DNA of 63,503 nucleotides, counting the filler, from Candidatus Woesearchaeota archaeon (lineage in GTDB: Archaea > Nanobdellota > Nanobdellia > Woesearchaeales > J072): assembly GCA_003695265.1 (NCBI GenBank). It is 4 parts of 4 records of this genome, joined end to end, with 100 filler letters (N's around TTAATTAATTAA, not from the genome) between each part and the next. Parts side by side here need not be neighbours in the genome. Positions count along the whole stretch, not along the records: positions 1 to 6,623 come from RFII01000075.1; 3 more parts are not named here. One strand, given 5' to 3'. Below the pieces are notes generated by a model. It ran no database searches, was not told the DNA's origin, and saw only the letters and a list, made by a program, of their open reading frames with translations. Below, piece after piece: positions 1 to 63,503 of the stretch; the first letter of the stretch is position 1, and the number at the start of each line of letters is the position of its first letter. The position numbers were made by a program, and so were the translations under genes.

Positions 1-289
1 AATAAGCTTATTAAAAGGTTTTTTGTTACCACAAACAGGATAAGCGCTTTTGATTATTAAAAGGTTTATTCACCAAACTCAATATCGCTAATAATTACCT
101 CAACTTTTTTTGCCCATCCTGGTGGTGCATCATCAATAACATACCCCCAATCTTTAACATAATTGAATTCTTGCTAAACTTATTATCCTATTTTTTATAA
201 TTAAAATTTATCATCACTTAGTGTTCAATAATTAACCCTAAAAAGCGCAAGGTTTATATAGGAAGTATTCACATAAAAAACAGGGAAAA

Positions 290-922
290 ATGATTAATAT
301 TCTGCGAGCATTCATAAACAAGGTTTTCAAGAACCTGTTTAAGAAAAAGAAGCATATAAAGCTTGGCCTGTACGGCCCGCCGAACGGTGGAAAAACAACT
401 CTTGCTAATAGGATTTGCCAGGACTGGCTCGGCGAGGATATGGGCAAAGTAAGCAACATAGCCCATGAAACAAGAGAAATCCAGATTAAGGAGCAGATTA
501 ACATAAAGTCTAATGGAAAACAGCTCTCATTCAACCTTGTTGACACGCCTGGAATAGCAACTAAGATTGATTACGAGGACTTCTTGAAAGCAGGCATGAA
601 AGAAAAGCAGGCTAAAAAGCGCGCAAAAGAGGCTACGCGCGGCGTAATAAACGCTATAAAATGGCTTGATGAAATGGACACTGTCATAATTGTTCTTGAC
701 TCGACAAAAGACCCTTACTCTCAAGTTAATATCACAATTATCGGAAATTTGGAAGCAAGAAAAATTCCTGTTATGATTGTCGCGAACAAGATTGACTTGA
801 AAAAGTCGAACATAAAAAGCATTGAGGCAGCTTTCCCGCAGTACAACGTCGTGGGTATATCTGCGAAGTTCGGCAACAACATGGACAAGTTTTACGAGGC
901 TTTGTTCGCGTTAGCAGGGTAA
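290..922 (+). CDS. oapA: Era-like small GTP-binding protein (OapA/ArvA)
   Basis: GPPNGGKT (G1), DTPG (G3) and NKID (G4) motifs; first gene of the conserved archaeal GTPase-DUF2073-Zn-ribbon trio. Confidence 0.9.
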   Translation: MINILRAFINKVFKNLFKKKKHIKLGLYGPPNGGKTTLANRICQDWLGEDMGKVSNIAHETREIQIKEQINIKSNGKQLSFNLVDTPGIATKIDYEDFLKAGMKEKQAKKRAKEATRGVINAIKWLDEMDTVIIVLDSTKDPYSQVNITIIGNLEARKIPVMIVANKIDLKKSNIKSIEAAFPQYNVVGISAKFGNNMDKFYEALFALAG

Positions 923-936
923 AAAGAGGTGCGAAT

Positions 937-1326
937 GTGTTAACACTACAGTTCATTCCGTACTCGGAAATTGAGAATTTGCCTGCTGAGAAGAGAATAG
1001 CCAAACTGTTGAACATGGCTAAAGAGGAGAAGATCGTGCTGCTTGAGGGCCGGCTAAAAAGAGAGGAAGAGGCAGAGCTTATAAGAAGAACAATGGAGGA
1101 GGTTGACCGCAAATTCAAAGGCATTGAGCTCGGCGTTGTTTACCCTAAAAAACATAATAACTCTGCCGGGCTGAAAAAAATAAAAGAAGGCTTTGTCAAC
1201 ATGCTGCTTGGAGACAGGCAGGGCTTTACTATTGTCGGCCCAGCAACGATTGTCAAGGAGATCAAGCAGGATCCTAACAAGATTCAGCTCTTCACAAAAG
1301 ATGTGAAGAGGAAGAGGAAGCGATAA
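937..1326 (+). CDS. oapB: DUF2073 family protein (OapB/ArvB)
   Basis: VLLEGRLKREEEAELI and FTIVGPATIVKEIKQDP motifs; position between the GTPase and Zn-ribbon genes. Confidence 0.85.
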   Translation: MLTLQFIPYSEIENLPAEKRIAKLLNMAKEEKIVLLEGRLKREEEAELIRRTMEEVDRKFKGIELGVVYPKKHNNSAGLKKIKEGFVNMLLGDRQGFTIVGPATIVKEIKQDPNKIQLFTKDVKRKRKR

Positions 1327-1703
1327 TGCCACACCAATGCGTGAGATGCAATAAGATTTATGATGACGGCTCCCAGGAGATTCTTCATGGGTGCTCTTGC
1401 GGCGGAAAACTTTTCTTTTTCATAAAGAAGAGGTACTTGGAAGAAAAGCCGGCAACTGTTGCTCTCTCTAAAAAAGAGAAGAAGCAGATAGAAAAGGATG
1501 TTTTTGACCTGTTAGGAACACAAATAGATAGGGATAAACCGGTAATATTAGACCTTGAAGCTATTAGAATTCTTAAGCCTGGAAAGTACGAGCTTGACTT
1601 AGTGCATCTGTTCAAGAATGAGCCTCTCATATACAAGCTTGAAGAAGGCAAGTATATGATTGACCTGATTCAGACTTTTAAGAACATTAGAGAGAATAAA
1701 TAA
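1326..1703 (+). CDS. oapC: Zn-ribbon protein DUF2072 (OapC/ArvC)
   Basis: MPHQCVRC...GCSCGGKLFFF start; IRILKPGKYELDL and EEGKYMIDL motifs. Confidence 0.9.
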   Translation: MPHQCVRCNKIYDDGSQEILHGCSCGGKLFFFIKKRYLEEKPATVALSKKEKKQIEKDVFDLLGTQIDRDKPVILDLEAIRILKPGKYELDLVHLFKNEPLIYKLEEGKYMIDLIQTFKNIRENK

Positions 1704-2449
1704 TGATTTTAGTAGATGCGCACGCACACCTTGATGATAAAAGCTTTAAAGACATTTCTGAAGTTGTTGGCAGAGCTGAGAAGGTTGGTGTGAAAGAGGT
1801 TATTACTAATGGGGTAGGACCAGCTTCGAACCGCAAATCGCTTGAGATAGCAAGAAAGTTCTCGATTGTAAAAGCCGCGTTAGGGATTTATCCCTGTGAG
1901 GCTGATAAGATGAGCAGCGAGGAGATTTCTGCCGAGATTGATTTCATTGAGAAAAATAAAAACAAGGTAATTGCTATTGGCGAGGTCGGCCTGGATTTTT
2001 ATTGGAAGCCTTATGATGAAAAAAAACAGAAGGATGCATTTCAGAAGTTTATAGGATTAAGTGAGAGGCTGAGAATACCATTAATAGTTCATTCGCGTAA
2101 GGCAGAAGCTGAAGTTATTGAGATGATTGAGTCAAGCAGGGCAAAGCCGTTAATTCACTGTTTTGGGGGAAGTATGAAGCTTGCAAAAAGGATTGCAGAC
2201 AACGGCTGGTCATTCTCTATTCCATGTATTGTTGTGCGTGACGACCATTTCCAGCGCCTGGTAAGAGAGGTGAATATCAGCCAGTTGCTTACTGAGACTG
2301 ACTCTCCTTATTTAGCTGCAAGAAAAGATGAGAGGAACGAGCCTGCTTTTGTCTTGGAGTCTGTGAGGAAAATCGCAAGTCTTAAAGGATTAGACGTTGA
2401 GGAGGCAGCAAATATTATTTACATGAATTATCAGCGCTTGTTTAAGTAA
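1703..2449 (+). CDS. tatD: TatD family hydrolase/DNase
   Basis: DAHAH, IGEVGLD, VHSR, IHCF and TETDSPY motifs. Confidence 0.92.
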   Translation: MILVDAHAHLDDKSFKDISEVVGRAEKVGVKEVITNGVGPASNRKSLEIARKFSIVKAALGIYPCEADKMSSEEISAEIDFIEKNKNKVIAIGEVGLDFYWKPYDEKKQKDAFQKFIGLSERLRIPLIVHSRKAEAEVIEMIESSRAKPLIHCFGGSMKLAKRIADNGWSFSIPCIVVRDDHFQRLVREVNISQLLTETDSPYLAARKDERNEPAFVLESVRKIASLKGLDVEEAANIIYMNYQRLFK

Positions 2450-2483
2450 AACTTTAAATATGTCGGCTTTCCTTCACCTAAAA

Positions 2484-3521
2484 ATGAGCTTGAGTGAGAA
2501 AGAAATCAGTGAATTCAGGGTTCTGCTAGAAAGCTCTGAAAAACCGTTTTTCATGTTTGATGACGATCCTGACGGGCTGTGCTCTTTCCTCCTGCTTTAC
2601 AGGGCTGTTATGAGGGGCAGGGGGCTGCCTATTAAGGCAAGACCTGCTTTGGATGAGAGTTTTGTGAGAAAAGTCGTTGATTACAGCCCTGACAGGGTGT
2701 TTGTTTTAGACAAGCCTTTAGTAACTCAGGAGTTTATTGATGAGGTTAACAGGGATGTTGTGTGGCTCGATCATCATCCTCCTGTCAAGAGGCGCAAAGT
2801 AAAGTATTTTAACCCGATGCTGAATAATGCTAATGACAACAGGCCGACTTCTTACTGGGCTTACAAAATAGTTGATGGTGATTTGTGGGTTGCAATGACT
2901 GGATGTGTTGCTGACTGGCACATCCCTGATTTTGTCGGAGAGTTCAGAAAAAAACATCCTGGTCTGCTTCCAGAGAATATTAGAAAGCCTGAGGACGCGC
3001 TTTTCAAATCGAGGATAGGGGAGCTTGCAAGAATTTTCTCGTTTGTGCTGAAAGGAAAAACAAAGGAGGTGTTGCAAAGCATAAAAGTATTAACAAGAAT
3101 AAAATCTCCTGAGGAAATTCTTGATCAAACAACAGCGCAGGGCAAGTTTATTTGGAAGCGCCAAAAAAGGATTCATGATGAATATAGGGAGATTTTGTCT
3201 GGCATAAAGGTTGGAGAAGACAAGATTGCTGTTCACATTTACAAGGCCAATAAGATGTCTTTCACTTCTGAGCTGAGCAATGAGATTATTTACAGGCACC
3301 CTGACAAAATTGTTATTATTGGAAGGGAGAAGTCAGGCGAGATAAAGTCATCTATAAGGTCTTCCGACGTAAAGCTTCCTCCAATTATAGAGAAAGCGCT
3401 CAAAGGCTTGAACGGTTATGGCGGCGGCCATGACAACGCGTGCGGCGCATGCGTCAAAAAAGAGGATTTCCCAGAATTCTTGAGGAGGATGAAGAAAGAA
3501 GTGAAAAAAGCTTTAATATAA
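2484..3521 (+). CDS. DHH family phosphoesterase with DHHA1 domain
   Basis: DDDPDG, LDHH and GGGHDNACG motifs; start moved from 2460 to the ATG at 2484, about 25 nt after a TTTAAATA box. Confidence 0.85.
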   Translation: MSLSEKEISEFRVLLESSEKPFFMFDDDPDGLCSFLLLYRAVMRGRGLPIKARPALDESFVRKVVDYSPDRVFVLDKPLVTQEFIDEVNRDVVWLDHHPPVKRRKVKYFNPMLNNANDNRPTSYWAYKIVDGDLWVAMTGCVADWHIPDFVGEFRKKHPGLLPENIRKPEDALFKSRIGELARIFSFVLKGKTKEVLQSIKVLTRIKSPEEILDQTTAQGKFIWKRQKRIHDEYREILSGIKVGEDKIAVHIYKANKMSFTSELSNEIIYRHPDKIVIIGREKSGEIKSSIRSSDVKLPPIIEKALKGLNGYGGGHDNACGACVKKEDFPEFLRRMKKEVKKALI

Positions 3522-3540
3522 CAAGTCTTTTTGTTGTTTT

Positions 3541-4194
3541 ATGGCCGAGATAAAGATTGTCTGCACTGATTTGGATGGGACTCTTGCGCAGTATGACCGT
3601 GGCGAATTCCACAGCTCATGGGATGCTTTAGCATGGGTATTGCCAGATGATAGAAGAAAAGAATGGGATGAAAACTTAAAAAAGTATTATCCGCGCCCAG
3701 ACTTGTATGAGGAATGGAACAGGAAAGACGCCCAGTTGTTAAAAGGAATTCCCATTAAGGATGCTGAGAAGGTATTGTTTCCAATACCTTACAGCCCAGG
3801 AGCAAGAGAGTTCTTTATAGAAAAATCAGGCAGATACATAACAGGGATTCTCAGCTCTGGCATTGATATTGTGGCAAGGCGCGCCTGCCAAGAATTAGGT
3901 ATGAACTTCTGGCGCGCAAACGTTTTTGGAGTTAGAAACGGAAGGTTTGATGGAAGTGTTGAGCAGATTGACATGTGGAGAAAGCATGAAGTCCTGTTGG
4001 AAATTCTTGCAGAAGAGTTTCCAGGAATAAAGCCTGAAAATGTTTGTTATGTTGGAGACCACGAAATTGACATTGCTGTGTTTAAGGTTGTTGGCTTGCC
4101 AATAGCTATGAACCCTAAGAACAACGACGTGGTCGAAGCTGCTGAGGGAAGAGTAATAACTGATTTTAGGGAATTAGAAGAGTATCTTACTTGA
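3541..4194 (+). CDS. HAD-superfamily phosphatase (phosphoserine phosphatase-like)
   Basis: DLDGTL motif I, LSSG motif II, VGDHEIDI motif IV. Confidence 0.85.
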   Translation: MAEIKIVCTDLDGTLAQYDRGEFHSSWDALAWVLPDDRRKEWDENLKKYYPRPDLYEEWNRKDAQLLKGIPIKDAEKVLFPIPYSPGAREFFIEKSGRYITGILSSGIDIVARRACQELGMNFWRANVFGVRNGRFDGSVEQIDMWRKHEVLLEILAEEFPGIKPENVCYVGDHEIDIAVFKVVGLPIAMNPKNNDVVEAAEGRVITDFRELEEYLT

Positions 4195-5551
4195 ACTTTA
4201 TGTTCTGCATGCTTTTCATGCCACTCATTTTCTTAAGCATTTTCTCCATCTGCTTTGGAGAGTCGCCCTTGAGCATTTTCATCATTTTTTTGCTCTGCTT
4301 GTACTGTTTGAGAAGTTCTCTTATTTCCTTCATGGAGCAACCAGAACCTTTGGCAATGCGCTCAATTCTAGAAAGTGATATTATCTCGGGCTCCTCAAGC
4401 TCTTCTTTTGTCATGGAATCCATTATGTAGCGCCATTTCACAAGCTTTTTCTCCTGAACCTGAAGCAGGTCTTTAGGCATTTTCAACTGGCCAAATCCGG
4501 GAATCATCTCCATTATTTTGCCTAAAGGACCCATTTTTCTCATTGTTTCCATCTGCTCGTAAAGGTCAATTAGGTTGAAGTCTCCTTTTAGAAACTTCTT
4601 GCCCATATCCTTTGCTTCTTCTTCGCTGATAGCCTCATTTGCTTTCTCGAGCAGTGCCTCAAGGTCACCCATTCCAAGAAGCCTGCCCACAAATCCTTTG
4701 GGCCTAAACTCTTCCAAGTCCTCGGGCTTCTCTCCTGTAGTTATGAACTTGACAGGCGCGTCTGTGACTGAGCACGCTATCAGTGCTCCGCCGCCTTTGG
4801 CAGTGCCGTCCATCTTTGTTATAATGACACCTGTAACGCCGCAAGAGTCATGGAATGCCTGCGCCTGCTTCTCAGCTGCCTGGCCCACATCAGCCCCTAT
4901 TATGAGGAGCGTTTCGTTCGGCTTGATTTTTTTTGAAAGGGAATTTATTTCTTTTATGAGGTCGTCAGACAAGGCGTCCCTGCCTGCCGTGTCTATTATC
5001 ACAATATCAAATTTGTTGAGTTCTGACTCGTGCTTTTCCCATATTTTAAGAGCGTCTTTCTCTTTTTTGTCTATGAAAACAGGAGCGTTCACTTGTTTTG
5101 CGACTTGCTCTATTTGCTCCATTGCTGCAGGCCTGTGAACGTCTAAGCCGACAAGAGCAACCTTGAAGCCGCGCTTCATAAAGAACTTAGCGAGCTTCCC
5201 AGAAGAAGTCGTCTTGCCGTTTCCAAAAAGGCCCACAAGCATTATCTTGAAAGGCTTTCCCTTAACGTCAATCTTATAACCCTCGCCTCCAAGGAAAGCT
5301 ACCAATTCCTCGTAAACAATGTTGATTAAGTGCTCTTTTTTTGTCAGCCCTGAAGGGGCTTCTTCTTTTAGCGCTCTTTCTTTTATTTTTTTTGTAAGGT
5401 CAAACACAAGCTTTACGTTGACGTCAGACTGGAGAAGAGCTTTCTGGATTTCCTTGATTAACTCATTTATCAGCCTTTCATCTACAAAAACGCTCTTTGC
5501 TATTTTTTGCAGAGTATTTTTCAGAGAGCTCCCTAGCTTTTCAAGCACCAT
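4187..5551 (-). CDS. srp54: Signal recognition particle protein SRP54
   Basis: ALLQSDVNVKLV, GLFGNGKTT, DTAGR, TKMDGTAKGGGAL and Met-rich M domain. Confidence 0.97.
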   Translation of the reverse strand: MVLEKLGSSLKNTLQKIAKSVFVDERLINELIKEIQKALLQSDVNVKLVFDLTKKIKERALKEEAPSGLTKKEHLINIVYEELVAFLGGEGYKIDVKGKPFKIMLVGLFGNGKTTSSGKLAKFFMKRGFKVALVGLDVHRPAAMEQIEQVAKQVNAPVFIDKKEKDALKIWEKHESELNKFDIVIIDTAGRDALSDDLIKEINSLSKKIKPNETLLIIGADVGQAAEKQAQAFHDSCGVTGVIITKMDGTAKGGGALIACSVTDAPVKFITTGEKPEDLEEFRPKGFVGRLLGMGDLEALLEKANEAISEEEAKDMGKKFLKGDFNLIDLYEQMETMRKMGPLGKIMEMIPGFGQLKMPKDLLQVQEKKLVKWRYIMDSMTKEELEEPEIISLSRIERIAKGSGCSMKEIRELLKQYKQSKKMMKMLKGDSPKQMEKMLKKMSGMKSMQNIKFK

Positions 5552-5608
5552 GAGCTAAGAGAAAGCCTGTTTATTTATAAAAGTAACTAAAAAAATAAAA
5601 AATAAGAA

Positions 5609-5950
5609 TTAGTCAGAGGCCAACGCCCATACCTGCTTGAAAGCAACAACTATCGCTGCAGGAGCGACAAGCACTGTAACATATTTCAGAATTGCTGTTA
5701 ATATTCCTCCGAGGAATTCTCCCAAGCCGCTCAAAGCTCCGGTCGTTATCACAAGGGTTATTGTTGCCACTAAAAACGGCGTTGATTCCTTCTCTGTTAT
5801 GTTGAGAAAGCCAATAACCAAGCCCAACACAATCAGGATCCACACCCAGAGCCCATCATCCATTCCCGGGCTGATAAGGCCTATTATCACGGCAATAAGA
5901 ATGCCAATCAAGAAAACCCACTTGCCAAAGCCAGCGTCTTTTTTCGCCAT
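5609..5950 (-). CDS. Small multi-pass membrane protein, uncharacterised (paralog of 12656..13018)
   Basis: About four hydrophobic segments; LGLVIGFLNITEKE..FLVA motif; strong SD GGGGGTGA upstream. Confidence 0.8.
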   Translation of the reverse strand: MAKKDAGFGKWVFLIGILIAVIIGLISPGMDDGLWVWILIVLGLVIGFLNITEKESTPFLVATITLVITTGALSGLGEFLGGILTAILKYVTVLVAPAAIVVAFKQVWALASD

Positions 5951-6068
5951 TTAATCACCCCCAAAATATCCTTAACAAAAAATATTGGTTTTTCCATTAT
6001 AAATAATTTGCTGTTTTTAAGAAGGTAAATTAATAAAATTAAAATAAGTCAGATAACTTTAAAGTTTC

Positions 6069-6428
6069 ATGGTGCGCTACCCTAAGATTTCTGACACTCC
6101 GGACAAGTTTGACTTAAAAGGGAACAAGCTTTGCAGGAATTGCAGCAAGCAAATTGCAAAGGGGAGAAGGCATTACTGCTCTAAGAAATGCATGGAAGAT
6201 TTCAACAGGAATAACTCATGGTATTTTGTCAGGAAAGACGTTCTTAGAAGAGACAATTACAGGTGCAGCATCTGCAAGAAGAGGTTTAGGAAAGCAGATC
6301 TTGACATTGATCATATAATACCTGTGAGGATGGGTGGAAAGCTCTTTGAGAAAGCCAATCTTAGGACTTTATGCAAGGAATGCCACAAGGCAAAGAGCAG
6401 GCTTGACAAAGAGGCGCTAAACTATTAA
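6069..6428 (+). CDS. Stand-alone HNH endonuclease with N-terminal Zn-finger
   Basis: CRNC...YCSKKC, then RDNYRCSIC...DIDHIIP...NLRTLCKECH. Confidence 0.88.
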   Translation: MVRYPKISDTPDKFDLKGNKLCRNCSKQIAKGRRHYCSKKCMEDFNRNNSWYFVRKDVLRRDNYRCSICKKRFRKADLDIDHIIPVRMGGKLFEKANLRTLCKECHKAKSRLDKEALNY

Positions 6429-6452
6429 TTGTTTTTTGAAAAAAGAATAGTA

Positions 6453-6623
6453 TGCGCCGGCCGGGACTTTCAACAGATTTTACCGTTGAGGTTCGTGAGA
6501 CTTCACGCAGTGAACGTCTCACTAAAACGCTTTTTACCAGATTTTGGCAAAAATCTGTTTCGAACCCGGATCGACGGCTTGGAAGGCCGTAATCATCTAT
6601 GGCAACCGGTTGCGAACGTTAGT
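6453..6623 (-). tRNA. tRNA-Gly(TCC), 5' end lost in the contig gap; T-loop intron 6467-6558 (92 nt, 59/60) and a D-loop intron running from 6597 into the gap
   Basis: Reverse complement reads ...ATGATT ACGGC CTTCCAA GCCGT CGAT CCGGG TTCGAA [intron] T CCCGG CCGGCGC A; BHB-like junctions GAA-AG^T and CCAT-AG^A. Confidence 0.88.
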
Positions 6624-6723
6624 NNNNNNNNNNNNNNNNNNNNNNNNNNNNNNNNNNNNNNNNNNNNTTAATTAATTAANNNNNNNNNNNNNNNNNNNNN
6701 NNNNNNNNNNNNNNNNNNNNNNN
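6624..6723. other. Artificial contig-join linker
   Basis: 100 nt of N with central TTAATTAATTAA (stops in all frames); identical at three places. Confidence 0.97.
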
Positions 6724-7358
6724 GCATTGTCTTTATGGTTGTTCATATAATCAAGAATGTTATCAATTATAGGATAACACTCTCTTGCTTTTTTCTCATT
6801 AATTTTTTTTATTATTTCCCTTACTTGATTCTTAAAAACTTTTGAAGAGTTAAAAAAATCAAAAATTTTTATTCCTAAAAATGCGCCTTGAAGGTATAAG
6901 TCAGCATAATCCCCCTGAAGAAGGGTTCTCTCAAAGTCTAGAATGGCTGGCTGCTTTTCCTCAATGGTTTCCCAGTCAGCAGCAAGTTCAGCATAGTACC
7001 TGATTTTCTCGACATAATAATCGTGCAAAGGCCCGTCGCAAAAACCGTAGTTCACAATCCAGAATCTGAAACAGAACAGTTTGTGCAAGCGCTGGTCTGT
7101 TTTGACAATTAGCTCTTCTGTCTTTCTTTTCTCTTTTTCGTAATCTTTCTTTATTTTTTCGAAGCCAGCAAACAATTCTTTTTGTTGCTGGTAGATAAAT
7201 TTTTTGAATTCCTTGGGTTTGTTAAAATATTTTTTGGCTAGCTTCTCAAATAAAGGTATTATTTTTGGGAATTTTCTTGGGTAAAAATTGCAGAAACCTT
7301 CTAAATCGTTTGGAAGGCTTTTTGGAAATTGGAAAATGCTTTTATCAATCTGCTGCAT
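6724..7358 (-). CDS. Hypothetical protein, 3' truncated by gap; coupled to the upstream GHKL fusion
   Basis: ATG at 7358 (MQQIDK) overlaps the end of 7345..8622 and follows GAGGGTG; no motif recognised. Confidence 0.75.
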
Positions 7359-8622
7359 AAACCACACCCTCATTAGCGTCAACAATCACCTTTTGCCCGT
7401 CTTTTAATTTTTTTGTTGCTGTTTGTGTTCCGACGATACAAGGAATATTGAACTCCCTTGCAACTATCGCAGCATGGCATAACATTCCGCCCATATCTGT
7501 AACAATAGCGCCAGCCCTTCTTATCTGCAATAAAAAGTAGGGTCTTGTCATAGAAGTCACAAGTATGTCGCCTGGCTTAATTTTTTCCAATTCTTTCCTG
7601 GTTGTCTTGGCTCCGAGGAATATGTTTCTTACTATTCCTTCAACCCTTCCAGGATGGGCTGGAAAACCCTTGCAAAGAACTTTTTGCCTGACATCATAAT
7701 CTCTTAGGAATTTCATTAATTCTTTCGCTACTGTCTTATATTCTTTTGATTCTGTAATCCACTGCCTCTTATTATGCGAGACAGGCACATGGTCCATGTA
7801 CAGTTCTCCAATGATCTGTTTTGTTTTTGGGTCTTTGCCCAAACCGATTTTGTCATAGCTTGTGATTAGCCTTCCTTTCCTGAAAGTGTTAAACCCGTAA
7901 TACTCTTTAACTGAGCCAGCTAGTTTAAATCCGAACCAGCCTTTTAATATGTGGCCATCATCCAATTTAAGTGAGAATTCCTTTTTTCCGTCCGAAGTTA
8001 GTTTTGGAATAATTTCTTTGCATTTCTTGTTGTTGATGTTTATTTCCACTTCGTTTGTGCTTATGAAAGGGCCAAACCTTATTCCAAACTCGTCTGCAAG
8101 TTTGTCAATCTCTTTCTTATCAACTTTAACAATAATATTATTTATTTTTATATGAGTGTAGCTTTCCTTTGACCCTTTCCTTACTATTAATGGGTATTTG
8201 TCCCACCTACCTGATTTCATCCATTTTGACTCATCAAATTCCACGCAATACTCTTCATTTATACCAATAGGAGATGTTTTGATACTGAATTTTGTTCCCA
8301 AGCTTAAACAAGCAGTTTTGAGCCCCAGACCGAATTTTCCAAGTTTTTCACTCTTTTCTTTTGTGCTAAAACCGAGTTGAAGAACTTTTGATGCAATATC
8401 TTTCGGCATTCCGTGTCCGTTGTCAGAAATCTTTATTTCTTTCTGGTTTATTGTAATATCAATCTTCAGCTTTTTATTTGGCAGGGCTGCGTCAATAGAA
8501 TTATCTATCAGCTCAGCAATAGCCTCGCTAAGGCTGTAACCAGACTGCCCTAATTTTAACATAATGCTCCTGTGAGGGGTAATGTCAACGTATTCTACTA
8601 TTTTTTTTGCTGGTTTCTCCAT
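7345..8622 (-). CDS. MORC-like GHKL ATPase fused to a PEP-utilising phosphohistidine swivel domain
   Basis: ELIDNSIDA, ISDNGHGM and LGKFGLGLKTA Bergerat-fold motifs; C-terminal GDILVTSMT...VTDMGGMLCHAAIVAREFNIPCIVG. Confidence 0.88.
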   Translation of the reverse strand: MEKPAKKIVEYVDITPHRSIMLKLGQSGYSLSEAIAELIDNSIDAALPNKKLKIDITINQKEIKISDNGHGMPKDIASKVLQLGFSTKEKSEKLGKFGLGLKTACLSLGTKFSIKTSPIGINEEYCVEFDESKWMKSGRWDKYPLIVRKGSKESYTHIKINNIIVKVDKKEIDKLADEFGIRFGPFISTNEVEININNKKCKEIIPKLTSDGKKEFSLKLDDGHILKGWFGFKLAGSVKEYYGFNTFRKGRLITSYDKIGLGKDPKTKQIIGELYMDHVPVSHNKRQWITESKEYKTVAKELMKFLRDYDVRQKVLCKGFPAHPGRVEGIVRNIFLGAKTTRKELEKIKPGDILVTSMTRPYFLLQIRRAGAIVTDMGGMLCHAAIVAREFNIPCIVGTQTATKKLKDGQKVIVDANEGVVYAAD

Positions 8623-8714
8623 TGTGTTAAAAAATATTGTTTTGTTATGACTATATAAATTTTGCTTTTTATGTTTAGAAAAAATTATAAAAGAATAAAA
8701 TTAATGAACAAAGA

Positions 8715-9632
8715 ATGGTTAAAGAGTCGCATTTTAAGAAGTTTGTTGAACTTTATAATATTCTTACACAACTTTTAGAGGCTGCTGAGCAGACTAATTT
8801 CAGTTTAGTGCAAGAGCGTTGCAGAAGTCTTGAATCTGCTTGTAAATCAATTAAGAAAGACATCAAAGAGGTTTCTAATCATGAGATAAGGAGGGAAGGG
8901 GAGAGTATAATTAAAATATGTGAAAAAATAGAACCATTAAGTAAAAATATTAAAAAAATAATTTCGAAGAAGTTTTTGGAGCGCGTGAGAAATTTTGTAT
9001 TATCAATCAAAAGGCATCTTTTTGAAGAAATCAAGATAGTTGTTGTTTGCCAGCATAATCAAGCAAGAAGCCAACTGCTTCAACATTACCTTCAGAAATA
9101 TTTATTAGAATATCCTGAGAATTATGTTGTTGATTCAGGAGGTGTAGAACTGAAAGGAACAAGGCCTATTAACCTCAAACTGAAGGCAATTCAGGCAGGG
9201 CAGCATAAGTTACTTGAAACATTAAAATGGGCTGAAGAAAACGATCCTACATTGTATAAAATTTTAGCTGAGCAGTACAGCGAGGAAGGTTTGAAAGGGG
9301 CAAAAGGTGGCTTGCATGAGATTGATTCATTAACTGATGCAGTTGCAAAACCCTTAACAAGAGATATGATTCAAGAAGCTAATCTTGTGATATGTGTATC
9401 TAAAGATGTGTGGGAAGTCGCTAAAGAAAAGTTTGGAAATGACAGGAAAATTGTTCCTATCTCTGCATTGCTAAAACTGGGAGATCATGAAATTGAAATA
9501 AAAGGCAGATTTGGCCTGAAAGTTAGCATGTTAGAGCATTGGAAAGCAACAAGAAGGGTTAGGGGCATCGCAAAAAGGTTGGCGAAAGTGCTTCATGAAA
9601 GGTTTTCTCGAAAACAACAATCCTTTTGGTAA
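8715..9632 (+). CDS. LMW-PTP/ArsC-fold phosphatase-like protein with N-terminal helical extension
   Basis: VVVCQHNQARSQ (CX5RS P-loop), VDSGG and AKPLTRDMIQEANLVIC. Confidence 0.7.
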   Translation: MVKESHFKKFVELYNILTQLLEAAEQTNFSLVQERCRSLESACKSIKKDIKEVSNHEIRREGESIIKICEKIEPLSKNIKKIISKKFLERVRNFVLSIKRHLFEEIKIVVVCQHNQARSQLLQHYLQKYLLEYPENYVVDSGGVELKGTRPINLKLKAIQAGQHKLLETLKWAEENDPTLYKILAEQYSEEGLKGAKGGLHEIDSLTDAVAKPLTRDMIQEANLVICVSKDVWEVAKEKFGNDRKIVPISALLKLGDHEIEIKGRFGLKVSMLEHWKATRRVRGIAKRLAKVLHERFSRKQQSFW

Positions 9633-9719
9633 AATAATATTTTATAGGGGTTAAGTGTTATTTCTTATATTATTAACAAAAAATAGTTAAGTTTTAAATA
9701 TTATCAGCTATTGCTAATA

Positions 9720-9785
9720 GTTCGTGAGGCTTCAAGAAGTGAATGTTTAACTTAATTGCATTTAACCAAGTTTGGTTAAAGTTTG
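9720..9785 (+). repeat. Intergenic copy A of the tRNA T-loop-intron core (double hairpin)
   Basis: 49/67 positions match 6491-6557 by manual alignment; ends in the TTTAACCAAGTTTGGTTAAA inverted repeat. Confidence 0.75.
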
Positions 9786-9869
9786 CAGTGCTGGTCTAAT
9801 TGGCAATTGTCTTGTCCGTTGACACCAAGGCTATGTAGGGTGTAAGCAAGCTTAACCCTATGGAAAAAG

Positions 9870-9936
9870 GTTCGTAGCATTTCACGAAGTGAATATGCCA
9901 CTTAAGCACATTTGATCAAACTTTGGTTAAAGTTTG
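9870..9936 (+). repeat. Intergenic copy B of the tRNA T-loop-intron core, abutting tRNA-His
   Basis: GTTCGT...TTCAC-GAA-GTGAA...TTTGGTTAAAGTTTG; direct repeat of copy A at 150 bp spacing. Confidence 0.72.
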
Positions 9937-9937
9937 T

Positions 9938-10114
9938 GGCGGTAGTAGTTTAATGGTAGAATACAGGACTGTGGAAGCAAAGCTGTGGAAATCCTGTGGC
10001 GGGGGTTCGATAACAGTGTTCGGAGCGCGGTTTTCGGAACGCGGCAAAAGCACTCATCACTGCCGAGTTCTGGCTATTGAGCACTGACCGCTGTAGAAAG
10101 TCCCCCCTACCGCC
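9938..10114 (+). tRNA. tRNA-His(GTG) with encoded G-1; introns 9975-9990 (16 nt, 37/38) and 10012-10100 (89 nt, 59/60)
   Basis: G GCGGTAG TA GTTT AATGGTA GAAT A CAGGA CTGTGG[ ]A TCCTG TGGC GGGGG TTCGAT[ ]T CCCCC CTACCGC C; relaxed BHB junctions. Confidence 0.9.
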
Positions 10115-10143
10115 CTTTAAATTGCTTTTCGAGTTTAAAAAAG

Positions 10144-10746
10144 ATGAAGGAATTCCTCTTAAGGGAGTGGAAGGAAAAATACGGTTTCTCAGAAAAACTG
10201 CTAAAGGCCTTTGAGAATGTTCCTAGAGAATTATTTGTGAGAGAAGATGACTTTGGAAGGGCTTACGGTGATTATCCCTTGCCGATTGGCTATGGCCAGA
10301 CGATTTCCCAGCCGACAACAGTTATGATTATGATAAATGCTCTGGAGTTAAAGCCGACAGACAAAGTGTTGGAGATTGGTGCTGGAAGTGGTTATTGCGC
10401 GGCATTAATGTCAAAGTTGGCAAGAGAGGTTGTTTCTGTTGAGATTATTACTGAGCTCGTTGAACTTGCCAGGAGTAATTTGAGAAAAGCAGGCATTAAG
10501 AATGTCATTGTTGTTGAGGGTGACGGCAGCTTGGGTTATGGGAAGAAGGCACCTTATGACAAGGTAATGGTTACTGCTGCTTGCCCGAAAATACCAAAGC
10601 CGTTGATTGAGCAGTTAAAGCCAGATGGAATCCTTGTTGCGCCTGTCGGCGCTTACAGTCAAAGAATGATTAGGATAAAGAACGGAAAAAAAGAGGATCT
10701 TGGCAGTTTCGTGTTTGTTCCTTTAAGAGGGAAGCACGGGTTTTAG
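10144..10746 (+). CDS. pcm: Protein-L-isoaspartate O-methyltransferase
   Basis: VPRELFV, LPIGYGQTISQP, LEIGAGSGY and FVPL motifs. Confidence 0.95.
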   Translation: MKEFLLREWKEKYGFSEKLLKAFENVPRELFVREDDFGRAYGDYPLPIGYGQTISQPTTVMIMINALELKPTDKVLEIGAGSGYCAALMSKLAREVVSVEIITELVELARSNLRKAGIKNVIVVEGDGSLGYGKKAPYDKVMVTAACPKIPKPLIEQLKPDGILVAPVGAYSQRMIRIKNGKKEDLGSFVFVPLRGKHGF

Positions 10747-11606
10747 GCTTTGTTAACGCTCTTAAAAAGAATCATTTTGCTCTCAACAATTTTTTGAACT
10801 GCTTCTGTTGCTTTTGGCAGGTATTTTGTCGGGACAAACATTTTCGGGTCTTTCAAAGATTTCCTGATGCTGCTTGAGAACGCCACCCTCATCTCAGTGT
10901 TTATGTTAACCTTTGATATTCCTAGGGATAGTGCTTTCCTGATCTGGTCTTTTGGTATGCCTGAGCCTCCGTGAAGGACCAGCGGCTTCTTAACCATTTT
11001 GTGTATTTTCTTCAGCAGCTCAAAATTGATGTGTGGAATTCCTTTCCATAGGCCGTGAACGTTCCCAATAGTGACAGCCAATGAGTCCAAACCTGTTTTT
11101 TCTGAGAATTCCTTTGCCATTTCAGGGTCAGTGAAGGATATTGTTTTAAGAACTTTTGAGTAGCCTTCTTTTTCATGCAAAGTTGATGAGCCGCCCACGT
11201 GGCCAAGCTCAGCCTCAACCCAGACGTTGCGCTTATGCGCATAATTAACAACTTTTTTTGCTGTTTTAAGGTTGTCTTTAAAAGGAAGAGCTGAGGTGTC
11301 TATGTGCACGGAGGGGTACCCTGCTTGGATTGCTTTTTTCACGTACTCAAATGATTTTCCGTGGTCTAAGTGCAGGAAAAACTTGGCTTTTGTCTGTTTT
11401 TTCAGTGTTTTGAATATTGCAACAGCCATTTCAAGGCCTAAATGCTTTGATTCTCCTTCAGAGGTTTCTATTATGAACGGCGCTTTTTTTGCAACTCCCA
11501 TCCTTACAATTGCTTGCACTATTTCTAACGTTGAGAAATTAAACGCTCCTAATGCGTAGCCCCTTCTCTGCGCATCATTGAAGTACGCTTTTATTGTCTT
11601 GTACAT
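10743..11606 (-). CDS. fba: Class II fructose-bisphosphate aldolase
   Basis: ALGAFN, LHLDHG, VEAELG, IGNVHG, LVLHGGSG and KVNINT motifs. Confidence 0.93.
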   Translation of the reverse strand: MYKTIKAYFNDAQRRGYALGAFNFSTLEIVQAIVRMGVAKKAPFIIETSEGESKHLGLEMAVAIFKTLKKQTKAKFFLHLDHGKSFEYVKKAIQAGYPSVHIDTSALPFKDNLKTAKKVVNYAHKRNVWVEAELGHVGGSSTLHEKEGYSKVLKTISFTDPEMAKEFSEKTGLDSLAVTIGNVHGLWKGIPHINFELLKKIHKMVKKPLVLHGGSGIPKDQIRKALSLGISKVNINTEMRVAFSSSIRKSLKDPKMFVPTKYLPKATEAVQKIVESKMILFKSVNKA

Positions 11607-12586
11607 TATAACCTCCTCTTTTTCACATTAGCCTTTGTTTTTTTCATAGCAATCATTAATTCGCGGTAGCTCAGCAGCTTGTTTTTTGCTCCGTAATGCT
11701 GGATTACGGATTCTGAGTTTGTCTGCGCCATTTTAAGGCATGTCGCAAGGTCGTTTTTCCTTAGTATTCCTGATAATAGTGTTGAGGCAAACGCGTCTCC
11801 CGCGCCTGTTGTTTCAAGTATTCTGACTTTTGAAGGCTTAAGAGTGTAGTAGTACATGCCGTCCGACGCTGTTGTGGGGTTGTGGCCGTCAGTAACCACT
11901 GCTATTTTTGGGCCTAAAGAGCGGAGCGCCTCGACAAGCTCAATCCCTGTTTTTTTTCCTACAAGGTATTGTGCTTCTTCTTTGTTCAGGACAAGAACAT
12001 CGGTGCTTATAAGAATGTCTTTAAGGAATTCAGGCCCTTTCTCTGCCAAGTAGGAGCTAGGGTTGAACATGAGCTTTATTTTGTTTTTTGCTGCATACTT
12101 GGCTATTTTTTTAAGTGCAGCAAATGACTTGCCCATTAGCGCGGAGCAGTAAAACCACTTTGTCTTGAGCTTTTTCGTGTCTATTTGATCGAAGGAAAAG
12201 TTGTCGATTGCCCCTTTGTAAGTGAGGATTGTCCTGTCATGCTTTATGCTGTCAAGGATGACTGAGAATCCTGTCTGTGTTTTGCCAATGCTTCCTATGA
12301 ACTTGACTTTCTCTTTTTTCAGCAGCTTAAGGACTAGTTTCGCGTTTTCATCATTGCCAAGCCTGCCAAGGTAAGCTACTTTGTGGCCTAGCCTTGCAAG
12401 AGAAACTGCTGTGTTTGTTCCGCCGCCACCGACCATGAACTGCAGGTCCGTAATTAAGATTTTTGTCCCGGAAGGGTAAGCTATAAGCTCTTCCTGAGAA
12501 GAAGGCGTTTGAATTGTGATAAGGTCAGACTTAGTTTTTACGAATGCATCAATGGTTGCGGAGCCAACAGTGATTACGTCAAACAT
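11606..12586 (-). CDS. PfkB/ribokinase-family carbohydrate kinase
   Basis: GGGGTNTAVSLARLG and ETTGAGDAF signatures; coupled to fba. Confidence 0.92.
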   Translation of the reverse strand: MFDVITVGSATIDAFVKTKSDLITIQTPSSQEELIAYPSGTKILITDLQFMVGGGGTNTAVSLARLGHKVAYLGRLGNDENAKLVLKLLKKEKVKFIGSIGKTQTGFSVILDSIKHDRTILTYKGAIDNFSFDQIDTKKLKTKWFYCSALMGKSFAALKKIAKYAAKNKIKLMFNPSSYLAEKGPEFLKDILISTDVLVLNKEEAQYLVGKKTGIELVEALRSLGPKIAVVTDGHNPTTASDGMYYYTLKPSKVRILETTGAGDAFASTLLSGILRKNDLATCLKMAQTNSESVIQHYGAKNKLLSYRELMIAMKKTKANVKKRRL

Positions 12587-12655
12587 AACTTAAATTAAGA
12601 ACGGAATGGTATATAAATTTAATGAAAAAAAGAAAAGAATTAAGGAAGTAAAAAA

Positions 12656-13018
12656 TTAGGGCTTAGCCAATGCGTAAACTTCTTTTAGGGCAACTACTAC
12701 TGTTGCTGGAACGACAAATGCAAGGACAGCTGTTAAAATTCCGCTGATGTAAGGTCCAATAATTTCCATTGTTGCTAGAGTTGTGGCTGCGTTGCCCATG
12801 TAAGCTGTGATTACCAAAACAACTGATGCCAGCATGAAGTCTTTTGTGTCTTCTCCTGCAACGTTCAAGAAGCCGACAATTAGGCCGAATAATATTAGCA
12901 GAGACGTCAGCCATGGTGTTGCGCTTCCCAGCATTCCGCCGATAAGGCCTATAACTACTGATATTACGACGCCTATGATAAACGTCCATTTTCCAATCAT
13001 TTTTTGCATATGGACCAC
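12656..13018 (-). CDS. Small multi-pass membrane protein, uncharacterised (paralog of 5609..5950)
   Basis: GKWTFIIG...GLIVGFLNV...FMLA...VPATVVVALKEVYALA aligns with 5609..5950. Confidence 0.8.
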   Translation of the reverse strand: MVHMQKMIGKWTFIIGVVISVVIGLIGGMLGSATPWLTSLLILFGLIVGFLNVAGEDTKDFMLASVVLVITAYMGNAATTLATMEIIGPYISGILTAVLAFVVPATVVVALKEVYALAKP

Positions 13019-13093
13019 CTCTATTTAGGAATTATGAGGAAATTGGTAAAAAACATATATAAAACTTTGTTACTATCAAAGAAGAACCACTAA

Positions 13094-14122
13094 TCACACA
13101 ATCTTGTTCAGTATATCATGAGCGTTCAATGCATTTATGTTGTCTTCTAGCTTTTTCTGTGCAGATTTCAATCGCATGGTCAAGTAGTTTTTTTCTGCTG
13201 AGGTTATGCGGGCGTGCTTATCTGCGTCGATAAGGCCGTAAGGGTAGCCCAAGAATAGGGGGTCTTTTGAATTCATGCTTAGATTGCTTAAAACATAGCC
13301 GATTTTGTCTTTTTGTTTTTTGAATATTTCAAACCTGAAGGTATGCTTTGAATTCTTGTGCAGCTTGGCAAGGATTAGCTCAGCAGGATGATTCTCATTT
13401 GTGATTGAAACAACAGGGTGATAATACCATATTTTCTTAGGAGCCAGATGGCTTATTGAGGCTATTAATGAATTTCCTTTTTTGGTCATCAACTCGCAGG
13501 TCTTGCATAATCCGCAGAGAATAACGTTTTTCTGCTCTGCTGCCGCCAACAACGGTTTCCAGAACTTTTCTTCATTGGTTATCTTGCTCTGGAGAGGGCC
13601 GTCCAGTATGATAATGTCGTCTTTGCAGAGTGTTTTTGCGATTTCTGTGGCAAAAGACAGCTCAAGAAATTTCCTGTATGCTTCGCCGACTGATGTTATG
13701 CTTACTTTGTTAAGCCCCTGCCTTAATGTTTTGTCGTCAAGATTAAAAGGCATGCCCTCAGTCTCTTCGCCATTATTTTTTCCTCTTATTATTCTTGTTT
13801 TAAACATTAGTTTATTGTCGCTCCTCACAGCTTTTGTTACGCAGTAAAATTCCTGTTTTTCTGATCCTGTTTTCCTGTTTTCCTTGAATATTGACGCATA
13901 AACCCGAATGAATGTCACGCAGAGGCTTGGAGTGTTTATTATGTGAGAGTTTCCGCCGTCGATAAAAACCATTTTTGGGCTGTTTATTGGTTTTGAAATT
14001 TCGTGAAAGTTAGCAGGAGAAAAAGGGATTCCCTTGTATCTTGTGTCAGAGAAGTCTGCCTCATCATCAAAACTTGGCTCTTCGGTGAAATGAAGCAGGT
14101 GGCTTATGATCTTGTTATGCAT
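13094..14122 (-). CDS. NurA-domain nuclease
   Basis: VFIDGG, IILDGPL, GLCKT and GYPYGLIDADKHA motifs. Confidence 0.8.
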   Translation of the reverse strand: MHNKIISHLLHFTEEPSFDDEADFSDTRYKGIPFSPANFHEISKPINSPKMVFIDGGNSHIINTPSLCVTFIRVYASIFKENRKTGSEKQEFYCVTKAVRSDNKLMFKTRIIRGKNNGEETEGMPFNLDDKTLRQGLNKVSITSVGEAYRKFLELSFATEIAKTLCKDDIIILDGPLQSKITNEEKFWKPLLAAAEQKNVILCGLCKTCELMTKKGNSLIASISHLAPKKIWYYHPVVSITNENHPAELILAKLHKNSKHTFRFEIFKKQKDKIGYVLSNLSMNSKDPLFLGYPYGLIDADKHARITSAEKNYLTMRLKSAQKKLEDNINALNAHDILNKIV

Positions 14123-14237
14123 GAATCAGTGAGAGTTTTTGCATTTAAAAAGCTTGTTACTAAGAAAATATTATTTTCATGACTTATTAGTAATAAAAAC
14201 CGAAAGATTTAAATAGTAGTTATGCCTACTATACAGT

Positions 14238-14359
14238 AGTTACAAGGTTTGTTAGTTGCGTGCTAACACCTGCATGTTAATGTTTATATGGAGAGAATTT
14301 TTTGTTTTCTCAACGATCATCACCCCTCACCAACATTCTCTCCATATAATTCTTTTTTT
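14238..14359 (+). ncRNA. Candidate hairpin small RNA 1 (5' end estimated)
   Basis: BRE/TATA CGAAAGA-TTTAAATA at 14201-14215; perfect 15-bp stem 14284-14298/14335-14349; T-tract follows; no sense ORF. Confidence 0.45.
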
Positions 14360-14400
14360 ATTCTAATTGATTTCTAAAAAAAACTAATTTTTACAATAAT

Positions 14401-14477
14401 TTTTACAATGAGACTTGCAGTCTCCTTGAACCTCTCGCATCAATGGTGGGTTCAAAGGGGAAGAACCACTTGTAAAA
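14401..14477. repeat. MITE/REP-like palindromic element, copy 1
   Basis: TTTACAA...TTGTAAA termini; aligns with the reverse complement of 45630-45707. Confidence 0.75.
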
Positions 14478-14545
14478 AATATTTTTTAATTATTACAACA
14501 GTTTTTGCAAACTTATATATAATTGGTATAATTTCCGCAGAGAAC

Positions 14546-16726
14546 ATGTATGAATTAATAATCACTGAAAAGCCTAAAGCTGCGCAAAAGATAGCAGACG
14601 CTCTGAGCGACGGCAAACCAAAAAAAGAAAACATTAACCAGGTGCCCGTTTACAGAATAAAACATGATAACAAGGAGATTGTTGTTGCGTGCGCAGTAGG
14701 GCATATTTTTGGCCTTGCTGAAAAAAACGGAAACAAATGGTCTTACCCGACTTTTGACATTGAATGGAAGCCATCATTTGAGATAAAAAAAGAAAGCGCG
14801 CACACAAAAAAGTATTATTCTGTCCTAAAAAAGTTATGCAAAAACGCGGATGTTTTTACTGTCGCAACAGACTATGATGTGGAAGGAGAAGTTATAGGAC
14901 TGAATGTTGTGAGGTTTATCTGCAAACAAAAAGACGCGAGGCGCATGAAATTCTCAACTCTGACAAAGCCTGATTTGGTAAGGGCGTATGATTCTGCAGC
15001 GCAAACATTGGACTGGGGCCAGGCAAAGGCAGGAGAAACAAGACATATACTTGACTGGTTTTATGGCATAAACCTTAGCAGGGCGTTAAGCCATGCTATA
15101 AAGAAAGCAGGAATGTTCAAAATATTAAGCTCAGGCAGAGTCCAGGGACCTGCGCTAAAAATAATTGTGGAGCGCGAGAAAGAGATTCGCGCCTTTAAGC
15201 CAGAGCCTTACTGGCAGATTGAGCTGAAAGGCAGCGTGAAAAACGGCTCTTTGATGGCATGGCATTTGAAAGACAAATTTTGGGACAAAAAAGAGGCTGA
15301 TGAAGTATTAAAAAAGACAAAAGGAAAAGAAGCTGTGATTGAAAAGATTGAAAAAACATCTTTCCAGCAGAAGCCGCCGTTCCCGTTCGACTTGACAAGC
15401 CTTCAGACAGAGGCGTACCGCTGTTTCAAGATATCTCCAAAAGAAACGCTTGCAATAGCTCAAGAGCTGTACATCTCCGGACTTATTTCATATCCGAGAA
15501 CCAGCTCTCAGCAGCTTCCACCAGCAATAGGGTTCAAAAAAATATTGCAAGGGCTTGCAAAGCAGGCCAAGTACAAAGAATTAAGCGAAATGCTGCTAAA
15601 AAAAACCAAGCTGGTTCCGAATAATGGAAAAAAGACAGACCCTGCCCACCCGGCAATTTACCCAACAGGCATCGCGCCGAAAAGCCTGAATGAAAGAGAG
15701 CAGAAGATTTACGCGCTTGTTGTGAGGAGATTCCTAGCAACTTTTGGGGAAGCAGCAACAAGAGAAACAGTTAAGATAGTAATAAACTGCGGGCAAGAGC
15801 TTTTTGAGGCAAAAGGCACGCGCACCACAAAAGAAGGATGGCATATTTTCTATGGGCCTTTTGCAAAGATGAAAGAGGAGGAGATGCCAGCCTGCGAAAA
15901 AGGGGAAAAGGTCGATGTCAAAGAAATAAACGTTTATGATAAAGAAACAGAACCTCCGAAAAGGTACACTCCTGCTTCTATAATAAAGGAGCTTGAGAAA
16001 AAGAATTTGGGCACGAAATCGACAAGGGCGCAGATAATTGACACATTGTTTGCAAGAAAATATGTTACTGGAAGCCGCTCAATAGAAGCCACAGACCTCG
16101 GAATCCGAACTGTTGAGACTTTAGAGAAATACTGCCCGAAGATATTAGATGAAGAACTGACAAGGCGTTTTGAGGAGGAAATGGAAGATATTAGGAATCA
16201 GAAAAAAACAGAAGATGATGTTATTGATGAGGCAAAAGACGTTTTGCTCAAAATATTGGATGACTTCAAGAAAAAAGAGGAAAGCATAGGGGAAGATCTT
16301 ATAAAAGCAACAAAAGACTCGGAAAGAAAAGAAAAAACACTAGGAAAATGCCCTAATTGTGAGAATGGAATGCTCATGATAAAAAAAGGAAAGTTCGGAA
16401 GGTTTGCGGCTTGTTCAGAGCATCCCAACTGCAAGACAACTTTCAGCCTTCCAAATAATGGAATAGTAACTGTTTCAGATAAGAAGTGTGATTCTTGTAG
16501 CCATCCGCTAATAACAATAAAGAGGCGTGGAAAAAGCCCTCAGGAAGTCTGTATTAATACAAAATGCCCGAAAAAGGACGTGGATGCTGTTAGTGAGAAA
16601 CCATGCCCAAAATGTGGGGGGACACTCATACTGAGAAAATCGGTTTACGGCACGTTTTACGGCTGCAAAAGCTACCCTAAATGCAGGCACACAGAGAAGA
16701 TTAATAATGGAAATAATTCAAAGTAA
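14546..16726 (+). CDS. topA: DNA topoisomerase I (type IA)
   Basis: LIITEKPKAA, ATDYDVEGE, SSGRVQ, catalytic ISYPRT and C-terminal Zn ribbons; start set at MYELII, since the ORF-track extension runs through a repeat. Confidence 0.96.
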   Translation: MYELIITEKPKAAQKIADALSDGKPKKENINQVPVYRIKHDNKEIVVACAVGHIFGLAEKNGNKWSYPTFDIEWKPSFEIKKESAHTKKYYSVLKKLCKNADVFTVATDYDVEGEVIGLNVVRFICKQKDARRMKFSTLTKPDLVRAYDSAAQTLDWGQAKAGETRHILDWFYGINLSRALSHAIKKAGMFKILSSGRVQGPALKIIVEREKEIRAFKPEPYWQIELKGSVKNGSLMAWHLKDKFWDKKEADEVLKKTKGKEAVIEKIEKTSFQQKPPFPFDLTSLQTEAYRCFKISPKETLAIAQELYISGLISYPRTSSQQLPPAIGFKKILQGLAKQAKYKELSEMLLKKTKLVPNNGKKTDPAHPAIYPTGIAPKSLNEREQKIYALVVRRFLATFGEAATRETVKIVINCGQELFEAKGTRTTKEGWHIFYGPFAKMKEEEMPACEKGEKVDVKEINVYDKETEPPKRYTPASIIKELEKKNLGTKSTRAQIIDTLFARKYVTGSRSIEATDLGIRTVETLEKYCPKILDEELTRRFEEEMEDIRNQKKTEDDVIDEAKDVLLKILDDFKKKEESIGEDLIKATKDSERKEKTLGKCPNCENGMLMIKKGKFGRFAACSEHPNCKTTFSLPNNGIVTVSDKKCDSCSHPLITIKRRGKSPQEVCINTKCPKKDVDAVSEKPCPKCGGTLILRKSVYGTFYGCKSYPKCRHTEKINNGNNSK

Positions 16727-16818
16727 CTTTTATTAGTGGTAAAAAAAACCAAAAGCTTTAAATATAAAGTTATGGAAGCGCTTTCTACTGCGTTATGATT
16801 TTGTTCTAGGAGGGGATC

Positions 16819-17986
16819 ATGGCAGAGGAAAAAGACAAACAAGGAATAAGTGATGATGACTTTATCATAGAGGAAGATGAGGATTTTGAAGTTGTCAGGA
16901 ATGAGGAAGGAATAGAAAATATGGAAAGGGAAGAAGAGCCGAGAATCAAAGAAAGCATAATACTTCCCGAAAAGAATGTGAGCATTGAGAAAAAACAGGA
17001 AATGCCAAAGACGGAAATACAAAAGAAACCTGTTGATAAAAAAGGCGTGGATTCTAATAAAAAGGCTGAAAGGAAGGAAGCTACAGTTAAGAAAAAGGCA
17101 AAGCCTATTAAGGCGCAGGAAGAAAGGCCGACGCAAAAGCCGAGAAAGGCTGAGAAAAAAAGAAAAGTTTCCAGAATTAAGAAAAGGCCTTCAAAAGAAG
17201 CAAGAAAAAAGAACAAGATAAACTTCATTCTTGTAATTAAAATATTATTGATAATAATCGCAGCAGTACTCATATGGAAAAACCTGTTTAATGATAATGG
17301 TGTAATTAATCATGATAATTCAACCCAGGAAAACATAACAACAAACATGCAAACACCTACTGGTGGCGAGGCTGTTACCTTAAAGATATTAGTGTCAAAA
17401 AGGTGCAAAGAATGCAGAGACTCGACAAACATAGGGAATGAATTAATATCAAACGGCGTAAACATAACTGACCAGCAAGTAATAGAGTATGAGAGTGAAG
17501 AGGGAAAAGAACTGGTGGAAAAGTACAACATAACAAAGCTGCCCACACTAATATTTTCTAAGGAGATTGATTCTTATAAAGATTTTCCAAAATTATGGGA
17601 AAAAATCGGGAGCATAGAAGAGGATGGATCTCATGTTATGAGGGTTATAAGCCCGCCTTATTATGACACTGAGCAAGAGAAAGTTGTTGGATTAGTAGAT
17701 TTAATTTATTTGGTTGATGACATGTGTAAAGAATGTTATGATGTGAAAATTCACAAGAACGTTTTGAACAGGCTTGGAGTGAAAGTAAGAGGTGAGGAAA
17801 CAATAAATATAAGCAGTGAAGAAGGAAAGTCCTTGATTGATAAATACAATATAAGGTATGTACCTACAATAATAATTTCTGATGATGTGTCGCTTTATTC
17901 AAACTTTGTTAATATTTGGAAAACTGTAGGCTCAATTGAGGATGATGGTTATTTCGTATTCAGGAATTTTACTGCGCTACCAAGAA
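16819..17986 (+). CDS. Membrane-anchored protein with two thioredoxin-like CxxC repeats, truncated by gap
   Basis: Acidic then basic cytoplasmic tail, one TM helix, duplicated C(K)EC...S.EGK.L..KYNI..(L/V)PT.I.S...W..(I/V)GSIE.DG unit. Confidence 0.75.
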
Positions 17987-18086
17987 NNNNNNNNNNNNNN
18001 NNNNNNNNNNNNNNNNNNNNNNNNNNNNNNTTAATTAATTAANNNNNNNNNNNNNNNNNNNNNNNNNNNNNNNNNNNNNNNNNNNN
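17987..18086. other. Artificial contig-join linker
   Basis: N-run with TTAATTAATTAA. Confidence 0.97.
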
Positions 18087-18088
18087 GT

Positions 18089-18208
18089 GATAAGAGTGAA
18101 TGTTGTTATTGTGGGAAAGAACACCCAACATGTGCATCTGACCCATTGACTATTAAGGAATTGTTTGATTTCTTTGGTTACAACCCGTTAACAGAATTAA
18201 GAAGATAA
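18089..18208 (+). CDS. Possible 3' end of a gene cut by the gap
   Basis: Open frame DKSECCYCGKEHPTCASDPLTIKELFDFFGYNPLTELRR* ending tail-to-tail with the 1787-aa gene. Confidence 0.4.
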   Translation, partial: DKSECCYCGKEHPTCASDPLTIKELFDFFGYNPLTELRR

Positions 18209-18209
18209 A

Positions 18210-21200
18210 TTAAGGAGTCCTTTTTTTACAGCAAACATAGTTTTCGTCACAATTTAATTTGTTTTCCTCTGCTTGTGAATTATCTCCTTTAATGAAAACA
18301 TCATACGGGCTTCTGCATGCGCTTAGAGTGCAAACGCCTTGCACGTTTGGCTGTTCGGGATCATTGCATTTTGGCGCGCAGCACGTATTGTATTTTGATG
18401 ATTTGCACAAAAATTCGTCGTCTCTGTCAGGGTTATAGTTGTATTCTTGCACGTTAATCGTGTTGCCAGTGCAGCTTCCTTGAGAGCAATTCCACCCGTT
18501 TTGCGGGCCGCACTTGCACGGCGCTTTTTGGCATCTGGTGCCGCAGCAAACCTCGTCAGAGCTGCAGTCAGCGTCTCTTTCGCACCTGTGGCCTCCCGCC
18601 CTAATGATTATTGGAATATCACCAATCTGTGGTTGGCCCATGTAAGTTATGAAGTCGCTCGGCCTGGAAAGCTCGCAGCTATTGCTATCAACAGGCTTCC
18701 TCCTAAGCTCGTAATGAACAATCCAGGTTTGGTCCTGCTCCTCAGGCTTTTCTATTGAGTCTATGTAAACGTTGTACTTGGCTGCTTTCATGCATTGAGG
18801 GTCAAAGTCAATGCCTGTTAGCTCAAAAGAGGCATCATTTATGCTGAACGTGCATTTCCCACCTGTACAAGCATCTGCCAGCCTTTTCCTTGGCCCTCCG
18901 TTTATGGAGTATTCGTCTTTTGAAGTTGGGCTGAGCTGGATTCCCAGCTTAGGATCATTCTTATTATCTGCCTCTTTGTCAAAGAACTTGATTTCCGCGT
19001 TTATCGGGTTGTTTCTTGGCTTGACAAGAGTTGCTGGGTTGTGGGTTAGTTTGTATCCCGTGTAGTCTTCTGAGGTTTTAGCCCTGCATTCATTCTTTTC
19101 TTTCATTTCTCTTCCTTCCCACACATACCTTGACTCGAACTCGTCTACTTTGCTCAGCCTAACATTATCAACAAGAGTGAGTGGGTTGTAGAGGTAGCTT
19201 CCGTTAACGCTTATTTCCTCAGTGAATCCTTGCCTTTCATCAACTTTTATGCCTGCGTTGTTCCTTACCTCCACGTACAAGCACACGTTCTCATTGCTTG
19301 GCTGCTTGTAAACGTTGTAAACAAACTTTATGTCATCCCCTTCGTAGTAGGTTTGCTCGCGCGTCGGCTCTATAGGAGCGCCTCCGACGAAGTGCGCTGA
19401 CGTTGCTCCAAGCCACGGAGCTCCTTCACCGCAGCTTATGTAGCCTCCTGTGGGGTCGAAAGTGCAGTCTATGAAATCATACAATGTTCTGTCCTTTATT
19501 GGGAAATAAAAGATGCCGACATTCCCTTCTAAGTGCTCTTCGCTGAAGCAGTCCTCTGCTGACTGCAGTGGCCCGTACTGGCTTCTTCCGCCGAGCTTTG
19601 GGTAAACCACCACTTTGTAATGATCGAACCTTCTCTGTGAGGGCACCACTTTAGAAGCGCCGCCATTAGCAGGGGTTCCCTGCTTTATGCTCCTGTCGCT
19701 GGTGTAGAATAATTGCTGGTAGCTTCCTGACCCCAAGTCGAGGCAGTCGCAGCCTCTCGTGTTGAAAGGGTCGTTTGCTGCAAGCCAGCTGCAGTCTATT
19801 CCGTTGTCGTAGTACTTTGCTTCTTCTTCTGCTGTGACGCATGACAAATAAATGTCGAAGTGGTCTATGTCGCATCCGGGCATTATCCACCAGCCAGCCC
19901 TGTACTCATAAGTCGTGCTTCCGTCAACAGGGTTTATGTTTGTTAGCCTCCTGTTGCTTTCTATCATGTTGAACCCTGTCTCGTAATTAAGCTGGTAGGC
20001 AGTGTCTGCCAGGCCCTTCCAATTCAGGTCCCAGTCACTGAACAATGCTCCTAAGCAGATTTTTCTTGCAACGTTTTCCTCGCTCAATCCGAGGAAATCG
20101 CTTAGCACCGCGTTGTTGTAATCCTCTCCTATTTCCTGTCCTAATTCGTTTACGCCGTCAAACACCGCGCTGAACCCAGTCCTGACAGCAGCTATTACTT
20201 TGTTTTCCTCGTTTTCCGTGTCTGGCCCGCGGAAAACGTCTGATGACTTGCAGCTTCCCTTAACCATGGAGATTAGGTTGTACATTGAGTCGCACACGTA
20301 CTGTGTCATTAGCTCTTTGCACAATCCAGCGTCTGCGTCCCCTCTAACTTTAACTTCTTGCAAGCAGCCTTCCATCGCAGCAAGAAAATTCTTCCAGTAC
20401 TCGATCCTCTTGTACACTAAGCCTACTGCGCCGCACTGCATTGAAAGCCAGAAGCTGTCTTTCGGATCAAGCATTAATGTCTCGTTTTCTTTTCCGAACA
20501 GCTGCCAGAACAAATGATTAGTGCCGAAGCACGCGGGCGCGTCCCTTCCAGCGTAGTACCTGTAAGGGTTGTACAGGTAAGGTCCTGTGCCTGTTTCGCG
20601 CCACCCAGTTATTTCGCCGTTTTGAATGTGAGGCCTTAGCTTCCAGTAGCGGTAATCCCACTCAACATTATCATCTGAGTTTGCTTTATAGTCATAGTAT
20701 GCTGAGTTGTCGTATTCTGAGCTCTTGTCGCTTATGCAGCAGCACTCAACGCTGTCACCAGGATTTTCTTTAGGATCAAAGCATTTTTTGTTTCCTTCAA
20801 CACCAGGTGTTCCATCAAGGCTCGTGTAGCCTGCAGGAACCCTTATTTTTTCTTCGCCAAAACCTGTGCATTCGCTGCTCTTCATGCACTCTCCTCTCTC
20901 ATATTCTATCGGCGAGATTCTCGTGCAGTACTCGTTGCAGCTGAAAGGCCTCGGCGCTAAAAACCTGTCATCAGTACTTCCTGGTAAGACTGCCAAGCAT
21001 TTTGGGGGATTTGTTGGTAAGCTTGACTGCGGCTCATAGCCCTTGTCAACCCTCCAAAGCCACACAATGCCTTTATCAGAGTCAGAACTGGGGCATTTGT
21101 CTTGCGGAGCAACAACGTAGCTCCCTATCTCCTCAACCCCTCTCCTGCTTTGTTTTGTGTATCGCCAGCAGCCCCTCCTGCTGTCAAAGCCTTCTTGCTT

Positions 21201-23573
21201 GGCAGCATCGTTGAATTCCTCGCAACTAGGAAACTTAACAAGGTAATACCCTTTCTCATCCACATCACACTCTTTTTTGTACTGCTTTATGAGTGCCTGG
21301 TCGATTTCTGAATTTGTTTTTTGCTGCGTCCATCTTGACGGCGCGTTATGGCCGAACAATCTGTCACATGTGAACCTGTATGCTGTGTAGAGCTTGCCTT
21401 CTGCCTTCCACGCTGAGGAGCAGCCGCCGTAGCATTTCTCAAGGCATTCATTGCTTAACCTGTTGGGGTCTGGCTTGTTTTTTGAAAGCTCAGCCTGATC
21501 ATTAGCGCTTGAGCATTCTTGAGTGTTTTTGCACTGGTCTTCTGGCGGCGGCCCTGTCCATTTAGCCCAGCCGCACCTGAACCTCCTATAAATAGAGAAA
21601 GCAAGCCTGGCCAGTATTCCTATGCCGCACGCCTTTGAAGTGTATTCTATTAATGGCTGAATTGTGTCCATCAGTTTCTGCAGGTTCTCTTTCTGCTTGC
21701 TTATGAATTCCAGGCCCTCATTGAAAACCCAGCCCGGCAGCTCGCTCGGGTTGAACCTTGCGCTGTCTAAAGTATAAGTAACTTCTGTGCATATGTTTTG
21801 GGTTCCTGTTTTTCTGTGGCCTGCAACGTCCTCGTACTCGTAAGTAACCCTGACTTCCAGCGGAAAGGTTATTTCGTTTGACACCGCTTCTAAGTATGAC
21901 TTAAGATTATCACTGTCCAAGAATTCGCTAAGGTCTCTTAAAGGCCTGAGGTTTGGCCATTGAACCCACCAAATCCTGCCCTGGTCGTCAAGCATTTGCG
22001 CCCTGCCAGCTGTTGTCATTAGCTGGCAGCTCAGGTTGTATCGGTCTCCCTTAAAGTAGCGGTTGCATATCGGTGTTACTTGGACTCCTTTAATAACCTC
22101 ATAATTGTAAGATGTCATAGGCGTGAACTCAAGATATATTGAAAGGCTTTCAGTGCCGTCCTCAATCCTCTCAACGCTTAATGGGTTTGGGGTTTGGTAT
22201 TCTATTAGGTTTCGCACGTTCCAGTGGTACTCGCCTGAGCCGCACGGCGATACTGTGTAGCTGAAAGAGGCTGGCTCTCCTTTCAGGCCGTACTCGTCCC
22301 AAGCAGTTAAAGTTATTGGAATGCTTTTTGTAATCTGGTCGAATTCAGTGCTTTCTTCTCCAGCAGTCACTTCTCTCGGCCATGAGCCTCCATAAGCTAA
22401 GGTGAGGTCAACATCCTTAAACTCGAAATCGCCGTTCTCGTCGGCTGTGACTGTCTCATTGTAAGGCTCTGAAGCTCCTCCAACTCCGATCTGCCTTCCA
22501 GACTGGTTTCTCAGGAAGAACAGGTTTACCCTGGCGTTGGGCTCTGTCTTCCCCTTTATGTCAATATTATCAGCTTGGTCCTCTGAAATCACAGCCCTGT
22601 CAGGTGGTATTATGCTGCTGTGGTTTATTTCCGCGCCGTGCTTGTCAACGATTGTTGAGTTTGTTATGGAAACGCTGTTCCCTGCCAGGTCAAACCCAGT
22701 CACTGTTATTGTGTAAGAATTGTCTTCTTCGCCGAGCCTTACAGTGTCCTCGAAACTGCCCGTCACATTAGTTATTGTTCTGTTGTAGCCGCTGCTCGCC
22801 TCTATTTTTATCATACCGGGCAAATAAGCGTCGCTCAAAGTCCCGGTGAGGTTGAATTCTGACGAGTTAATAATTACTTTGGGGATTTCGCTTATGCTCA
22901 GCACTGGCTCTTCAAAGTCAACTCTTATGTTAAACGTTGTTTCATTCTCATTATTGGAGCTGTCCTTGGAGTAAATCCTCACTTGGTTCACGGTTTGGTC
23001 AAGCTCAATTCTGGGAAAGTTGAAAGTGCCTGAGCTTCCTGTCTGCTCAGCAGTTGACCTCGCCTTGACAATCCCGTTAACGTAAACTATCACTAGTGAG
23101 TTCGGCTCTGTCCTCCCGAAAATTCTTATTTTGTCATCATTAGCGTAGTAATAGTTGTTGTAGAAGTTCGCGGAAACGTTAAAGTCAATAAAAGGAGGCT
23201 GGGTGTCATCACTAACAGGAGTAAAATTGTACTGTGGTGTCACATAACAAGTGTCGTTTGGCAGGCAGGAGCTCAGCTGGTAAAAGTATTCCTGCCCTGT
23301 TATTAGAGGGCTTATGCTAATCGAATGCTCAGTAACAAGCGAGCTGTTTCCGGCTGTGCTGTCTAAGGCTCCAATACCATAGCTTACTGATGAGTTTGAT
23401 GCTTCGTCTGTTTCCCAATTAATCGTTGCGGAGCTTCCTGAAAAAGAAATATTGTTATCAGGACTGTGGGTTATGCTCAGCGCGTAGGCTGTTTCAACGC
23501 TAAGGAAGACTAAAAGGGTTATTAAAGCTAATGCAATGCTTTGCCTCACCTTCTTTTTCATAACATTACTCAT
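18210..23573 (-). CDS. Giant (1787 aa) secreted protein with FN3/Ig-like N-terminus and Cys-rich modules
   Basis: Signal peptide ending AYA; ATINWETDEASNSSVSYG (FN3-like); two G(R/K)TEPN Ig-like repeats; many Cys and N-x-S/T sequons. Confidence 0.85.
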   Translation of the reverse strand: MSNVMKKKVRQSIALALITLLVFLSVETAYALSITHSPDNNISFSGSSATINWETDEASNSSVSYGIGALDSTAGNSSLVTEHSISISPLITGQEYFYQLSSCLPNDTCYVTPQYNFTPVSDDTQPPFIDFNVSANFYNNYYYANDDKIRIFGRTEPNSLVIVYVNGIVKARSTAEQTGSSGTFNFPRIELDQTVNQVRIYSKDSSNNENETTFNIRVDFEEPVLSISEIPKVIINSSEFNLTGTLSDAYLPGMIKIEASSGYNRTITNVTGSFEDTVRLGEEDNSYTITVTGFDLAGNSVSITNSTIVDKHGAEINHSSIIPPDRAVISEDQADNIDIKGKTEPNARVNLFFLRNQSGRQIGVGGASEPYNETVTADENGDFEFKDVDLTLAYGGSWPREVTAGEESTEFDQITKSIPITLTAWDEYGLKGEPASFSYTVSPCGSGEYHWNVRNLIEYQTPNPLSVERIEDGTESLSIYLEFTPMTSYNYEVIKGVQVTPICNRYFKGDRYNLSCQLMTTAGRAQMLDDQGRIWWVQWPNLRPLRDLSEFLDSDNLKSYLEAVSNEITFPLEVRVTYEYEDVAGHRKTGTQNICTEVTYTLDSARFNPSELPGWVFNEGLEFISKQKENLQKLMDTIQPLIEYTSKACGIGILARLAFSIYRRFRCGWAKWTGPPPEDQCKNTQECSSANDQAELSKNKPDPNRLSNECLEKCYGGCSSAWKAEGKLYTAYRFTCDRLFGHNAPSRWTQQKTNSEIDQALIKQYKKECDVDEKGYYLVKFPSCEEFNDAAKQEGFDSRRGCWRYTKQSRRGVEEIGSYVVAPQDKCPSSDSDKGIVWLWRVDKGYEPQSSLPTNPPKCLAVLPGSTDDRFLAPRPFSCNEYCTRISPIEYERGECMKSSECTGFGEEKIRVPAGYTSLDGTPGVEGNKKCFDPKENPGDSVECCCISDKSSEYDNSAYYDYKANSDDNVEWDYRYWKLRPHIQNGEITGWRETGTGPYLYNPYRYYAGRDAPACFGTNHLFWQLFGKENETLMLDPKDSFWLSMQCGAVGLVYKRIEYWKNFLAAMEGCLQEVKVRGDADAGLCKELMTQYVCDSMYNLISMVKGSCKSSDVFRGPDTENEENKVIAAVRTGFSAVFDGVNELGQEIGEDYNNAVLSDFLGLSEENVARKICLGALFSDWDLNWKGLADTAYQLNYETGFNMIESNRRLTNINPVDGSTTYEYRAGWWIMPGCDIDHFDIYLSCVTAEEEAKYYDNGIDCSWLAANDPFNTRGCDCLDLGSGSYQQLFYTSDRSIKQGTPANGGASKVVPSQRRFDHYKVVVYPKLGGRSQYGPLQSAEDCFSEEHLEGNVGIFYFPIKDRTLYDFIDCTFDPTGGYISCGEGAPWLGATSAHFVGGAPIEPTREQTYYEGDDIKFVYNVYKQPSNENVCLYVEVRNNAGIKVDERQGFTEEISVNGSYLYNPLTLVDNVRLSKVDEFESRYVWEGREMKEKNECRAKTSEDYTGYKLTHNPATLVKPRNNPINAEIKFFDKEADNKNDPKLGIQLSPTSKDEYSINGGPRKRLADACTGGKCTFSINDASFELTGIDFDPQCMKAAKYNVYIDSIEKPEEQDQTWIVHYELRRKPVDSNSCELSRPSDFITYMGQPQIGDIPIIIRAGGHRCERDADCSSDEVCCGTRCQKAPCKCGPQNGWNCSQGSCTGNTINVQEYNYNPDRDDEFLCKSSKYNTCCAPKCNDPEQPNVQGVCTLSACRSPYDVFIKGDNSQAEENKLNCDENYVCCKKRTP

Positions 23574-23595
23574 TTTTTATTGTTGTTTAAATATT

Positions 23596-25461
23596 TTATG
23601 TGAGCTCGGGCGCTGAAACGTTAAGCGAATAAGATGGGAGTCCTGAGAAGAACAAAAACTGCTCTTCCTCTGAGCCCTCAAAGCCAACGACGTGGAAGGT
23701 TATCTTGTCAGAGTTCTCTAAATCAGGCCATGGGACATTCCACTGCCTTGAAAGGCCTCCTGTGAGTGTTTCGTTCTCAAAAACGTAGATTGTGAGGTTG
23801 TAAGTGAAGTCATCATCTGCCAGAAGCGTTAGCGGGAAGTCTGAGCTGTTCGGCAGTATTGAGAAGGTGTCATAAGAGTTGTCCGCAGCCACTATTTGTA
23901 TCAGCGCTGTCTCGTTCTCGCTGAGCTCTTCTGTTCTTGACACGTCATTAATGTCATGCTTTATTATCTCAATGTCCTTTATCCTTTTTATTGGGGTGAG
24001 CATTAGGTCGTAAGTGTTGTCCATGTTTGAGTTTATGAACATCTCCTTTTCCAAGTATCCATCGGCCTTCCCCCTTACGATTCCCCTTATGCAGTACGGG
24101 AATTTTTTTGCGAGAGCGTATGCTCCGCCGTGCCAGTCGCTTTGGCCCATTTCGCATGTGTAAGGGCCGCACGTGAAGCTTATGTTTACGTCATCAACGT
24201 ACTCGCCTGTCCTCTCATTGACAGTGTAAATTATTAGGCCGTTTCTCACGTCATTGCAGTATTCCTCGTTCGTAACAGTGTCTGCTGCTTCGAAAACGCT
24301 TCTTCCCAGGTTTTGCCTGTCCGGCCTGTTGTGGTTTATTGAAACCTTGAAAGCAAAATTGAATGAGTAAGCCTCGTGCTCGTCTGTCTTTGAGTCTGTT
24401 ATTGTGACTCTGACAGGGTACTCTATGTCATAAGTGAAGTGCCACAGGCTAACACAAACCCATTTTAGAAGGTCTTGGCCTGGAAGCGTGTTTGACTTCA
24501 ATAACAAGCCGTTGCTCGGCCTAGCGTAGAGGTCGAAAGGCCAGTCCATTTGGTGCTGGAAAGCAACTCTGAAGTCATACTGCGAGTCCGTAAAGTTGAG
24601 GTAGAAGTGGTTTTTCATGTAATCTGTGTCCTGACCTGCTATTTCGTCAGGAATCGGCGTGTACTTAGTGCCTGCAACTTTCACGTATGGCAGGTTATAA
24701 TGCATTAATCTTTGAAGCTCTTTCTTAACGTCAAGCATGTTCCACTCCTTTCCGCCACAATCAATGTCATAACCCATTAAGGGTATTCTGTCCTCGTCCA
24801 AGCCCACAAAGTCCATTGTTCTTTTCTCAAAAAACGCGTAGGAGTTCTCTGCTTCCATTATTTTTGTGGCGAGCTCGTACATTTTCTTTAGCCTTACATT
24901 AACAACTCCATGGAAGTCCTCAACCACGATTGATTTCAGGCCCTGCTTGTTTCTGAACTCGAGCGGGTAATGAACATTAACCACCACGTTCTCATTCGCT
25001 ATGGTTGTTTGCGCGCTTATGTTGCCCAGCTCCACAACGTAGTACTGGCCTTTGAAAGCTGTGAGGTTTTCCAGGCAGGATGGCATTGTTTCCTCAACAA
25101 AGATGCTTATGTCGCGCTGCATTCTCTCAATGCTTGGAGTCTGGTTCACGCCCTCGTAAAACCAGTAGGGCATTTTCATCAAGCCGTTAGGAGCAATCGA
25201 CAAGTAGCTTAGAGGATTCTGCTCTATTCGCTGCGGAAAGTAGATGAAGCCTGACTGCATTCCAAGCCTAGTCACTGCCTCAAAAGCCTTTTCCTCAGCG
25301 CAACTCTCAACATAGCCTATCATTGGCTGGAGCTCGGCAGGGATTATCTGCTCTGGCTTGAAGTACTGGCTCTCGTTCCTCACGTAAACAACAATGAATA
25401 AAGATATTAAAAGGATTATTCCGATGATTATAAAAGCTGTTATCTGCGCTTTTCTTCCCAT
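23596..25461 (-). CDS. Large pilin-like protein with class III signal peptide (621 aa)
   Basis: MGRKA|QITAFIIIGIILL; YVESC...LGMQSGFI and PYW motifs shared with 26168..28459. Confidence 0.82.
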   Translation of the reverse strand: MGRKAQITAFIIIGIILLISLFIVVYVRNESQYFKPEQIIPAELQPMIGYVESCAEEKAFEAVTRLGMQSGFIYFPQRIEQNPLSYLSIAPNGLMKMPYWFYEGVNQTPSIERMQRDISIFVEETMPSCLENLTAFKGQYYVVELGNISAQTTIANENVVVNVHYPLEFRNKQGLKSIVVEDFHGVVNVRLKKMYELATKIMEAENSYAFFEKRTMDFVGLDEDRIPLMGYDIDCGGKEWNMLDVKKELQRLMHYNLPYVKVAGTKYTPIPDEIAGQDTDYMKNHFYLNFTDSQYDFRVAFQHQMDWPFDLYARPSNGLLLKSNTLPGQDLLKWVCVSLWHFTYDIEYPVRVTITDSKTDEHEAYSFNFAFKVSINHNRPDRQNLGRSVFEAADTVTNEEYCNDVRNGLIIYTVNERTGEYVDDVNISFTCGPYTCEMGQSDWHGGAYALAKKFPYCIRGIVRGKADGYLEKEMFINSNMDNTYDLMLTPIKRIKDIEIIKHDINDVSRTEELSENETALIQIVAADNSYDTFSILPNSSDFPLTLLADDDFTYNLTIYVFENETLTGGLSRQWNVPWPDLENSDKITFHVVGFEGSEEEQFLFFSGLPSYSLNVSAPELT

Positions 25462-26171
25462 CTCATAATCCTCCTTGTAGTATTATAAAAGTAGAACCTG
25501 AACCACACACTGTATAGAAAGAATAAAAGCATTGTGGCGTAAGAGCCGTTGTAAAGCCCGTCTAAGTAATTGCCGAGCATGCCAATGAGTGTTAGTATTA
25601 TTATTGCGAAAGCAAAAGGGATAATATAATATACTAGTTTTGTTGCTCCGATTTTAAAGCTTTGCCACACCGCTTTTATTGAGTCAGTCCTCGCGAGCAA
25701 GACTGACATCACATTAGTAAAGTACACGAGAATAATAAACAATGTAAGCATAGCTCCTGTGCTTATGTCAGTTATTAGGGAAAGAAGGTAAATCAGCACA
25801 GCCCATAAGATTATCCAGGAAAGGCTTGCAAGGAAGAAAGCGTAAAATGTTTTTGCAGAGTATTTTTTGTGTGTGATTATCTTCCAAACCTTGGCCTTGA
25901 AAAAAGCTACTGCTGCCAGAAAGATTATTAAGGCTAAGAACACGTAAGCCACGACAACAGAGGCTGCTTTTTGCAGGCTCATTGTCTGAATGTCAGCCTC
26001 TGAGAAAATGCTTTGCAGGCCTAAGTTCATGATGCTCAGCACTAAGAACGAGAAAATGTAGAACGCGATGTCAAGCAACGCTGCAATGCCGTAATCCTTG
26101 TTAATCCTTCTGAAAGAGCTGTAAAGCCCTTCTATTTCCCTTATTACGTAAGATTTTTTTTTCTTTTTCAT
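25440..26171 (-). CDS. Polytopic membrane protein (about 6 TM)
   Basis: Hydrophobic segments throughout; ATGA overlap with the upstream gene. Confidence 0.78.
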   Translation of the reverse strand: MKKKKKSYVIREIEGLYSSFRRINKDYGIAALLDIAFYIFSFLVLSIMNLGLQSIFSEADIQTMSLQKAASVVVAYVFLALIIFLAAVAFFKAKVWKIITHKKYSAKTFYAFFLASLSWIILWAVLIYLLSLITDISTGAMLTLFIILVYFTNVMSVLLARTDSIKAVWQSFKIGATKLVYYIIPFAFAIIILTLIGMLGNYLDGLYNGSYATMLLFFLYSVWFRFYFYNTTRRIMRWEEKRR

Positions 26172-28459
26172 TCGAACATCGGCTTTAACAATTCATTGTT
26201 TTGCTCTGAGTACTCCTGCAGGTTTTTCATATTAAGCATTTCATCCCAGCTGCTCGGCACTCCAAAGTCGAAAACGTACAGTGTCATGTTTTGTTTGCCT
26301 GAGTAAAGGTCTGACTTATAAATTGTTATGTTTGCCAGGCCTCCTCCTGAAGGCCATCCTGTTTGGTTGAGCTCAGGGTACTCTGTTGTCTGGTGGTCAA
26401 CGCAAACGCCCAATATCTTTGTAACGCAGTCCTCGCGGGTTTCAGCAGGAATGTACACTTCGCCATTGTAGTAAAGGTAAGCAACGTACCTGTAAGTTCC
26501 AGGCACGAGGTTGAACGAATAATTTTCCAATGGTATTGTTATGTTCTCATGAGACATTTTATCAAGGTTATTGATCATTTCCTCGTATTCCCCTCTGGTA
26601 ATGCTTCCGTTAGCGTACATTTCATCATAAGCCTGCCTTTGAGCTTCGTAATCAACGTTTATGGGACTTTCTTCTGTCTGGTACCAGATGAAGCTTATCA
26701 GCGGCACGTCTGTCTCGTCAGGATCCTCTTTCACGCGCTGCATCGTAATAGAAACTTTGTCAAGCTCGCCAAGCTCAGTAGCTGCTTCTTTTTTCATCCT
26801 GTAATACTCTGCAGGGCTTGAAGGGTACGGGTCAGGGTAAAGCACTTGGCTTACTAAGTCCTCAGTCCTTTTCTTTACTTTAATATTTATTTCCTTGAAA
26901 GGCCAGAGCTCAAAAGTGAAGCTTTCAGGAGGGCCCTCTTCTAAGTTGTTGAAAAGGATTGGCTTGCTGAAGTAGCCTTGCTTCTCAGCTATTATTTTGC
27001 CGCCGAAAGCGCAGTAAGGGAAATTCGCAGTTAATGCTGCTTGTCCTCCGCTGAGCTCTGTTTCTCCTATGAACACGCGCTGCCCGCACCTGTAGTATAT
27101 CCTTACTCCCACGAGCTCTGAGTCGTCAAGCGCGTTTATTGTCCTCACAGTAATTGACTTGTTTATTAGCTGTCCCGGGTCGTTAATGCTGATAGGAGAA
27201 ACATATGCTGTAACATTGCTCAAGGCTTCTGCCCTTACAGGCTCGTTGTTGATTATGTTGGCTTCTAAAGCAACGTAAAACTCTAAGCCGCGGTTGTTGA
27301 AAGCGTAAGGGTCGTAAAGCCTCATGATAACAGGGAATGAAACGTCGTACTTTACGCGCTCGTCTTTCAGTGACAGGCCGATGAACCTTGTTATGAAGTT
27401 TGAGGGTATTATGTCTGGAGGAATGTAAACTTCTGAGTCTCCAATGCTTACATGTATTGGGGTGTCGGGAGGGTAAAAGAAGCTTACTGCATAGGGGTGT
27501 TGCTTGTCATCATCAGGCATTCTGACAAGCATCATCTTGTATATTCCACTTCTCAAAGGATCTGAGAAACTGTTGGAAAGGCTTGGGTCGTTGTTCAGGG
27601 CGTTCGTGATTTTTACAATCCTTAACAGGTCAAGAATCTCATCCCTTATTATTTGCTCAACAACGTGCCTGACGTAGATGTGGATGTTGTCTCCTAATGT
27701 TAATCCGCTCATCTCAGGAAGGTCAGAGCCTGCTCCAGCGTACAGCACTATTAAGTCCTTTACAATGTTCTCTATGAAAGTGCTCTCACGCTCAAAATTG
27801 ATTATTTCTGTTGCGAAATCCCACAAGCCTTTCAGGTTGACGTCAGCATTCCTAACGAACTTTGAGACTGAGTAAGTTGTTGGGGAGCCTTTCACATTCA
27901 CTTGTAAAGGGTAGTTAACCTTGAACACCACGTTGTTTTTTGTTATCTTAACATCTGTTTTTACTACGCCTTCGCTCACCTCGAACTGCTCAAAGTCAGA
28001 AAAGCCGCGCGTGCACGCCTTTAAGTTCGCGTTCATGTAGTGCTCGAGCTGTGACTCAACAGAGTTGTCGCCGTCAGAGACTTTCTTGAGGCTAGGCCTG
28101 TTGGACCTCACAACAAAATTGTTGTCCACGTAATGCCAGTACGGCAGGTACTGCGGCTCATAAATCAAGACGTCTGAATCAACCGCGAAAGGAGATATTT
28201 CAAGGTCTGAGGGAATGTCCACTGGGTTGATGTAGCCGCCGCCCATTCCGAGCTGCTGTATTGCCTCATACGCAACAGAGTCAATGCACTTGTCAACAAA
28301 CTCCTTTACCGGCTGGATTTCGTAAGGCACTTCCTCTCCTTTTTCAACGCCGGGCTTTAAGCTGCCTATGTTGCCTCTTATGAAAAGGATTACTGCTGTT
28401 GAGAATACTAAGACTATGCCTATTATCAAAAACAGTGTTATCTGACCTCTTTTTTTCAT
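26168..28459 (-). CDS. Large pilin-like protein with class III signal peptide (763 aa)
   Basis: MKKRG|QITLFLIIGIVLV; FVDKC...LGMGGGYI, PYW, YDVSFPV and FPYC..G motifs; paralog of 23596..25461. Confidence 0.82.
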   Translation of the reverse strand: MKKRGQITLFLIIGIVLVFSTAVILFIRGNIGSLKPGVEKGEEVPYEIQPVKEFVDKCIDSVAYEAIQQLGMGGGYINPVDIPSDLEISPFAVDSDVLIYEPQYLPYWHYVDNNFVVRSNRPSLKKVSDGDNSVESQLEHYMNANLKACTRGFSDFEQFEVSEGVVKTDVKITKNNVVFKVNYPLQVNVKGSPTTYSVSKFVRNADVNLKGLWDFATEIINFERESTFIENIVKDLIVLYAGAGSDLPEMSGLTLGDNIHIYVRHVVEQIIRDEILDLLRIVKITNALNNDPSLSNSFSDPLRSGIYKMMLVRMPDDDKQHPYAVSFFYPPDTPIHVSIGDSEVYIPPDIIPSNFITRFIGLSLKDERVKYDVSFPVIMRLYDPYAFNNRGLEFYVALEANIINNEPVRAEALSNVTAYVSPISINDPGQLINKSITVRTINALDDSELVGVRIYYRCGQRVFIGETELSGGQAALTANFPYCAFGGKIIAEKQGYFSKPILFNNLEEGPPESFTFELWPFKEINIKVKKRTEDLVSQVLYPDPYPSSPAEYYRMKKEAATELGELDKVSITMQRVKEDPDETDVPLISFIWYQTEESPINVDYEAQRQAYDEMYANGSITRGEYEEMINNLDKMSHENITIPLENYSFNLVPGTYRYVAYLYYNGEVYIPAETREDCVTKILGVCVDHQTTEYPELNQTGWPSGGGLANITIYKSDLYSGKQNMTLYVFDFGVPSSWDEMLNMKNLQEYSEQNNELLKPMFE

Positions 28460-28464
28460 TTTGA

Positions 28465-29718
28465 TTATTCTGGCCTTACTCCTCCAGTATCCTCATTCAG
28501 ATTGTGTTCTCCGTCATCATTAGTGTCGCCGCTCGGGCCGGTCGGCTGGCTTGTGACTGCTTCTCCCCTCCTGTTCCAAGTGTCTGTTGCCAAGTCACGG
28601 CAGTAGTCGTTGTAGCCGTAAATTTTTTCCTTGAACGTTAAGCAGATAGTAGTATAATTTCTCTGGCTGAAAAAGCTTCTCACAGTGTCGTAGCCGTCGT
28701 TCACTTCTCCTAGGCCTATGCTTATCCATTCCTTGCTGGGATCAGCTGGTATTGCAGTGTATTCGCCGCCATCATATTTCAGCTTTATCTTGTAATGAGC
28801 TACTGGCTCCTTGTCTTCTTCTAAGCTGTTAAGGTATGATGTTTCAAAAGCGTCTCTTTCAAGGTTTCCCACCATCCATTGTATTGTGTAGAGGAAATGA
28901 GTGTCATTGTACAAGACTCTTTCGCCTCCTACCCAGCCGCAAACAGTTCCTTGGCCGCAGTAAACAGCGCTCTGAGCAGCGTGCTCCGGATGCAGAGGAG
29001 TGTTTTTTCTTGGGTTGCACCAGCTCTCCTCCAAGTAATCCCAAGGGTCCTGCACTAAGTCGCCTAAAACGCTTTCGCGCCACCACTCCCCGATTCTTTC
29101 GCCCCAGCCAGTATAACGCCATATCATGTCAAAAGCAACTGTGAAGATGTTGTCTTCTCCCCCGCAGTCCTCATCCCACCAAATATAACATCCTTGTGGG
29201 CAAATCCCATCATCGTCATTGCCGCACTCGCCCCAAAGCCTGACCTCGTCTGCTGGAACGCATTCCTTGTCATTGCAAACGCAGTTTTCAATTTTCCTTT
29301 CCACTTGTTTTCCATCTTCCTCAACAGTTTCTGTACCGCAATTCTTGCATTTGATACCATTGCAAATATCACCTGCTTTGCACTCTTTCTGTCCTGGTTT
29401 TTCCTTACACTTACCAACACGCTCTGATTCCTCCTTGCATTTTTCTTTTTCATCAGGCTTGAAGGCCTTGGTAAGAGTGTCTTTATTACAATACCAACCT
29501 TCATCCGCGAGCTTCCCAAAACAATTACACTTATCATTTACTGTATCCTCACAAGTATTAGAAGGATTGCATTCTTCATAATCATCAACGGTTGGAGTCA
29601 AGCCCAACGTCTCCATTTCATCAGCAGTCAGCTGGATTGTGAGAGTGTCAGCAAAAGATATTCCAATTAATATTAAGAAAATCATTGCCGTTATTCCAAG
29701 TATTATTTTTCGTTTCAT
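28465..29718 (-). CDS. Secreted Cys-rich protein
   Basis: MKRKIILG...SFA signal peptide; DDGICPQGC....DEDC motif; start set by ATGA overlap. Confidence 0.8.
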   Translation of the reverse strand: MKRKIILGITAMIFLILIGISFADTLTIQLTADEMETLGLTPTVDDYEECNPSNTCEDTVNDKCNCFGKLADEGWYCNKDTLTKAFKPDEKEKCKEESERVGKCKEKPGQKECKAGDICNGIKCKNCGTETVEEDGKQVERKIENCVCNDKECVPADEVRLWGECGNDDDGICPQGCYIWWDEDCGGEDNIFTVAFDMIWRYTGWGERIGEWWRESVLGDLVQDPWDYLEESWCNPRKNTPLHPEHAAQSAVYCGQGTVCGWVGGERVLYNDTHFLYTIQWMVGNLERDAFETSYLNSLEEDKEPVAHYKIKLKYDGGEYTAIPADPSKEWISIGLGEVNDGYDTVRSFFSQRNYTTICLTFKEKIYGYNDYCRDLATDTWNRRGEAVTSQPTGPSGDTNDDGEHNLNEDTGGVRPE

Positions 29719-31601
29719 TCGCAATCACTCATTCTGTGTTTAACGGTTTTGTCAACAGCTTTTGAATGATCATCCTTGTTCCACAAATAAACCTTGACTG
29801 TGTATTCTTCTCCTCCATTCAATCCTTCTATTCTTGCTCCCCTCCCTTTTCCATCGATTTCGATTTCGCCTTCTATTCCAGGATACCTGCTTAAGTCAAG
29901 GGTTAAAACGCCGCACTCAAAGCCAGGCTCACGAGCGCAGCATGCATCCTCATCATCTAAGCACTTATCCCTGTTTGCTAAGTCGCATTGTTTTTGCGGG
30001 CCGCAATCCTTATGATATTCCCAATTATTATTACATTTTTTTATTTTATTGTCTTCGCACATATACTGGCCGTTGGTGCATGGTTGCGCGTCACACGGCT
30101 TATCAGGGGGGTATCTTTTGTTAAAGCAGCAGTTTCCAGTTTTCCACACTTGGAACTTATTATTTTCTCCTTTGCACAGGCAAGCAGACGTTATTGGGCC
30201 TTGGTCACACACAGGATAAGTGTCGCATCGCTCATCTAAATGCACGTATTCACCACCAATTTTGCAACACCAGCCATTCCTGGCATCATTGCAATTCGAA
30301 CAAGGATTACTGTCAGTGCATTCAACCGAGTCATGGTTCTGGTTTTGAGACTCCTCTTCCGGCTTGCAGCACTTATTAATATTGTCTTGGCAAGCATCAT
30401 CTCCCGAACAAACTTGTCCTTGAGCACAATAGCCACTTTGCTCAACCCATACCCAATTATTATTCTTCTCACATTTTTTTACTTTATTATCCTCACAAAT
30501 ATACTTATTTCTCATGCTTTCATCACACGTTACAGTGCCGGCGTTTTGATTATTGCTCTGTTGAGAGCAGCAAACCTTGCCTGAATCTGTGCAGTAAAAG
30601 CCCGACATCACATTGCTGTCATCACAATCAGAAGATGCCTTGCATGTTGCTTCTGCTGAGTTGCCTTGGCCGCATTCTTTGCTCGTGTCGCAGCACCACT
30701 TATCACTTAAGCTGCCGTAGCAGTATCCAGGATTGCAGTAAGGTGCGTTATTGCATTCTGTTGTTGATGAAATGCCGCAGTCAGAGCACCTCCAATCAGT
30801 GCCGTATTGTTCTGAGCACGTTTTTTCTTTCTTGCAGCATTTTTTATTGTCAGCACAGTCTGCATAACGCGTGTCAATTCCTCCTTGAGCGTCGCAGCCG
30901 TTATCACCAGAGGTTTTAGCGCATTGGTTTTGAGGGCATTCAGGTTTACATTGCTCTTGAGTTTTATCATTCTTTCTTAAAGCTTTATAAGATGAATCAG
31001 AGATTATATTTTGGTCATTCCAAGCGTTCTTACAATCTTCAGCAGAGGTACAAACCCCTTTACAAGTACATTCAGCAACAACACAAACATTTTTATCAGA
31101 ATCCCAGTACTGTGGCTTAGCCTCACAACTTCCTTTTTCACATGCAGAAAGACCATCACAGTAATTCCTATCAACATTAACCCATCCGTCACCTAAGACG
31201 TCAATACAGTATTGGTTGGTTTCAAGAAGCTTCCATTTGCATTCACCTATGTTTTGCATGTTTTCATATTTGCAACAGCAACTGTACTTCCAAAGAGGGT
31301 CGTCTGGAAGTGGTTCATAACAATCATAACCATTCTGCCTTTCATCACATTTTTTGTTTCCAGAACATTCTTTTAAGAGTTTCCAATAAGATCCTCTTGC
31401 CACAAAGTCTAATACTTTCGTTCTGTCATTTGTGCAAGCTTCCTGCCAAGGCCAAGCCCAAGCATCATGTTGATTTAATTCAGCGCACCTAACACTAGGA
31501 TCCCATGGACACTTCCAGTGACCACTACGCCCTTCCTCTGCAAAGGCAATACTAATTAAGAATAAAATTCCAACAATTAACATTAACATTATTTTTCTCA
31601 T
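29715..31601 (-). CDS. Secreted, extremely Cys-rich repeat protein
   Basis: MRKIMLMLIVG...AFA signal peptide; repeated CEDNK(V/I)KKC..N.W and CC modules; start set by ATGA overlap. Confidence 0.82.
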   Translation of the reverse strand: MRKIMLMLIVGILFLISIAFAEEGRSGHWKCPWDPSVRCAELNQHDAWAWPWQEACTNDRTKVLDFVARGSYWKLLKECSGNKKCDERQNGYDCYEPLPDDPLWKYSCCCKYENMQNIGECKWKLLETNQYCIDVLGDGWVNVDRNYCDGLSACEKGSCEAKPQYWDSDKNVCVVAECTCKGVCTSAEDCKNAWNDQNIISDSSYKALRKNDKTQEQCKPECPQNQCAKTSGDNGCDAQGGIDTRYADCADNKKCCKKEKTCSEQYGTDWRCSDCGISSTTECNNAPYCNPGYCYGSLSDKWCCDTSKECGQGNSAEATCKASSDCDDSNVMSGFYCTDSGKVCCSQQSNNQNAGTVTCDESMRNKYICEDNKVKKCEKNNNWVWVEQSGYCAQGQVCSGDDACQDNINKCCKPEEESQNQNHDSVECTDSNPCSNCNDARNGWCCKIGGEYVHLDERCDTYPVCDQGPITSACLCKGENNKFQVWKTGNCCFNKRYPPDKPCDAQPCTNGQYMCEDNKIKKCNNNWEYHKDCGPQKQCDLANRDKCLDDEDACCAREPGFECGVLTLDLSRYPGIEGEIEIDGKGRGARIEGLNGGEEYTVKVYLWNKDDHSKAVDKTVKHRMSDCE

Positions 31602-34600
31602 TCTTCGCATTCTCCTGTTGCGTAGTTCCATTTGTCTTCTGGGCACATCGCGTCTTCGCAGATGTCTTCCATTTCTGAGGGCAGGTTAAAGTTTAGTTGC
31701 TGGTGCACGCTCGCAACAGCGCCTATCTTGTTGTTCACGTCCATTATTCCGCGTATGGTGTTGGCCATGTCGCAGGCTGCTTTTTGCCAGTCTGAAAGTT
31801 CAGCCCTGCCTTTGCTGTCGCAAGTGAACCAGCTTTGCAGCAGTGCTTTTGCAAGCCTTGGTATTCCTGTTTCAGGAAGTGATATTATGCTTTGCTGAAT
31901 CCCCCTGATAAGCCTTGTGAAACCTAGGAAGTCAAAGGCTTCTCCTAGCACTGTTGTGCACATGTACATTGCTCTGGCGTCTGCGCACATTCCAATGTCG
32001 CCTCCGTTGCTAACTGCTTTCCTCATGCAGTTTATGTATTCGCATTGGATGTAGCGGTACTTCTGCATGTTGTAGATTATTCCTGGAAGGCACGCGGTTG
32101 CGACTGCTGCTGGCAGATTATTCTTCGGGTCTAGTGACGTCGGGCTCATATAGCCATAGCTCTGCAGGCCCCTTATCACGCCAGTGTCTCTTAAGCCTGG
32201 TATTGCTGTGATGTCGCCGCCTATCATGTCAATGTAGCGCTGCCACGGCACAACATAACTGCAGCTCGCGTAATCGCAGTAGTTCCTTAGGCTTGCGTAA
32301 GTGCTTGCCTGCGACAACGTTTTTTTGTCGAGCTTGAAGGTTGGCGGCTGGCTCGGAGCAGATCCTTCCTTGCACCTGTCATAAGCTCCGGATTTCTTCC
32401 AGTAGTCGTACTGGCCGTACCAGAACGGGTAAATAAGATATTTTCCCAGGAATTCGTAAGGGTAGCATCCCACTTGGAAAACCGCTTCTCCAGCTCCTTC
32501 ATTAATGTGTTTTATGAAGCTGCCAAGCGCCTCGAGTGATGAGAACGCCTGCCAGAAGTGAACGACGCTTCTTGCGTTGTTGCAGAAGCCCTCAAACTTT
32601 TTCAGCGCATTGTTTGCTTCTCCAATCCACTCCCAGTCCGCCATTCCGCTTTCCTGCGCTTTCTTTATTTTTTCTTTTATTTTTTCGTCCGGAGGCGCGT
32701 TAAGCCTGCTTCCCCTAAGCTTGACTGGAAAAGTAAAATTGTCAATCTCGGCTTCTGGGTAAACGTTTGAGCCGAGCATTTCGTAAGTCCTTAGCTCGCA
32801 CGTAACATTAAACTTAAACTTGTCTGAGGGCACTTCAGGCCTTAATGGTTTGAGTGCGAAGTCAGCCCTGTTCTCGTCTGACAAGTTCATCCTCGGCCTG
32901 ACAAGCCTGGGATAATTCTCGCTGAAGAAGTAATCTTCATAAATGCTTTCATCCCCTCCTATGCTGCAGTCATCTAATTCCATGTTAAGCACTTTCACGT
33001 TTGGGTTTCCTGTAAGCTTGAACGGAACTGAGTAAGCATATTCGTCAACCAAGGTTAATGTCAGCCTGCTGACTCCATTCTTAGGCCGGATCTCATCCTC
33101 AAGAATATCAACACCAATAAGGTCTTGGCCTGTCTCGTTTAACACGCCGAAGACTTCTTTTTGGATTGTGATGTTTGCTGTGTTGTTTGAAAAGTCGCTC
33201 ACCTCAAAGTACAAGTCAGCAGTCCTGTGGCCTCCCATCACAGTGTCTGTCGGGCTTATCGTGCAAGTGTATAATTCTCCGCTCGCAACAGCGCAGTCAA
33301 CTACGTCATTCTCATGCCCTATGCTGTAAAGCTCTGACAGGTTTGCCCTGGCTTCTCTTATGCCCCAGCCGGGCTCTGTCACGTTGAACGTTATTGTTAT
33401 TACGTCGCCGCCTTTTATTTCTGAGAGGCCGTCCTGGTTTATTATGGAAAAGCTGTCAGCATCGATTATTGGAGCAGCGTCATCAAAGTACAGCATGTAA
33501 TGAGTTTCTCCTGTAACCGCATTTCCAACATCATCTCTTGAAGGGTAAACTATTGAGACGAAGGGAGTGCTGGGCCCTTGAATGTTCACGTTAACTGGCA
33601 CTGTGCATTCCCATGATGGCTCTGCTCCCTCACACCTAAAGACGCGCCTTGCTGTCGTGTAGCTAGGGTTGAGCTCGTTAAGCATTAACCATATTAGATT
33701 ATTATTAAAGCCGGCTCCTGTGTCTGTTAAGACAACTTTCAGGTTCTGCTGCCCTCTTCTCAGATAAAAGTTGCCGTCATTGTCGTAAAGCTCTGTTTCA
33801 ATAGAATTAACAACAGGCGCATCATTGTCCTCAATTAGTGTTGCGCTCACAGCCCTTGTCGTGTTGTGGCCGAACTCATCAAAAGCAGTGACTGTTATCT
33901 CAGCAGTGGTGCTTGACAGCAGCAAGTCTATTTCTCTCCAGGAGCATTCCCAATTGTTGCCTGAGGTTTTCTCGCAGCTAACCCTTCCAGGACTGCCTTT
34001 CTCCCATGAAGTGCTCCTATACTCAGGCTTCTGAGGGTTTAAGCCTGAGATGTCTGCCTCGACTTTCTGCAGGTTTGCGTCAGTTATGGTTACGAAAGCG
34101 TCAACATGGCTTATCGTCCTGTCGCTTCCAGAAGTTGAAACATACCTTACTGGATTGCCGTTCTTCATTAAGGCAAGCGTTCCGCTTATGCTCGGGCTTA
34201 CAGAATCAACAGTGACTGTGCCTAAGCTTTCCATCCTTTCGTTTCCCGTGTTGTCTCTTGCTGTGTAGCTGAATTCTAAGACGCCGTCCTCTGCAGCGTC
34301 TATTGTTTCTGTTATTGTGTGCGTGCAGTCTCCGGGCCACGCGTTAATAACAACTGTTTTGTCAACACTTCCAAGATGGAAAACAATTTCCTTCGTGCCT
34401 GAGCAGCCGTACCCTGTTGCGGAGATTGTGTCCTCAACCACTGCTTCTATCTCAAGAGTCCTGTCATTAGTATTAATTGAGTTTATGCTGACAGTGGGCG
34501 CTACTCCGTCAACCTTTATGCCTGCTTCCACAACAGGCCCTACTGGCTGGTCTCCCTCATATTTTTGCAGCTTGTAAGGTGGAGTTTTTGGGCCTGCTGG

Positions 34601-34867
34601 AAGATTATTAGGCCCAATGTCCATGCTGCAGTAATAAAGGCTTAGGCCTTGTATTGGCGTGCAGTTGAAGAACCTGAATTCATCGCCCAGAATCCTGATG
34701 TTCTCCGAGTCTGTTGTTATGTTTATGAATGTGTGGTCTGACATTCTCCTATAACCATCAACGCCATCCTGGCCTGAAATGTGGTTCACGCTGATCAGCG
34801 CAAAAGCAGTGTTTGACATTAGTAAAATTATTATAATTGCCAATGCCTGTCTTATTGCTCGTTTCAT
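31598..34867 (-). CDS. Large secreted protein (about 1089 aa) with Ig-like repeats and Cys-rich helical C-terminus
   Basis: MKRAIRQ...AFA signal peptide; D..AP / D..GN beta-sandwich boundary motifs; start at 34867 by ATGA overlap rather than 35014. Confidence 0.85.
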   Translation of the reverse strand: MKRAIRQALAIIIILLMSNTAFALISVNHISGQDGVDGYRRMSDHTFINITTDSENIRILGDEFRFFNCTPIQGLSLYYCSMDIGPNNLPAGPKTPPYKLQKYEGDQPVGPVVEAGIKVDGVAPTVSINSINTNDRTLEIEAVVEDTISATGYGCSGTKEIVFHLGSVDKTVVINAWPGDCTHTITETIDAAEDGVLEFSYTARDNTGNERMESLGTVTVDSVSPSISGTLALMKNGNPVRYVSTSGSDRTISHVDAFVTITDANLQKVEADISGLNPQKPEYRSTSWEKGSPGRVSCEKTSGNNWECSWREIDLLLSSTTAEITVTAFDEFGHNTTRAVSATLIEDNDAPVVNSIETELYDNDGNFYLRRGQQNLKVVLTDTGAGFNNNLIWLMLNELNPSYTTARRVFRCEGAEPSWECTVPVNVNIQGPSTPFVSIVYPSRDDVGNAVTGETHYMLYFDDAAPIIDADSFSIINQDGLSEIKGGDVITITFNVTEPGWGIREARANLSELYSIGHENDVVDCAVASGELYTCTISPTDTVMGGHRTADLYFEVSDFSNNTANITIQKEVFGVLNETGQDLIGVDILEDEIRPKNGVSRLTLTLVDEYAYSVPFKLTGNPNVKVLNMELDDCSIGGDESIYEDYFFSENYPRLVRPRMNLSDENRADFALKPLRPEVPSDKFKFNVTCELRTYEMLGSNVYPEAEIDNFTFPVKLRGSRLNAPPDEKIKEKIKKAQESGMADWEWIGEANNALKKFEGFCNNARSVVHFWQAFSSLEALGSFIKHINEGAGEAVFQVGCYPYEFLGKYLIYPFWYGQYDYWKKSGAYDRCKEGSAPSQPPTFKLDKKTLSQASTYASLRNYCDYASCSYVVPWQRYIDMIGGDITAIPGLRDTGVIRGLQSYGYMSPTSLDPKNNLPAAVATACLPGIIYNMQKYRYIQCEYINCMRKAVSNGGDIGMCADARAMYMCTTVLGEAFDFLGFTRLIRGIQQSIISLPETGIPRLAKALLQSWFTCDSKGRAELSDWQKAACDMANTIRGIMDVNNKIGAVASVHQQLNFNLPSEMEDICEDAMCPEDKWNYATGECEE

Positions 34868-35670
34868 TGTGTCATTGATTGGTAGCACGTGAATTTGTAA
34901 AAGTCCGAGTTTATGCTCCTGCAAGCTTGATACCTGTCTGAAACGTCGAATTCCGGGTTGTTCGCCATGATTAGGTAGCAGACGTCTTTTTCCTGGCCTT
35001 TTTTCTCGCTGCATTTCTGCTGCGCCTCTTCTAAGTAGCTTCCTTTCAGCTCTGCTATTGTTGCTTTGCTCAGCCTGATTGTCTTGTTGTAAAAATTAAG
35101 GCCTAACCCCACCAAGACAAGGAAAACGCACGCCCAGATTAGTATTAGGGAATAAAGGAATGCCAAGTCTTTTTTCTGCACCGGCTTCTTGTGGTAAGAC
35201 CTCACAACAAAGTAGTCTCTCTCACTGAACAAGTACCAGAGTATTAGGCCGTTCACGACAAGGGTTATGAAAAATGACAGCAAGCTTATGTTCCTTAGGA
35301 CAGAAAAGCTGTTTCCTTCATGCAGGAAGAGTGATAAGAAAGCATTTAAGATGCCGAACCCAAACCATACAACGCTAACTTCAAAAGCCCATTCCTTCCT
35401 GTTCAGGTAGCCGTACACCAGAAAAGCTAATAGCACGGCTATTGCGAAGTTAAACGCAGAGGCGTCTGCTCCTCTTATTATTTTTCCGAGAACATATGTT
35501 GTTGGCGTTGAAATTCCTAATATGAAGTAAAGCATGAAGAACAAGAAAAGTATTATTAAGTAGCCAGAGAGAACCCTTATTCCTAAAGGGATTGTGTAAT
35601 CCTTGTGAAAGGGGATTATTTTTCTGGGATGCCTTTTTTTATTTTTTTGACTAACACCCCTCTTTTTCAT
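34864..35670 (-). CDS. Membrane protein (about 5 TM) with C-terminal Cys motif; first gene of the surface-protein operon
   Basis: Hydrophobic helices followed by C...KDVCY...C..I.....KFTCY. Confidence 0.78.
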   Translation of the reverse strand: MKKRGVSQKNKKRHPRKIIPFHKDYTIPLGIRVLSGYLIILFLFFMLYFILGISTPTTYVLGKIIRGADASAFNFAIAVLLAFLVYGYLNRKEWAFEVSVVWFGFGILNAFLSLFLHEGNSFSVLRNISLLSFFITLVVNGLILWYLFSERDYFVVRSYHKKPVQKKDLAFLYSLILIWACVFLVLVGLGLNFYNKTIRLSKATIAELKGSYLEEAQQKCSEKKGQEKDVCYLIMANNPEFDVSDRYQACRSINSDFYKFTCYQSMTQ

Positions 35671-35755
35671 CCTGACAAGTATGGAATTGTATGGATTTAT
35701 AAATTTTGCGTTTTTAAAGAAGCATTTTTTGACTAAAAAAGATTTTAAAAAAGTT

Positions 35756-37843
35756 TTAGTGGACTAGAGCGTTATCAGCGACGCCTTTCACGCTGATAAG
35801 CTCTTTCTCTGTCCTTAACTCCTTGTTGTTGTACAGCACTTTATTCCCTGAGGTCACCATTTTTGCCTGCAAGAACTCTTTGAACTCAAGCTGCTTCTTC
35901 GGCTCCTGATTTATTCCATTCACAAAAACTCTGTCGCCGGGCTCGCTCTTTTCCGCAAGCAGAAGTGCAACTTTTTTTTCCTTGTCCTCAGCAGCAAGAA
36001 GCATTCCTTTGCTTTCTATTCCTCTTAGGCACGCTGGCTTAAGGTTGGCAACAACAACTATTTTTTTGCCTTTCAGCTGCTCTTTTGAGTAATACCCCTT
36101 AAGGCCCGCAACCAAAGTCCTTTTTTCTGCGCCTAAGTCTATGCTTAGGACGTAGAGCTTTTCTGCTTGTGGATGGTCTTCAGCGTTTAAGACTTTCGCG
36201 ACTCTCAAGTCTAGTTTTGAGAAAGGATCCTCTTTTTTTGAGAACACTTCGAGCTCGTCCTCTATTTTTGATATTAAGGGCTTTGCCGCGTTTATTTTCT
36301 TGTTCTCAATGCTTTTGCCGAGGTCATCCCATTTGAGATCTTTCAGGCCGAGCTGTTCTTCCAGCTTCCTACAGAACCCTGGCAATACAGACTTGAGAAG
36401 CACGGCTAAGTCCCTGACGAGATGGGCGCATAATGTTAAGATTTCGTGAGCTTTTTTTCTGTCATCCCTGATAAGCTTCCAGGGCTCGTTTTCCTGGAAG
36501 TACTTGTTTCCTTTACTGCTGACAGCTAGTATTTTTTGGACTGCTTGCCTGAACTCGTAATTCTTGTAAGATTCTTCAATAGCAGAATAATCCTTCTGAA
36601 CTTCCTCGTAAAAGCTTGAGTCACTCACTTCTGCGAGTTCTGAATTGTAATTCTTGTTAATGAAGCTTAGAACTCTGTAACAAAAATTCGCGATGTTCGC
36701 AACTAATTCGTTGTTTATTTTGTCCTTAAAGTCGTTTAAGTCGAGGTTGATGTCAGTCATTGACCTTGATAGGTTGGCAGCATAGTAAAACCTCAGGAAT
36801 TCAGGGCTGATGTGCTCTGCGAACTCCTTTGCTGTTAGGAAAGTGCCCCTTGACTTGCTCATCTTTTCCCTGTTCACGTTGAGGAAGCCGTGCACTAAAA
36901 CGTTGTGCGGCAGGTTGAAGCCTGAGCCCATGAGCATCGCAGGCCAGAACAACAAGTGGAAGTACGCGATGTCTTTTCCTATCACGTGGATTATTTTTGA
37001 GTTTTTGCCTTTCCAGTATTCTTCAATGCTGCAGTTGTGATTCTTGCAGTAATGCTCTGTGCTGGAAATGTAGCCAATAGGAGCGTCAAGCCAAACATAG
37101 TAATATTTGTCCTCTTCTCCTGGTATTTTAAAGCCGAAGTACGGGCCGTCCCTGCTGATGCACCAGTCCTCCAAGCCCTCTTTTATCCAGTTAAGGACTT
37201 GGTTTCTTATTTCGGGCTGCAATTCCTTGTTCTGTTTGAGCCATTCCTCCAGCTTTTGCGAGAATGAGCTCAGCTTGAAGAAGTAGTGCTTGCTCGTCTT
37301 CCTGACTGGCTTGCTTTTGCATAAGGTGCAGTAAGGCTCAATTAGGTCTGTTGTCTTGTAAGTGGAGTGGCATTTCTCGCACACATCGCCGTACTGGTCT
37401 TCTGCACCGCACTTCGGGCATTTTCCTTTCACGTAGCGGTCAGGAAGGAACCTTTTGCAGGACTCGCAGTAAGTTAGCTCGATTTCTTTTGTGTAAATAA
37501 GGTTTTTTTCTTTGAGGGTGTTGAATATTAGGTCGGAGTAATACTTGTTTTCTTTAGAGTTGGTTGAGTAGTAGCTATCAAACTCTATTTGGAAAAGTTT
37601 GAAGTCTTCCTGGTGCTCCTTATGGAATTTTTCAATGAACTTTTCTGGAGGAACTCCTTGTTTTGCCGCGTTTATTTCTATTGGCGCGCCGTGCGTGTCG
37701 TCAGCGCAGCAGTAAATCACGTCTTCTCCGATAAGCTTCAGGAACCTTACAAGTATGTCTGTTTGAATGTACTCTACTAAGTGGCCTATGTGTATTGAGC
37801 CGTTCGCGTAAGGCAGCGCGCTAGTAACCAGTATTTTCGTCAT
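35756..37843 (-). CDS. metG: Methionyl-tRNA synthetase with C-terminal tRNA-binding domain
   Basis: SALPYANGSIHIGH, Zn knuckles, YVWLDAPIGY and KMSKS. Confidence 0.97.
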   Translation of the reverse strand: MTKILVTSALPYANGSIHIGHLVEYIQTDILVRFLKLIGEDVIYCCADDTHGAPIEINAAKQGVPPEKFIEKFHKEHQEDFKLFQIEFDSYYSTNSKENKYYSDLIFNTLKEKNLIYTKEIELTYCESCKRFLPDRYVKGKCPKCGAEDQYGDVCEKCHSTYKTTDLIEPYCTLCKSKPVRKTSKHYFFKLSSFSQKLEEWLKQNKELQPEIRNQVLNWIKEGLEDWCISRDGPYFGFKIPGEEDKYYYVWLDAPIGYISSTEHYCKNHNCSIEEYWKGKNSKIIHVIGKDIAYFHLLFWPAMLMGSGFNLPHNVLVHGFLNVNREKMSKSRGTFLTAKEFAEHISPEFLRFYYAANLSRSMTDINLDLNDFKDKINNELVANIANFCYRVLSFINKNYNSELAEVSDSSFYEEVQKDYSAIEESYKNYEFRQAVQKILAVSSKGNKYFQENEPWKLIRDDRKKAHEILTLCAHLVRDLAVLLKSVLPGFCRKLEEQLGLKDLKWDDLGKSIENKKINAAKPLISKIEDELEVFSKKEDPFSKLDLRVAKVLNAEDHPQAEKLYVLSIDLGAEKRTLVAGLKGYYSKEQLKGKKIVVVANLKPACLRGIESKGMLLAAEDKEKKVALLLAEKSEPGDRVFVNGINQEPKKQLEFKEFLQAKMVTSGNKVLYNNKELRTEKELISVKGVADNALVH

Positions 37844-37918
37844 AGAGCAAAAAAACAGCCTTTTGTTTAAATACCTTTCTATACAAAGAATTCTTATTAG
37901 AATAATAAAATAATTTTT

Positions 37919-38812
37919 TTAGAGTGACTTCATAACATAGTATTCGTCATCGTCCTCAGAATTAATAGTTATCAGCAGAGTGGATGATGACTTTGACACT
38001 TTTTTCCTCAGCTCGCGCAGAAAGTCGATTATTTCCTCTTTTGAGTTTGATGAGATTAGTTCGTGAAGCCCGTCTAACAACAGGACGCCGTTTTTCGCAA
38101 CTCCAAGAAAATTGTCTACTGAGTCGCCCAACAGTTTAAGGTCTTTGGGGTTTATTGTGTTCCAAGCCTTTATGTTTGTCAGCCACAGAAAGGGAGTTCT
38201 CTTAAGATCGTACTTTGCCCTTATCTTGTCGGGGTTTTCTGTTGTGATTATGAGGCCCTCTTTTCCTGAAGTGACGTGTTCTACTAAAACGTCATAGGAC
38301 TTTTTCACTCCTTCGATAAAGTAAGTGAACCCTAGCTTTAAGTCGTGCTTTCTTTTTGGCTTTGCAAACCTGTCAATTCCGTCAACAATGCATTGCTCGC
38401 TCATGTTGCCTATTAGGTCTGTCTGGCTTAGGACGCCGTACAGCTTGTCATCCTCCTTTATGACAACTCTTCTTATGTTGTTCTCAACCAGCAAGTCTAT
38501 AACCTCAAAAACAGGCGTTGTTGTCTGCACGGTGATTATTGGAGAGCTCATTATGTCCTCAACTTTCGTGTGCTCAGGGTCTTTGCCTACTGAAACAATT
38601 TTTTTGACGAAGTCCCTTTCTGTGACTATGCCTACAGGCTCTTCGTTCTCAGTAACAACAATTGCTCCCATGTTTTTTTCTGCCATTAGCCTAGCAGCTT
38701 CTTGGACTGTTTTGCCTTTAGAAATCTTTAGGACGCCCGGCTTTATAATGTCTCTGACTATTATAGGGGATTCGCTTTCTGCCCTTATGCTTAATTCCTT
38801 CAAAGCATTCAC
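37919..38812 (-). CDS. CBS-pair protein with C-terminal DUF835-like domain
   Basis: GIVTERDF and IMSSPIITV CBS motifs; FLWLT...VLLLDGLHELIS C-terminus. Confidence 0.8.
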   Translation of the reverse strand: MNALKELSIRAESESPIIVRDIIKPGVLKISKGKTVQEAARLMAEKNMGAIVVTENEEPVGIVTERDFVKKIVSVGKDPEHTKVEDIMSSPIITVQTTTPVFEVIDLLVENNIRRVVIKEDDKLYGVLSQTDLIGNMSEQCIVDGIDRFAKPKRKHDLKLGFTYFIEGVKKSYDVLVEHVTSGKEGLIITTENPDKIRAKYDLKRTPFLWLTNIKAWNTINPKDLKLLGDSVDNFLGVAKNGVLLLDGLHELISSNSKEEIIDFLRELRKKVSKSSSTLLITINSEDDDEYYVMKSL

Positions 38813-38903
38813 CTTTTTTTATTATTAGTTAGTGCGGACTTATATAAAATTATCGGTTCTTTTTTGGAAAAGAAAAATTTTATAAACTAACACTAACATA
38901 AGG

Positions 38904-39170
38904 GTGAGTATGAGGAGAAAAAAGAGATTATTGATAGCGCTTCTGATAACAGGCTTCTTAGTTCTTGCCAGCACAGCAATCCAGTTAAGCATAGGCAATA
39001 ACTCAATAACTGGGGCTGCTGTTGTTATGGGCGAGAGAGTGTTTAAGCTCAACCTTTATTCAGGCCTCATTAATCTAGCAATAGTTACTCTCGGATTGCT
39101 GGGTTTTTACATTGAGGAGAAAGTAAGAATAAAAAGGATGAGCAGGAACATGATTGGTTATATTCGCTAA
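38904..39170 (+). CDS. Small two-TM membrane protein
   Basis: Two hydrophobic helices flanking SITGAAV; TATA box upstream. Confidence 0.6.
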   Translation: MSMRRKKRLLIALLITGFLVLASTAIQLSIGNNSITGAAVVMGERVFKLNLYSGLINLAIVTLGLLGFYIEEKVRIKRMSRNMIGYIR

Positions 39171-39868
39171 ACAAGAAACTCGTGCTCTTTAACAATTTTC
39201 TTTCCATCCACATCAATTTCTCTGATAATAATTCCTTTCCTCTTCGCCTCCAGCCTTGCCCTCGCCGGGTCTTCTTCTACGAGTCTGTCATCAATTATAA
39301 GTTCTTTTATTATGTATGTGTGCTTTATTATAAGATTATTAAAATCACCAGCGTCCCACGCGAATTCTTCCTTAAATTTGTCAAAAAGAGAAATGTCGAG
39401 TTTTGCAGAGCAAAAATTTTCCATTGGCTTGCCTGGCTTGCCTAGTGATTTCTTCATTTTAAGCGTATTTTTTCCTGAGGCTAGGTCGCAGAGCACAAAG
39501 CAGTCTTTCAGCTCCTCAAAGAAATTCTTCAATTCCTCGTTGGAGAATGTGTGGCTGAACTCTGACTTTTTTCCGTTTGATGTCATCTTTACTGGTTTGA
39601 TGCCGAATTTTTTATAAACACCAATTACGTCTTTTTGCGCAATGATTTTCCCCTTTGCCGTTGTTTCTGATTTAATGTTTTCAATAAAAAAATGTTCCAG
39701 AACGTCAAAGTATTCGGGCCCTGTTTTGACAGTAAAGCTTGATTTTCCTTTTCTCACCTCGAAAGGCTCTTTTTCGAATTCTCCTACGCCATAGCGAACA
39801 AATTTTTTGTGTGTGAACTCGTCAATCCTATTGTTTATGGCGTTCTTGATAAAGTTCAAAGAAATCAC
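39167..39868 (-). CDS. Hypothetical protein
   Basis: 233-aa ORF in an overlapping three-gene run; no motif recognised. Confidence 0.75.
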   Translation of the reverse strand: MISLNFIKNAINNRIDEFTHKKFVRYGVGEFEKEPFEVRKGKSSFTVKTGPEYFDVLEHFFIENIKSETTAKGKIIAQKDVIGVYKKFGIKPVKMTSNGKKSEFSHTFSNEELKNFFEELKDCFVLCDLASGKNTLKMKKSLGKPGKPMENFCSAKLDISLFDKFKEEFAWDAGDFNNLIIKHTYIIKELIIDDRLVEEDPARARLEAKRKGIIIREIDVDGKKIVKEHEFLV

Positions 39869-40110
39869 CTGTTTTTGTTAGTTTCGTTTGTGAGGTTGGT
39901 CTTGTTGACTCTGGGCAGCCATTCCTGCTTCGCAGCAGCCCCCACAGTTGCTTTGCTGCTCTTAAAAAGCTGGCCCAGCCATTTCGCGAACTCTTTTATA
40001 AAGGTTTTTTTGTTGGCAGGGTCGTTTAGGTCTGGCTCGCCCAATCCTTTAAAAATCATATAACCTCCTATCACGAGGAATATTACCAAAACCCAAAGCA
40101 GTTTTCCCAT
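39865..40110 (-). CDS. Small membrane-anchored protein
   Basis: N-terminal TM helix, then amphipathic helix ending QEWLP. Confidence 0.7.
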   Translation of the reverse strand: MGKLLWVLVIFLVIGGYMIFKGLGEPDLNDPANKKTFIKEFAKWLGQLFKSSKATVGAAAKQEWLPRVNKTNLTNETNKNR

Positions 40111-40113
40111 TTT

Positions 40114-40917
40114 TCACAGCCTCTTGACTTCTATGCTCACAGCTTTTTCCAAGACGCGAATATACCTTGGGCAAAGCGTGTACTCATAATGCATGCGCTC
40201 ACAATATTTAAGTATTTCTTTTTTTTCCTGCTCTGAGCAAAATTCCACAACAACGTTTATTCCCTTCTTTTCTGGGTGGATTATTTTGAAAGATTTGAGG
40301 TCTTCCTTTATTTTTTTGCTGAGCTCATACCATTCCCTTGTTTTTTCCTCTGCTTTTGAGAGTTCTGCCTCAAGCTTTTCGCACAGCTCATCTGGAAATC
40401 CTGTTAGCGAGCTTATCTCTTTTGGAAAGCCCTTTTTTGCTGATATGGAGCCGCCGAAGCAAAGGCTTACCGGCTTCCATCTGCCGAAGCTGCAAACCAT
40501 GAAGTCAGCATTTTTGTCGATTAATGATTTGTCGCCTATGCTTCCGGAAATGTCAGTTATGAGAAGGCAGTTTTTTTCCGTGCAAATAGAGGATATCTTT
40601 TTTATGGGCTGTTCAGCAAAGTAACCTGCTGGCTGCGCGCAAATAAGGGCAGAGTCTTTGCCCGCCTTGTTTTTAAGATCTTCAAGGTTGATTATGCCAT
40701 AATCTGTCTTCACCTCGATTATTTCCAAGTCTAGGAGTCTCGGATATTCCTTGTAAGTGAGCCACCCTCCCTGGTCTGGTATGAGAATTCTTTTTTTTCC
40801 GAGCTGCTTTGCAGAGAGAAAAGCAAGAAAAACAGCGTGGTCTCCTGAGGGCGTAAGTTTTACAGCATTGTGGCCTGTTATTTCTTTCAGTCTTTTCACG
40901 CAGCTTTCCCTGCCCAT
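40114..40917 (-). CDS. PLP-dependent fold-type I (DegT/DnrJ-like) protein
   Basis: LTPSGDHA, LIPDQGGW, ITDISGS and CSFGRWKP...GG motifs. Confidence 0.7.
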   Translation of the reverse strand: MGRESCVKRLKEITGHNAVKLTPSGDHAVFLAFLSAKQLGKKRILIPDQGGWLTYKEYPRLLDLEIIEVKTDYGIINLEDLKNKAGKDSALICAQPAGYFAEQPIKKISSICTEKNCLLITDISGSIGDKSLIDKNADFMVCSFGRWKPVSLCFGGSISAKKGFPKEISSLTGFPDELCEKLEAELSKAEEKTREWYELSKKIKEDLKSFKIIHPEKKGINVVVEFCSEQEKKEILKYCERMHYEYTLCPRYIRVLEKAVSIEVKRL

Positions 40918-40993
40918 AAGGCTGAGTAATAATTGGTTATTTAAAAAATTATGCGAAAGTTTTAAGACATATTAATTATTTCTGCTGGGAAAA

Positions 40994-41593
40994 ATGGGAC
41001 TGTCAGACTTGGTTAAGGGTTCAGCACGTATTGTTGGCGGCTTAGGAGCAGCTGTTGCCAGCTCTTATTATGTTGAAGCGCACACAATGCCCATGGACTT
41101 TTTTGGGTATGCTGGGATTATTGGCGGCGCAGGCTTGGTATTTAATGGTTTTAGAGGATTAGCCAATAAGTATTTTATGCCTGGAGCAGCCAGAGTGCTG
41201 ACTGCAGGGTTTTTTTTAGGAGCAGCCGCTTTTGCTACTGGAATTCATGTGTGGGACAAGGTGGACAATGATTATGAGCGCGAAGTCATTAACATTAGGA
41301 ATGCGCGAGTTGTGCCTCACCTAATACAGGAAGGAGAAAATCCATGGCAGTATTTCACAGAGGCTTACCGCGTTAACAACAGCACTAACAACTTTGAGCT
41401 GTGGCTTGAGCGCTTTGCAAGGGAAAACAAAGACAACCCTTACGTGATTGTTGAGGGAAAAGGAGCTGATATGAGAGTAATATTAAGGCCTGGAGGCACT
41501 GCTTACGTTCCTGTTCTGAGGGACTTGTTAACAGGTTATGAGTCTGCTGACAGCACCATTTTCCTAAAACCAGATTTTATTTCTAAGGAATAG
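40994..41593 (+). CDS. Membrane protein with possible C-terminal LysM-like domain
   Basis: Three hydrophobic segments, then HLIQEGENPW...ILRPGGTAYVP. Confidence 0.6.
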   Translation: MGLSDLVKGSARIVGGLGAAVASSYYVEAHTMPMDFFGYAGIIGGAGLVFNGFRGLANKYFMPGAARVLTAGFFLGAAAFATGIHVWDKVDNDYEREVINIRNARVVPHLIQEGENPWQYFTEAYRVNNSTNNFELWLERFARENKDNPYVIVEGKGADMRVILRPGGTAYVPVLRDLLTGYESADSTIFLKPDFISKE

Positions 41594-41692
41594 CACTTAA
41601 TTATCGAAAAGTTTATATACTAAAATGTATATTAATTTACTAAAAAAAGCAATCAGCTTAAATTTAGCTTAAATAAAAGAAAGAGGTGAAAT

Positions 41693-42139
41693 ATGATGAG
41701 CAAAAAAGGATTATCTCCGCTTATAGCAACAGTTCTTCTGATAGCGTTTGCAGTCGGCGTTGCCTCAATGGTTCTTGTGTGGGGCCGCGGCTTCTTCGTG
41801 GATTTCATGGAGCAGCAGGGCGGAGAGGCAGAGAAGGCAATGCAGTGCCTGGACGAGGTCAAGTTTGTGAGCCTAGGAGGATGGAAGACAGGAACAACAG
41901 CTAATGATAATGTAGTAAGTGTGACTGTCATTAACACAGGCTCCTCAAACGTTACTGGAATGACTCTTACTGTTGAGGACAGCAATGGAAATATTGCTGT
42001 TGGCTCTAACTTGACAGCAGGCGTTGGCGCTACAGATCTTTCAACAGACTCAGGAAACGCCCTTATTGATGCAGATATTACCCAGGCAAAGGTGCAGTGG
42101 GGCGGAAGCTGCGTTGTGCTGAAGAGCTACACGCCATAA
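41693..42139 (+). CDS. Archaeal type IV pilin/archaellin-like protein
   Basis: Class III signal peptide KKG|LSPLIATVLLIAFAV; SD GAGGTGA. Confidence 0.9.
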   Translation: MMSKKGLSPLIATVLLIAFAVGVASMVLVWGRGFFVDFMEQQGGEAEKAMQCLDEVKFVSLGGWKTGTTANDNVVSVTVINTGSSNVTGMTLTVEDSNGNIAVGSNLTAGVGATDLSTDSGNALIDADITQAKVQWGGSCVVLKSYTP

Positions 42140-42248
42140 GCAAACTTTTTTCTTTTTTCTTCTTTCTGACTTTTCTCGGATGATTTATGATTTTGGGTTG
42201 GTAAAATTTTAATTAAAATATAGTACAGCAAGTCTATGGAACAAAACA

Positions 42249-42268
42249 TTTATAAACCTGTGTACACA
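42249..42268 (+). promoter_or_regulatory. vapBC promoter with palindromic putative operator
   Basis: TTTATAAA at 42249-42256, then palindrome TGTGTACACA at 42259-42268, just before the antitoxin ATG. Confidence 0.5.
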
Positions 42269-42279
42269 TACACATATGT

Positions 42280-42516
42280 ATGGGGACTAAGACTATAAGC
42301 ATAATGGATGACGTGTACAAAATGCTTGCCAGAAACAAGAAAAGGAATGAAAGCTTTTCAGACTTGCTCAGGCGCACGTTTAATAAGAAAGGGGACATAT
42401 CAAGGTTTGTTGGGGCGTGGCAGCACATTCCTGACAGGGATATTGATGAGATGAAAGCCGCTATAAAGAGAGTTAGAGCCAATGCTGATAAGAGGCTGAG
42501 AAATGATCTGCCTTGA
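42280..42516 (+). CDS. vapB: VapB-family antitoxin
   Basis: TKTISIMDDVY..L...K..NESFSDLL.R motif; overlaps the PIN toxin gene. Confidence 0.9.
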   Translation: MGTKTISIMDDVYKMLARNKKRNESFSDLLRRTFNKKGDISRFVGAWQHIPDRDIDEMKAAIKRVRANADKRLRNDLP

Positions 42517-42895
42517 CACCTCATTCCTGATTGACATTTTGAAGAATGATTTGAAAGCTGTCAGAAAGCTGAGGGAATACACTGGAAGACCACTATGCAG
42601 CACTGCAATAAATTATTTTGAGCTGGTTTTAGGCGCTAACATGAAAGGCTATGCAAAAGAAGCTGAGCAAGCAAAGAGCATGTTTTCTCAGCTTTCCGAT
42701 GTCCTGCTTCTCGACACTGAAAGCGCTGAGGCTGGCGCTAAGATTCTCGCTAGGCTGGCTAAAAAGGGTGAAACAATAGGCCAAAATGACTGTTTGATTG
42801 CTGGAATAATGGCCCACAACAGGGTAAAGCATATTATCACAAGGAATAAAAAAGATTTTTCCAAAATTCAGGGAATAAGCGTTATTGATTATTAA
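42503..42895 (+). CDS. vapC: VapC PIN-domain toxin
   Basis: LDTSFLID, FEL, DCLIAG and ITRNKKDF motifs. Confidence 0.92.
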   Translation: MICLDTSFLIDILKNDLKAVRKLREYTGRPLCSTAINYFELVLGANMKGYAKEAEQAKSMFSQLSDVLLLDTESAEAGAKILARLAKKGETIGQNDCLIAGIMAHNRVKHIITRNKKDFSKIQGISVIDY

Positions 42896-43015
42896 GAATA
42901 AATCTGCCTTTTAGGAATATAAGGATAGTATGCGCAACAAAAAACCTGCCGAGAATAAAGTCAGAGATGATTTCTGCACAATAAATATTTAAACAACAAC
43001 CCAATTTCTAAGCTT

Positions 43016-43498
43016 ATGAAGTATTACGACCAGATCTCTGATGGTTATGATGAGCTGCACAGGGAAGAGCAGTTAAGGAAGCTTTCTGTGATCAAAACTA
43101 ATTTAAGCATAGACAGATCAGCTGTTCTGCTGGACGTCGGTTGCGGCACTGGCTTTGCGCAGGAAATTTTTGATTGTGAGTATGTTGGCTTTGACCCGAG
43201 CTTTGAACTCTTAAAGAAGGCTAAGAAAGCAGGCGGACGCGTTTTTCAAGCCATTGCAGAGCAAATTCCTTTAAAAGACAATAGCATTGACATCAGCATT
43301 TGCGTTTCTGTATTGCACCACATTAAGGATTTGGATAAAGCATTGAATGAGATTAAGCGTGTAACAAGAAAAATAATTGTATTCAGCTTATTTAAGAAGA
43401 GCAAGTGCTTTGGGGAAATAAGAAACAAAGTTGGAAGTTACTTCAAAGTAGACAAGATTATTAATGATGACAAAGATTTGATTCTGTTCGCTCGTTAA
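43016..43498 (+). CDS. Class I SAM-dependent methyltransferase
   Basis: LLDVGCGTG and VLHHI..L.EIKRV motifs. Confidence 0.88.
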   Translation: MKYYDQISDGYDELHREEQLRKLSVIKTNLSIDRSAVLLDVGCGTGFAQEIFDCEYVGFDPSFELLKKAKKAGGRVFQAIAEQIPLKDNSIDISICVSVLHHIKDLDKALNEIKRVTRKIIVFSLFKKSKCFGEIRNKVGSYFKVDKIINDDKDLILFAR

Positions 43499-43500
43499 GT

Positions 43501-43532
43501 GAGGGTTCAAGGGGGCAGAGCCTCATTGTAAA
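43501..43532. repeat. MITE/REP-like palindromic element, half copy
   Basis: GGGTTCAAGGGGGCAGAGCCTCATTGTAAA matches one arm of the 14401 and 45630 elements. Confidence 0.7.
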
Positions 43533-43590
43533 TTATTTTTAGTTTAAAACATAACAAATTATAAATACTAATAATCAAATAATCTTAATT

Positions 43591-43968
43591 ATGAAGGCGT
43601 TCGTTACTTGCAGGGGGAAAGCAGAGGTTTTCGGCAAGACAATCGAGAAAGATGATGTTTTCACGACTGACAAGCATGCTTTTCTCTCAGAAAGCCATTA
43701 CGGCATAAGCACAAACAACGAGTTCTCAGCAAAACTAATCCGAGACTCAAAGGTTTTTGTCGTTAATTTTCTTGACAAAGACATTGACTTGAGCAATTCG
43801 GGCCAATACATTGACAAGTTCGAGGAAAGCGGGATAGTAAAAGAAGAGGCGGAATCAGTGGACTGCCCCAGGATTGCCGGCTCAGAATTCTTGGAGTGCG
43901 AAGTGGTTGAAGAAATAAGCCTGGGCAGCCATGTCTTGTTTGTTGGTAAAATAAGAAATAAAAAATAA
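43591..43968 (+). CDS. Flavin reductase-like FMN-binding protein
   Basis: FVVNFL, DKF, V.CPRI...FLECEV and GSHVLFVGKI motifs. Confidence 0.8.
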   Translation: MKAFVTCRGKAEVFGKTIEKDDVFTTDKHAFLSESHYGISTNNEFSAKLIRDSKVFVVNFLDKDIDLSNSGQYIDKFEESGIVKEEAESVDCPRIAGSEFLECEVVEEISLGSHVLFVGKIRNKK

Positions 43969-43982
43969 GATTATAAGATTTT

Positions 43983-45285
43983 TTAGGCTGGACCTCCTAC
44001 AATCTTACAGCACACGTAATTGTTATAACTGCCAGTTCCGGAACACGCGCCTATGTGCGCGTTGTTCTGGCTGCTGAAAGAGAACACGCAATCTCCCTCA
44101 ACAACAGGGTCGCATGCGCTTCCAAAAGAGGTTGTGCACTGAACAGAGCCTTGATCAACGCCGAGCTTAACATGGTTTGAGTAAGTGCCGTCAACAGACA
44201 CGTGCGCGTTTGTTGTTGAGGACAACTGAACAACATCAGCACCTGGGTCAGCGCCAGAGCCAACGCTAAGCACGTTGCCGCCTGCAGTGCAGCAAAGCTT
44301 CCAAGAATAACTTCCGTCAGTGGCAGCGTGCGCGTTAAACTCGGAAGACATGGTAAGCAGGACTTGCTCGTAAGGCGGTTCGCAAGCGCCGTTAGTGACT
44401 GAGCAGCTTAAAGGTGCAGGAGCAGGATCACAGTCAGGATCGCAATGGCAGGGCAAAGCATTCAGAGCATTAGGAACAGCCCAATCAGAAATGTTCCAAC
44501 AAGGCTGCCTGCTTGGATCCCATATTTCACTGTTTCCAAAAGACGCGTTATCACAAAAGCCGTCACCACAAAAACTACAGCACGTATCCCAGTCAGCAGG
44601 CCCCTCACAATCAGGATCAACACGGCACTGGTGAGCGTTATTACAATCAGGATTACAACCATTACCAACACTGCAATTCTCCTGACAACAATCATAATCA
44701 GGAGGGCAACGAGGATCACCAGAACAACCAGCCTCACAATTACCATTCTCAGAACAATCATAAGGGCAGCCTCCGCCGTTCTTCAAAACAAAAGGACTGC
44801 CACTACTACCGCCGCCGCAGAGCAAAGCAGCCTGACCAACATCACCAACAGCCGCTCTCACAGACAAACTGCACATCACAGCATTACCAGTAGCAGTAGC
44901 GCTAACACCAGAACCCTGCTGAGCAGCAGCGCCGCCGTTAAACGAAGAAACATGCCAAGCTCTCTCACCATTATTAACCCAATCAGGAGCCCAACCATAA
45001 CCCAAATCCAAGATGCCTTGCGAAACAGCAGAACAATAATGATGATTAGCACTCTCAATCATACAACCCTCAGAAGGCTCCAAATAAGGATCCCAAGCGC
45101 CCTGAACATTACAATTCATATCTCTCATAGGCTGGCAAAAAGCACAATCCTGCTCACAAAAATTAGGATAATTCTGCTCGCCAGCATCACAAACACCATC
45201 ACCACAAGTGCCAGTCAAAGCAGAACCAACGCCAGTAGCGCTTTCAGAAGCAACACTAACACCACTCCTCAAATTACGCTCAACA
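43983..45285 (-). CDS. Cys-rich extracellular protein, C-terminal part (5' end lost in gap)
   Basis: Frame open to the gap; CGDGVCD/CGDGFCD and DPDC motifs; three S..NAH repeats. Confidence 0.8.
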
Positions 45286-45385
45286 NNNNNNNNNNNNNNN
45301 NNNNNNNNNNNNNNNNNNNNNNNNNNNNNTTAATTAATTAANNNNNNNNNNNNNNNNNNNNNNNNNNNNNNNNNNNNNNNNNNNN
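45286..45385. other. Artificial contig-join linker
   Basis: N-run with TTAATTAATTAA. Confidence 0.97.
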
Positions 45386-45507
45386 AATAGTTTTCTCTTC
45401 TCAAAAACAATTTTTTTAGAGACTATTAAAAAACAATAAATGTAATTAATAATAAACCAGTATACAAAAACGTAACATTTATATACTAGTTTTACTTATA
45501 ACATATT

Positions 45508-45600
45508 GTTCCCGTTTAAGAAGGAAGACTCTCACCGACTTTCTTCTGAAAAACCACCCCTAAAATCCTACCGAGAGTCTTCTTCTTTTTTTCTTTTTTC
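45508..45600 (+). ncRNA. Candidate hairpin small RNA 2 (5' end estimated)
   Basis: TTTATATA at 45478-45485; stem 45518-45533/45573-45587; long T-tract follows; no ORF. Confidence 0.45.
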
Positions 45601-45629
45601 AAACAAATTCCTCTTCTAAAAAAACATTT

Positions 45630-45707
45630 TTTACAATGGGGGCTATGCCCCCTTGAACCCCCTCTTCGATGCGAGGGGTTCAAGTGGACTGCAAGTCCTA
45701 TTGTAAA
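45630..45707. repeat. MITE/REP-like palindromic element, best-preserved copy
   Basis: Terminal TTTACAAT/ATTGTAAA enclosing three hairpins. Confidence 0.78.
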
Positions 45708-45775
45708 TTATTTCATTTTCTTTATCATAATTTTTCCAAAACTTATTTTAACCAGTTTTCACAATAATACAACTA

Positions 45776-46315
45776 ATGAACAAAAAAGAAGCAGTAAACC
45801 TTTTAAGAAAATACGCTCCTAACAAGCACGTTTTCAGAATAGTGCTTGACCACTCAAAAGCGGTGCAGAAGCTTGCTGTTTCCATAGCAAAAAAAGCAAA
45901 TGCTGACGTTGAGTTTGTAAAAACAGCTTCGCTTCTTCACGACATTGGAAGATTCAGGTTTCCCCCAGGGCCAGAATCAATAAAGCATGGCATTGCTGGA
46001 GGAAAAATATTAAGAAAGGAAGGATTTCCAGAATTAGCAAGAGTTGCTGAAAGGCACTTAGGAGCAGGAATACTAAAAAAAGAGATTATTGAGAAGAAGC
46101 TTCCACTCCCAAAGAAAGACTACGTTCCAAGAACTATTGAAGAAAAAATAATAAGTTATGCTGACAACTTGGTTTACGGCAAAACAATAAAAACATCCGA
46201 ATGGGCTGTTAAACGCTTTAGGAATGAAATCGGCAGAGAATGCGCCCAAAGGACACAGAAACTCAACGAGGAAATAAAAAGCTTAATAAATAAAAATAAA
46301 AAACAAAGGAAATAA
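45776..46315 (+). CDS. HD-domain (HDIG) phosphohydrolase
   Basis: DHSKAV, LLHDIG, HG..G, ERHLGAG and EEKIISYADNL motifs. Confidence 0.9.
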   Translation: MNKKEAVNLLRKYAPNKHVFRIVLDHSKAVQKLAVSIAKKANADVEFVKTASLLHDIGRFRFPPGPESIKHGIAGGKILRKEGFPELARVAERHLGAGILKKEIIEKKLPLPKKDYVPRTIEEKIISYADNLVYGKTIKTSEWAVKRFRNEIGRECAQRTQKLNEEIKSLINKNKKQRK

Positions 46316-46320
46316 ATCTC

Positions 46321-46537
46321 GGGCCCATAGTCTAGTGGCTCAACTGATTGCATCAGGTAAAAATCGCAATCAGTTCCACAGATGACGTCGCCTTCACAAA
46401 AACTTTTGAGAAAGGCGGAGGTCGCCGGTTCGAAACAGCTTTTTGCCAAAACCCAGGAGAAAGCGTTTAAGTGAGACGCTCACTGCGCGAAGTCCCACGA
46501 ACTTTGTAAAAAGCTGTTGAAAGTCCGGCTGGGCCCA
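46321..46537 (+). tRNA. tRNA-Val(CAC) with three introns: 46341-46381 (41 nt, 20a/21), 46399-46412 (14 nt, 37/38), 46435-46523 (89 nt, 59/60)
   Basis: Spliced: GGGCCCA TA GTCTAGTGGCTATGAC G TCGCC TTCACAA GGCGG AGGTC GCCGG TTCGAAT CCGGC TGGGCCC A; central helices GTGG/CCAC, TTCA/TGAG, TTCG/TGAA. Confidence 0.92.
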
Positions 46538-46545
46538 TCAATAAA

Positions 46546-47181
46546 ATGGACTTAAAAAAACTAAAAAAAGAGCAGTTAGAACTTTCAAAAAAAGTGCTGA
46601 TCAAAGATGAAATAAAAAAAATCAGCACTATAGCTGGGTGCGACCAGGCTTTCTTTGACCATAAAATAGTATCAGCTATTGTGGTTATGGATTATGAAAG
46701 CATGAAGCCAATCGAGTCAAAATACGCTATTCTAGACGTGGCAATGCCTTACATTCCAGGATTCTTAAGCTACAGAGAAGCGCCAGCAATTGTCGAAGCT
46801 TTCTCAAGGCTGTCAAAAAAGCCAGATGTTCTTTTGGTAGATGGAAACGGCATATTGCATCCAAGAAGAATTGGGATTGCATCCCATATTGGCTTGCTCC
46901 TAGATGTTCCAACAATAGGAATAGCAAAGAAGCTTTTAATAGGTGATGTGGAGGATGACAATGTGATTGTTGATAAGGAAATAAGGGCTAAGGTTTTAAG
47001 CACAAAAAAGGGAAGCAAGCCAATATACGTCAGCCCGGGCCACAAGGTTAGCATGCGCACCTCTATCCAAATCGTAAAGCACGCACTAAACGAAACATTT
47101 AAGCTTCCTTTGCCATTGCATGAGGCGCATAAGCTAGCCAACAAGATAAGAAAAAGAAAGAGGTCTGATTCTGAAGCGTAA
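46546..47181 (+). CDS. nfi: Endonuclease V
   Basis: PYIPGFLSYRE, VDGNGILHPRRIGIASHIG and PIYVSPGH motifs. Confidence 0.95.
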   Translation: MDLKKLKKEQLELSKKVLIKDEIKKISTIAGCDQAFFDHKIVSAIVVMDYESMKPIESKYAILDVAMPYIPGFLSYREAPAIVEAFSRLSKKPDVLLVDGNGILHPRRIGIASHIGLLLDVPTIGIAKKLLIGDVEDDNVIVDKEIRAKVLSTKKGSKPIYVSPGHKVSMRTSIQIVKHALNETFKLPLPLHEAHKLANKIRKRKRSDSEA

Positions 47182-47244
47182 ATCTTCCGAAAAATATTGG
47201 TGGTAATTTATATTTGTGAAATTATATTTTAGAGAACAAAAAAG

Positions 47245-47319
47245 TTTAAATATGAGCTTCATCCATAAAAAACACAATATATTGTGTCTAGTCTAAAAAA
47301 ACAACACAATATGTGGTGT
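47245..47319 (+). promoter_or_regulatory. nrdJ promoter: TATA box plus two tandem NrdR boxes
   Basis: TTTAAATA 47245-47252; ACACAATATATTGTGT 47272-47287; ACACAATATGTGGTGT 47304-47319 (32 bp apart). Confidence 0.85.
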
Positions 47320-47387
47320 CTTTGGGTAGTGGTAATCAAATACATTGTAGGCTGCTTTACGCCTTTTGAGAATTGTGGGTGAATAAA

Positions 47388-49658
47388 ATGGTTGATAACA
47401 AGATCAAGAAAATAAGGAAGAGAAACAATGAGATAGTACCTTTTGAGCAGGAAAAAATAACAAACGCAATATTCAAGGCTGCCGAAGCAGTAGGAGGAAG
47501 AGACGAGGCAACGGCCAAAAGGCTTTCAGACCTTGTGGTTGCTGAGCTGAACAAAGTCTATGATGAGAAACACATACCTTCTGTTGAGGAAATCCAAGAC
47601 ACAGTAGAAAAAACCCTTATAGAAGAAGGCCACGCAAAAACAGCAAAGGCGTACATAATCTACAGGCAGGAAAGGAGAAGGATAAGAGAAGAGCAGAAAA
47701 AAATTCTTAACGGCCGCAAAACAAGCCTTCCATTCAGCATAAACGCACTGAAAGTGCTTGCAAAGCGCTACCTTCAAAAAGATGATGAAGGGAACATTAT
47801 TGAAATTCCTGAAGAAATGTTTATGCGCGTAGCAAAAACCCTTGCCGAAGCAGAGAAAAAATATGGCATGAAAGATTCTGAAATTAAGGCATTAACACAG
47901 CAATTCTATGAGGTAATGGCCAATTTTGAATTTGTTCCTGCAGGCAGGACTCTAACAAATGCCGGCGCGCCAACACCATTAGTTTCAAATTGTATAGTCC
48001 TCCATGCAGAAGACAGCATGGAAGGCATTTTCACAACATTGAAAGATGCATCACTGCTTCAGCAGGCAGGGTCAGGCCTCGGTTTTCCTTTCCACCTACT
48101 TAGGCCTGCAGGATTCAGGTGCAAAAGAAGCCAAGGATTTGCTTCTGGGCCCGTCTCATTCTTAAACGTTTACAACGAGGCATTCGGCGTTATAAAACAG
48201 CAGAACAGGCATGGCGCGAACATGTGCATTATGCGCGTTGATCACCCAGACATTCTTGAATTCATACACTGCAAAGACAAGGAAGGCGACCTAAGGAACT
48301 TCAACATATCGGTCGGCCTGACCAACGAGTTCATGGAGAAAGTTAAAAACAATGATCCTGAGCCATGGCTTTGCACATGGAATGGGAAAAAGTACAAGCC
48401 TAGGAGGATTTACAGGAAAGAACACTCAACAATAGTCGACATAAAAGAAGAGACAATGACTGCAAGAGAAATCTTTGAGGAGATAATAAATGCGGCGTGG
48501 CGAAACGGCGAGCCAGGATGCGTTTTCCTTGACAGGGTTAATGAAACAAACCCCTTGCCAGGACTTGGCAGAATAGAAGCCTGTAATCCGTGCGGAGAGC
48601 AATTCCTTCATGATGGTGATGTTTGTAATCTTGGAAGCATCAACCTGGAAAAGTTTGTGAAGGATGGGAAAATTGACTTTGAAAGGCTGAAGCAGGTCAC
48701 GAGGCTTGCTGTTAGAATGCTTGACAACGTAATCGACCAAACCGAATTCCCTGTTGAAAGGGTAAATAAAGTTTTCAGGAAAAACAGGCGTGTCGGCTTA
48801 GGAATAATGGGGTTTGCGGATATGCTCTACCTCCTTGGAATCCCATACAATTCTGAAGAAGGCTTTAAAACAGCAGAAAAAGTTATGAAAACAATAAATG
48901 AGGAAGCCCACCTAATGTCACAAGAGCTTGCCAAGGAAAAAGGAGAATTCCCTAACTGGGACAAGAGCATCTACAAGAAAAAAGGGATAAAAATGAGGAA
49001 CGCCGCCCTTACAACAATTGCGCCGACAGGCACTATCTCAATGATAATGGATGTTTCCGGCGGTGTTGAGCCATATTTCGCATTAGCCTACTATTACAAG
49101 GGAATCCTTGGGGGAGACACAGAACTCTACTATGTTAACAAGCACCTCAAAAAAGCCCTGATAGACGCGAACTGTTACAATGATGAAATAATGAAGCGCA
49201 TAATTGAGGAAGGAACCCTACAAAACATAAAGGAAATACCAGAGAAAATCAGGAAAGTCTTCGTGACAGCAATGGATATCTCGCCGGAGGACCATATTAG
49301 GATGCAAGCCTCCTTCCAAAAACACGTTGATAATAGCATCTCAAAAACTTGCAACTTCCCAAATAACGCAACAAAAGAGGATGTGCTTCAAGGCTACCTT
49401 CTCGCATGGAAGCTTAAATGCAAGGGGTGTACTGTTTACAGGGACGGCAGCAGGGAAGAACAGGTCCTCAACATAAAAAAATCCGAGAAAGTAGAAAAGT
49501 CTCCCAAAATCCGGCACTCAGAAGACGAGATAAACGGCTCTGTTACAAAAACAGAAGTAATGCAGACAAAGATATGTCCTGAATGCAAAAAAGAAGTTAT
49601 TGTGTCTGAAGGATGCTACACCTGCCCGAGCTGCGGCTCATCAGCGTGCTCATTATGA
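47388..49658 (+). CDS. nrdJ: Class II (adenosylcobalamin-dependent) ribonucleotide reductase with ATP cone
   Basis: N-terminal ATP cone; VSNC, ACNPCGEQ, CNLGSINL, TIAPTGT, TVYRDGSR and terminal CPEC/CPSC; ATG start at 47388. Confidence 0.94.
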   Translation: MVDNKIKKIRKRNNEIVPFEQEKITNAIFKAAEAVGGRDEATAKRLSDLVVAELNKVYDEKHIPSVEEIQDTVEKTLIEEGHAKTAKAYIIYRQERRRIREEQKKILNGRKTSLPFSINALKVLAKRYLQKDDEGNIIEIPEEMFMRVAKTLAEAEKKYGMKDSEIKALTQQFYEVMANFEFVPAGRTLTNAGAPTPLVSNCIVLHAEDSMEGIFTTLKDASLLQQAGSGLGFPFHLLRPAGFRCKRSQGFASGPVSFLNVYNEAFGVIKQQNRHGANMCIMRVDHPDILEFIHCKDKEGDLRNFNISVGLTNEFMEKVKNNDPEPWLCTWNGKKYKPRRIYRKEHSTIVDIKEETMTAREIFEEIINAAWRNGEPGCVFLDRVNETNPLPGLGRIEACNPCGEQFLHDGDVCNLGSINLEKFVKDGKIDFERLKQVTRLAVRMLDNVIDQTEFPVERVNKVFRKNRRVGLGIMGFADMLYLLGIPYNSEEGFKTAEKVMKTINEEAHLMSQELAKEKGEFPNWDKSIYKKKGIKMRNAALTTIAPTGTISMIMDVSGGVEPYFALAYYYKGILGGDTELYYVNKHLKKALIDANCYNDEIMKRIIEEGTLQNIKEIPEKIRKVFVTAMDISPEDHIRMQASFQKHVDNSISKTCNFPNNATKEDVLQGYLLAWKLKCKGCTVYRDGSREEQVLNIKKSEKVEKSPKIRHSEDEINGSVTKTEVMQTKICPECKKEVIVSEGCYTCPSCGSSACSL

Positions 49659-50173
49659 AAGGATTAATAATAATTTACACTGGCAATGGCAAGGGGAAAA
49701 CAACAGCAGCTTTGGGAGCAGCTATGAGGACATTGGCTTATGAAGGAAAAGTTGCTGTGATTCAGTTCATAAAGGAGAGGATGACAGGCGAGCTCAAGTT
49801 CTTGTCAAGCGTGAAAAAAGCAGAAGTATTGCAGATGGGCAAGGGTTTCTACAAATCACCCAATGATAGGAAAGACCCTGAAGTTCATAAGCGAGCAGCG
49901 CAAAAAGCATGGGAAAAAGCAAAAGAGCTCATAAGCTCAGAAGAATACAATCTTGTAATCCTTGACGAAATAAACTGCGCAATAGATTCCGGCCTGATAA
50001 AAACAGAAGATGTTGTGAGCTTCCTTAAAAAGAGAAACGCAACAAACATCATCCTAACAGGAAGAGGCGCTCCAAAAGAATTAATCAGTATTGCAGACCT
50101 TGTCACAGAAATGAGAGAAATCAAGCATCCTTTCAAAAAAGGCGTTCCTGCAAGAAAGGGAATAGACTTCTAA
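49655..50173 (+). CDS. btuR: Cob(I)alamin adenosyltransferase (CobA/BtuR family)
   Basis: YTGNGKGKTTAALG, QFIK, ILDEI, LTGR and KHPF..G..A.KGIDF; ATGA overlap with the nrdJ stop. Confidence 0.92.
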   Translation: MKGLIIIYTGNGKGKTTAALGAAMRTLAYEGKVAVIQFIKERMTGELKFLSSVKKAEVLQMGKGFYKSPNDRKDPEVHKRAAQKAWEKAKELISSEEYNLVILDEINCAIDSGLIKTEDVVSFLKKRNATNIILTGRGAPKELISIADLVTEMREIKHPFKKGVPARKGIDF

Positions 50174-50182
50174 AGGTTAAAC

Positions 50183-50274
50183 CAATTTTGTTTTGTTTGG
50201 AGATTACATTGCTTTGTCCCGCCCACACCACCTCTTTAACACTAAAACCAATCTCACTTAAGTTGACTTAACCA
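50183..50274. repeat. About 90-bp direct repeat, copy 1
   Basis: 43/50 ungapped identity with 53778-53827, plus 22/23 identity of 50252-50274 with 53843-53865. Confidence 0.85.
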
Positions 50275-50367
50275 CCTCTAAAAAAACTTATAAAAAAATT
50301 ATTAATTGCCACTCTTAAGTGATTATTTAAGAAAGTTTTATATATTTAATCATATTTTACTGCACTT

Positions 50368-51036
50368 ATGAGCAGGCACGAATTATCAGACACTGTTAAG
50401 AAAGAAGAAAAAAGCCTTATGCAGAGGCTTGGCAGCAAATTAACACTTGTGCTGGGCGCAGCAGCGCTAACAGCATTAACAACTTTCTCAGAGCCGGCAT
50501 TTGCTGGAAGGCCTTATAGAAGCTGCCGCAGGCCGCCTACTGGAAGAGCATTGCATATAAACAGGGGCTTTAGGCATGGCTTTGTGCAGTACAGAAACCC
50601 TATTGGGTCGAGGTATTCGCCCTCACTAAGAATAAGATGGTCTAACTCGTTCTGGTTTTGGCGCGACCAAAGAAGATACTTGGGACCCTCAACCCAAATA
50701 ATAATACCACACCGCCCAAGGCCGCCTGCTCCAGTAAGGAACACAATAGACATAACTGTTCGGGAAGCCACGATAATTGATTATCATTCCCACACAAACG
50801 GACCAGCTCCTGGAACTCCTCACATTCACGATGGTTACGACTGGCACGTCCATTACGTTGACAGGATTCATTATTTCATAAGAGACGGGGAGATTTTCCA
50901 CAGAGAAGAGCCTGGATTCATAGTAGTGTTCAAGCCAGACCCCAAAAAAGGCAACAGGTCATTATGGGGCTATTTTCATGGAAGATATGATGATCCTACA
51001 ATCCATCCTTCTTATCCTGACCACGGTCATAATTAA
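50368..51036 (+). CDS. Hypothetical exported Arg/Pro/His-rich protein
   Basis: 222-aa ORF with signal-like LVLGAAALTALTTFSEPAFA; TATA box about 25 nt upstream. Confidence 0.65.
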   Translation: MSRHELSDTVKKEEKSLMQRLGSKLTLVLGAAALTALTTFSEPAFAGRPYRSCRRPPTGRALHINRGFRHGFVQYRNPIGSRYSPSLRIRWSNSFWFWRDQRRYLGPSTQIIIPHRPRPPAPVRNTIDITVREATIIDYHSHTNGPAPGTPHIHDGYDWHVHYVDRIHYFIRDGEIFHREEPGFIVVFKPDPKKGNRSLWGYFHGRYDDPTIHPSYPDHGHN

Positions 51037-51090
51037 GGCTTGGAATTAAAAAAGTTTAAATTCTAAAAGCATAATCCCATTAATATAAAA

Positions 51091-53769
51091 GTGGTGGAGC
51101 CAATAAGATTTTATGATAAGAGCAGCGAAGAAGTCCTAAAACTGCTGAGGGTTCACAAGAACATAGGCTTGACAGCAGAGGAAGTGCAGAAAAGAAGGTC
51201 TGTTTACGGCCTGAATGAATTAAGGCAGGAGAAAAAGATAAGTCCCTTGCTAATTTTTTTAGGGCAGTTCAAAAGCTTCATAATTTACATCCTCTTATTC
51301 GCGCTCGCGGTTTCTGTTATTTCAGGAGAGTACATTGACGCAACAGTAATCCTTGCCATACTCTTAATCAACGCGGTTTTCGGCTTTATCCAAGAATACA
51401 AGGCTGAAAAGGCAATTGAGGAATTGAAAAAACTGACAGGATTAAAGGCCAATGTTATCAGGAGTGGCGCAATAGCCAGAATTGATGCTAAGGAACTCGT
51501 GCCGGGCGACATAATCCTAGTTGAGGAAGGGTCAAAAATAAGCGCTGACTGCAGGATTATTGAATCAAGCCTCTTGCAAGTTCAGGAAGCGTCGCTCACA
51601 GGAGAATCAGCGCCAGTTGAGAAAACACCTGACGCCCTGAAAGGAGACCTTGTAATAAACGACCAGAAAAACATGCTGTTTGCAGGCACAATAGTGACGC
51701 GCGGCAGGGCAAAAGCAGTAGTGGTAAAAACAGGGATGGAAACGCAAATAGGAAAAATAGCAGGCATGATCAGCAGCGTTGAAAAAGAAGCAACTCCTTT
51801 GCAGAAAAAGCTTGAGGTGCTTGGAAAGAGGATAAGCCTCATAACTATTATCATATGCGTGCTTGTTTTCACCGCAGGCATAATAAAAGACAAGATATCC
51901 CTCAGCGGAGGAATATTCAATTTTATTCTAGCATCAAAAGAATGGCTGTTGACAGCTGTTTCATTAGCAGTGGCTGCTGTTCCAGAAGGCCTGCCAGCCG
52001 TAGTCACAATAGCCCTTGCTATAGGAACAAAAAGAATGCTGAAGAGAAACGCGCTTGTAAGGAGGCTGCCGTGTGTCGAGGCTCTTGGAGAAGCAACAGT
52101 TATATGCACTGACAAGACAGGAACAATAACAAGGAATGAGATGACAGTAAGAGTTGCTTACACCAATGCAAAGCAGTTTGAGATCAGCGGAAACGGCTAT
52201 GAGCCAAAAGGAAAAATCACCTGCGCAGGCAACCCCATTGATGAGCAGAGCAAGCTATTATTCAAAATAGGTGTTCTGTGCAATAACGCGAGCCTCGAGT
52301 TTGACGGCTCAGAAGCAAGCATTATAGGCGACCCCACAGAAGCAGCTTTACTGGTGAGCGCTGAGAAAGCCGGCCTTCGCCATGACGAGCTGCTTGCAGA
52401 ATGGAAGCGCATCGATGAAAAGCCGTTTGACTCTGTCAGGAAAATGATGAGCACTGTCAACAAAGACCCTAAAACCTCAAAGGAATACGTTTTTGTAAAA
52501 GGAGCTCCTGAAAAAGTCCTGGAAAAATGCGACAGGATAATAATCAACAACAGAACAGCCAGGCTGACGCCTTCAAGCAGGAAAATAATATTAGAAAAGA
52601 ACAACGAGTTCTCACGAAAGGGTTTGCGCGTCCTGGGATTTGCTTATAAAGAATACAAAAAAGGAGACGAGCTTGAAAAAAACCTGGTTTTTGTTGGCTT
52701 GCAAGGAATGATTGACCCTCCGCACAAAGAGGTGAAGGAATCAATCAAGAGATGCAAAGAAGCAGGCATCCGCGTAATAATGATAACAGGCGACAACAGG
52801 CTAACCGCAGAGGCAATTGCAAAAGAAGTCGGCATCGAGGGCAAATCCATAGAGGGGTCTGAATTCCAAAAGCTAAGCGAGAGAGAAAAAATAAAAATTA
52901 TTGATGAAACAAACATTTTTGCGAGAGTCGAGCCGCAACACAAGATGCTCATAGTGGACTTGCTCCAAAAGAAGGGGGAAATCGTTGCCATGACCGGCGA
53001 CGGAGTTAATGATGCTCCTGCCCTGAAAAGCTCTGATTTAGGAATTGCGATGGGCATAAACGGCACAGACGTCACGAAAGAAGCCAGCGACATGATACTG
53101 CAGGACGACAATTTTGCAAGCATTGTGAACGCGGTTGAAGAAGGCCGCGGAATTTATGAGAACATAAAGAAATTTGTTAATTATTTGCTTTCAAGCAACA
53201 TCGCAGAAGTCCTAGTGATTTTCTTCGCAATCCTTTTCGGCTGGCCGTTGCCAATGACAGCTGTCATGCTGTTATGGCTTAACCTTGTTACTGACGGCCT
53301 GCCAGCGCTTGCCCTAAGCGTTGACCCTAATCCGCCGAACATTATGAAGCAGCCGCCAAGTAAGAAAATAAAAGGTGTTATGGGCAGGCAAATGTTTTTT
53401 CAGATAATCTCTGTTTCAATCCTCATAACAATAGGCACTCTCGCCCTGTTTTTCTGGAGTGGAAAGCAGGGCAAAGGAATTGGGTATATGCAGACAGTTG
53501 CCTTCACAGCACTAATAGTTATGGAATTGGTAAGGCTGCAGATGATAAGGTCAGGCCATAAGCTAAGTGTTTTCAGCAACAAATGGTTAATAATAGCTGT
53601 CATGCTGTCATTAGGGCTGCAGCTCTTAGTAATTTACACTCCATTAAAAGCGTTTTTTGGAACAACAACATTAGCGCTGCTTGACTGGGTCATGATTGTT
53701 GGTGCAAGCGCTGTTGTGTTTGTTTTGAGCATGACAGCTAATGCTTTATTCAATAAGATAAAGCAATAA
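51091..53769 (+). CDS. P-type IIA (Ca2+-type) cation-transporting ATPase
   Basis: LTGES, VPEGLP, DKTGT, KGAPE, TGDGVNDAPAL, SSNIAE and LNLVTDGLPA motifs. Confidence 0.95.
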   Translation: MVEPIRFYDKSSEEVLKLLRVHKNIGLTAEEVQKRRSVYGLNELRQEKKISPLLIFLGQFKSFIIYILLFALAVSVISGEYIDATVILAILLINAVFGFIQEYKAEKAIEELKKLTGLKANVIRSGAIARIDAKELVPGDIILVEEGSKISADCRIIESSLLQVQEASLTGESAPVEKTPDALKGDLVINDQKNMLFAGTIVTRGRAKAVVVKTGMETQIGKIAGMISSVEKEATPLQKKLEVLGKRISLITIIICVLVFTAGIIKDKISLSGGIFNFILASKEWLLTAVSLAVAAVPEGLPAVVTIALAIGTKRMLKRNALVRRLPCVEALGEATVICTDKTGTITRNEMTVRVAYTNAKQFEISGNGYEPKGKITCAGNPIDEQSKLLFKIGVLCNNASLEFDGSEASIIGDPTEAALLVSAEKAGLRHDELLAEWKRIDEKPFDSVRKMMSTVNKDPKTSKEYVFVKGAPEKVLEKCDRIIINNRTARLTPSSRKIILEKNNEFSRKGLRVLGFAYKEYKKGDELEKNLVFVGLQGMIDPPHKEVKESIKRCKEAGIRVIMITGDNRLTAEAIAKEVGIEGKSIEGSEFQKLSEREKIKIIDETNIFARVEPQHKMLIVDLLQKKGEIVAMTGDGVNDAPALKSSDLGIAMGINGTDVTKEASDMILQDDNFASIVNAVEEGRGIYENIKKFVNYLLSSNIAEVLVIFFAILFGWPLPMTAVMLLWLNLVTDGLPALALSVDPNPPNIMKQPPSKKIKGVMGRQMFFQIISVSILITIGTLALFFWSGKQGKGIGYMQTVAFTALIVMELVRLQMIRSGHKLSVFSNKWLIIAVMLSLGLQLLVIYTPLKAFFGTTTLALLDWVMIVGASAVVFVLSMTANALFNKIKQ

Positions 53770-53777
53770 GATAAAGT

Positions 53778-53865
53778 CAATTTTGTTGAGTTAGGAAATT
53801 ATAATGCTTAGTCCCGCCCACACCACCCAAGCATGAAAGCTTTCTCACTTAAGCTGACTTAACCA
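53778..53865. repeat. About 90-bp direct repeat, copy 2
   Basis: Shares GTCCCGCCCACACCACC and TCTCACTTAAGYTGACTTAACCA with 50183-50274. Confidence 0.85.
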
Positions 53866-53909
53866 ATCAATAATTAGTTTTTTATACTCAATCTTATTCC
53901 CAAACAATA

Positions 53910-54896
53910 ATGAAAAACCAAATAACAACTTCAGCACGAAAAAGCTTGGAAAAGCAGCAGTACAGGCTGGTTGGAAGCCACTCAGCTGTTAAGGTATGCC
54001 ACTGGACAAAAAGCATGATTCGCGGCAGGGGAGGCTGCTACAAGTTCAAGTTTTACGGAATCAGGTCGCACCAGTGCATGCAGATGACAACAAGCCTGTC
54101 ATGCGCGAACAGGTGCACTTTTTGCTGGCGAGACTACAAGGCGCCTGTCTCAAAAGAATGGAAATGGTCTATTGATGATCCTGAGTTTATCCTTTCCAAT
54201 TCATTAAAGGCTCATGAGAAACTACTCATAGGTTTCGGAGGCTATGATGACAGGAACGACAGGGCTTTCAAAGAGTCAAAGAACGTCAAGCATGTTGCTC
54301 TTTCCTTGACAGGAGAACCCATAATCTACCCAAAAATAAACGAGCTGATAAGGCTGTTCCACAAAAACAGGATATCAACTTTTCTAGTGACGAACGGCCA
54401 ATACCCAGAGCAGCTTAGAAACCTGGAAAGAGTCACCCAACTCTACATAAGCGTTGACGCTCCAAACAGGGAATTGCTGAAGGAGATTGACAAGCCGTTG
54501 TTCCACGATTACTGGGCGCGCCTGAGAAAAAGCCTTGAAATAATGGCGCAAAGAAAAGACCGCTCTGTCATAAGGATTACTGCAATAAAAGACCTTAACA
54601 TGTGCGATGAAGAAGGCTACGCTGAGCTAATAAGACTAGGCGACCCAGACTTCATAGAAGTTAAAGGCTACATGTACATCGGCGCCTCAATGAAAAGGCT
54701 GAAAAGGCAGAACATGCCAAACCACAAAGAAGTAAAGGAATGGAGCTCAAAGCTTTTGAAATACCTTCCTGATTATGAATTAGTTTCTGAGCACAAGCCG
54801 TCAATAGTCACACTTCTCGCGAAAAAGAAATTCAAGGGCAAAACACTCATTGACTTTGACAAGTTCTTCAAAGAAGTTATTACTAACAAGCCATAA
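53910..54896 (+). CDS. taw1: tRNA 4-demethylwyosine synthase (Taw1/TYW1, radical SAM)
   Basis: HSAVKVCHWTK, CYKFKFYGI.SH.C, CANRCTFCWR, SLTGEP and FLVTNG motifs. Confidence 0.95.
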   Translation: MKNQITTSARKSLEKQQYRLVGSHSAVKVCHWTKSMIRGRGGCYKFKFYGIRSHQCMQMTTSLSCANRCTFCWRDYKAPVSKEWKWSIDDPEFILSNSLKAHEKLLIGFGGYDDRNDRAFKESKNVKHVALSLTGEPIIYPKINELIRLFHKNRISTFLVTNGQYPEQLRNLERVTQLYISVDAPNRELLKEIDKPLFHDYWARLRKSLEIMAQRKDRSVIRITAIKDLNMCDEEGYAELIRLGDPDFIEVKGYMYIGASMKRLKRQNMPNHKEVKEWSSKLLKYLPDYELVSEHKPSIVTLLAKKKFKGKTLIDFDKFFKEVITNKP

Positions 54897-54981
54897 ATTT
54901 CTACATGCGCAAAAACGAAATTTTTAAATATACAGTTTCAAATAAGATACTTTTATAATAATTATTAGGGGGTGTTTTTTA

Positions 54982-56463
54982 ATGGCTGATAGAGCAAGAT
55001 GGTCTTCTAGGATGATATTTGTGTTTGCGGCAATAGGCTCTGCTGTTGGCTTAGGAAACGTGTGGCGCTTTCCTTACCTTGCTGGAAAATACGGCGGAGG
55101 CGCGTTCCTTATCCCTTACTTAATAGCTTTAATCATAATGGGTATTCCACTCCTAATACTTGAGTTCGCCTTAGGCCAAAAAATGCAGCGCGGCGCAGTG
55201 CACGCCTTCGCAGCAATAAAAAGGAAATTCATGGGCGTCGGCCTAATGGCAATATTCACCGGATTCACAGTAGTATCTTATTATGCTGTCGTAATGGCCT
55301 GGTCATTAATGTACCTATTTTACTCATTTACGCTGAAGTACGCCGGAGACACAAAAGACTTCTTCTTCAACAAAGCCCTGCAAATATCAAGCAGTATAGG
55401 CGAGATTGGGGGAATAAACCTCACAATCCTATTAACACTTGTCGTTATTTGGGTTTTAATCTATTTCTGCGTGTGGAAAGGCGTAAAGTCAGTCGGAAAA
55501 GTCGTTGTTGTGACCATGCCGCTGCCGGTAATTCTTATACTAATCCTTGTGCTGCGCGGCTTGACGCTTCCAAACTCTCTTGAAGGAATCATCTTTTACT
55601 TAAAGCCAAACTTTGCCGCTTTATTTGATACAGAGGTGTGGACTGCTGCGATGTCACAGATTTTCTTCACATTAAGCCTTGCTTTCGGCATAATGATAGC
55701 GTACGCCAGCTACATGAAAAAGGACTCTGACATAACAAAGAACGCAGTGATAACAAGCGTTGTGAACTCAGCAATATCAATAATAGCGGGCTTCGCTGTT
55801 TTCGGAACTCTTGGCTATATGGCATTCAAGCAGGCGGTACCCGTATCAGAGCTAGCAGCAGCAGGCCCAAGCCTGGCATTCATTGTTTATCCAAAAGCAA
55901 TCACAATGATACCAATGGCAGCATTATTTGGTGTGATATTCTTTGTAACGCTGCTCACACTTGCTATTGACAGCGCCTTCTCACTCGTGGAAGGAGTGAC
56001 CACAGTTGTTTCGGACGCTTGGCACAAAGCCTCAAGGCCCCTCGTGTCCTTAATCGTGTGCGCATTAGGATTCCTGGCCGGAATCATATTCACCACCAGG
56101 GCAGGCCTGTACTTCCTTGACGTAGTTGACCATTTCGCAACGAACTTCGGCCTTATCATAGTGGGTATACTAGAATGCATAGCTGTCGGCTGGGTTTTCG
56201 GAGCCGAGAAGCTGAGAAAATACATCAACGAGGTTTCTGACTACAAGATCGGCAAGTGGTGGAGCTTCTGCATAAAATACCTAATCCCAATACTGCTAAT
56301 TTACTTAATAGCAGTGCAGTTCGTTGCAGAAATGAAGGCCAACTATGAGGGCTACCCGAACTGGGCAATAGTTATTGGGTGGCTTGTCGTGCTTGTGCCT
56401 TTGGCAATATCATTTATTGTATCGTACTGGCCTGAAAAGAAAAAAGCAGTGGCTACTAGTTGA
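54982..56463 (+). CDS. NSS/SNF family sodium-dependent amino-acid transporter
   Basis: GSAVGLGNVWRFPYL...GGGAFLIPY, QIFFTLSL and GPSLAFIVYP motifs. Confidence 0.94.
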   Translation: MADRARWSSRMIFVFAAIGSAVGLGNVWRFPYLAGKYGGGAFLIPYLIALIIMGIPLLILEFALGQKMQRGAVHAFAAIKRKFMGVGLMAIFTGFTVVSYYAVVMAWSLMYLFYSFTLKYAGDTKDFFFNKALQISSSIGEIGGINLTILLTLVVIWVLIYFCVWKGVKSVGKVVVVTMPLPVILILILVLRGLTLPNSLEGIIFYLKPNFAALFDTEVWTAAMSQIFFTLSLAFGIMIAYASYMKKDSDITKNAVITSVVNSAISIIAGFAVFGTLGYMAFKQAVPVSELAAAGPSLAFIVYPKAITMIPMAALFGVIFFVTLLTLAIDSAFSLVEGVTTVVSDAWHKASRPLVSLIVCALGFLAGIIFTTRAGLYFLDVVDHFATNFGLIIVGILECIAVGWVFGAEKLRKYINEVSDYKIGKWWSFCIKYLIPILLIYLIAVQFVAEMKANYEGYPNWAIVIGWLVVLVPLAISFIVSYWPEKKKAVATS

Positions 56464-57055
56464 ACCTGGCGTAGGGGACAAGCGCCCTTGTGCGCTCCCT
56501 TATTTTTTCCTCAGGCTCAAAAGGGTATTTCACGTGCAGTATCTCATGAGTCTTTACTTCCTCATAATCAGCTCCGTGCAGCGTGTCAAGTATTTCTATG
56601 TACTTTGCAAATACAAAAGCCCTTCCGAGAACGTTCGGGCCTAGAACTGACTGTGGAACCCTCCTAATAGTAACTCCGTCCATGTCACTCGCGTAAAAAT
56701 AAGTTGCGGCTTCAGGTTTTTTCTTCGGCAATTCATAATAAATAAACCCGAACCTTTTATCATTCAGCGTGTACTTGTAAACGTAAATGTCAAGGCCCTC
56801 TTTGATTCTTTCAATCGTTTCTTCCCTCAGCTTTTCTATCAATTCTTCTGGCTCGTGTGTTGTTACTTCTATGGGTGGTTTTGCCTCAATTTCTTCGCCA
56901 AGAATATATTGCAAAAGGAGTCTTCTTATTTCATCAGGAGTTTCAAGTTCTGATAACAGAATTTCTTCCAATTCATCACTTTGTTTTTCATTTTCAACAG
57001 GCAAAGTGTATAATTCAAATTGTCTCGCAAATTCAACCAGATAATGCTGTTCCAT
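56456..57055 (-). CDS. Hypothetical protein with HExxH motif
   Basis: VLGRAF...EEVKTHEILH...E; probable start MEQHY at 57055. Confidence 0.65.
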   Translation of the reverse strand: MEQHYLVEFARQFELYTLPVENEKQSDELEEILLSELETPDEIRRLLLQYILGEEIEAKPPIEVTTHEPEELIEKLREETIERIKEGLDIYVYKYTLNDKRFGFIYYELPKKKPEAATYFYASDMDGVTIRRVPQSVLGPNVLGRAFVFAKYIEILDTLHGADYEEVKTHEILHVKYPFEPEEKIRERTRALVPYARFN

Positions 57056-57237
57056 AACATTCAGGATATTTTGATTTTTTATAAATTTTACACCCAAAAC
57101 TTTATATATCCCTTGTTTTTTCATTAAATGTATCAAGAGATAAGCAGGTCATGGCGCGCTTATCAAAAAAGTTTGGCGCGGCAAGGCTCGCTTATGCTGG
57201 AGATGAAATTCTCATCTCTCCTTGATGGAGGCGAAAA

Positions 57238-57693
57238 ATGGCAAGAATGCACTCAAGAAAAAAAGGAAAGAGCGGAAGCACAAAGCCCGACAAGAAGACC
57301 AAGCCAGCATGGATGAGGTACCAGCCTAAAGAAATTGAATTATTAGTTGTGAAGCTTGCAAAGGAAGGAAAGACAGCCTCTGAGATAGGCATAACATTAA
57401 GAGATGTTTACGGTATTCCAAGCGTTAAGGCAGTTACTGGAAAACACGTTTCTGATATTCTAAAGGCAAAAGGCCTTCTTAAGGAAATACCTGATGATTT
57501 GATGGCACTAATAAGAAAGAACGTCATGATAAAGAAACATTTAGAAACAAACTTCAAAGACATGCCTGCAAAAAGAGGCCTGCAGCTGACAGAATCAAAG
57601 ATTAAAAGGCTTGTGAAATATTACAAGAAGAACGGAAAGCTTGACCCTAACTGGAAGTACGATCCTGAGAAAATTAAGGTTATAGTGGAATAA
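57238..57693 (+). CDS. rps15: 30S ribosomal protein uS15 (archaeal S15/S13e)
   Basis: MARMHSRKKGKSGS, IGITLRDVYGIP and KRGLQLTESKIKRLVKYYK. Confidence 0.97.
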   Translation: MARMHSRKKGKSGSTKPDKKTKPAWMRYQPKEIELLVVKLAKEGKTASEIGITLRDVYGIPSVKAVTGKHVSDILKAKGLLKEIPDDLMALIRKNVMIKKHLETNFKDMPAKRGLQLTESKIKRLVKYYKKNGKLDPNWKYDPEKIKVIVE

Positions 57694-59109
57694 GTGGTTA
57701 AAATAGGTGATTACAAAGAGTTCAAGGCTGCTCTGGACCTAGCGGCAGCCCGCTTCAAAAAAGTAAACCAAAACGAAGTAATCCGCCTCGTCTCAAACCT
57801 GGACGCGGACGGAATAACAGCTGCTTCCATAATCGTAAAAGCCTTGAACAGGGAGAACAGAAGATACTCAATATCCATTGTTCAGCAGCTCAACGAAAAA
57901 GTAATAGACGAGCTCTCCAATGAGGATTACAACGTTTTCTTATTCACCGACCTTGGCTCAGGCCAATTATCAAACATAAAGAAGAGGCTTGGCAAAAAGC
58001 AGATTTTCATCCTGGACCATCATAAAACCAGGAAAGTTGACGTTCCAGATAATATTTGCCACGTCAATCCACACCTTTTTGGCATAGACGGATCAAGGGA
58101 AATCTCTGCTTCTGGAGTGGCTTTCATGTTTGCGGAAAGACTGAACGAAAAGAACAAGGACATGGCAGATATAGCAATAACAGGTGCTATCGGTGACATT
58201 CAGGAAGCGCACGGCTTCTCAACGTTAAACAACGAGATACTTGAAACAGCCATAAAGAAAAAACTAATTACAGTGGAGCAGGACTTAAGAATATATGGGA
58301 TTAGGAACAGGCCCTTGTACAAGGCACTTGAATACAGCAAAGGAATCCCTCATGTTTCAGGGTCTGAGTCAGGCTCAATACAATTCCTACAAAGCCTCGG
58401 TATAAGCCCAAAGGAAAAAACTAAGTGGAGAACAATAATGGACCTTTCTAAAGAGGAGAAGAAAAGGCTTATTGCAGGCATCATAATGAAGAGGAAGGGC
58501 TGCGAGAACCCTGAGGAAATAATTGGGCCAGTTTATTTAAGAACAAAAGAAGACACTTACAGCCAGTTAAAAGATGTGAAAGAATTCTCCACAATACTCA
58601 ACGCAGCAGGCCGCCTGGACCAAGCATCAATCGGGATTGGAGCTTGCTTAGGAGACTCTGAAAGCAAGAAAAGCGCAATAAGGGTTTACAACAAGTACAA
58701 AAGAGAGCTGGTGAGCTACTTGAGATGGTTCAGAGACAACCAGGACTCGCCAAACATAATACGAAAAGACAGCTTGGTAATAATAAACGCGCAGGACAAC
58801 GTAAGATCCACAATGATTGGGACTATGCTTTCAATACTCTCAAAGTCAGGCGAACTAGGAGAAAACACTTTTCTACTGGGCTTGGCGCAGCAGATGGACG
58901 GCTACACAAAGGTTTCCTTAAGGTTCTCAGGCGAGAAGGATGACGTTGACTTGACAGAAATTGTCAGAGGCATTGTGAAGATTACAGGAGGAGAAGCAGG
59001 CGGCCACAAGTTTGCCGCAGGGGCGATAATCGAAACAGAAAAAGAGGACGATTTTATAAGAGCAGCAAAAAGGCTTATTCTTAACAAAGCCATTGAAGAA
59101 AAAGTTTAA
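57694..59109 (+). CDS. RecJ-like DHH/DHHA1 phosphoesterase
   Basis: LDADGITA, DLGSG, ILDHH, GAIGDIQ and GGHKFAAGA; usual archaeal position after rps15. Confidence 0.9.
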   Translation: MVKIGDYKEFKAALDLAAARFKKVNQNEVIRLVSNLDADGITAASIIVKALNRENRRYSISIVQQLNEKVIDELSNEDYNVFLFTDLGSGQLSNIKKRLGKKQIFILDHHKTRKVDVPDNICHVNPHLFGIDGSREISASGVAFMFAERLNEKNKDMADIAITGAIGDIQEAHGFSTLNNEILETAIKKKLITVEQDLRIYGIRNRPLYKALEYSKGIPHVSGSESGSIQFLQSLGISPKEKTKWRTIMDLSKEEKKRLIAGIIMKRKGCENPEEIIGPVYLRTKEDTYSQLKDVKEFSTILNAAGRLDQASIGIGACLGDSESKKSAIRVYNKYKRELVSYLRWFRDNQDSPNIIRKDSLVIINAQDNVRSTMIGTMLSILSKSGELGENTFLLGLAQQMDGYTKVSLRFSGEKDDVDLTEIVRGIVKITGGEAGGHKFAAGAIIETEKEDDFIRAAKRLILNKAIEEKV

Positions 59110-59375
59110 AGGGAATTCTTGATGTTCTCTATGTAAGATGCGATTTCTTCGCCTTTCTTTGTAAGTGTTAAAAGCTTCAGCCTTCCCTGCTTTTCAAAAC
59201 TTATCAAGCCGGCTTTCTCCATTTCCTGCAGTATCTTAACAACGTGAGAGTAAGTGCAGTCAATGGATTTTGCCAAGGAAGAAGCGTAAACGTGACCCTT
59301 ATTGTTTTTCAGGTCGACAAGCATCATTGCCGGCTTTTCCCTGAAAAAAACATTGAAAATTGGCTTTAATTTCAT
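59106..59375 (-). CDS. Winged helix-turn-helix DNA-binding protein
   Basis: YASSLAKSIDCTYSHVVKIL...GLI...KQGR...LT.KG. Confidence 0.85.
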   Translation of the reverse strand: MKLKPIFNVFFREKPAMMLVDLKNNKGHVYASSLAKSIDCTYSHVVKILQEMEKAGLISFEKQGRLKLLTLTKKGEEIASYIENIKNSL

Positions 59376-59473
59376 AAGACCCCCCTAAAAACAACCGTTT
59401 TGTTATATATGTTAATTAATGTAAATATAACAACTATATTTAAATATTTATATTTTAGAGTATATAATTTTTT

Positions 59474-60946
59474 TTACTTCTTCCTCATTAAAAAGTTGAT
59501 TAGGAGCCTGACGCCAACACCAGTTCCCCCTTTTGTAAAGTAGTGTGTTTCTTCATCCTTAAAGGCCGTTGCGCCGATGTCAATGTGCGCCCAGTGCCTC
59601 TTTTCAACAAAGTTCTCAAGAAAAGCTGCTCCTGTTATCACTCCTGCCTCAAAGCCCTTTCCTTTTCCAACATTCCTTACATCAGCTATGTCACTCTTCA
59701 TCATTTCCCTGTGCTCTTCCCACATTGGCAATTCCCAGACACGCTCATAGCAATAATTCCCAGCATCAATAAGTTGTTTTATCAAGCTTGGGTCATTTCC
59801 GCACACGCAGCTCCCAAAGTAGCCGAGCACAACTATTGAAGCTCCTGTCAGGGTTGCTATGTCAATAATCTTGTCAGGCTTTAGTGTTTCCGCATAAGCT
59901 AAAGCGTCTGCTAAAATCAAGCGGCCCTCCGCATCTGTGTTTATTATTTCAATGTTTTTTCCGCTGAACGACTTTATTATGTCATCCGGCCTGTAAGAGT
60001 TTGAGCCCACGCTGTTCTCTGCCGTTGGAATAACGCCTATGACATGCTTTTTTATGTTCAGCTTTTTGACAGCACTCACTACAGCAAGAACCGATGCTGC
60101 TCCTGCCATGTCCTGCTTCATCTCACTAATCCACCTTGTCGGCTTGAGGTTTAAGCCGCCTGAGTCAAAAGTTATGCCCTTCCCAACAAGCGCTATTCTT
60201 TCTTTAGCATTAGGGTTCGCTTCAATAACTATTAATTTTGGCTCGTTTGCTGAGCCCTGGCCTACTGCAAGCAGGGCATTCATTCCCATCTTCTTAAGCT
60301 CCTCCTTGCCGAAAACCCTTATTCTCAGCTTGTTTTCTCTAGCCACCTTTGCTGCTATTTGCGCCAGCTTTGCCGGAACAAGACTGCATGGAGGCTCATT
60401 TACCAAGTCCCTGGCAAAGTTTGTTGATTCGCAAATTACAACTGCTTCATCAATATATCTTTGGACCTGAGAAGCGTTTTTGCTGAGAAAAACCGCTTTT
60501 GCAACACTCTTGACTTTGTCCTTGTCAACCGTCTTGAATTTTGTGAAATTATAAGAGGCAAGCAAAAAACCCTCTGAAACAGCTATTGTCGTGTCTTTAA
60601 GGTTTCTGCCCTTCACCTTTATTTCATGCAGGTTTGTCGAGAATTCCCTGTAATTAGCTTCGCGGGCGTGCTTTAAAGCAGAGGCTGACGCTTTTCTCAG
60701 CTTTTCAAGGTCGAACTCTGCTTTTTTTCCAAGGCCTACAGCAAGAAAACTCTTTTTCGGAGAAGTGATAAACACAGCTTTGTCAAGCTCCGCATCAAAA
60801 ATCTTGAGCTTTTCAGAAATTAAGCCGTTAAGAGAACTGTCAATTCTTTTTATCTCAGCAGGCAGGGGAGCGCCCTCAAAAACACCAAAAACAAACAACG
60901 GCGTTTTATGATCATAAATGCTTTCCTTTTTTGCGATTAGCCTCAT
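59474..60946 (-). CDS. pepA: M17 leucyl aminopeptidase
   Basis: VGKGITFDSGG, MKQDMAGAA, NTDAEGRLILAD and DIATLTGA motifs. Confidence 0.95.
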   Translation of the reverse strand: MRLIAKKESIYDHKTPLFVFGVFEGAPLPAEIKRIDSSLNGLISEKLKIFDAELDKAVFITSPKKSFLAVGLGKKAEFDLEKLRKASASALKHAREANYREFSTNLHEIKVKGRNLKDTTIAVSEGFLLASYNFTKFKTVDKDKVKSVAKAVFLSKNASQVQRYIDEAVVICESTNFARDLVNEPPCSLVPAKLAQIAAKVARENKLRIRVFGKEELKKMGMNALLAVGQGSANEPKLIVIEANPNAKERIALVGKGITFDSGGLNLKPTRWISEMKQDMAGAASVLAVVSAVKKLNIKKHVIGVIPTAENSVGSNSYRPDDIIKSFSGKNIEIINTDAEGRLILADALAYAETLKPDKIIDIATLTGASIVVLGYFGSCVCGNDPSLIKQLIDAGNYCYERVWELPMWEEHREMMKSDIADVRNVGKGKGFEAGVITGAAFLENFVEKRHWAHIDIGATAFKDEETHYFTKGGTGVGVRLLINFLMRKK

Positions 60947-61037
60947 GCAATCACCTCAATTACTCTGATTGGGCTGGTAATATAAAAATGTTTTCGCACA
61001 AAGCTTAAATATAAAAAAATATTTTATTATTCTAAAA

Positions 61038-61328
61038 TTGGTAAGAACAACAGAAATCACGGAAAGAGACATTCTAAAGAGCCTTGACGAAGCCATTGAA
61101 GCTATAAGAAGGCAGCCCCAAATAAGCCCTTTTGGAATAGAGCAAGAACTAAGGGAGAAAGTCTTAGAACCTGGCGGGGAAAAGCCATTTTTTGAAGGAG
61201 AGCCGCCTCAAATCTATCTTGAAGTGCAAAGGTTTTATGAAGGAATAAACCACGAGACAAACCAGCTTGGCGCGTTAATCTCATTAAACAACATAAGAAA
61301 TAATTACCAAATAAGTGAAAATAAATAA
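61038..61328 (+). CDS. Hypothetical protein
   Basis: 96-aa ORF with TTG start after a TATA-like box; fills the intergenic space. Confidence 0.5.
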   Translation: MVRTTEITERDILKSLDEAIEAIRRQPQISPFGIEQELREKVLEPGGEKPFFEGEPPQIYLEVQRFYEGINHETNQLGALISLNNIRNNYQISENK

Positions 61329-61425
61329 CGCCCCTGCCGGGAATCGAACCCGGGTTTCAAGATTTCTGCTTAACAACCGCAATCTTGCGTCCTTTGCGGC
61401 TTTGAATCCACTAGACTACAGGGGC
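61329..61425 (-). tRNA. tRNA-Arg(GCG) with two mini-introns: 61394-61405 (12 nt, 20a/21) and 61364-61376 (13 nt, 37/38)
   Basis: Spliced: GCCCCTG TA GTCT AGTGGATA GGAC G CAAGA TTGCGGA TCTTG AAAC CCGGG TTCGATT CCCGG CAGGGGC G; central helices GTGG/CCGC and TTGC/GCAG. Confidence 0.92.
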
Positions 61426-62240
61426 CTGTCAAACAATGCGCGGTACTTGTTCTCAACGTAAGGTCCGAAATGCTGCAAATGCCTTAACAGCATTCCAGGA
61501 TACGTTAACGCCTGCAATGCAAGCGGCGCTTTTTTTCCAACAACACAAGCCTTGTTTTTCTTAATACTATTTAAAAATTCTTCTATGCCATAAGCCTTGC
61601 TATAAGTTACCACTCTTCCAAGCATTACAACTGAGTGGCCGTCGCTCCCTCCTGTCACGGGCTTTCCAAGCTCTTCTGCCTTCTTAACAGCTTTTTTGTT
61701 AAACCCCATAAGCGTTTGGCCATTAATGCCTTCTATAGCGTCAAATTCTTTAAAAACGCTTTTTTTCAGAACGCCCTTGCTCACAGCCCTGCCAATCCCG
61801 AATCCGCCACTGGCAAAAGGGTGCGCAATTACTCTGACACAATTGTAATCCTTGGTGATGTCAAGCAATTCAGGAGTTGACAGCCTTGTTATTCCATAAT
61901 GCAATCTTGTTCTCTTGCTCTTAACATGCTTCTCAAAAAACTCAATAAGCTCGTCCAACGCGTAAAAATACAATAGGGCATGGCTTTCAGTTCTGCACGT
62001 AACCTCAATTCCAGGAATCACGAGAAGGCCTTTTTTATTCAGCTTGAAAGCATCAATCGCTCCCCTCACATCATTATGGTCTGTAATGGCAACTCCAATG
62101 CCAAGCCTCTCGCTTCTCCTCAAAAGGCTCTTCACACTCACTATGTTGTCTGTGTAGCCAGTGTGAAAATGCATGTCAACAGCAGAAAAGCCACTCCTCT
62201 TCAGCTCTTCAATGCAGGGTTTCCCAAACCTCACTCTCAT
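61416..62240 (-). CDS. PHP-domain metallophosphoesterase
   Basis: DMHFHT, AITDHN, PGIEV, AHPF and GGSDGH motifs. Confidence 0.9.
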   Translation of the reverse strand: MRVRFGKPCIEELKRSGFSAVDMHFHTGYTDNIVSVKSLLRRSERLGIGVAITDHNDVRGAIDAFKLNKKGLLVIPGIEVTCRTESHALLYFYALDELIEFFEKHVKSKRTRLHYGITRLSTPELLDITKDYNCVRVIAHPFASGGFGIGRAVSKGVLKKSVFKEFDAIEGINGQTLMGFNKKAVKKAEELGKPVTGGSDGHSVVMLGRVVTYSKAYGIEEFLNSIKKNKACVVGKKAPLALQALTYPGMLLRHLQHFGPYVENKYRALFDRPL

Positions 62241-62295
62241 GCCCAAAAAAAATTGTTTTCAGTATATAAAGATTATTGCAGAACTCCTAAAAAAG

Positions 62296-63141
62296 CTATA
62301 AGCGGTCAAGCGGGCTTTCCGTGCTTATCAGCTTAGGCCTGGCCAAATGAGAATAACCAAGAGTTGTTTCCGGACTGGCGTGGCCTAGCAATCCCTGCAC
62401 TGTCTGCACGTCCTCGCCAAACTGCAAGAGGTGTGTCGTGAAAGAATGCCTGAACATGTGCGGGTGAACACTCCTGCCAATCCCTGCTCTCTTAGCAGCT
62501 TTCCTGACTATTTCCTGAACGCTCTTTATTGAGATGTGAGCGTTTTTGCTGCCGCGGAACAAGTAAGAGTGTGTGCTCTCCGCGAGACTTCTCAACTCAT
62601 TAGCTATACTTTTAGGTATGATAAACGGCCTGTCTTTGCCTCCCTTTCCATGCTTAACCCAGCCGGTCATGTTGTTAAAATCAAGATCTTCGCTCTTCAG
62701 CTTAACAACCTCACCAACCCTAAGGCCAGCTCCATACATTAAAGCAACTATTAAGCGGTGCTTGCCATTACTAATAGATTTCAGAATACTTTTTATTTCG
62801 CTCTGCGTTAAGAAGCCCGGCTTTTTCTTGGGTGTTTTGCTGAACTTGATTTTTAGGTACATTCCCTTGTGCAGTATTTCTATCATCATGAAGCGCAGCG
62901 CATTGTGAACCACGTTCAGGCTGCTCTCATGCAAACCCTTATCCTTCAAATAATACAAGAAAGCCCTGACATCCTTCTTAGAGAACTCCTTTGGGCTCTT
63001 GTCTTTCACAAACAACAAAAACTTCCTCACGTAAAACAAGTAAGTGATCACTGTTTTCCTGCTTAAACCCCTCCTCAGCATTTCACGCTTCATATTATAC
63101 AAGACATCAACGCACATGCAAAACAAATAACAAATAATCAT
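62296..63141 (-). CDS. Tyrosine recombinase (Xer/integron-integrase-like); true start may be 63117
   Basis: GLRVGE, KGGKDR, HMFRHSF, LGH and TLGY give the full R-K-H-R-H-Y set; C-terminal SPLD. Confidence 0.92.
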   Translation of the reverse strand: MIICYLFCMCVDVLYNMKREMLRRGLSRKTVITYLFYVRKFLLFVKDKSPKEFSKKDVRAFLYYLKDKGLHESSLNVVHNALRFMMIEILHKGMYLKIKFSKTPKKKPGFLTQSEIKSILKSISNGKHRLIVALMYGAGLRVGEVVKLKSEDLDFNNMTGWVKHGKGGKDRPFIIPKSIANELRSLAESTHSYLFRGSKNAHISIKSVQEIVRKAAKRAGIGRSVHPHMFRHSFTTHLLQFGEDVQTVQGLLGHASPETTLGYSHLARPKLISTESPLDRL

Positions 63142-63316
63142 TCATATTTTTACCCCAAAAAAATTCGCAAGAATCACAGCAAACACGCAAAAACTCCAAC
63201 TCTTAAAAAATCCCTTATTTCAACTTTTCACCACTCTTTGCACAAAACACTTTTTCCGATTCAAACCCAAAAAAACAAACAACACAAGCCCCAAAAACAA
63301 AGAATTCACGCTTTTT

Positions 63317-63335
63317 CGTATACAACTGGTTAGAT
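63317..63335 (+). other. Candidate attI-like recombination site
   Basis: CGTATAC-AACTG-GTTAGAT (7-5-7 layout with a GTTRRRY core), upstream of and divergent from the recombinase. Confidence 0.45.
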
Positions 63336-63503
63336 GAAATGCAAGCTCGCCGCCGATTGTCCTTCGGACATTTTGCCCTGCTTCGCAGGAAATATTAATA
63401 AAGGGTTCTTCTTTCTTAATTCAGAAACAAGGGGGGGCATTTAAAAAATCTTCAAAAGAAGATTATTATAAAGAATAGAAAACTTTATATATAAGTGTTA
63501 CAA

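Follow-up and report, generated by a model that had tools for sequence, protein, structure and literature searches.

Two T-loop introns at position 59/60 of tRNA genes in a woesearchaeal genome appear to belong to a family of BHB introns that was probably built round a non-coding, non-autonomous mobile DNA element of about 65 nt and was then copied whole between tRNA genes. The window, that is the whole stretch of 63,503 nt analysed, consisted of four contigs of a single bin (G000; 1.06 Mb, 94.6% complete, 0.57% contamination) joined through N spacers, and contained the following features.

6453..6466, minus strand: 3′ exon of tRNA-Gly(UCC), T60 to the discriminator, with the acceptor stem pairing with the 5′ end on contig C75
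6467..6558, minus strand: T-loop intron of tRNA-Gly(UCC) at 59/60, 92 nt, with a full 4-bp central helix
6493..6557, minus strand: element core in the Gly intron, 65 nt, starting at intron nt 2, with hairpin 1 at 6557-6538, a linker, and hairpin 2 at 6522-6495
6467..6492, minus strand: closing arm of the Gly intron, pairing with the 5′ arm of hairpin 1 and supplying the 3′ strand of the BHB
6559..6596, minus strand: middle exon of tRNA-Gly(UCC) (3′ side of the D stem, anticodon arm, 5′ side of the T stem), boundary inferred from BHB geometry
6597..6623, minus strand: 3′ end of the tRNA-Gly(UCC) D-loop intron, of a different hairpin family, continuing on C75
9722..9785, minus strand: second element copy upstream of tRNA-His, degenerate, adjoining a stretch that resembles a tRNA 5′ end
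9872..9936, minus strand: inverted element copy outside introns, 1 nt upstream of tRNA-His G-1
9938..10114, plus strand: tRNA-His(GUG), interrupted by an anticodon intron and by a 59/60 intron of 89 nt (10012-10100)
46321..46537, plus strand: tRNA-Val(CAC) gene, with three introns
46341..46381, plus strand: D-loop intron of tRNA-Val, boundaries inferred from BHB geometry
46399..46412, plus strand: canonical 37/38 intron of tRNA-Val, boundaries inferred from BHB geometry
46435..46523, plus strand: T-loop intron of tRNA-Val at 59/60, 89 nt
46436..46500, plus strand: element core in the Val intron, with hairpin 2 at 46471-46498

The introns of tRNA-Gly(UCC) and tRNA-Val(CAC) shared the same insertion point, T-loop 59/60. 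As the preliminary description had stated, 58 of their first 68 nt were identical, the same terminal 10-mer closed both, an A/C plus T/G compensatory change distinguished their closing stems, and their exons were unlike; the match over these 68 nt was ungapped, identity over the full intron length was 80% by BLAST (E 3e-18), and the 36 flanking exon nt were 0.64 identical. That description knew two copies, whereas 19 loci with the intron core were found in G000. Its proposal of intron movement between tRNA genes can now be stated as copying of whole introns, which are more alike than the exons flanking them; the qualifier "recent" suits a Gly trio and a Leu/Cys pair but less so the Gly/Val pair. 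Selection on a splice-competent stem, also proposed, agrees with the stem change, but the core covaries outside introns as well, and transposition of the Thermoproteales type fits only in part, the core being also found inverted, outside introns and between target-like direct repeats. Presence was patchy among isoacceptors, a pattern which that description had named as support for mobility, with Val(CAC) carrying the intron and Val(UAC) lacking it.

The tRNA-Gly(UCC) gene was cut by a contig end and resumed on contig C75 through an exact 99-nt overlap, its acceptor stem pairing across the intron, whereas the tRNA-Val locus lay in the interior of contig C30. In contigs of one public run, possibly from the source sample, the unique flanks of the Gly locus had depths of 11-15 and the shared core pieces 32-35, as expected from three near-identical copies. 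None of these contigs spanned the whole intron, and no joint in them contradicted the assembly; a misassembly at the Gly locus is thus unsupported.

Intron identity was compared with that of the 36 flanking exon nt. The three Gly introns were 0.97-0.99 identical beside exons of 0.69-0.89, Gly and Glu introns 0.89-0.90 beside 0.72-0.78, and those of Leu(UAG) and Cys 0.96 beside 0.64; Gly and Val introns shared 0.79-0.82 overall, with 0.80 beside exons of 0.64 for Gly(UCC) and Val. The pattern that marks translocatable introns was therefore present, namely at least 80% similarity in different tRNA types with less similar exons, and because intron identity exceeded flanking-exon identity, conversion of whole genes is argued against. 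Near-identical T-loop introns also occurred in three tRNAs of a second genome, G065. These data support the conclusion that whole introns were copied between different tRNA genes. Among relatives, a set holding no genome of the same family, the T-loop intron of tRNA-Gly(UCC) was present in G000 and G047 and absent from G065 and L045. In G247, of another family, tRNA-Gly(GCC) carried a T-loop intron with very similar ends, and the site may thus be old. No second copy of a Gly or Cys tRNA free of the T-loop intron was found in G000 by an Rfam tRNA search and the census described below.

The core of about 65 nt shared by the Gly and Val introns comprised hairpin 1, a linker and a bulged hairpin 2. 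Hairpin 1 was variable in sequence, hairpin 2 had 7 bp, a 1-nt bulge, 5 bp and mostly a 3-nt loop, and the ends were fixed, a C opening hairpin 1 and CACGA closing hairpin 2. This unit occurred in both orientations, inside and outside introns; the closing arm was present in intron copies only. Compensatory changes in hairpin 2 were observed at 7 of 12 pairs (44 cells), most of them at positions on which the search patterns set no constraint, an amount reached in none of 500 shuffles, although such counts are inflated by relatedness.

A covariance model that rested on 34 copies (18 from G000) gave 20 matches in this genome at E <=1e-5, corresponding to 19 loci after one contig overlap. Twelve were T-loop introns (Gly three times, Glu, Val, Thr, Leu twice, Cys, Arg twice, and Ser, in which the core was inverted); the others were one D-loop intron, the P3 region of RNase P (inverted) and five tRNA flanks, two of them in the window. 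Thus, all 19 loci lay at stable-RNA genes, compared with about 31% of the non-coding or RNA-gene sequence of G000 lying equally close to such genes and with only 3 of 55 copies of an unrelated intergenic repeat family, counted by profile as a control. Two copies of this control repeat, which is MITE-like, about 100 nt long and has inverted ends (about 55 copies), were observed in the window at 50175-50274 and 53770-53866. A palindromic repeat family of about nine copies was represented at 14402-14478 and 45628-45707; five of the nine were near RNA genes and one was upstream of topA.

By the same covariance model the element was detected in 29 of 150 genomes of the order, that is G000 and 28 of 149 others, a tally that includes one unpublished genome (G120); most of these genomes had 1-3 copies, at differing sites. 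In a phylum sample it was found in 20 of 150 genomes, all 20 from the same order. Exact patterns retrieved 18 GTDB loci and 61 metagenome loci, some of them duplicates or chance matches. Eighteen named records contained the core pattern, nine labelled Woesearchaeota, Nanoarchaeota or Nanoarchaeia, five uncultured Methanosarcinales and one "archaeon", with three apparently chance matches. No match to the exact patterns was obtained in two scans of viral contigs. A BLAST search of the intron against 40 relatives gave two weak matches, of which one (G001) was a true copy. Copies were observed in introns of the T-loop, the D-loop and the anticodon region, at tRNA ends, and at either the start or the end of protein genes, among them that for ribosomal protein S12, the other host genes having been read by eye. 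Two insertion sites in 16S rRNA and the RNase P host were confirmed by Rfam, and a second RNase P insertion, also inverted, was located in G189. Rfam 15 matched the element neither in the window at gathering score nor in six loci at E 0.1, and a search of the open full-text literature yielded no description of it. In G223, two loci (L199 and L212) each contained three element copies in head-to-tail order, starting immediately behind a tRNA 3′ end and with a period of about 73 nt.

Copies outside introns were usually framed by a repeat of host sequence on either side. With a threshold at the 99% null from 2154 cross-genome pairs, a direct repeat abutting the left end was found in 19 of 30 non-intron copies versus 0 of 18 intron copies; intron class and junction offsets in this 48-copy set were assigned by hand, and the copies are related, so that the counts are not independent. 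The set includes two copies on contig C32 of G000 and omits L169 and L180, bordered by N and by a contig end respectively, a second match at L170 and the locus of the unpublished genome. A significant repeat was missing in 11 of the 30, one of the two C32 copies narrowly so. Repeat lengths were about 17-67 bp. Among 22 further matches, repeats of host sequence passed in 6 of 17 copies outside introns and in none of the 5 that lay in introns or loops; a seventh passing copy was a tandem self-repeat, and three more repeats were visible by eye. The repeats included starts or ends of protein genes. One of the two repeat copies completes the host gene, which explains the survival of the insertion.

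Left and right repeats differed in a regular manner. In 16 of 19 a difference fell within the last 7 nt, the first difference being at -6 in nine, while positions -16 to -8 matched fully in 16 of 19 (this core was the alignment anchor, and the row of L184 was mis-anchored). The tail of the left repeat was altered likewise in 5 of the 6 passing copies among the 22 further matches, which served as a held-out set. Error-prone joining and escape from re-cutting are candidate causes of the altered left joint. No empty and filled pair of one site was found among close relatives in the sets searched, in which G000 stands alone in its family.

The loop of hairpin 2 carried a strand signature. Read on the strand opposite to the written one, it was GNA closed by C-G in 38 of 48 distinct hairpins. 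The written strand, which in most introns corresponds to the RNA, showed this loop in none of the 48. According to PMC13037366, DNA mini-hairpins with a GNA loop are very stable, much more so than the RNA counterpart that was tested, and are found on single-stranded DNA at primase and polymerase sites. Mismatches leaned the same way as the loop, with 14 A.C versus 5 G.T (p 0.06), and the three in hairpin 2 of the Val intron were all A.C, equivalent to G.T on the opposite strand. Folding energies computed with DNA parameters favoured the opposite strand in only 11 of 48 and do not discriminate. The loop signature on the non-RNA strand, together with the presence of both orientations, favours an element acting at the DNA level.

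No match for a Y1 transposase, RT or Cas1 was found in G000 at 94.6% completeness, no transposase or integrase among 114 scanned ORFs (of 132) near the metagenome copies, and no match to the element model in 30 Y1 loci. Y1 occurred in 12 of 29 element-positive genomes versus 56 of 151 overall, and RT in 9 of 29 element-positive versus 24 of 121 element-negative genomes. Having either no match in G000 or no association, Y1, RT and Cas1 were set aside as mobilisers; since bins often lose mobile DNA, the absence of an enzyme is weak evidence. On one metagenome contig, a LAGLIDADG protein (L076:702-1406), one of the 114 scanned ORFs, adjoined an element-bearing tRNA-Leu.

The most likely course of events, favoured with moderate confidence, is as follows. 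The element would move as DNA, the strand opposite to the intron RNA folding into the bulged hairpin with its c-GNA-g loop, which a protein would recognise on single-stranded DNA. It would insert at loops and ends of highly transcribed genes, duplicating 17-67 bp of target with errors in about 6 nt at the left joint. An insertion would survive only where the duplication rebuilds the gene end, where it falls in a tolerant stem-loop such as P3 of RNase P, or where pairing of a closing arm with hairpin 1 creates a BHB that could be spliced by EndA and RtcB. The intron form would then be copied in full from the T-loop of one tRNA gene into that of another, leaving no duplication, a step that the intron identities show in part and that is most likely a DNA-level conversion on the short T-arm sequence which these genes share. 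Least secure in this scheme is where the closing arm comes from; a plain target duplication was rejected as its source, as the geometry yields a 1-nt and not a 3-nt bulge.

The intron itself could instead be the unit, spread by transposition of the Thermoproteales type or by conversion between T-arms, with the non-intron copies as debris of faulty copying or local inversion. In its favour, G000 and G065 each carry whole introns that are nearly identical in different tRNAs, the inverted repeats at the intron ends could turn the interior round, as in tRNA-Ser, the insert in RNase P was 71% like the Ser intron with the same junction motif, and the mobilising enzyme was not found. We nevertheless regard it as rather unlikely, given that non-intron copies lack the closing arm and have sharp ends at the same bases, that target-like duplications also occur at protein genes without intron history, and that the conserved loop signature lies on the non-RNA strand. 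It is very improbable that the hairpin is a domesticated site, retained at strongly transcribed genes as a signal for processing or for the binding of a protein to DNA, and passively spread: its structure is strongly conserved across families, the G000 copies lie exclusively at stable-RNA genes, and the same sites recur in RNase P and tRNA-Ser, but the element is restricted to 29 of 150 genomes, mostly with 1-3 copies at different sites, and its position varies among intron, leader and trailer.

Two further explanations concern the origin of the repeats. The arrangement of repeat, element and repeat may be the scar left where a virus or plasmid once entered the genome at the end of a tRNA gene, on the lines of the Caldiarchaeum model; tRNA 5′ and 3′ fragments lie beside many copies, joints are often in D- and T-loops, and PMC3293823 proposes intron gain through site-specific integration. 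This is improbable in view of the constant size of about 55-70 nt in most copies across many families, the lack of an integrase among the 114 neighbouring ORFs and of matches in both viral-contig scans, and the altered tails of the left repeats, which break T-loops or change conserved codons and are thus not functional homologues. As little credit can be given to an RNA route, in which excised intron RNA is reverse-spliced or ligated into abundant RNAs and copied back by an RT, target-primed synthesis giving rise to the duplications and joint errors. The highly transcribed targets, the long and variable duplications and the RT frequencies given above would suit it, but both orientations occur, no RT match was obtained in the three highest-copy genomes of the sample (G000, G047, G065), the difference in RT frequency is small and the loop signature is of the DNA type.

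Judged by analogy, the element that we prefer as the unit seems to resemble the translocatable introns of Thermoproteales at its second stage and the YPAL and Rickettsia palindromic element (RPE) repeats at its first. The former are similar in different tRNA genes, occupy non-canonical sites, depend on a BHB and supposedly move at the DNA level, as stated in PMC4090602, PMC4390854 and bioRxiv 10.64898/2026.10.13.758758. The family described here belongs to a different lineage; its introns measure 89-112 nt and contain a conserved inner element of which copies occur outside introns as well, and it involves class II tRNAs (Leu, Ser), in which no translocatable intron was known according to PMC4390854. 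Among the bacterial repeats treated in PMC2229807, YPAL/RU-2 of Yersinia is non-coding, with internal inverted repeats, target duplications of 3-26 bp and targets near dyad symmetry, and RPEs are non-coding and inserted in tmRNA and RNase P RNA genes. The present element is shorter (65 vs 105-168 bp), with longer duplications (17-67 bp) altered at one joint; by description, it is further set apart in being archaeal, concentrated at stable-RNA genes and predicted to form spliced introns.

Hairpins of REP and IS200-IS605 elements bound by Y1 TnpA are imperfect palindromes with a conserved bulge and strand specificity (PMC8266576). The element is similar in having a hairpin with a 1-nt bulge and a strand-specific loop, but it showed no Y1 linkage and no GTAG or guide tetranucleotide in alignment A2. 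It makes long duplications, which REP and IS200-IS605 elements are not known to do. Casposons target tRNA genes near the T-loop and duplicate about 15 bp (PMC5137440); the element has no TIRs, no coding capacity and a variable duplication length, and G000 yielded no Cas1. Eukaryotic introners, transposable elements that create introns on insertion, are spliceosomal (PMC12130899), whereas splicing here is predicted to be of the EndA/BHB type and the element needs an added closing arm. Target-site duplication in 19 of 30 non-intron copies recalls a classical MITE, but the duplications are long and variable, and in place of terminal inverted repeats the element has two dissimilar ends and hairpins in its interior. 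None of the 114 scanned neighbouring ORFs was a transposase. A repeat mobilised by a retroelement is likewise a poor match, with both orientations rather than sense only, and no RT match in G000.

A broader claim, put forward tentatively, is that of an archaeal introner: a new class of single-strand DNA element of about 65 nt whose mover is not Y1, RT or Cas1, which would target loops and ends of highly transcribed genes, generate 17-67 bp duplications mutated in six left-joint bases, and give tRNA and 16S rRNA genes newly formed BHB introns; the mutations at the joint could then be a mark of error-prone joining or of escape from re-cutting. One sequence serving both as the core of a BHB intron and as an insert with target-like duplications provides a concrete donor with defined ends, offers a DNA substrate for finding the enzyme, and may seed archaeal tRNA introns. 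A preprint on Asgard tRNAs (bioRxiv 10.64898/2026.10.13.758758) reports tests of copying, mobile elements and reverse transcription with no general arrival route, places 28.3% of intervening sequences in cross-isotype families in Thermoproteales and 1.5% in Asgard archaea, and makes no mention of DPANN.

T-loop inserts were found in 28 of 40 tRNA genes of G000: a pairing-based search yielded 31 complete genes, 20 with a T-loop insert, and nine added genes (hand-read or broken at contig ends) contributed eight more. Default ARAGORN called 11 tRNA genes against these 40, permissive ARAGORN for the most part made false calls, and the tRNA-Val(CAC) gene was overlooked both by ARAGORN and by Rfam at gathering score. 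The repeats also affect annotation by breaking the assembly at tRNA genes. The exon-intron borders had the archaeal BHB form, a 4-bp central helix with 3-nt bulges, and of the 20 T-loop introns in the census, 18 had the central helix in full. A relaxed form, with one extra nt next to the inner helix, was seen in the introns of Val, Glu and Gly(CCC), and the Gly(UCC) intron was relaxed through one additional nt on the 3′ side of that helix. Both EndA and the RNA ligase RtcB are encoded in G000, and judging from their genes and the intron folds, the predicted BHB introns are probably spliced by these two proteins. EndA was a single 190-aa protein (gene at L001:456-1028, contig C17) with 3IEY chain A, the Nanoarchaeum equitans catalytic subunit, as top PDB match. 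No second EndA subunit was detected in G000, despite abundant non-canonical and relaxed introns. A relaxed 59/60 intron was cleaved in vitro by the ARMAN-2 enzyme, and alpha4 EndA enzymes are said to require strict sites (PMC3239211).

Other repeat families were observed in the tRNA genes. The interior of the 59/60 intron of tRNA-His belonged to a family different from the Gly/Val core; this second family, shared by His, Pro, Met, Phe, Ser and others, was located at 10012-10100 in the window and on contigs C85, C86, C89, C22, C52 and C102 of G000, the introns of tRNA-Ser(UGA) and tRNA-Ser(CGA) being identical. A third, palindromic family was nested in the element or the intron (contigs C33/C34/C72/C91/C84 of G000; loci L061, L083, L086, L088 and L101), the introns serving as sanctuaries for nested repeats. 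A fourth was present in the D-loop introns of Gly(UCC), Lys and an Ile-like tRNA (contigs C75, C13 and C22), the copy on C13 matching the element model weakly (E 0.49). Elsewhere in the window, a 119-aa HNH-type ORF at 6069-6428 (plus strand), with a weak match to the IscB model far under the cut-off, ended 24 nt from the tRNA-Gly 3′ end, and a series of long ORFs of up to 1787 aa occupied 18210-37843 (minus strand) on a contig of higher GC content (44%). The gene at 61329-61425 (minus strand), called Ala or Leu by ARAGORN, was read by hand as tRNA-Arg(GCG) with D-loop and anticodon introns.

What the first reader, a model, noticed from the sequence alone, without database searches (positions are those of the whole stretch)
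9720..9936. The tRNA-intron core also exists as a free intergenic repeat: candidate mobile element that hides inside tRNA introns
Seen: the roughly 67-nt interior of the Gly/Val T-loop introns (+ strand 6491-6557) recurs twice in non-coding DNA, at 9720-9785 (49/67 matches) and 9870-9936. These copies lack the BHB-forming end CTTTCAACAG. All four copies keep two hairpin-type motifs: TTC(A/G)C-GNA-GTGA(A/G) with a GCA/GAA triloop (one mismatch in copy A), and a TTT..CC....TTTGG..AAA stem. Known: GNA triloops form very stable DNA mini-hairpins, and hairpins are recognition sites for HUH (IS200/IS605, REP-associated) transposases. The triloop reads GNA on the strand antisense to the tRNAs, which favours a DNA-level role. 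Inference: a non-autonomous element that is harmless in tRNA genes because EndA splices it out, linking REP/MITE mobility to tRNA intron birth.
Basis: partly seen in the sequence, partly recalled or inferred. Interest (0 to 1): 0.85.

Follow-up and report, generated by a model that had tools for sequence, protein, structure and literature searches.

The report
Mobile hairpin element in tRNA genes
The two repeats are copies of a small, apparently undescribed mobile DNA hairpin of tiny (DPANN) archaea that has piled up in front of a hidden histidine tRNA gene, duplicates the DNA where it lands, and elsewhere forms spliceable tRNA introns, so it may show how archaeal tRNA introns arise.

Summary
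The repeat is real, but the copies are not free intergenic DNA. 9720-9785 and 9870-9936 lie directly upstream of an unannotated two-intron tRNA-His (9938-10114). Between them sit a decayed duplicate of the tRNA's first 18 bases and a third, inverted copy (9804-9866). All 21 covariance-model hits in this genome are at stable-RNA genes: 12 in tRNA introns, 8 in tRNA leaders, 1 in RNase P RNA. The two-hairpin module covaries and occurs in 49 of 149 other genomes of the order. There, 34 of 74 copies are flanked by a direct duplication of the target (control 4 of 364), at tRNA ends and protein-gene ends; duplications run about 11-70 bases. One end is precise, the other fuzzy. The loop is C-GNA-G on one strand only, which fits single-stranded DNA. 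Best reading: a non-autonomous copy-and-paste element that survives where a duplication restores the gene or splicing removes it. No mobilising enzyme was found (Y1, RT, TnpB, Cas1, GIY-YIG absent here), so HUH chemistry and de novo intron birth are inferred. This scan noted the same kind of element before in other DPANN genomes; ten literature searches found no description.

The parts
9720..9785 (-). Copy B of the two-hairpin element, decayed; its precise (hairpin-1) end abuts the first base of the duplicated tRNA 5' fragment
   Evidence: (51 bits)
9785..9803 (+). Decayed direct duplicate of tRNA-His nt 1-18 (acceptor 5' strand to the D-loop GG); read as the target duplication
   Evidence: 13/18 matches, 0/5000 random 19-mers; intact 20/20 analogue at tRNA-His of another family, L004/L064
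9804..9866 (+). Copy X, third family member in the opposite orientation, starting exactly after the D-loop GG of the duplicate; with copy C forms an inverted doublet (9804-9936)
   Evidence: 41 bits; in training set; homologues upstream of tRNA-Val, -Gln and -Gly
9870..9936 (-). Copy C of the element, intact fold; precise end one base before the tRNA-His G-1
   Evidence: (70 bits)
9938..10114 (+). Unannotated tRNA-His(GUG) gene with two introns; the only His candidate found by a motif scan of the assembly
9975..9990 (+). 16-nt canonical (37/38) intron of tRNA-His
10012..10100 (+). 89-nt T-loop (59/60) intron of tRNA-His; interior belongs to a different hairpin family; central helix pairs 3 of 4
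9693..9700 (+). TATA-like box about 20-27 nt upstream of copy B; would make B-duplicate-X-C a roughly 215-nt pre-tRNA leader (inferred, by eye)
   Evidence: sequence; no transcript data
6467..6558 (-). 92-nt T-loop BHB intron of tRNA-Gly(UCC) holding the element (core 6491-6557); gene 3' part 6453-6623, 5' part and a D-loop intron on contig C75
46435..46523 (+). 89-nt T-loop BHB intron of tRNA-Val(CAC) (gene 46321-46536) holding the element (core 46436-46502)

Best explanation
A non-autonomous, copy-and-paste DNA element of DPANN archaea, about 55-110 nt, built from a terminal hairpin, a roughly 15-nt spacer and a second, bulged hairpin. Shown: it is multi-copy, structure-conserved and widespread in the order; one end (foot of hairpin 1) is precise and the other ends 0-30 nt past hairpin 2; many copies are flanked by an 11-70 bp direct repeat of the sequence just 5' of the precise end. 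Inferred: the precise end is joined to a target 3'-OH in single-stranded DNA (structured tRNA genes are favoured), the element is copied through hairpin 2, and the loose far end re-anneals upstream in the target, which re-copies a variable stretch. The enzyme is most likely an HUH-type nuclease acting in trans (about even odds within this model; not identified). Insertions survive where the duplicate restores the gene end (tRNA leaders and trailers, protein-gene starts and ends), where the RNA tolerates a longer helix (RNase P), or where the insert's ends pair to give a BHB so EndA splices it out; such introns then also spread between tRNA genes by whole-intron copying. At 9720-9936 the tRNA-His gene was hit more than once: insertion after the D-loop GG with duplication of the 5' end, plus copies in the other orientation at the tRNA's first base.
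For: Duplications: 51/144 copies of one subtype vs 13/430 re-paired controls (four of the listed rows are tandem repeats involving the element); 34/74 model hits vs 4/364. Targets of 72 strong cases by rough regex: tRNA 5' sense 11, tRNA 3' antisense 16, CDS start 14, CDS end 10, other 21. Insert length 46-163, duplication 14-73 in 69 cases; far end -4 to 36 nt from the model end in 22 of 27. Covariation 12/19 and 18/18 pairs, 0/500 shuffles reach the covariation score. C-GNA-G 27 of 56 loops, one strand only; this is the stable DNA mini-hairpin motif (abstracts of PMC13037366, PMC3201870). The same four-part layout occurs at another tRNA in another family (L298). BHB is the lowest-energy fold in 5 of 9 element-bearing T-loop introns and within 0.2-4.7 kcal/mol in 4. 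In 29 T-loop introns of other genomes the element starts at intron base 1-3 and pairs with that intron's own tail (6.1 vs 5.2 of 7, 0/2000 swaps). Replitron-1, an HUH transposon, shows the same precise end, fuzzy end and variable duplication (PMC10288648 section 9).
Against: No mobiliser: Y1, RT, TnpB, Cas1, GIY-YIG not found in this 94.6% complete assembly; no Y1 or HNH gene flanked by the element in 59 loci; Y1 co-occurrence weak and RT none; no long insertion with a distant duplicate in 125 copies tested; no viral match to three patterns. Intron-type copies carry no duplication (0/17 T-loop, 0/11 anticodon), so one mechanism must give two outcomes. No RG or other strict target (20/69). No true empty site: no genome closer than order level and no variant in the one run that holds the locus. 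G-T wobbles favour opposite strands for the two hairpins. Sampled genomes are kin and the shuffle controls ignore relatedness.
Confidence: 0.55

Rival explanations
1. Retro-copying: the element moves as RNA (excised intron or leader) and is written into DNA by a reverse transcriptase primed at a target nick or by template jumping; the precise end is an RNA end, the fuzzy end is truncation or variable priming. Introns would then be the source of the leader copies.
For: Precise-plus-truncated ends and variable duplications fit target-primed reverse transcription (own knowledge). Several copies join exactly at tRNA base 1 or at the tRNA 3' end. Junction bases 1-6 of the upstream repeat differ from the intact copy far more than bases 7-16 (155/414 vs 56/686; the finder allowed an offset, which inflates this). 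RTs occur in 72/301 genomes of the order.
Against: No RT in this assembly; RT in 10/52 motif-positive vs 62/248 motif-negative genomes. The conserved GNA triloop is a DNA motif.
Confidence: 0.17
2. No dedicated enzyme: replication forks stall at the hairpins and switch template, copying the module into other structured loci and re-copying part of the target.
For: No mobiliser found. The junction is more often a short inverted copy of the element start than the intact target is (13 higher, 4 lower of 42). Modules are mosaic.
Against: The same precise end, spacer length and conserved bases recur across many families, which suggests protein recognition; template switching needs homology that is not evident at the precise end.
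Confidence: 0.15
3. Not a mobile element in its own right: ordinary BHB introns that are copied between tRNA genes (Thermoproteales-type), with the leader copies being partial duplications of intron-containing tRNA genes (5' exon plus start of a D-loop intron).
For: All 21 hits in this genome are at stable-RNA genes. Leader inserts start at the same D-loop position as real D-loop introns. Introns of different tRNAs are 97-99% identical. Such transposition is described (PMC4090602 passages).
Against: Same element with the same duplication at protein-gene starts and ends and antisense at tRNA 3' ends, where no BHB exists; both orientations inside T-loop introns (C76); unspliceable copy in RNase P RNA.
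Confidence: 0.08
4. Scars of integrase-type elements that use tRNA ends as attachment sites.
For: Duplicated tRNA 5' or 3' ends are the classic signature (PMC3293823 passages); one tyrosine recombinase in the assembly.
Against: Inserts are 46-163 nt with no cargo, breakpoints vary, many targets are protein genes; no element within the recombinase locus.
Confidence: 0.05

Closest known systems
REP / REPIN / BIME repeats with TnpA-REP (RAYT) (PMC3333891, PMC2817692, PMC3733652, PMC6006769: passages read)
   Same: Small non-coding hairpins in many copies, singlets and inverted doublets, mosaic, no cargo gene, single-strand fold conserved.
   Different: Archaeal; no GTAG/CGTC tag in the alignments; no flanked Y1 gene; long target duplications; concentrated in and beside tRNA, rRNA and RNase P genes.
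Replitron-1 / Replitron-N1 of Chlamydomonas (HUH Rep transposon; PMC10288648 section 9 part 1 read)
   Same: Copy-and-paste signature: one precise end, one fuzzy end, variable-length target duplication, a hairpin near the fuzzy end.
   Different: Ten times shorter; no strict RG target; no terminal direct repeat noticed; no Replitron or CRESS Rep found in 150 genomes (controls silent); the paper calls that signature non-canonical even for Replitrons.
IS200/IS605 ends and derived miniature elements
   Same: Imperfect subterminal hairpins; one IS200-like end in a relative (L219) resembles hairpin 2 by eye; Y1 genes in 103/301 genomes of the order.
   Different: IS200/IS605 make no larger target duplication; none of the Y1 loci examined carries this element as its end.
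Transposed BHB tRNA introns of Thermoproteales (Fujishima et al. 2010, seen only as summarised in PMC4090602 and PMC4033280)
   Same: [quoted passage not shown]
   Different: Here the intron interior also exists outside introns with target duplications, at protein genes, in 16S rRNA and in RNase P RNA.
IS1549 / IS1634-type DDE elements with long variable direct repeats (recalled, not tested; also named in scan note e1-6948996)
   Same: Long, variable target duplications.
   Different: Those have terminal inverted repeats, two precise ends and a DDE transposase; most copies here are one-ended with a fuzzy far end.

Membership tests
REP/REPIN/BIME | Short palindrome with a GTAG or CGTC tag at one end | tested here: not met
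   Alignments A1, A2: ends are CAA/CAG and CACGA; no such tag, read by eye
REP/REPIN/BIME | Inverted doublets separated by a spacer | tested here: met
   Window 9804-9936; L298, L307; most copies are singlets
REP/REPIN/BIME | A Y1 transposase gene flanked by the repeats | tested here: not met
   None in this assembly; 1 model hit in 36 Y1 loci, the intron of a neighbouring tRNA. Only 36 loci of more than 200 matches were fetched
IS200/IS605-derived miniature element | Imperfect subterminal hairpin read on one strand | tested here: met
   Bulged hairpin 2 with covariation and one-strand GNA loop
IS200/IS605-derived miniature element | No target duplication | tested here: not met
   11-70 bp duplications against the statement in PMC2817692
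IS200/IS605-derived miniature element | Guide sequence at the hairpin foot pairing with a fixed cleavage tetranucleotide | not tested
   Looked at by eye only, from recalled rules; no call
Classical TIR MITE | Terminal inverted repeats at two precise ends and a short fixed-length target duplication | tested here: not met
   Far end variable; duplication 14-73 bp; paired ends only in doublets and introns
Replitron | Precise end, fuzzy end, variable duplication (Replitron-1) | tested here: met
   against PMC10288648
Replitron | Insertion 3' of RG | tested here: not met
   AG or GG in 20/69 upstream copies, 10/37 in-register targets
Replitron | Replitron-type Rep HUH transposase | tested here: inconclusive
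   PF21859 and PF02407 0/150 genomes, but no control genome rang
Archaeal BHB intron (intronic copies) | 4-bp central helix between two 3-nt bulges; exons rejoin to a tRNA | tested here: met
   20 of 21 T-loop introns pair 4/4; folds; His and Gly reconstructed
Archaeal BHB intron (intronic copies) | Removal by EndA in the cell | not testable with these tools
   EndA gene present; no RNA run listed
Integrase attachment-site scar | Fixed att core and an integrase-bearing insert between the repeats | tested here: not met
   Inserts 46-163 nt, variable breakpoints; no distant duplicate in 125 copies
Intrastrand triplex repeat, class II (PMC4666352 passages) | Pyrimidine, purine and mirror-image third tract in series | tested here: inconclusive
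   Mirror identity above column shuffles at 5 of 7 positions in 73 copies, but neighbouring registers also score and subfamilies confound it

The most novel reading that the evidence does not exclude
An undescribed single-strand transposition system of DPANN archaea, with an enzyme unlike known transposases, that is the actual source of non-canonical BHB introns: each new insertion either re-copies the target (long direct repeat) or folds back and copies its own 5' junction, building a tailor-made BHB in one step in tRNA and rRNA.
Probability: 0.3. Interest if true: 0.9.

Novelty: new variant of a known kind. Interest (0 to 1): 0.72.

Why it matters
How archaeal tRNA genes gain introns at non-canonical positions is stated to be unknown (PMC4090602). 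Here one small element is seen both as the body of BHB introns (D-loop, anticodon, T-loop, 16S rRNA) and as ordinary insertions with a readable footprint, which makes intron gain testable with defined substrates. Long variable target duplications from a 60-nt hairpin element do not fit the prokaryotic families checked and point to an unidentified enzyme or repair route. Practically, it hides tRNAs from standard tools (ARAGORN finds 11 in this assembly) and tRNA introns sit at several contig ends, which bears on reports of missing tRNAs in Woesearchaeales (bioRxiv 10.64898/2026.05.13.725050 passages).

Tried and rejected
Rfam: no family for the element in the window or 10 element loci. Viral contigs: three patterns, 0 hits. 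Plasmids: only a 27-nt chance match, E 0.7. Mobiliser search in the assembly: Y1, lineage-built Y1 profile on six frames, RT (26), TnpB (27), Cas1, GIY-YIG (86): none; one tyrosine recombinase (28) without a copy beside it. DDE transposases, IS91-type Y2 and plasmid Rep families were not searched. Clustering 421 ORFs from 108 flanking loci gave no recurring neighbour. The HNH gene beside tRNA-Gly (6069-6428) was rejected: homologues in 28/300 genomes, 4 of them motif-positive (hand count), no element in 22 of its loci, tRNA in 2. A Y1 gene 270 bp from the motif in G136 proved to be a separate IS200-like element next to a tRNA intron. Replitron and CRESS Rep profiles 0/150 with silent controls. 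A loose structural descriptor was too noisy (54 hits vs 24-26 in shuffles). The first tRNA scan had a bug (redone in 12). The sigma-70 promoter scan does not apply to archaea. Sequencing runs: no RNA holder listed; the one DNA holder, perhaps the source sample, shows the locus without differences or joints. Split or trans-spliced tRNA was considered for 9785-9803 and dropped because the downstream gene is complete; no search for a partner half was run. Supplements of the papers were not opened.

Full report
SETTING. The window is four contigs (C26, C27, C28, C30) of a 1.06-Mb, 103-contig assembly, 94.6% complete. No genome closer than order level is held. Records that share the element are mostly titled Woesearchaeota or other DPANN groups, so the placement in Woesearchaeales is inferred.

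OBSERVATION. The two stretches match the Gly T-loop intron core (6491-6557) at 50/67 and 46/67 positions and the Val core (46436-46502) at 45/68 and 40/67; none of 2000 dinucleotide shuffles reaches any of these scores. They lack the BHB end. 9870-9936 folds into both hairpins on either strand; 9720-9785 is decayed. The repeat is therefore real.

WHAT SURROUNDS THE COPIES. They are not free. 9938-10114 is a tRNA-His(GUG) gene that ARAGORN and Rfam miss because it has a 16-nt anticodon intron and an 89-nt T-loop intron; after removing both in a script ARAGORN calls it. 9870-9936 ends one base before it. 9785-9803 is a decayed copy of its first 18 bases, ending at the D-loop GG (13/18; 0 of 5000 random 19-mers). 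9804-9866 is a third family member in the opposite orientation, starting right after that GG. The layout is: element, tRNA 5' duplicate, element plus inverted element, tRNA. The same four-part layout occurs at another tRNA in another family (L298), and tRNA-His of family f28 has an intact 20/20 duplicate. Contigs of the one run that holds the locus agree with the assembly from 9691 to 10500, but that run may be the source sample.

THE FAMILY IN THIS GENOME. A covariance model (R1, 28 sequences, 16 of them from this genome) gives 21 hits at E below 1e-5 and 4 weak ones. By their contexts the 21 are: 11 in T-loop introns (10 genes; one is split over two contigs), 1 in a D-loop intron, 1 in RNase P RNA (confirmed), 8 in tRNA 5' leaders, none elsewhere. 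Leader copies at Thr (twice), Val, Gln and His follow a duplicate of the tRNA 5' end; the Gly leader shows none. One T-loop intron (C76) holds the core in the opposite orientation. Four intron sequences from three different tRNA genes are 97-99% identical to the Gly intron or to each other, so whole introns are also copied between genes.

ANATOMY. Read from its precise end, the module is hairpin 1 (CAA or CAG to TTG or CTG), a 13-16 nt spacer, and a bulged hairpin 2 (GTG to CAC) followed by GA. Pairs covary: 12 of 19 pairs change on both sides in 19 copies from this genome and 18 of 18 in 74 model hits from other genomes (that alignment is fitted to the model); 0 of 500 shuffles reach the covariation score, a control that ignores relatedness. 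Of 56 scorable triloops, 27 read C-GNA-G (GAA, GCA, GTA, GGA) on the strand that is + in the window, and none on the other. G-T wobbles lean to that strand in hairpin 2 (10 vs 4) but to the other in hairpin 1 (18 vs 7). A mirror symmetry between hairpin 1 and the spacer, a lead from scan note e1-7008500, is present but inconclusive.

SPREAD. A 20-letter hairpin-1 motif occurs in 52 of 300 other genomes of the order, up to 16 copies, reversed control 0 (three of the 52 are flagged unpublished: G131, G207, G244). An exact 25-mer gives 79 stretches in the species collection, 71 in metagenomes and none in viral contigs. A profile of this genome's copies hits 17 places among those loci, several with nearly the same hairpin 2, which ties the two subtypes into one family. 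R1 hits 49 of 149 other genomes (includes unpublished G131). No locus-level claim rests on unpublished genomes.

INSERTION FOOTPRINT. Of 144 distinct motif copies with enough flank, 51 have a direct repeat (score 12 or more) of the sequence just 5' of the precise end, against 13 of 430 re-paired controls (four listed rows are tandem repeats involving the element). Of 74 model hits in 69 fetched loci, 34 do, against 4 of 364 (these loci were the better-scoring part of the hits). In 69 strong cases the repeat is 14-73 bp and the insert 46-163 nt; weaker cases go down to 11 bp. A rough classification of 72 cases gives 27 tRNA ends, 24 protein-gene starts or ends and 21 other. The intact gene copy usually lies beyond the far end, as expected if only such events survive. 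The far end is fuzzy, there is no strict target dinucleotide, and the six bases next to the junction are often altered. Copies that begin directly in a T-loop (0/17) or anticodon loop (0/11) have no duplication.

INTRONS. In this genome 20 of 21 T-loop introns have a perfect 4-bp central helix, and the BHB fold is lowest or within 4.7 kcal/mol for all 9 element-bearing ones tested. In 29 T-loop introns from other genomes the element starts at intron base 1-3 and its first bases pair with that intron's own tail better than with others' (6.1 vs 5.2 of 7; 0 of 2000 swaps), and the central helix follows the host (TTCG with CGAA in 13 of 14, TTCA never). The element also starts D-loop and anticodon introns and insertions in two 16S rRNA genes. 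This fits repeated intron birth, but selection on older introns or replacement of an intron interior by a two-ended copy would look similar, and unrelated interiors share the same T-loop ends. I put de novo birth at about even odds.

ENZYME. Not found. The assembly lacks Y1, RT, TnpB, Cas1 and GIY-YIG matches, though it is incomplete and breaks at repeats. Y1 genes occur in 24 of 52 motif-positive and 79 of 248 motif-negative genomes (p 0.055, kin not independent), RT in 10 of 52 and 62 of 248 (from lists copied out). No Y1, HNH or recombinase locus of 59 examined is bounded by the element, no neighbour protein recurs, and no long insertion with a distant duplicate was found in 125 copies.

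MECHANISM. Shown: a conserved two-hairpin module, one precise and one fuzzy end, long variable direct repeats, residence in places where it does no harm. Inferred: joining of the precise end to a target 3'-OH in single-stranded DNA, copying past hairpin 2, re-annealing upstream. I rate the mobile-element reading about 0.9 and this DNA strand-transfer model, with an HUH-type enzyme in trans as the likeliest catalyst, 0.55. Rivals: RT-based retro-copying 0.17, enzyme-free template switching 0.15, pure intron copying with partial gene duplication 0.08, integrase scars 0.05. For this locus the order of events is open: B and C may be independent insertions at the tRNA's first base, or two halves of one 85-bp duplication around X; they share hairpin 1 but differ in hairpin 2.

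COMPARISON. It works like a REPIN or BIME in build and like Replitron-1 in footprint (PMC10288648, passages and section 9 part 1), but fails membership of REP (no tag, no flanked Y1), IS200/IS605 miniatures (duplications; PMC2817692 passage), classical MITEs and Replitrons (no RG). PMC6006769 (passages) found only IS200-type Y1 proteins in archaea. PMC3333891 (passages) gives the TnpA-REP models. PMC3293823, PMC4033280 and PMC4090602 (passages) cover integration at tRNA genes and intron transposition, the last calling its mechanism unknown; Fujishima 2010 itself was not read. PMC12558985, PMC3733652, PMC4666352, PMC5829648 and bioRxiv 10.64898/2026.05.13.725050 were read as passages and those passages do not describe this element. 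Ten searches found no description; the library lacks most subscription papers, PMC11602168 (a prokaryote-wide MITE catalogue) was seen only as a listing, and supplements were not opened. Rfam has no match. This scan has noted the same kind of element in other DPANN genomes; I saw those notes, they are unchecked, and whether they concern the same sequence family was not tested (sequence look-ups were blank).

VERDICT. Observation partly confirmed; interpretation partly supported. A new variant of small non-autonomous hairpin element, widespread in Woesearchaeales, with an unusual footprint and a direct bearing on tRNA intron gain, but without an identified enzyme, an empty-site pair or RNA data. 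Interest 0.72.

Noticed in passing
G000 whole assembly: ARAGORN finds 11 tRNA genes but a motif scan finds 21 T-loop 59/60 introns, 20 with a perfect central helix; several genes have two or three introns and several contigs end inside introns.
   Followed up: partly
L001:456-1028 (G000:C17): Only one EndA gene was found, a single 190-aa unit. PMC5829648 (passages) says only heterotetramer and epsilon-2 types cut relaxed introns; a divergent second subunit was not searched for.
   Followed up: partly
window 10012-10100: The tRNA-His T-loop intron is built from another hairpin family shared with introns on C85 and C86; its central helix has a G-A mismatch.
   Followed up: no
window 14402-14460 and 45649-45707: A second, unrelated-looking repeat family (80% complementary pair), also seen beside tRNA genes at the ends of C76, C84 and C85.
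   Followed up: no
L016:1503-1572 (G000:C44): A copy lengthens a helix of the RNase P RNA just before its GAAAGUCC motif, the same letters that follow T-loop copies; no BHB.
   Followed up: partly
L267:1502-1634 and L283:1503-1642: The element starts 133- and 140-nt insertions at the same place in 16S rRNA genes of two families; the ends read as canonical BHB by eye.
   Followed up: partly
L076, L185, L193, L212, L215: The start of what looks like one protein gene is hit repeatedly in different assemblies, a possible hotspot whose target resembles the element start; the gene was not identified.
   Followed up: no
order-wide: Y1 transposases and reverse transcriptases co-occur (41/103 vs 31/197 genomes) and lie within about 3 kb on one contig in G119, G235, G148, G266, G038 and G269.
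   Followed up: no
window 6069-6428: Small zinc-finger HNH gene ending next to the tRNA-Gly 3' end; homologues in 28/300 genomes, most 57-81% identical.
   Followed up: yes
window 7345-8622 (-): MORC-like GHKL ATPase fused to a PEP-utiliser mobile domain.
   Followed up: no
L073, L077, L086, L087, L090, L118, L130-L132: In one Woesearchaeota assembly the inverted doublet sits inside a larger multi-copy structured repeat of more than 200 nt.
   Followed up: no
L115: A contig labelled as a bacterial (Aminicenantes) bin carries an archaeal-type tRNA with the element, probably misbinned; many hit records titled Methanosarcinales include loci identical to ones from this order (for example L069 = L058).
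   Followed up: no

Follow-up and report, generated by a model that had tools for sequence, protein, structure and literature searches.

The window, the whole stretch of 63,503 nt that was analysed, consists of four contigs (C26, C27, C28 and C30) of a 1.06-Mb, 94.6%-complete genome of Candidatus Woesearchaeota, joined by N spacers. On the minus strand of contig C28 lie eight co-oriented open reading frames, A to H in order of transcription (Table 1). With starts placed at ATGA overlaps, the gaps from A to H are -4, -4, -4, +5, -4, -22 and +22, reproducing the four ATGA overlaps, the single 22-nt overlap and the 5- and 22-bp gaps described in the initial annotation. The operon is directly downstream of a gene that we take, from its sequence, to be methionyl-tRNA synthetase (metG), both here and in many relatives, and metG is a conserved housekeeping anchor of its position. 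At the other end a convergent ORF, read by eye, terminates right behind the stop codon of H, so the operon ends at H, 123 bp from the end of the contig.

Table 1. Genes of the operon (A to H) and other features of the window, in window coordinates; a slash marks the putative cleavage site of a leader.
Feature	Position	Strand	Length (aa)	Description
A	34864..35670	-	268	multi-pass membrane protein; opens the operon, immediately downstream of metG
B	31598..34867	-	1089	exported giant of module 1 (E-B)
C	29715..31601	-	628	exported protein, 70 Cys in short CC-ending repeats; variable slot behind B
D	28465..29718	-	417	exported protein, Cys-rich N-terminal half; variable-slot passenger
E	26168..28459	-	763	class III-like leader KRG/QITLF; usual partner gene of B
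F	25440..26171	-	243	multi-pass membrane protein; conserved third module member
G	23596..25461	-	621	class III-like leader RKA/QITAF
H	18210..23573	-	1787	exported giant of module 2 (G-H)
metG	35756-37843	-		presumed methionyl-tRNA synthetase
Other gene	37919-38812	-		CBS+DUF835 protein; ordinary
Other gene	47373-49658	+		ATP-cone ribonucleotide reductase; ordinary
Other gene	51091-53769	+		P-type cation ATPase; ordinary
Other gene	14408-16726	+		topoisomerase I; ordinary
End of contig C27	16819-18042	+		membrane-anchored protein, two thioredoxin-like CxxC domains

Pfam and NCBIfam searches with all eight products returned only Ig-like domains in H, in agreement with the earlier statement that the operon encodes no recognisable catalytic motif; neither these libraries nor a fold search with the B model assigns any whole component to an S-layer or enzyme family. 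Two products had been called polytopic membrane proteins, and A and F indeed each have five hydrophobic segments (KD>1.5), one of those in A being marginal. A belongs to no curated family in Pfam or NCBIfam and F to no Pfam family. Homologues of A are patchy, occurring in 3 of 22 neighbourhoods and there directly before an E-like gene. The description of B, C, D and H as Sec-signal, Cys-rich proteins likewise holds: each has a single N-terminal hydrophobic stretch, and their Cys content ranges from 2.5 to 11.1%. The highest value is that of C, whose CC repeats span residues 108-554 and which has no homologue among all ORFs of the fetched loci. D (5.5% Cys) has one homologue among these ORFs, at the same position in a locus (L158) discussed below and matching its C-terminal half (E 6e-9). 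C and D fill the variable slot as lineage-variable passengers. The thioredoxin-like protein at the end of contig C27 is a possible disulfide catalyst for such Cys-rich exported proteins; it is encoded on another contig, so its apparent adjacency to the operon is meaningless.

Shared core and gene order of the module

B and H are giant exported proteins of related layout. B (2.5% Cys) comprises a signal stretch, an Ig-like stalk (~25-570), a beta-sandwich (~610-716) and a conserved, Cys-stapled helical bundle (~728-1075), while in H (3.7% Cys) an FN3/Ig stalk (~32-430) precedes a core like that of B but carrying large inserts (~440-1200), then another conserved region and a C-terminal tip that varies among homologues and that here consists of a beta region followed by three CC-type Cys repeats resembling those of C. 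BLAST finds no match between B and H; a profile of the C-terminal region of B finds H orthologues at 1e-27 to 1e-35, and profile-profile comparison aligns the two cores over 457 collinear columns (P 94.8%, E 4.9e-8) and also matches the two Ig stalks to each other (P 98%). Three near-invariant Cys and a Gly form a core motif present in 51 of 53 giants of the B type, the H type and the type found in other orders. E and G, already described as paralogues, share 23% identity over 549 columns (E 8e-29). Judged from these similarities, the operon is one module present twice, with E-B and G-H as duplicates. The predicted model of B (pLDDT 72) has a long helical bundle that includes a 46-residue helix; its fold search gave no clear match among solved folds, and B has weak matches to Ig-type adhesins (E 0.003-0.007). 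Homologues of B occur in 37 of 41 genomes of the same order, and clustering at 50% identity sorts the B-type proteins into 1571 groups. Where homologues of G, B or H carry a name, they are annotated as hypothetical or FN3-domain proteins and assigned to Candidatus Woesearchaeota, Nanoarchaeota or Nanoarchaeia.

The initial annotation had suggested a synteny survey, in which homologues prove strictly syntenic rather than scattered. Among the best 80 of 152 matches to one G pattern in species genomes, a sample thereby biased to close relatives of G, the next gene is H in all 76 loci that continue (24 with an overlap of -4), and the other four end at a contig edge. F lies upstream of G in 50 of the 54 loci with a 2.5 kb flank, B does so in 33 of the 34 with a 9 kb flank, and a second copy of F (F') follows H in 44 of 51. 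An E-like gene adjoins B or sits within a few genes of it. The commonest order is metG-E-B-(variable exported protein)-F-G-H-F'; the window departs from it with B-C-D-E-F-G-H, an arrangement resembling that of L158 (B-D-E-G-H-F). Weak matches to the core led to 20 loci, 17 from other orders of the class and 3 from the same order, and at every one of them the giant has a G-like gene next to it. The surveyed relatives are non-independent samples; conservation of the order across them excludes chance as its source. Many of the best 80 of 152 G loci carry the depositor title ‘uncultured Methanosarcinales’, likely a labelling error since these loci show the same operon. In one locus, a 1007-aa ORF (L045:9608-12631, -) fuses an F-like membrane protein ahead of an E/G-like protein; the fusion, which may be a sequencing artefact, hints that F and E/G act together.

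Across the phylum, the G profile matches 237 of 251 genomes, a count that includes short paralogues with the N-domain only, and the core is found in 202 of 251; without the unpublished genomes G355 and G356 the figures are 235 and 200 of 249. All 48 listed genomes of other orders have one core copy, and those of this order mostly two. The core profile found nothing in four families of the same order (f46 0/6, f52 0/4, f55 0/2, f56 0/8), where the core may be dispensable or too diverged to detect. The operon family is a real, strongly conserved and, as described below, partly known system. Elsewhere in the source genome (G000), contig ends carry a second B paralogue (C101:1-2784, -; 29% over 804 aa), a third E/G paralogue (C46:11190-12464, -) and an F paralogue (C56:2160-2954, -). 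No overlaps were found among these contigs; the three genes suggest a third, fragmented copy of the module. The same genome encodes other giant exported proteins of 2753 aa with 262 Cys (C90:10822-19080, -), 2251 aa (C86:966-7718, +) and 1981 aa (C64:6292-12234, +), none of which matches the module core.

Wall-cutting domains and a published protein family

Peptidoglycan-cleaving domains are fused to many relatives of H. Of the giants chosen by weak core matches, 10 of 17 from other orders carry one (SLT in nine, M15 carboxypeptidase in one, and M23 in one that also has SLT), and the three from the same order carry none. Among complete H ORFs drawn from the best 80 of 152 G matches, 5 of 56 have wall-cutting domains (VanY 4, glucosaminidase 1, SLT 1), and 51 have none at E<=1e-5. 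All 10 SLT domains retain the E-S/T and G-x-x-Q motifs, the catalytic motifs of this domain. A partly overlapping set of H proteins, outside these counts, contains Hint and transglutaminase domains as well; one orthologue (P0122) ends in a Hint-like domain (residues 2211-2286, E 2e-5, below the cut-off), which suggests autoproteolytic release or exchange of tips. The H and B of the window have no enzyme domain by Pfam or by a custom SLT profile, and an SLT search of the 94.6%-complete source genome found none. In the phylum at large, 136 of 251 genomes (G356 among them) encode an SLT domain, in many cases on a short ORF of its own, and the module therefore has no monopoly on wall-cutting.

The giant itself has very likely been published already. 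Protein family fam00969 of Castelle 2021 (PMC8204110) has a median length of 1947 aa, a signal peptide in 79% and a GH23 domain in 53% of members, and occurs in 81% of Pacearchaeota and 59% of Woesearchaeota genomes; it was proposed there to attach to bacterial walls, a proposal repeated for Woesearchaeota in PMC9723730. Homologues of H are likewise exported proteins of ~2000 aa, widespread in Pacearchaeota and Woesearchaeota, with SLT domains on 9 of 17 other-order giants, and from these family statistics H very likely belongs to fam00969. The H of the window differs from GH23-bearing members in having neither GH23 nor SLT, as do, for GH23, 47% of published members. In the accessible part of PMC8204110, however, fam00969 is treated as one enzyme family, and the partner genes G and F, the E-B duplicate, the enzyme-free core and the non-SLT tips do not appear there. 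A second family of the same published module, fam00214 (991 proteins with one TM segment, in 99% and 91% of these two groups of archaea; PMC8204110), may be the E/G family. Neither the pairing of the genes nor their duplication, the B paralogue or the conserved core turned up in our literature search; the enzyme-tipped giant is already in print, and the surrounding module appears to be unpublished. The initial annotation had overlooked the duplication of a two-gene module, the passenger nature of C and D, and the very likely identity of the H family with fam00969.

Leader proteins and pilus machinery

E and G begin with the class III-type leaders reported initially (KRG/QITLFLIIG and RKA/QITAFIIIG) and have the features of that class, namely a short basic leader, a [KR][GA] site and a hydrophobic helix; the Pfam class III model does not match either at E 0.1. 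In an alignment of G homologues the motif is present in 103 of 114 rows and 11 have no match. Among rows with the motif, Gln occupies +1 in 103/103, a residue that the search pattern itself required, Phe occupies +5 in 100/103 and Glu in none, position -1 is G, A or S in 102/103, and positions -2 and -3 are mostly basic. The genome contains a single prepilin peptidase, a Peptidase_A24 gene on contig C3 (E 1.9e-15) whose FlaK-like match is below the cut-off. The model of G has a helix at 4-33, the long N-terminal helix being broken at 34-41, then two alpha/beta domains, a transthyretin/CnaB-like domain (404-492) and a further beta-sandwich. Its N-domain runs helix, break, helix, loop, helix and four-strand meander, and scores TM 0.41-0.48 against TadE/TadG clusters, level with the 0.42-0.46 of unrelated rows; the likeness to Tad CpaL/TadG proteins is to be read at that level. 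The PDB fold lists for G are filled by domain 404-492, and a sequence match to a fimbrial protein is weak (E 0.45).

We compared these proteins with known filament systems. Like the Epd pilins of Methanococcus (archaeal type IV filament system 1; PMC3875500, PMC13705601), E and G have a short basic leader ending in G or A and a Gln at +1, and, as in that system, TadC genes occur in pairs in the source genome, where contig C23 also has a QxxxE pilin gene next to an ATPase gene. EppA substrates carry both Gln+1 and Glu+5 (PMC3875500), however, and the replacement of Glu+5 by Phe led us to reject E and G as Epd-type pilins, from which they also differ in lacking a DUF361 or class III Pfam match, in their multi-domain bodies of 620-760 aa and in the lack of machinery genes at their locus. 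Since pilins of Sulfolobus and Haloferax are also without Glu+5 (PMC3875500), its absence excludes membership of the Epd type only. A different precedent is set by PilK-family apical tip pilins, which are described as invariably without Glu+5 and as followed by adhesin genes, with the large MshQ gene directly behind pilIJK homologues as in pilVWXY1 (10.64898/2026.02.14.705861). As in PilK/PilX/GspK with PilC/PilY1 or MshQ, a Glu+5-less pilin-leader gene here directly precedes a gene for a large non-pilin exported protein. Unlike that tip, the operon shows no sequence similarity and has no PilI/PilJ-like neighbours, the B core is modelled as a beta-sandwich and helical bundle versus the beta-propeller of PilC/PilY1, and the variable C-terminus of H would be hard to reconcile with a conserved latch strand at the end of the protein, as in PilC/PilY1.

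No ATPase, TadC or prepilin peptidase gene lies in the operon locus, and, as first noted, the window as a whole has no assembly ATPase or TadC (no T2SSE or T2SSF/TadC match on its four contigs). ATPase-family matches are on contigs C14, C23, C102, C20 and C65, two pairs of TadC genes on C14 and C23, and several QxxxE proteins are likewise encoded outside the window; as these are all other contigs, we rejected the operon as an ordered archaeal type IV filament locus. In Nanobdellati, such dispersal of pilus genes is usual (PMC13705601, whose main text does not name Woesearchaeota or Pacearchaeota). In two relatives (L025, G010:C1:22085-29277; L056, G029:C14:1-5520), QxxxE pilin-like genes and, read by eye, TadC/ATPase-like genes lie within ~4-10 kb of the E-B pair.

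Proposed mechanism and alternatives

The initial annotation inferred a host-contact apparatus, as a pilus-tip, adhesion or penetration complex. Its cell-contact part gains support from the many H homologues to which a peptidoglycan-cleaving domain is fused; its pilus part stays tentative, with Glu+5 absent and the fold match of the G N-domain no better than that of unrelated rows. We propose, with a probability of about 55%, that the operon carries E-B and G-H, together with F, as two copies of a module that is spread across the lineage and likely serves as a cell-contact apparatus, in which a pilin-leader protein would anchor or cap the structure and the variable tip of the giant would bind or, in many relatives, cut the wall of a partner. 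In this mechanism, E and G are predicted to be cleaved at G/Q or A/Q by the single prepilin peptidase, and would then either stay in the membrane as an anchor or cap a short type IV filament, each binding its own giant through the conserved core, with F as a membrane scaffold or assembly factor. Because they lack Glu+5, E and G may be apical subunits, as PilK/PilX are for PilC/PilY1; within the contact-apparatus reading, we put their incorporation into a true pilus tip at about even odds. The stalk would project the variable tip, which would bind and in many lineages cut the wall of the partner, probably a bacterium; in the source genome the tips (the H tail, C and D) would be adhesive rather than enzymatic.

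Alternatively, E and G could be membrane stalks of a non-filament envelope scaffold capped by B and H, comparable to SlaB/SlaA or to non-filament class III-leader proteins, with a structural or generally adhesive job and enzyme tips acquired opportunistically. This is a minority reading, though one that we take seriously. No S-layer family of Pfam or NCBIfam matches; the one S-layer domain matched is a generic 83-residue spacer, which carboxypeptidase and sortase-pilin domains match as well or better. Moreover, five different peptidoglycan-enzyme families recur on the giant, and archaea, to our knowledge, have no peptidoglycan. In a further alternative, the giants would be tethered to the surface and lyse or graze neighbouring bacteria with no stable host. 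Peptidoglycan hydrolases from archaea are able to kill bacteria and are a prominent feature of Nanoarchaeota (PMC12352652), and a predatory reading has been proposed for Woesearchaeota GH23 proteins (PMC9723730); yet the conserved part of the module is an enzyme-free body, kept in duplicate even where enzymes are lacking, as in the source genome, and we give this explanation very little credence.

The core itself might do more than hold a tip: two helical hairpins of weak hydrophobicity could, once the wall has been cut, enter the target membrane and form a conduit, as in a translocon or fusogen. Across 150 B homologues, the two Cys-bounded hairpins have a median best 19-residue hydropathy of 1.34 and 1.39 and reach at least 1.6 in 42 and 29 proteins, whereas in the Ig stalk the median is 0.73 and 12 of 726 windows reach 1.6; some B orthologues have frankly membrane-like hairpins, and in the predicted model the hairpins sit on the long bundle with its 46-residue helix. 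However, buried helices of any soluble bundle would score alike, beta-domains are a poor control, and the hairpins of the B in the source genome score just 0.94 and 0.85. Model confidence is low (pLDDT ~45-65) for hairpin 1 and for the loop region of hairpin 2. Penetration of this kind seems to us improbable. In its boldest form, the module would be a dedicated archaeon-to-bacterium attack organelle of Woesearchaeota and Pacearchaeota, in which a filament tip presses the giant onto a bacterium, the exchangeable enzyme tip cuts the wall and a disulfide-stapled helical hairpin of a novel sort inserts into the membrane to make a feeding conduit. We regard this as rather unlikely; if true, the module would represent a novel type of invasion machine in archaea, and bacteria would be identified as hosts of these two abundant uncultured groups.

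For the contact apparatus that we favor, a fixed body with a variable tip, encoded by roughly four of every five genomes in the phylum, offers a handle on attachment in groups of which we know no isolate. Tip enzymes and binding domains could be expressed and tested on bacterial walls, allowing host prediction, and the conserved core could serve as a marker and antibody target for imaging enrichments and as a structural target without a clear solved-fold match. The two-copy form of Woesearchaeota also ties ~1,500 unannotated B-type clusters to one published family.

Outside the operon, the source genome (C43:24461-27277, +; L088) encodes a 939-aa membrane-anchored protein with TPRs and an M23 peptidase domain (E 2.5e-14). 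By eye, residues ~325-355 of this protein resemble the SLT motif (E-S ... G-I-G-Q), a stretch scored by neither Pfam nor the SLT profile, and the protein is a candidate wall-cutting enzyme encoded apart from the module.
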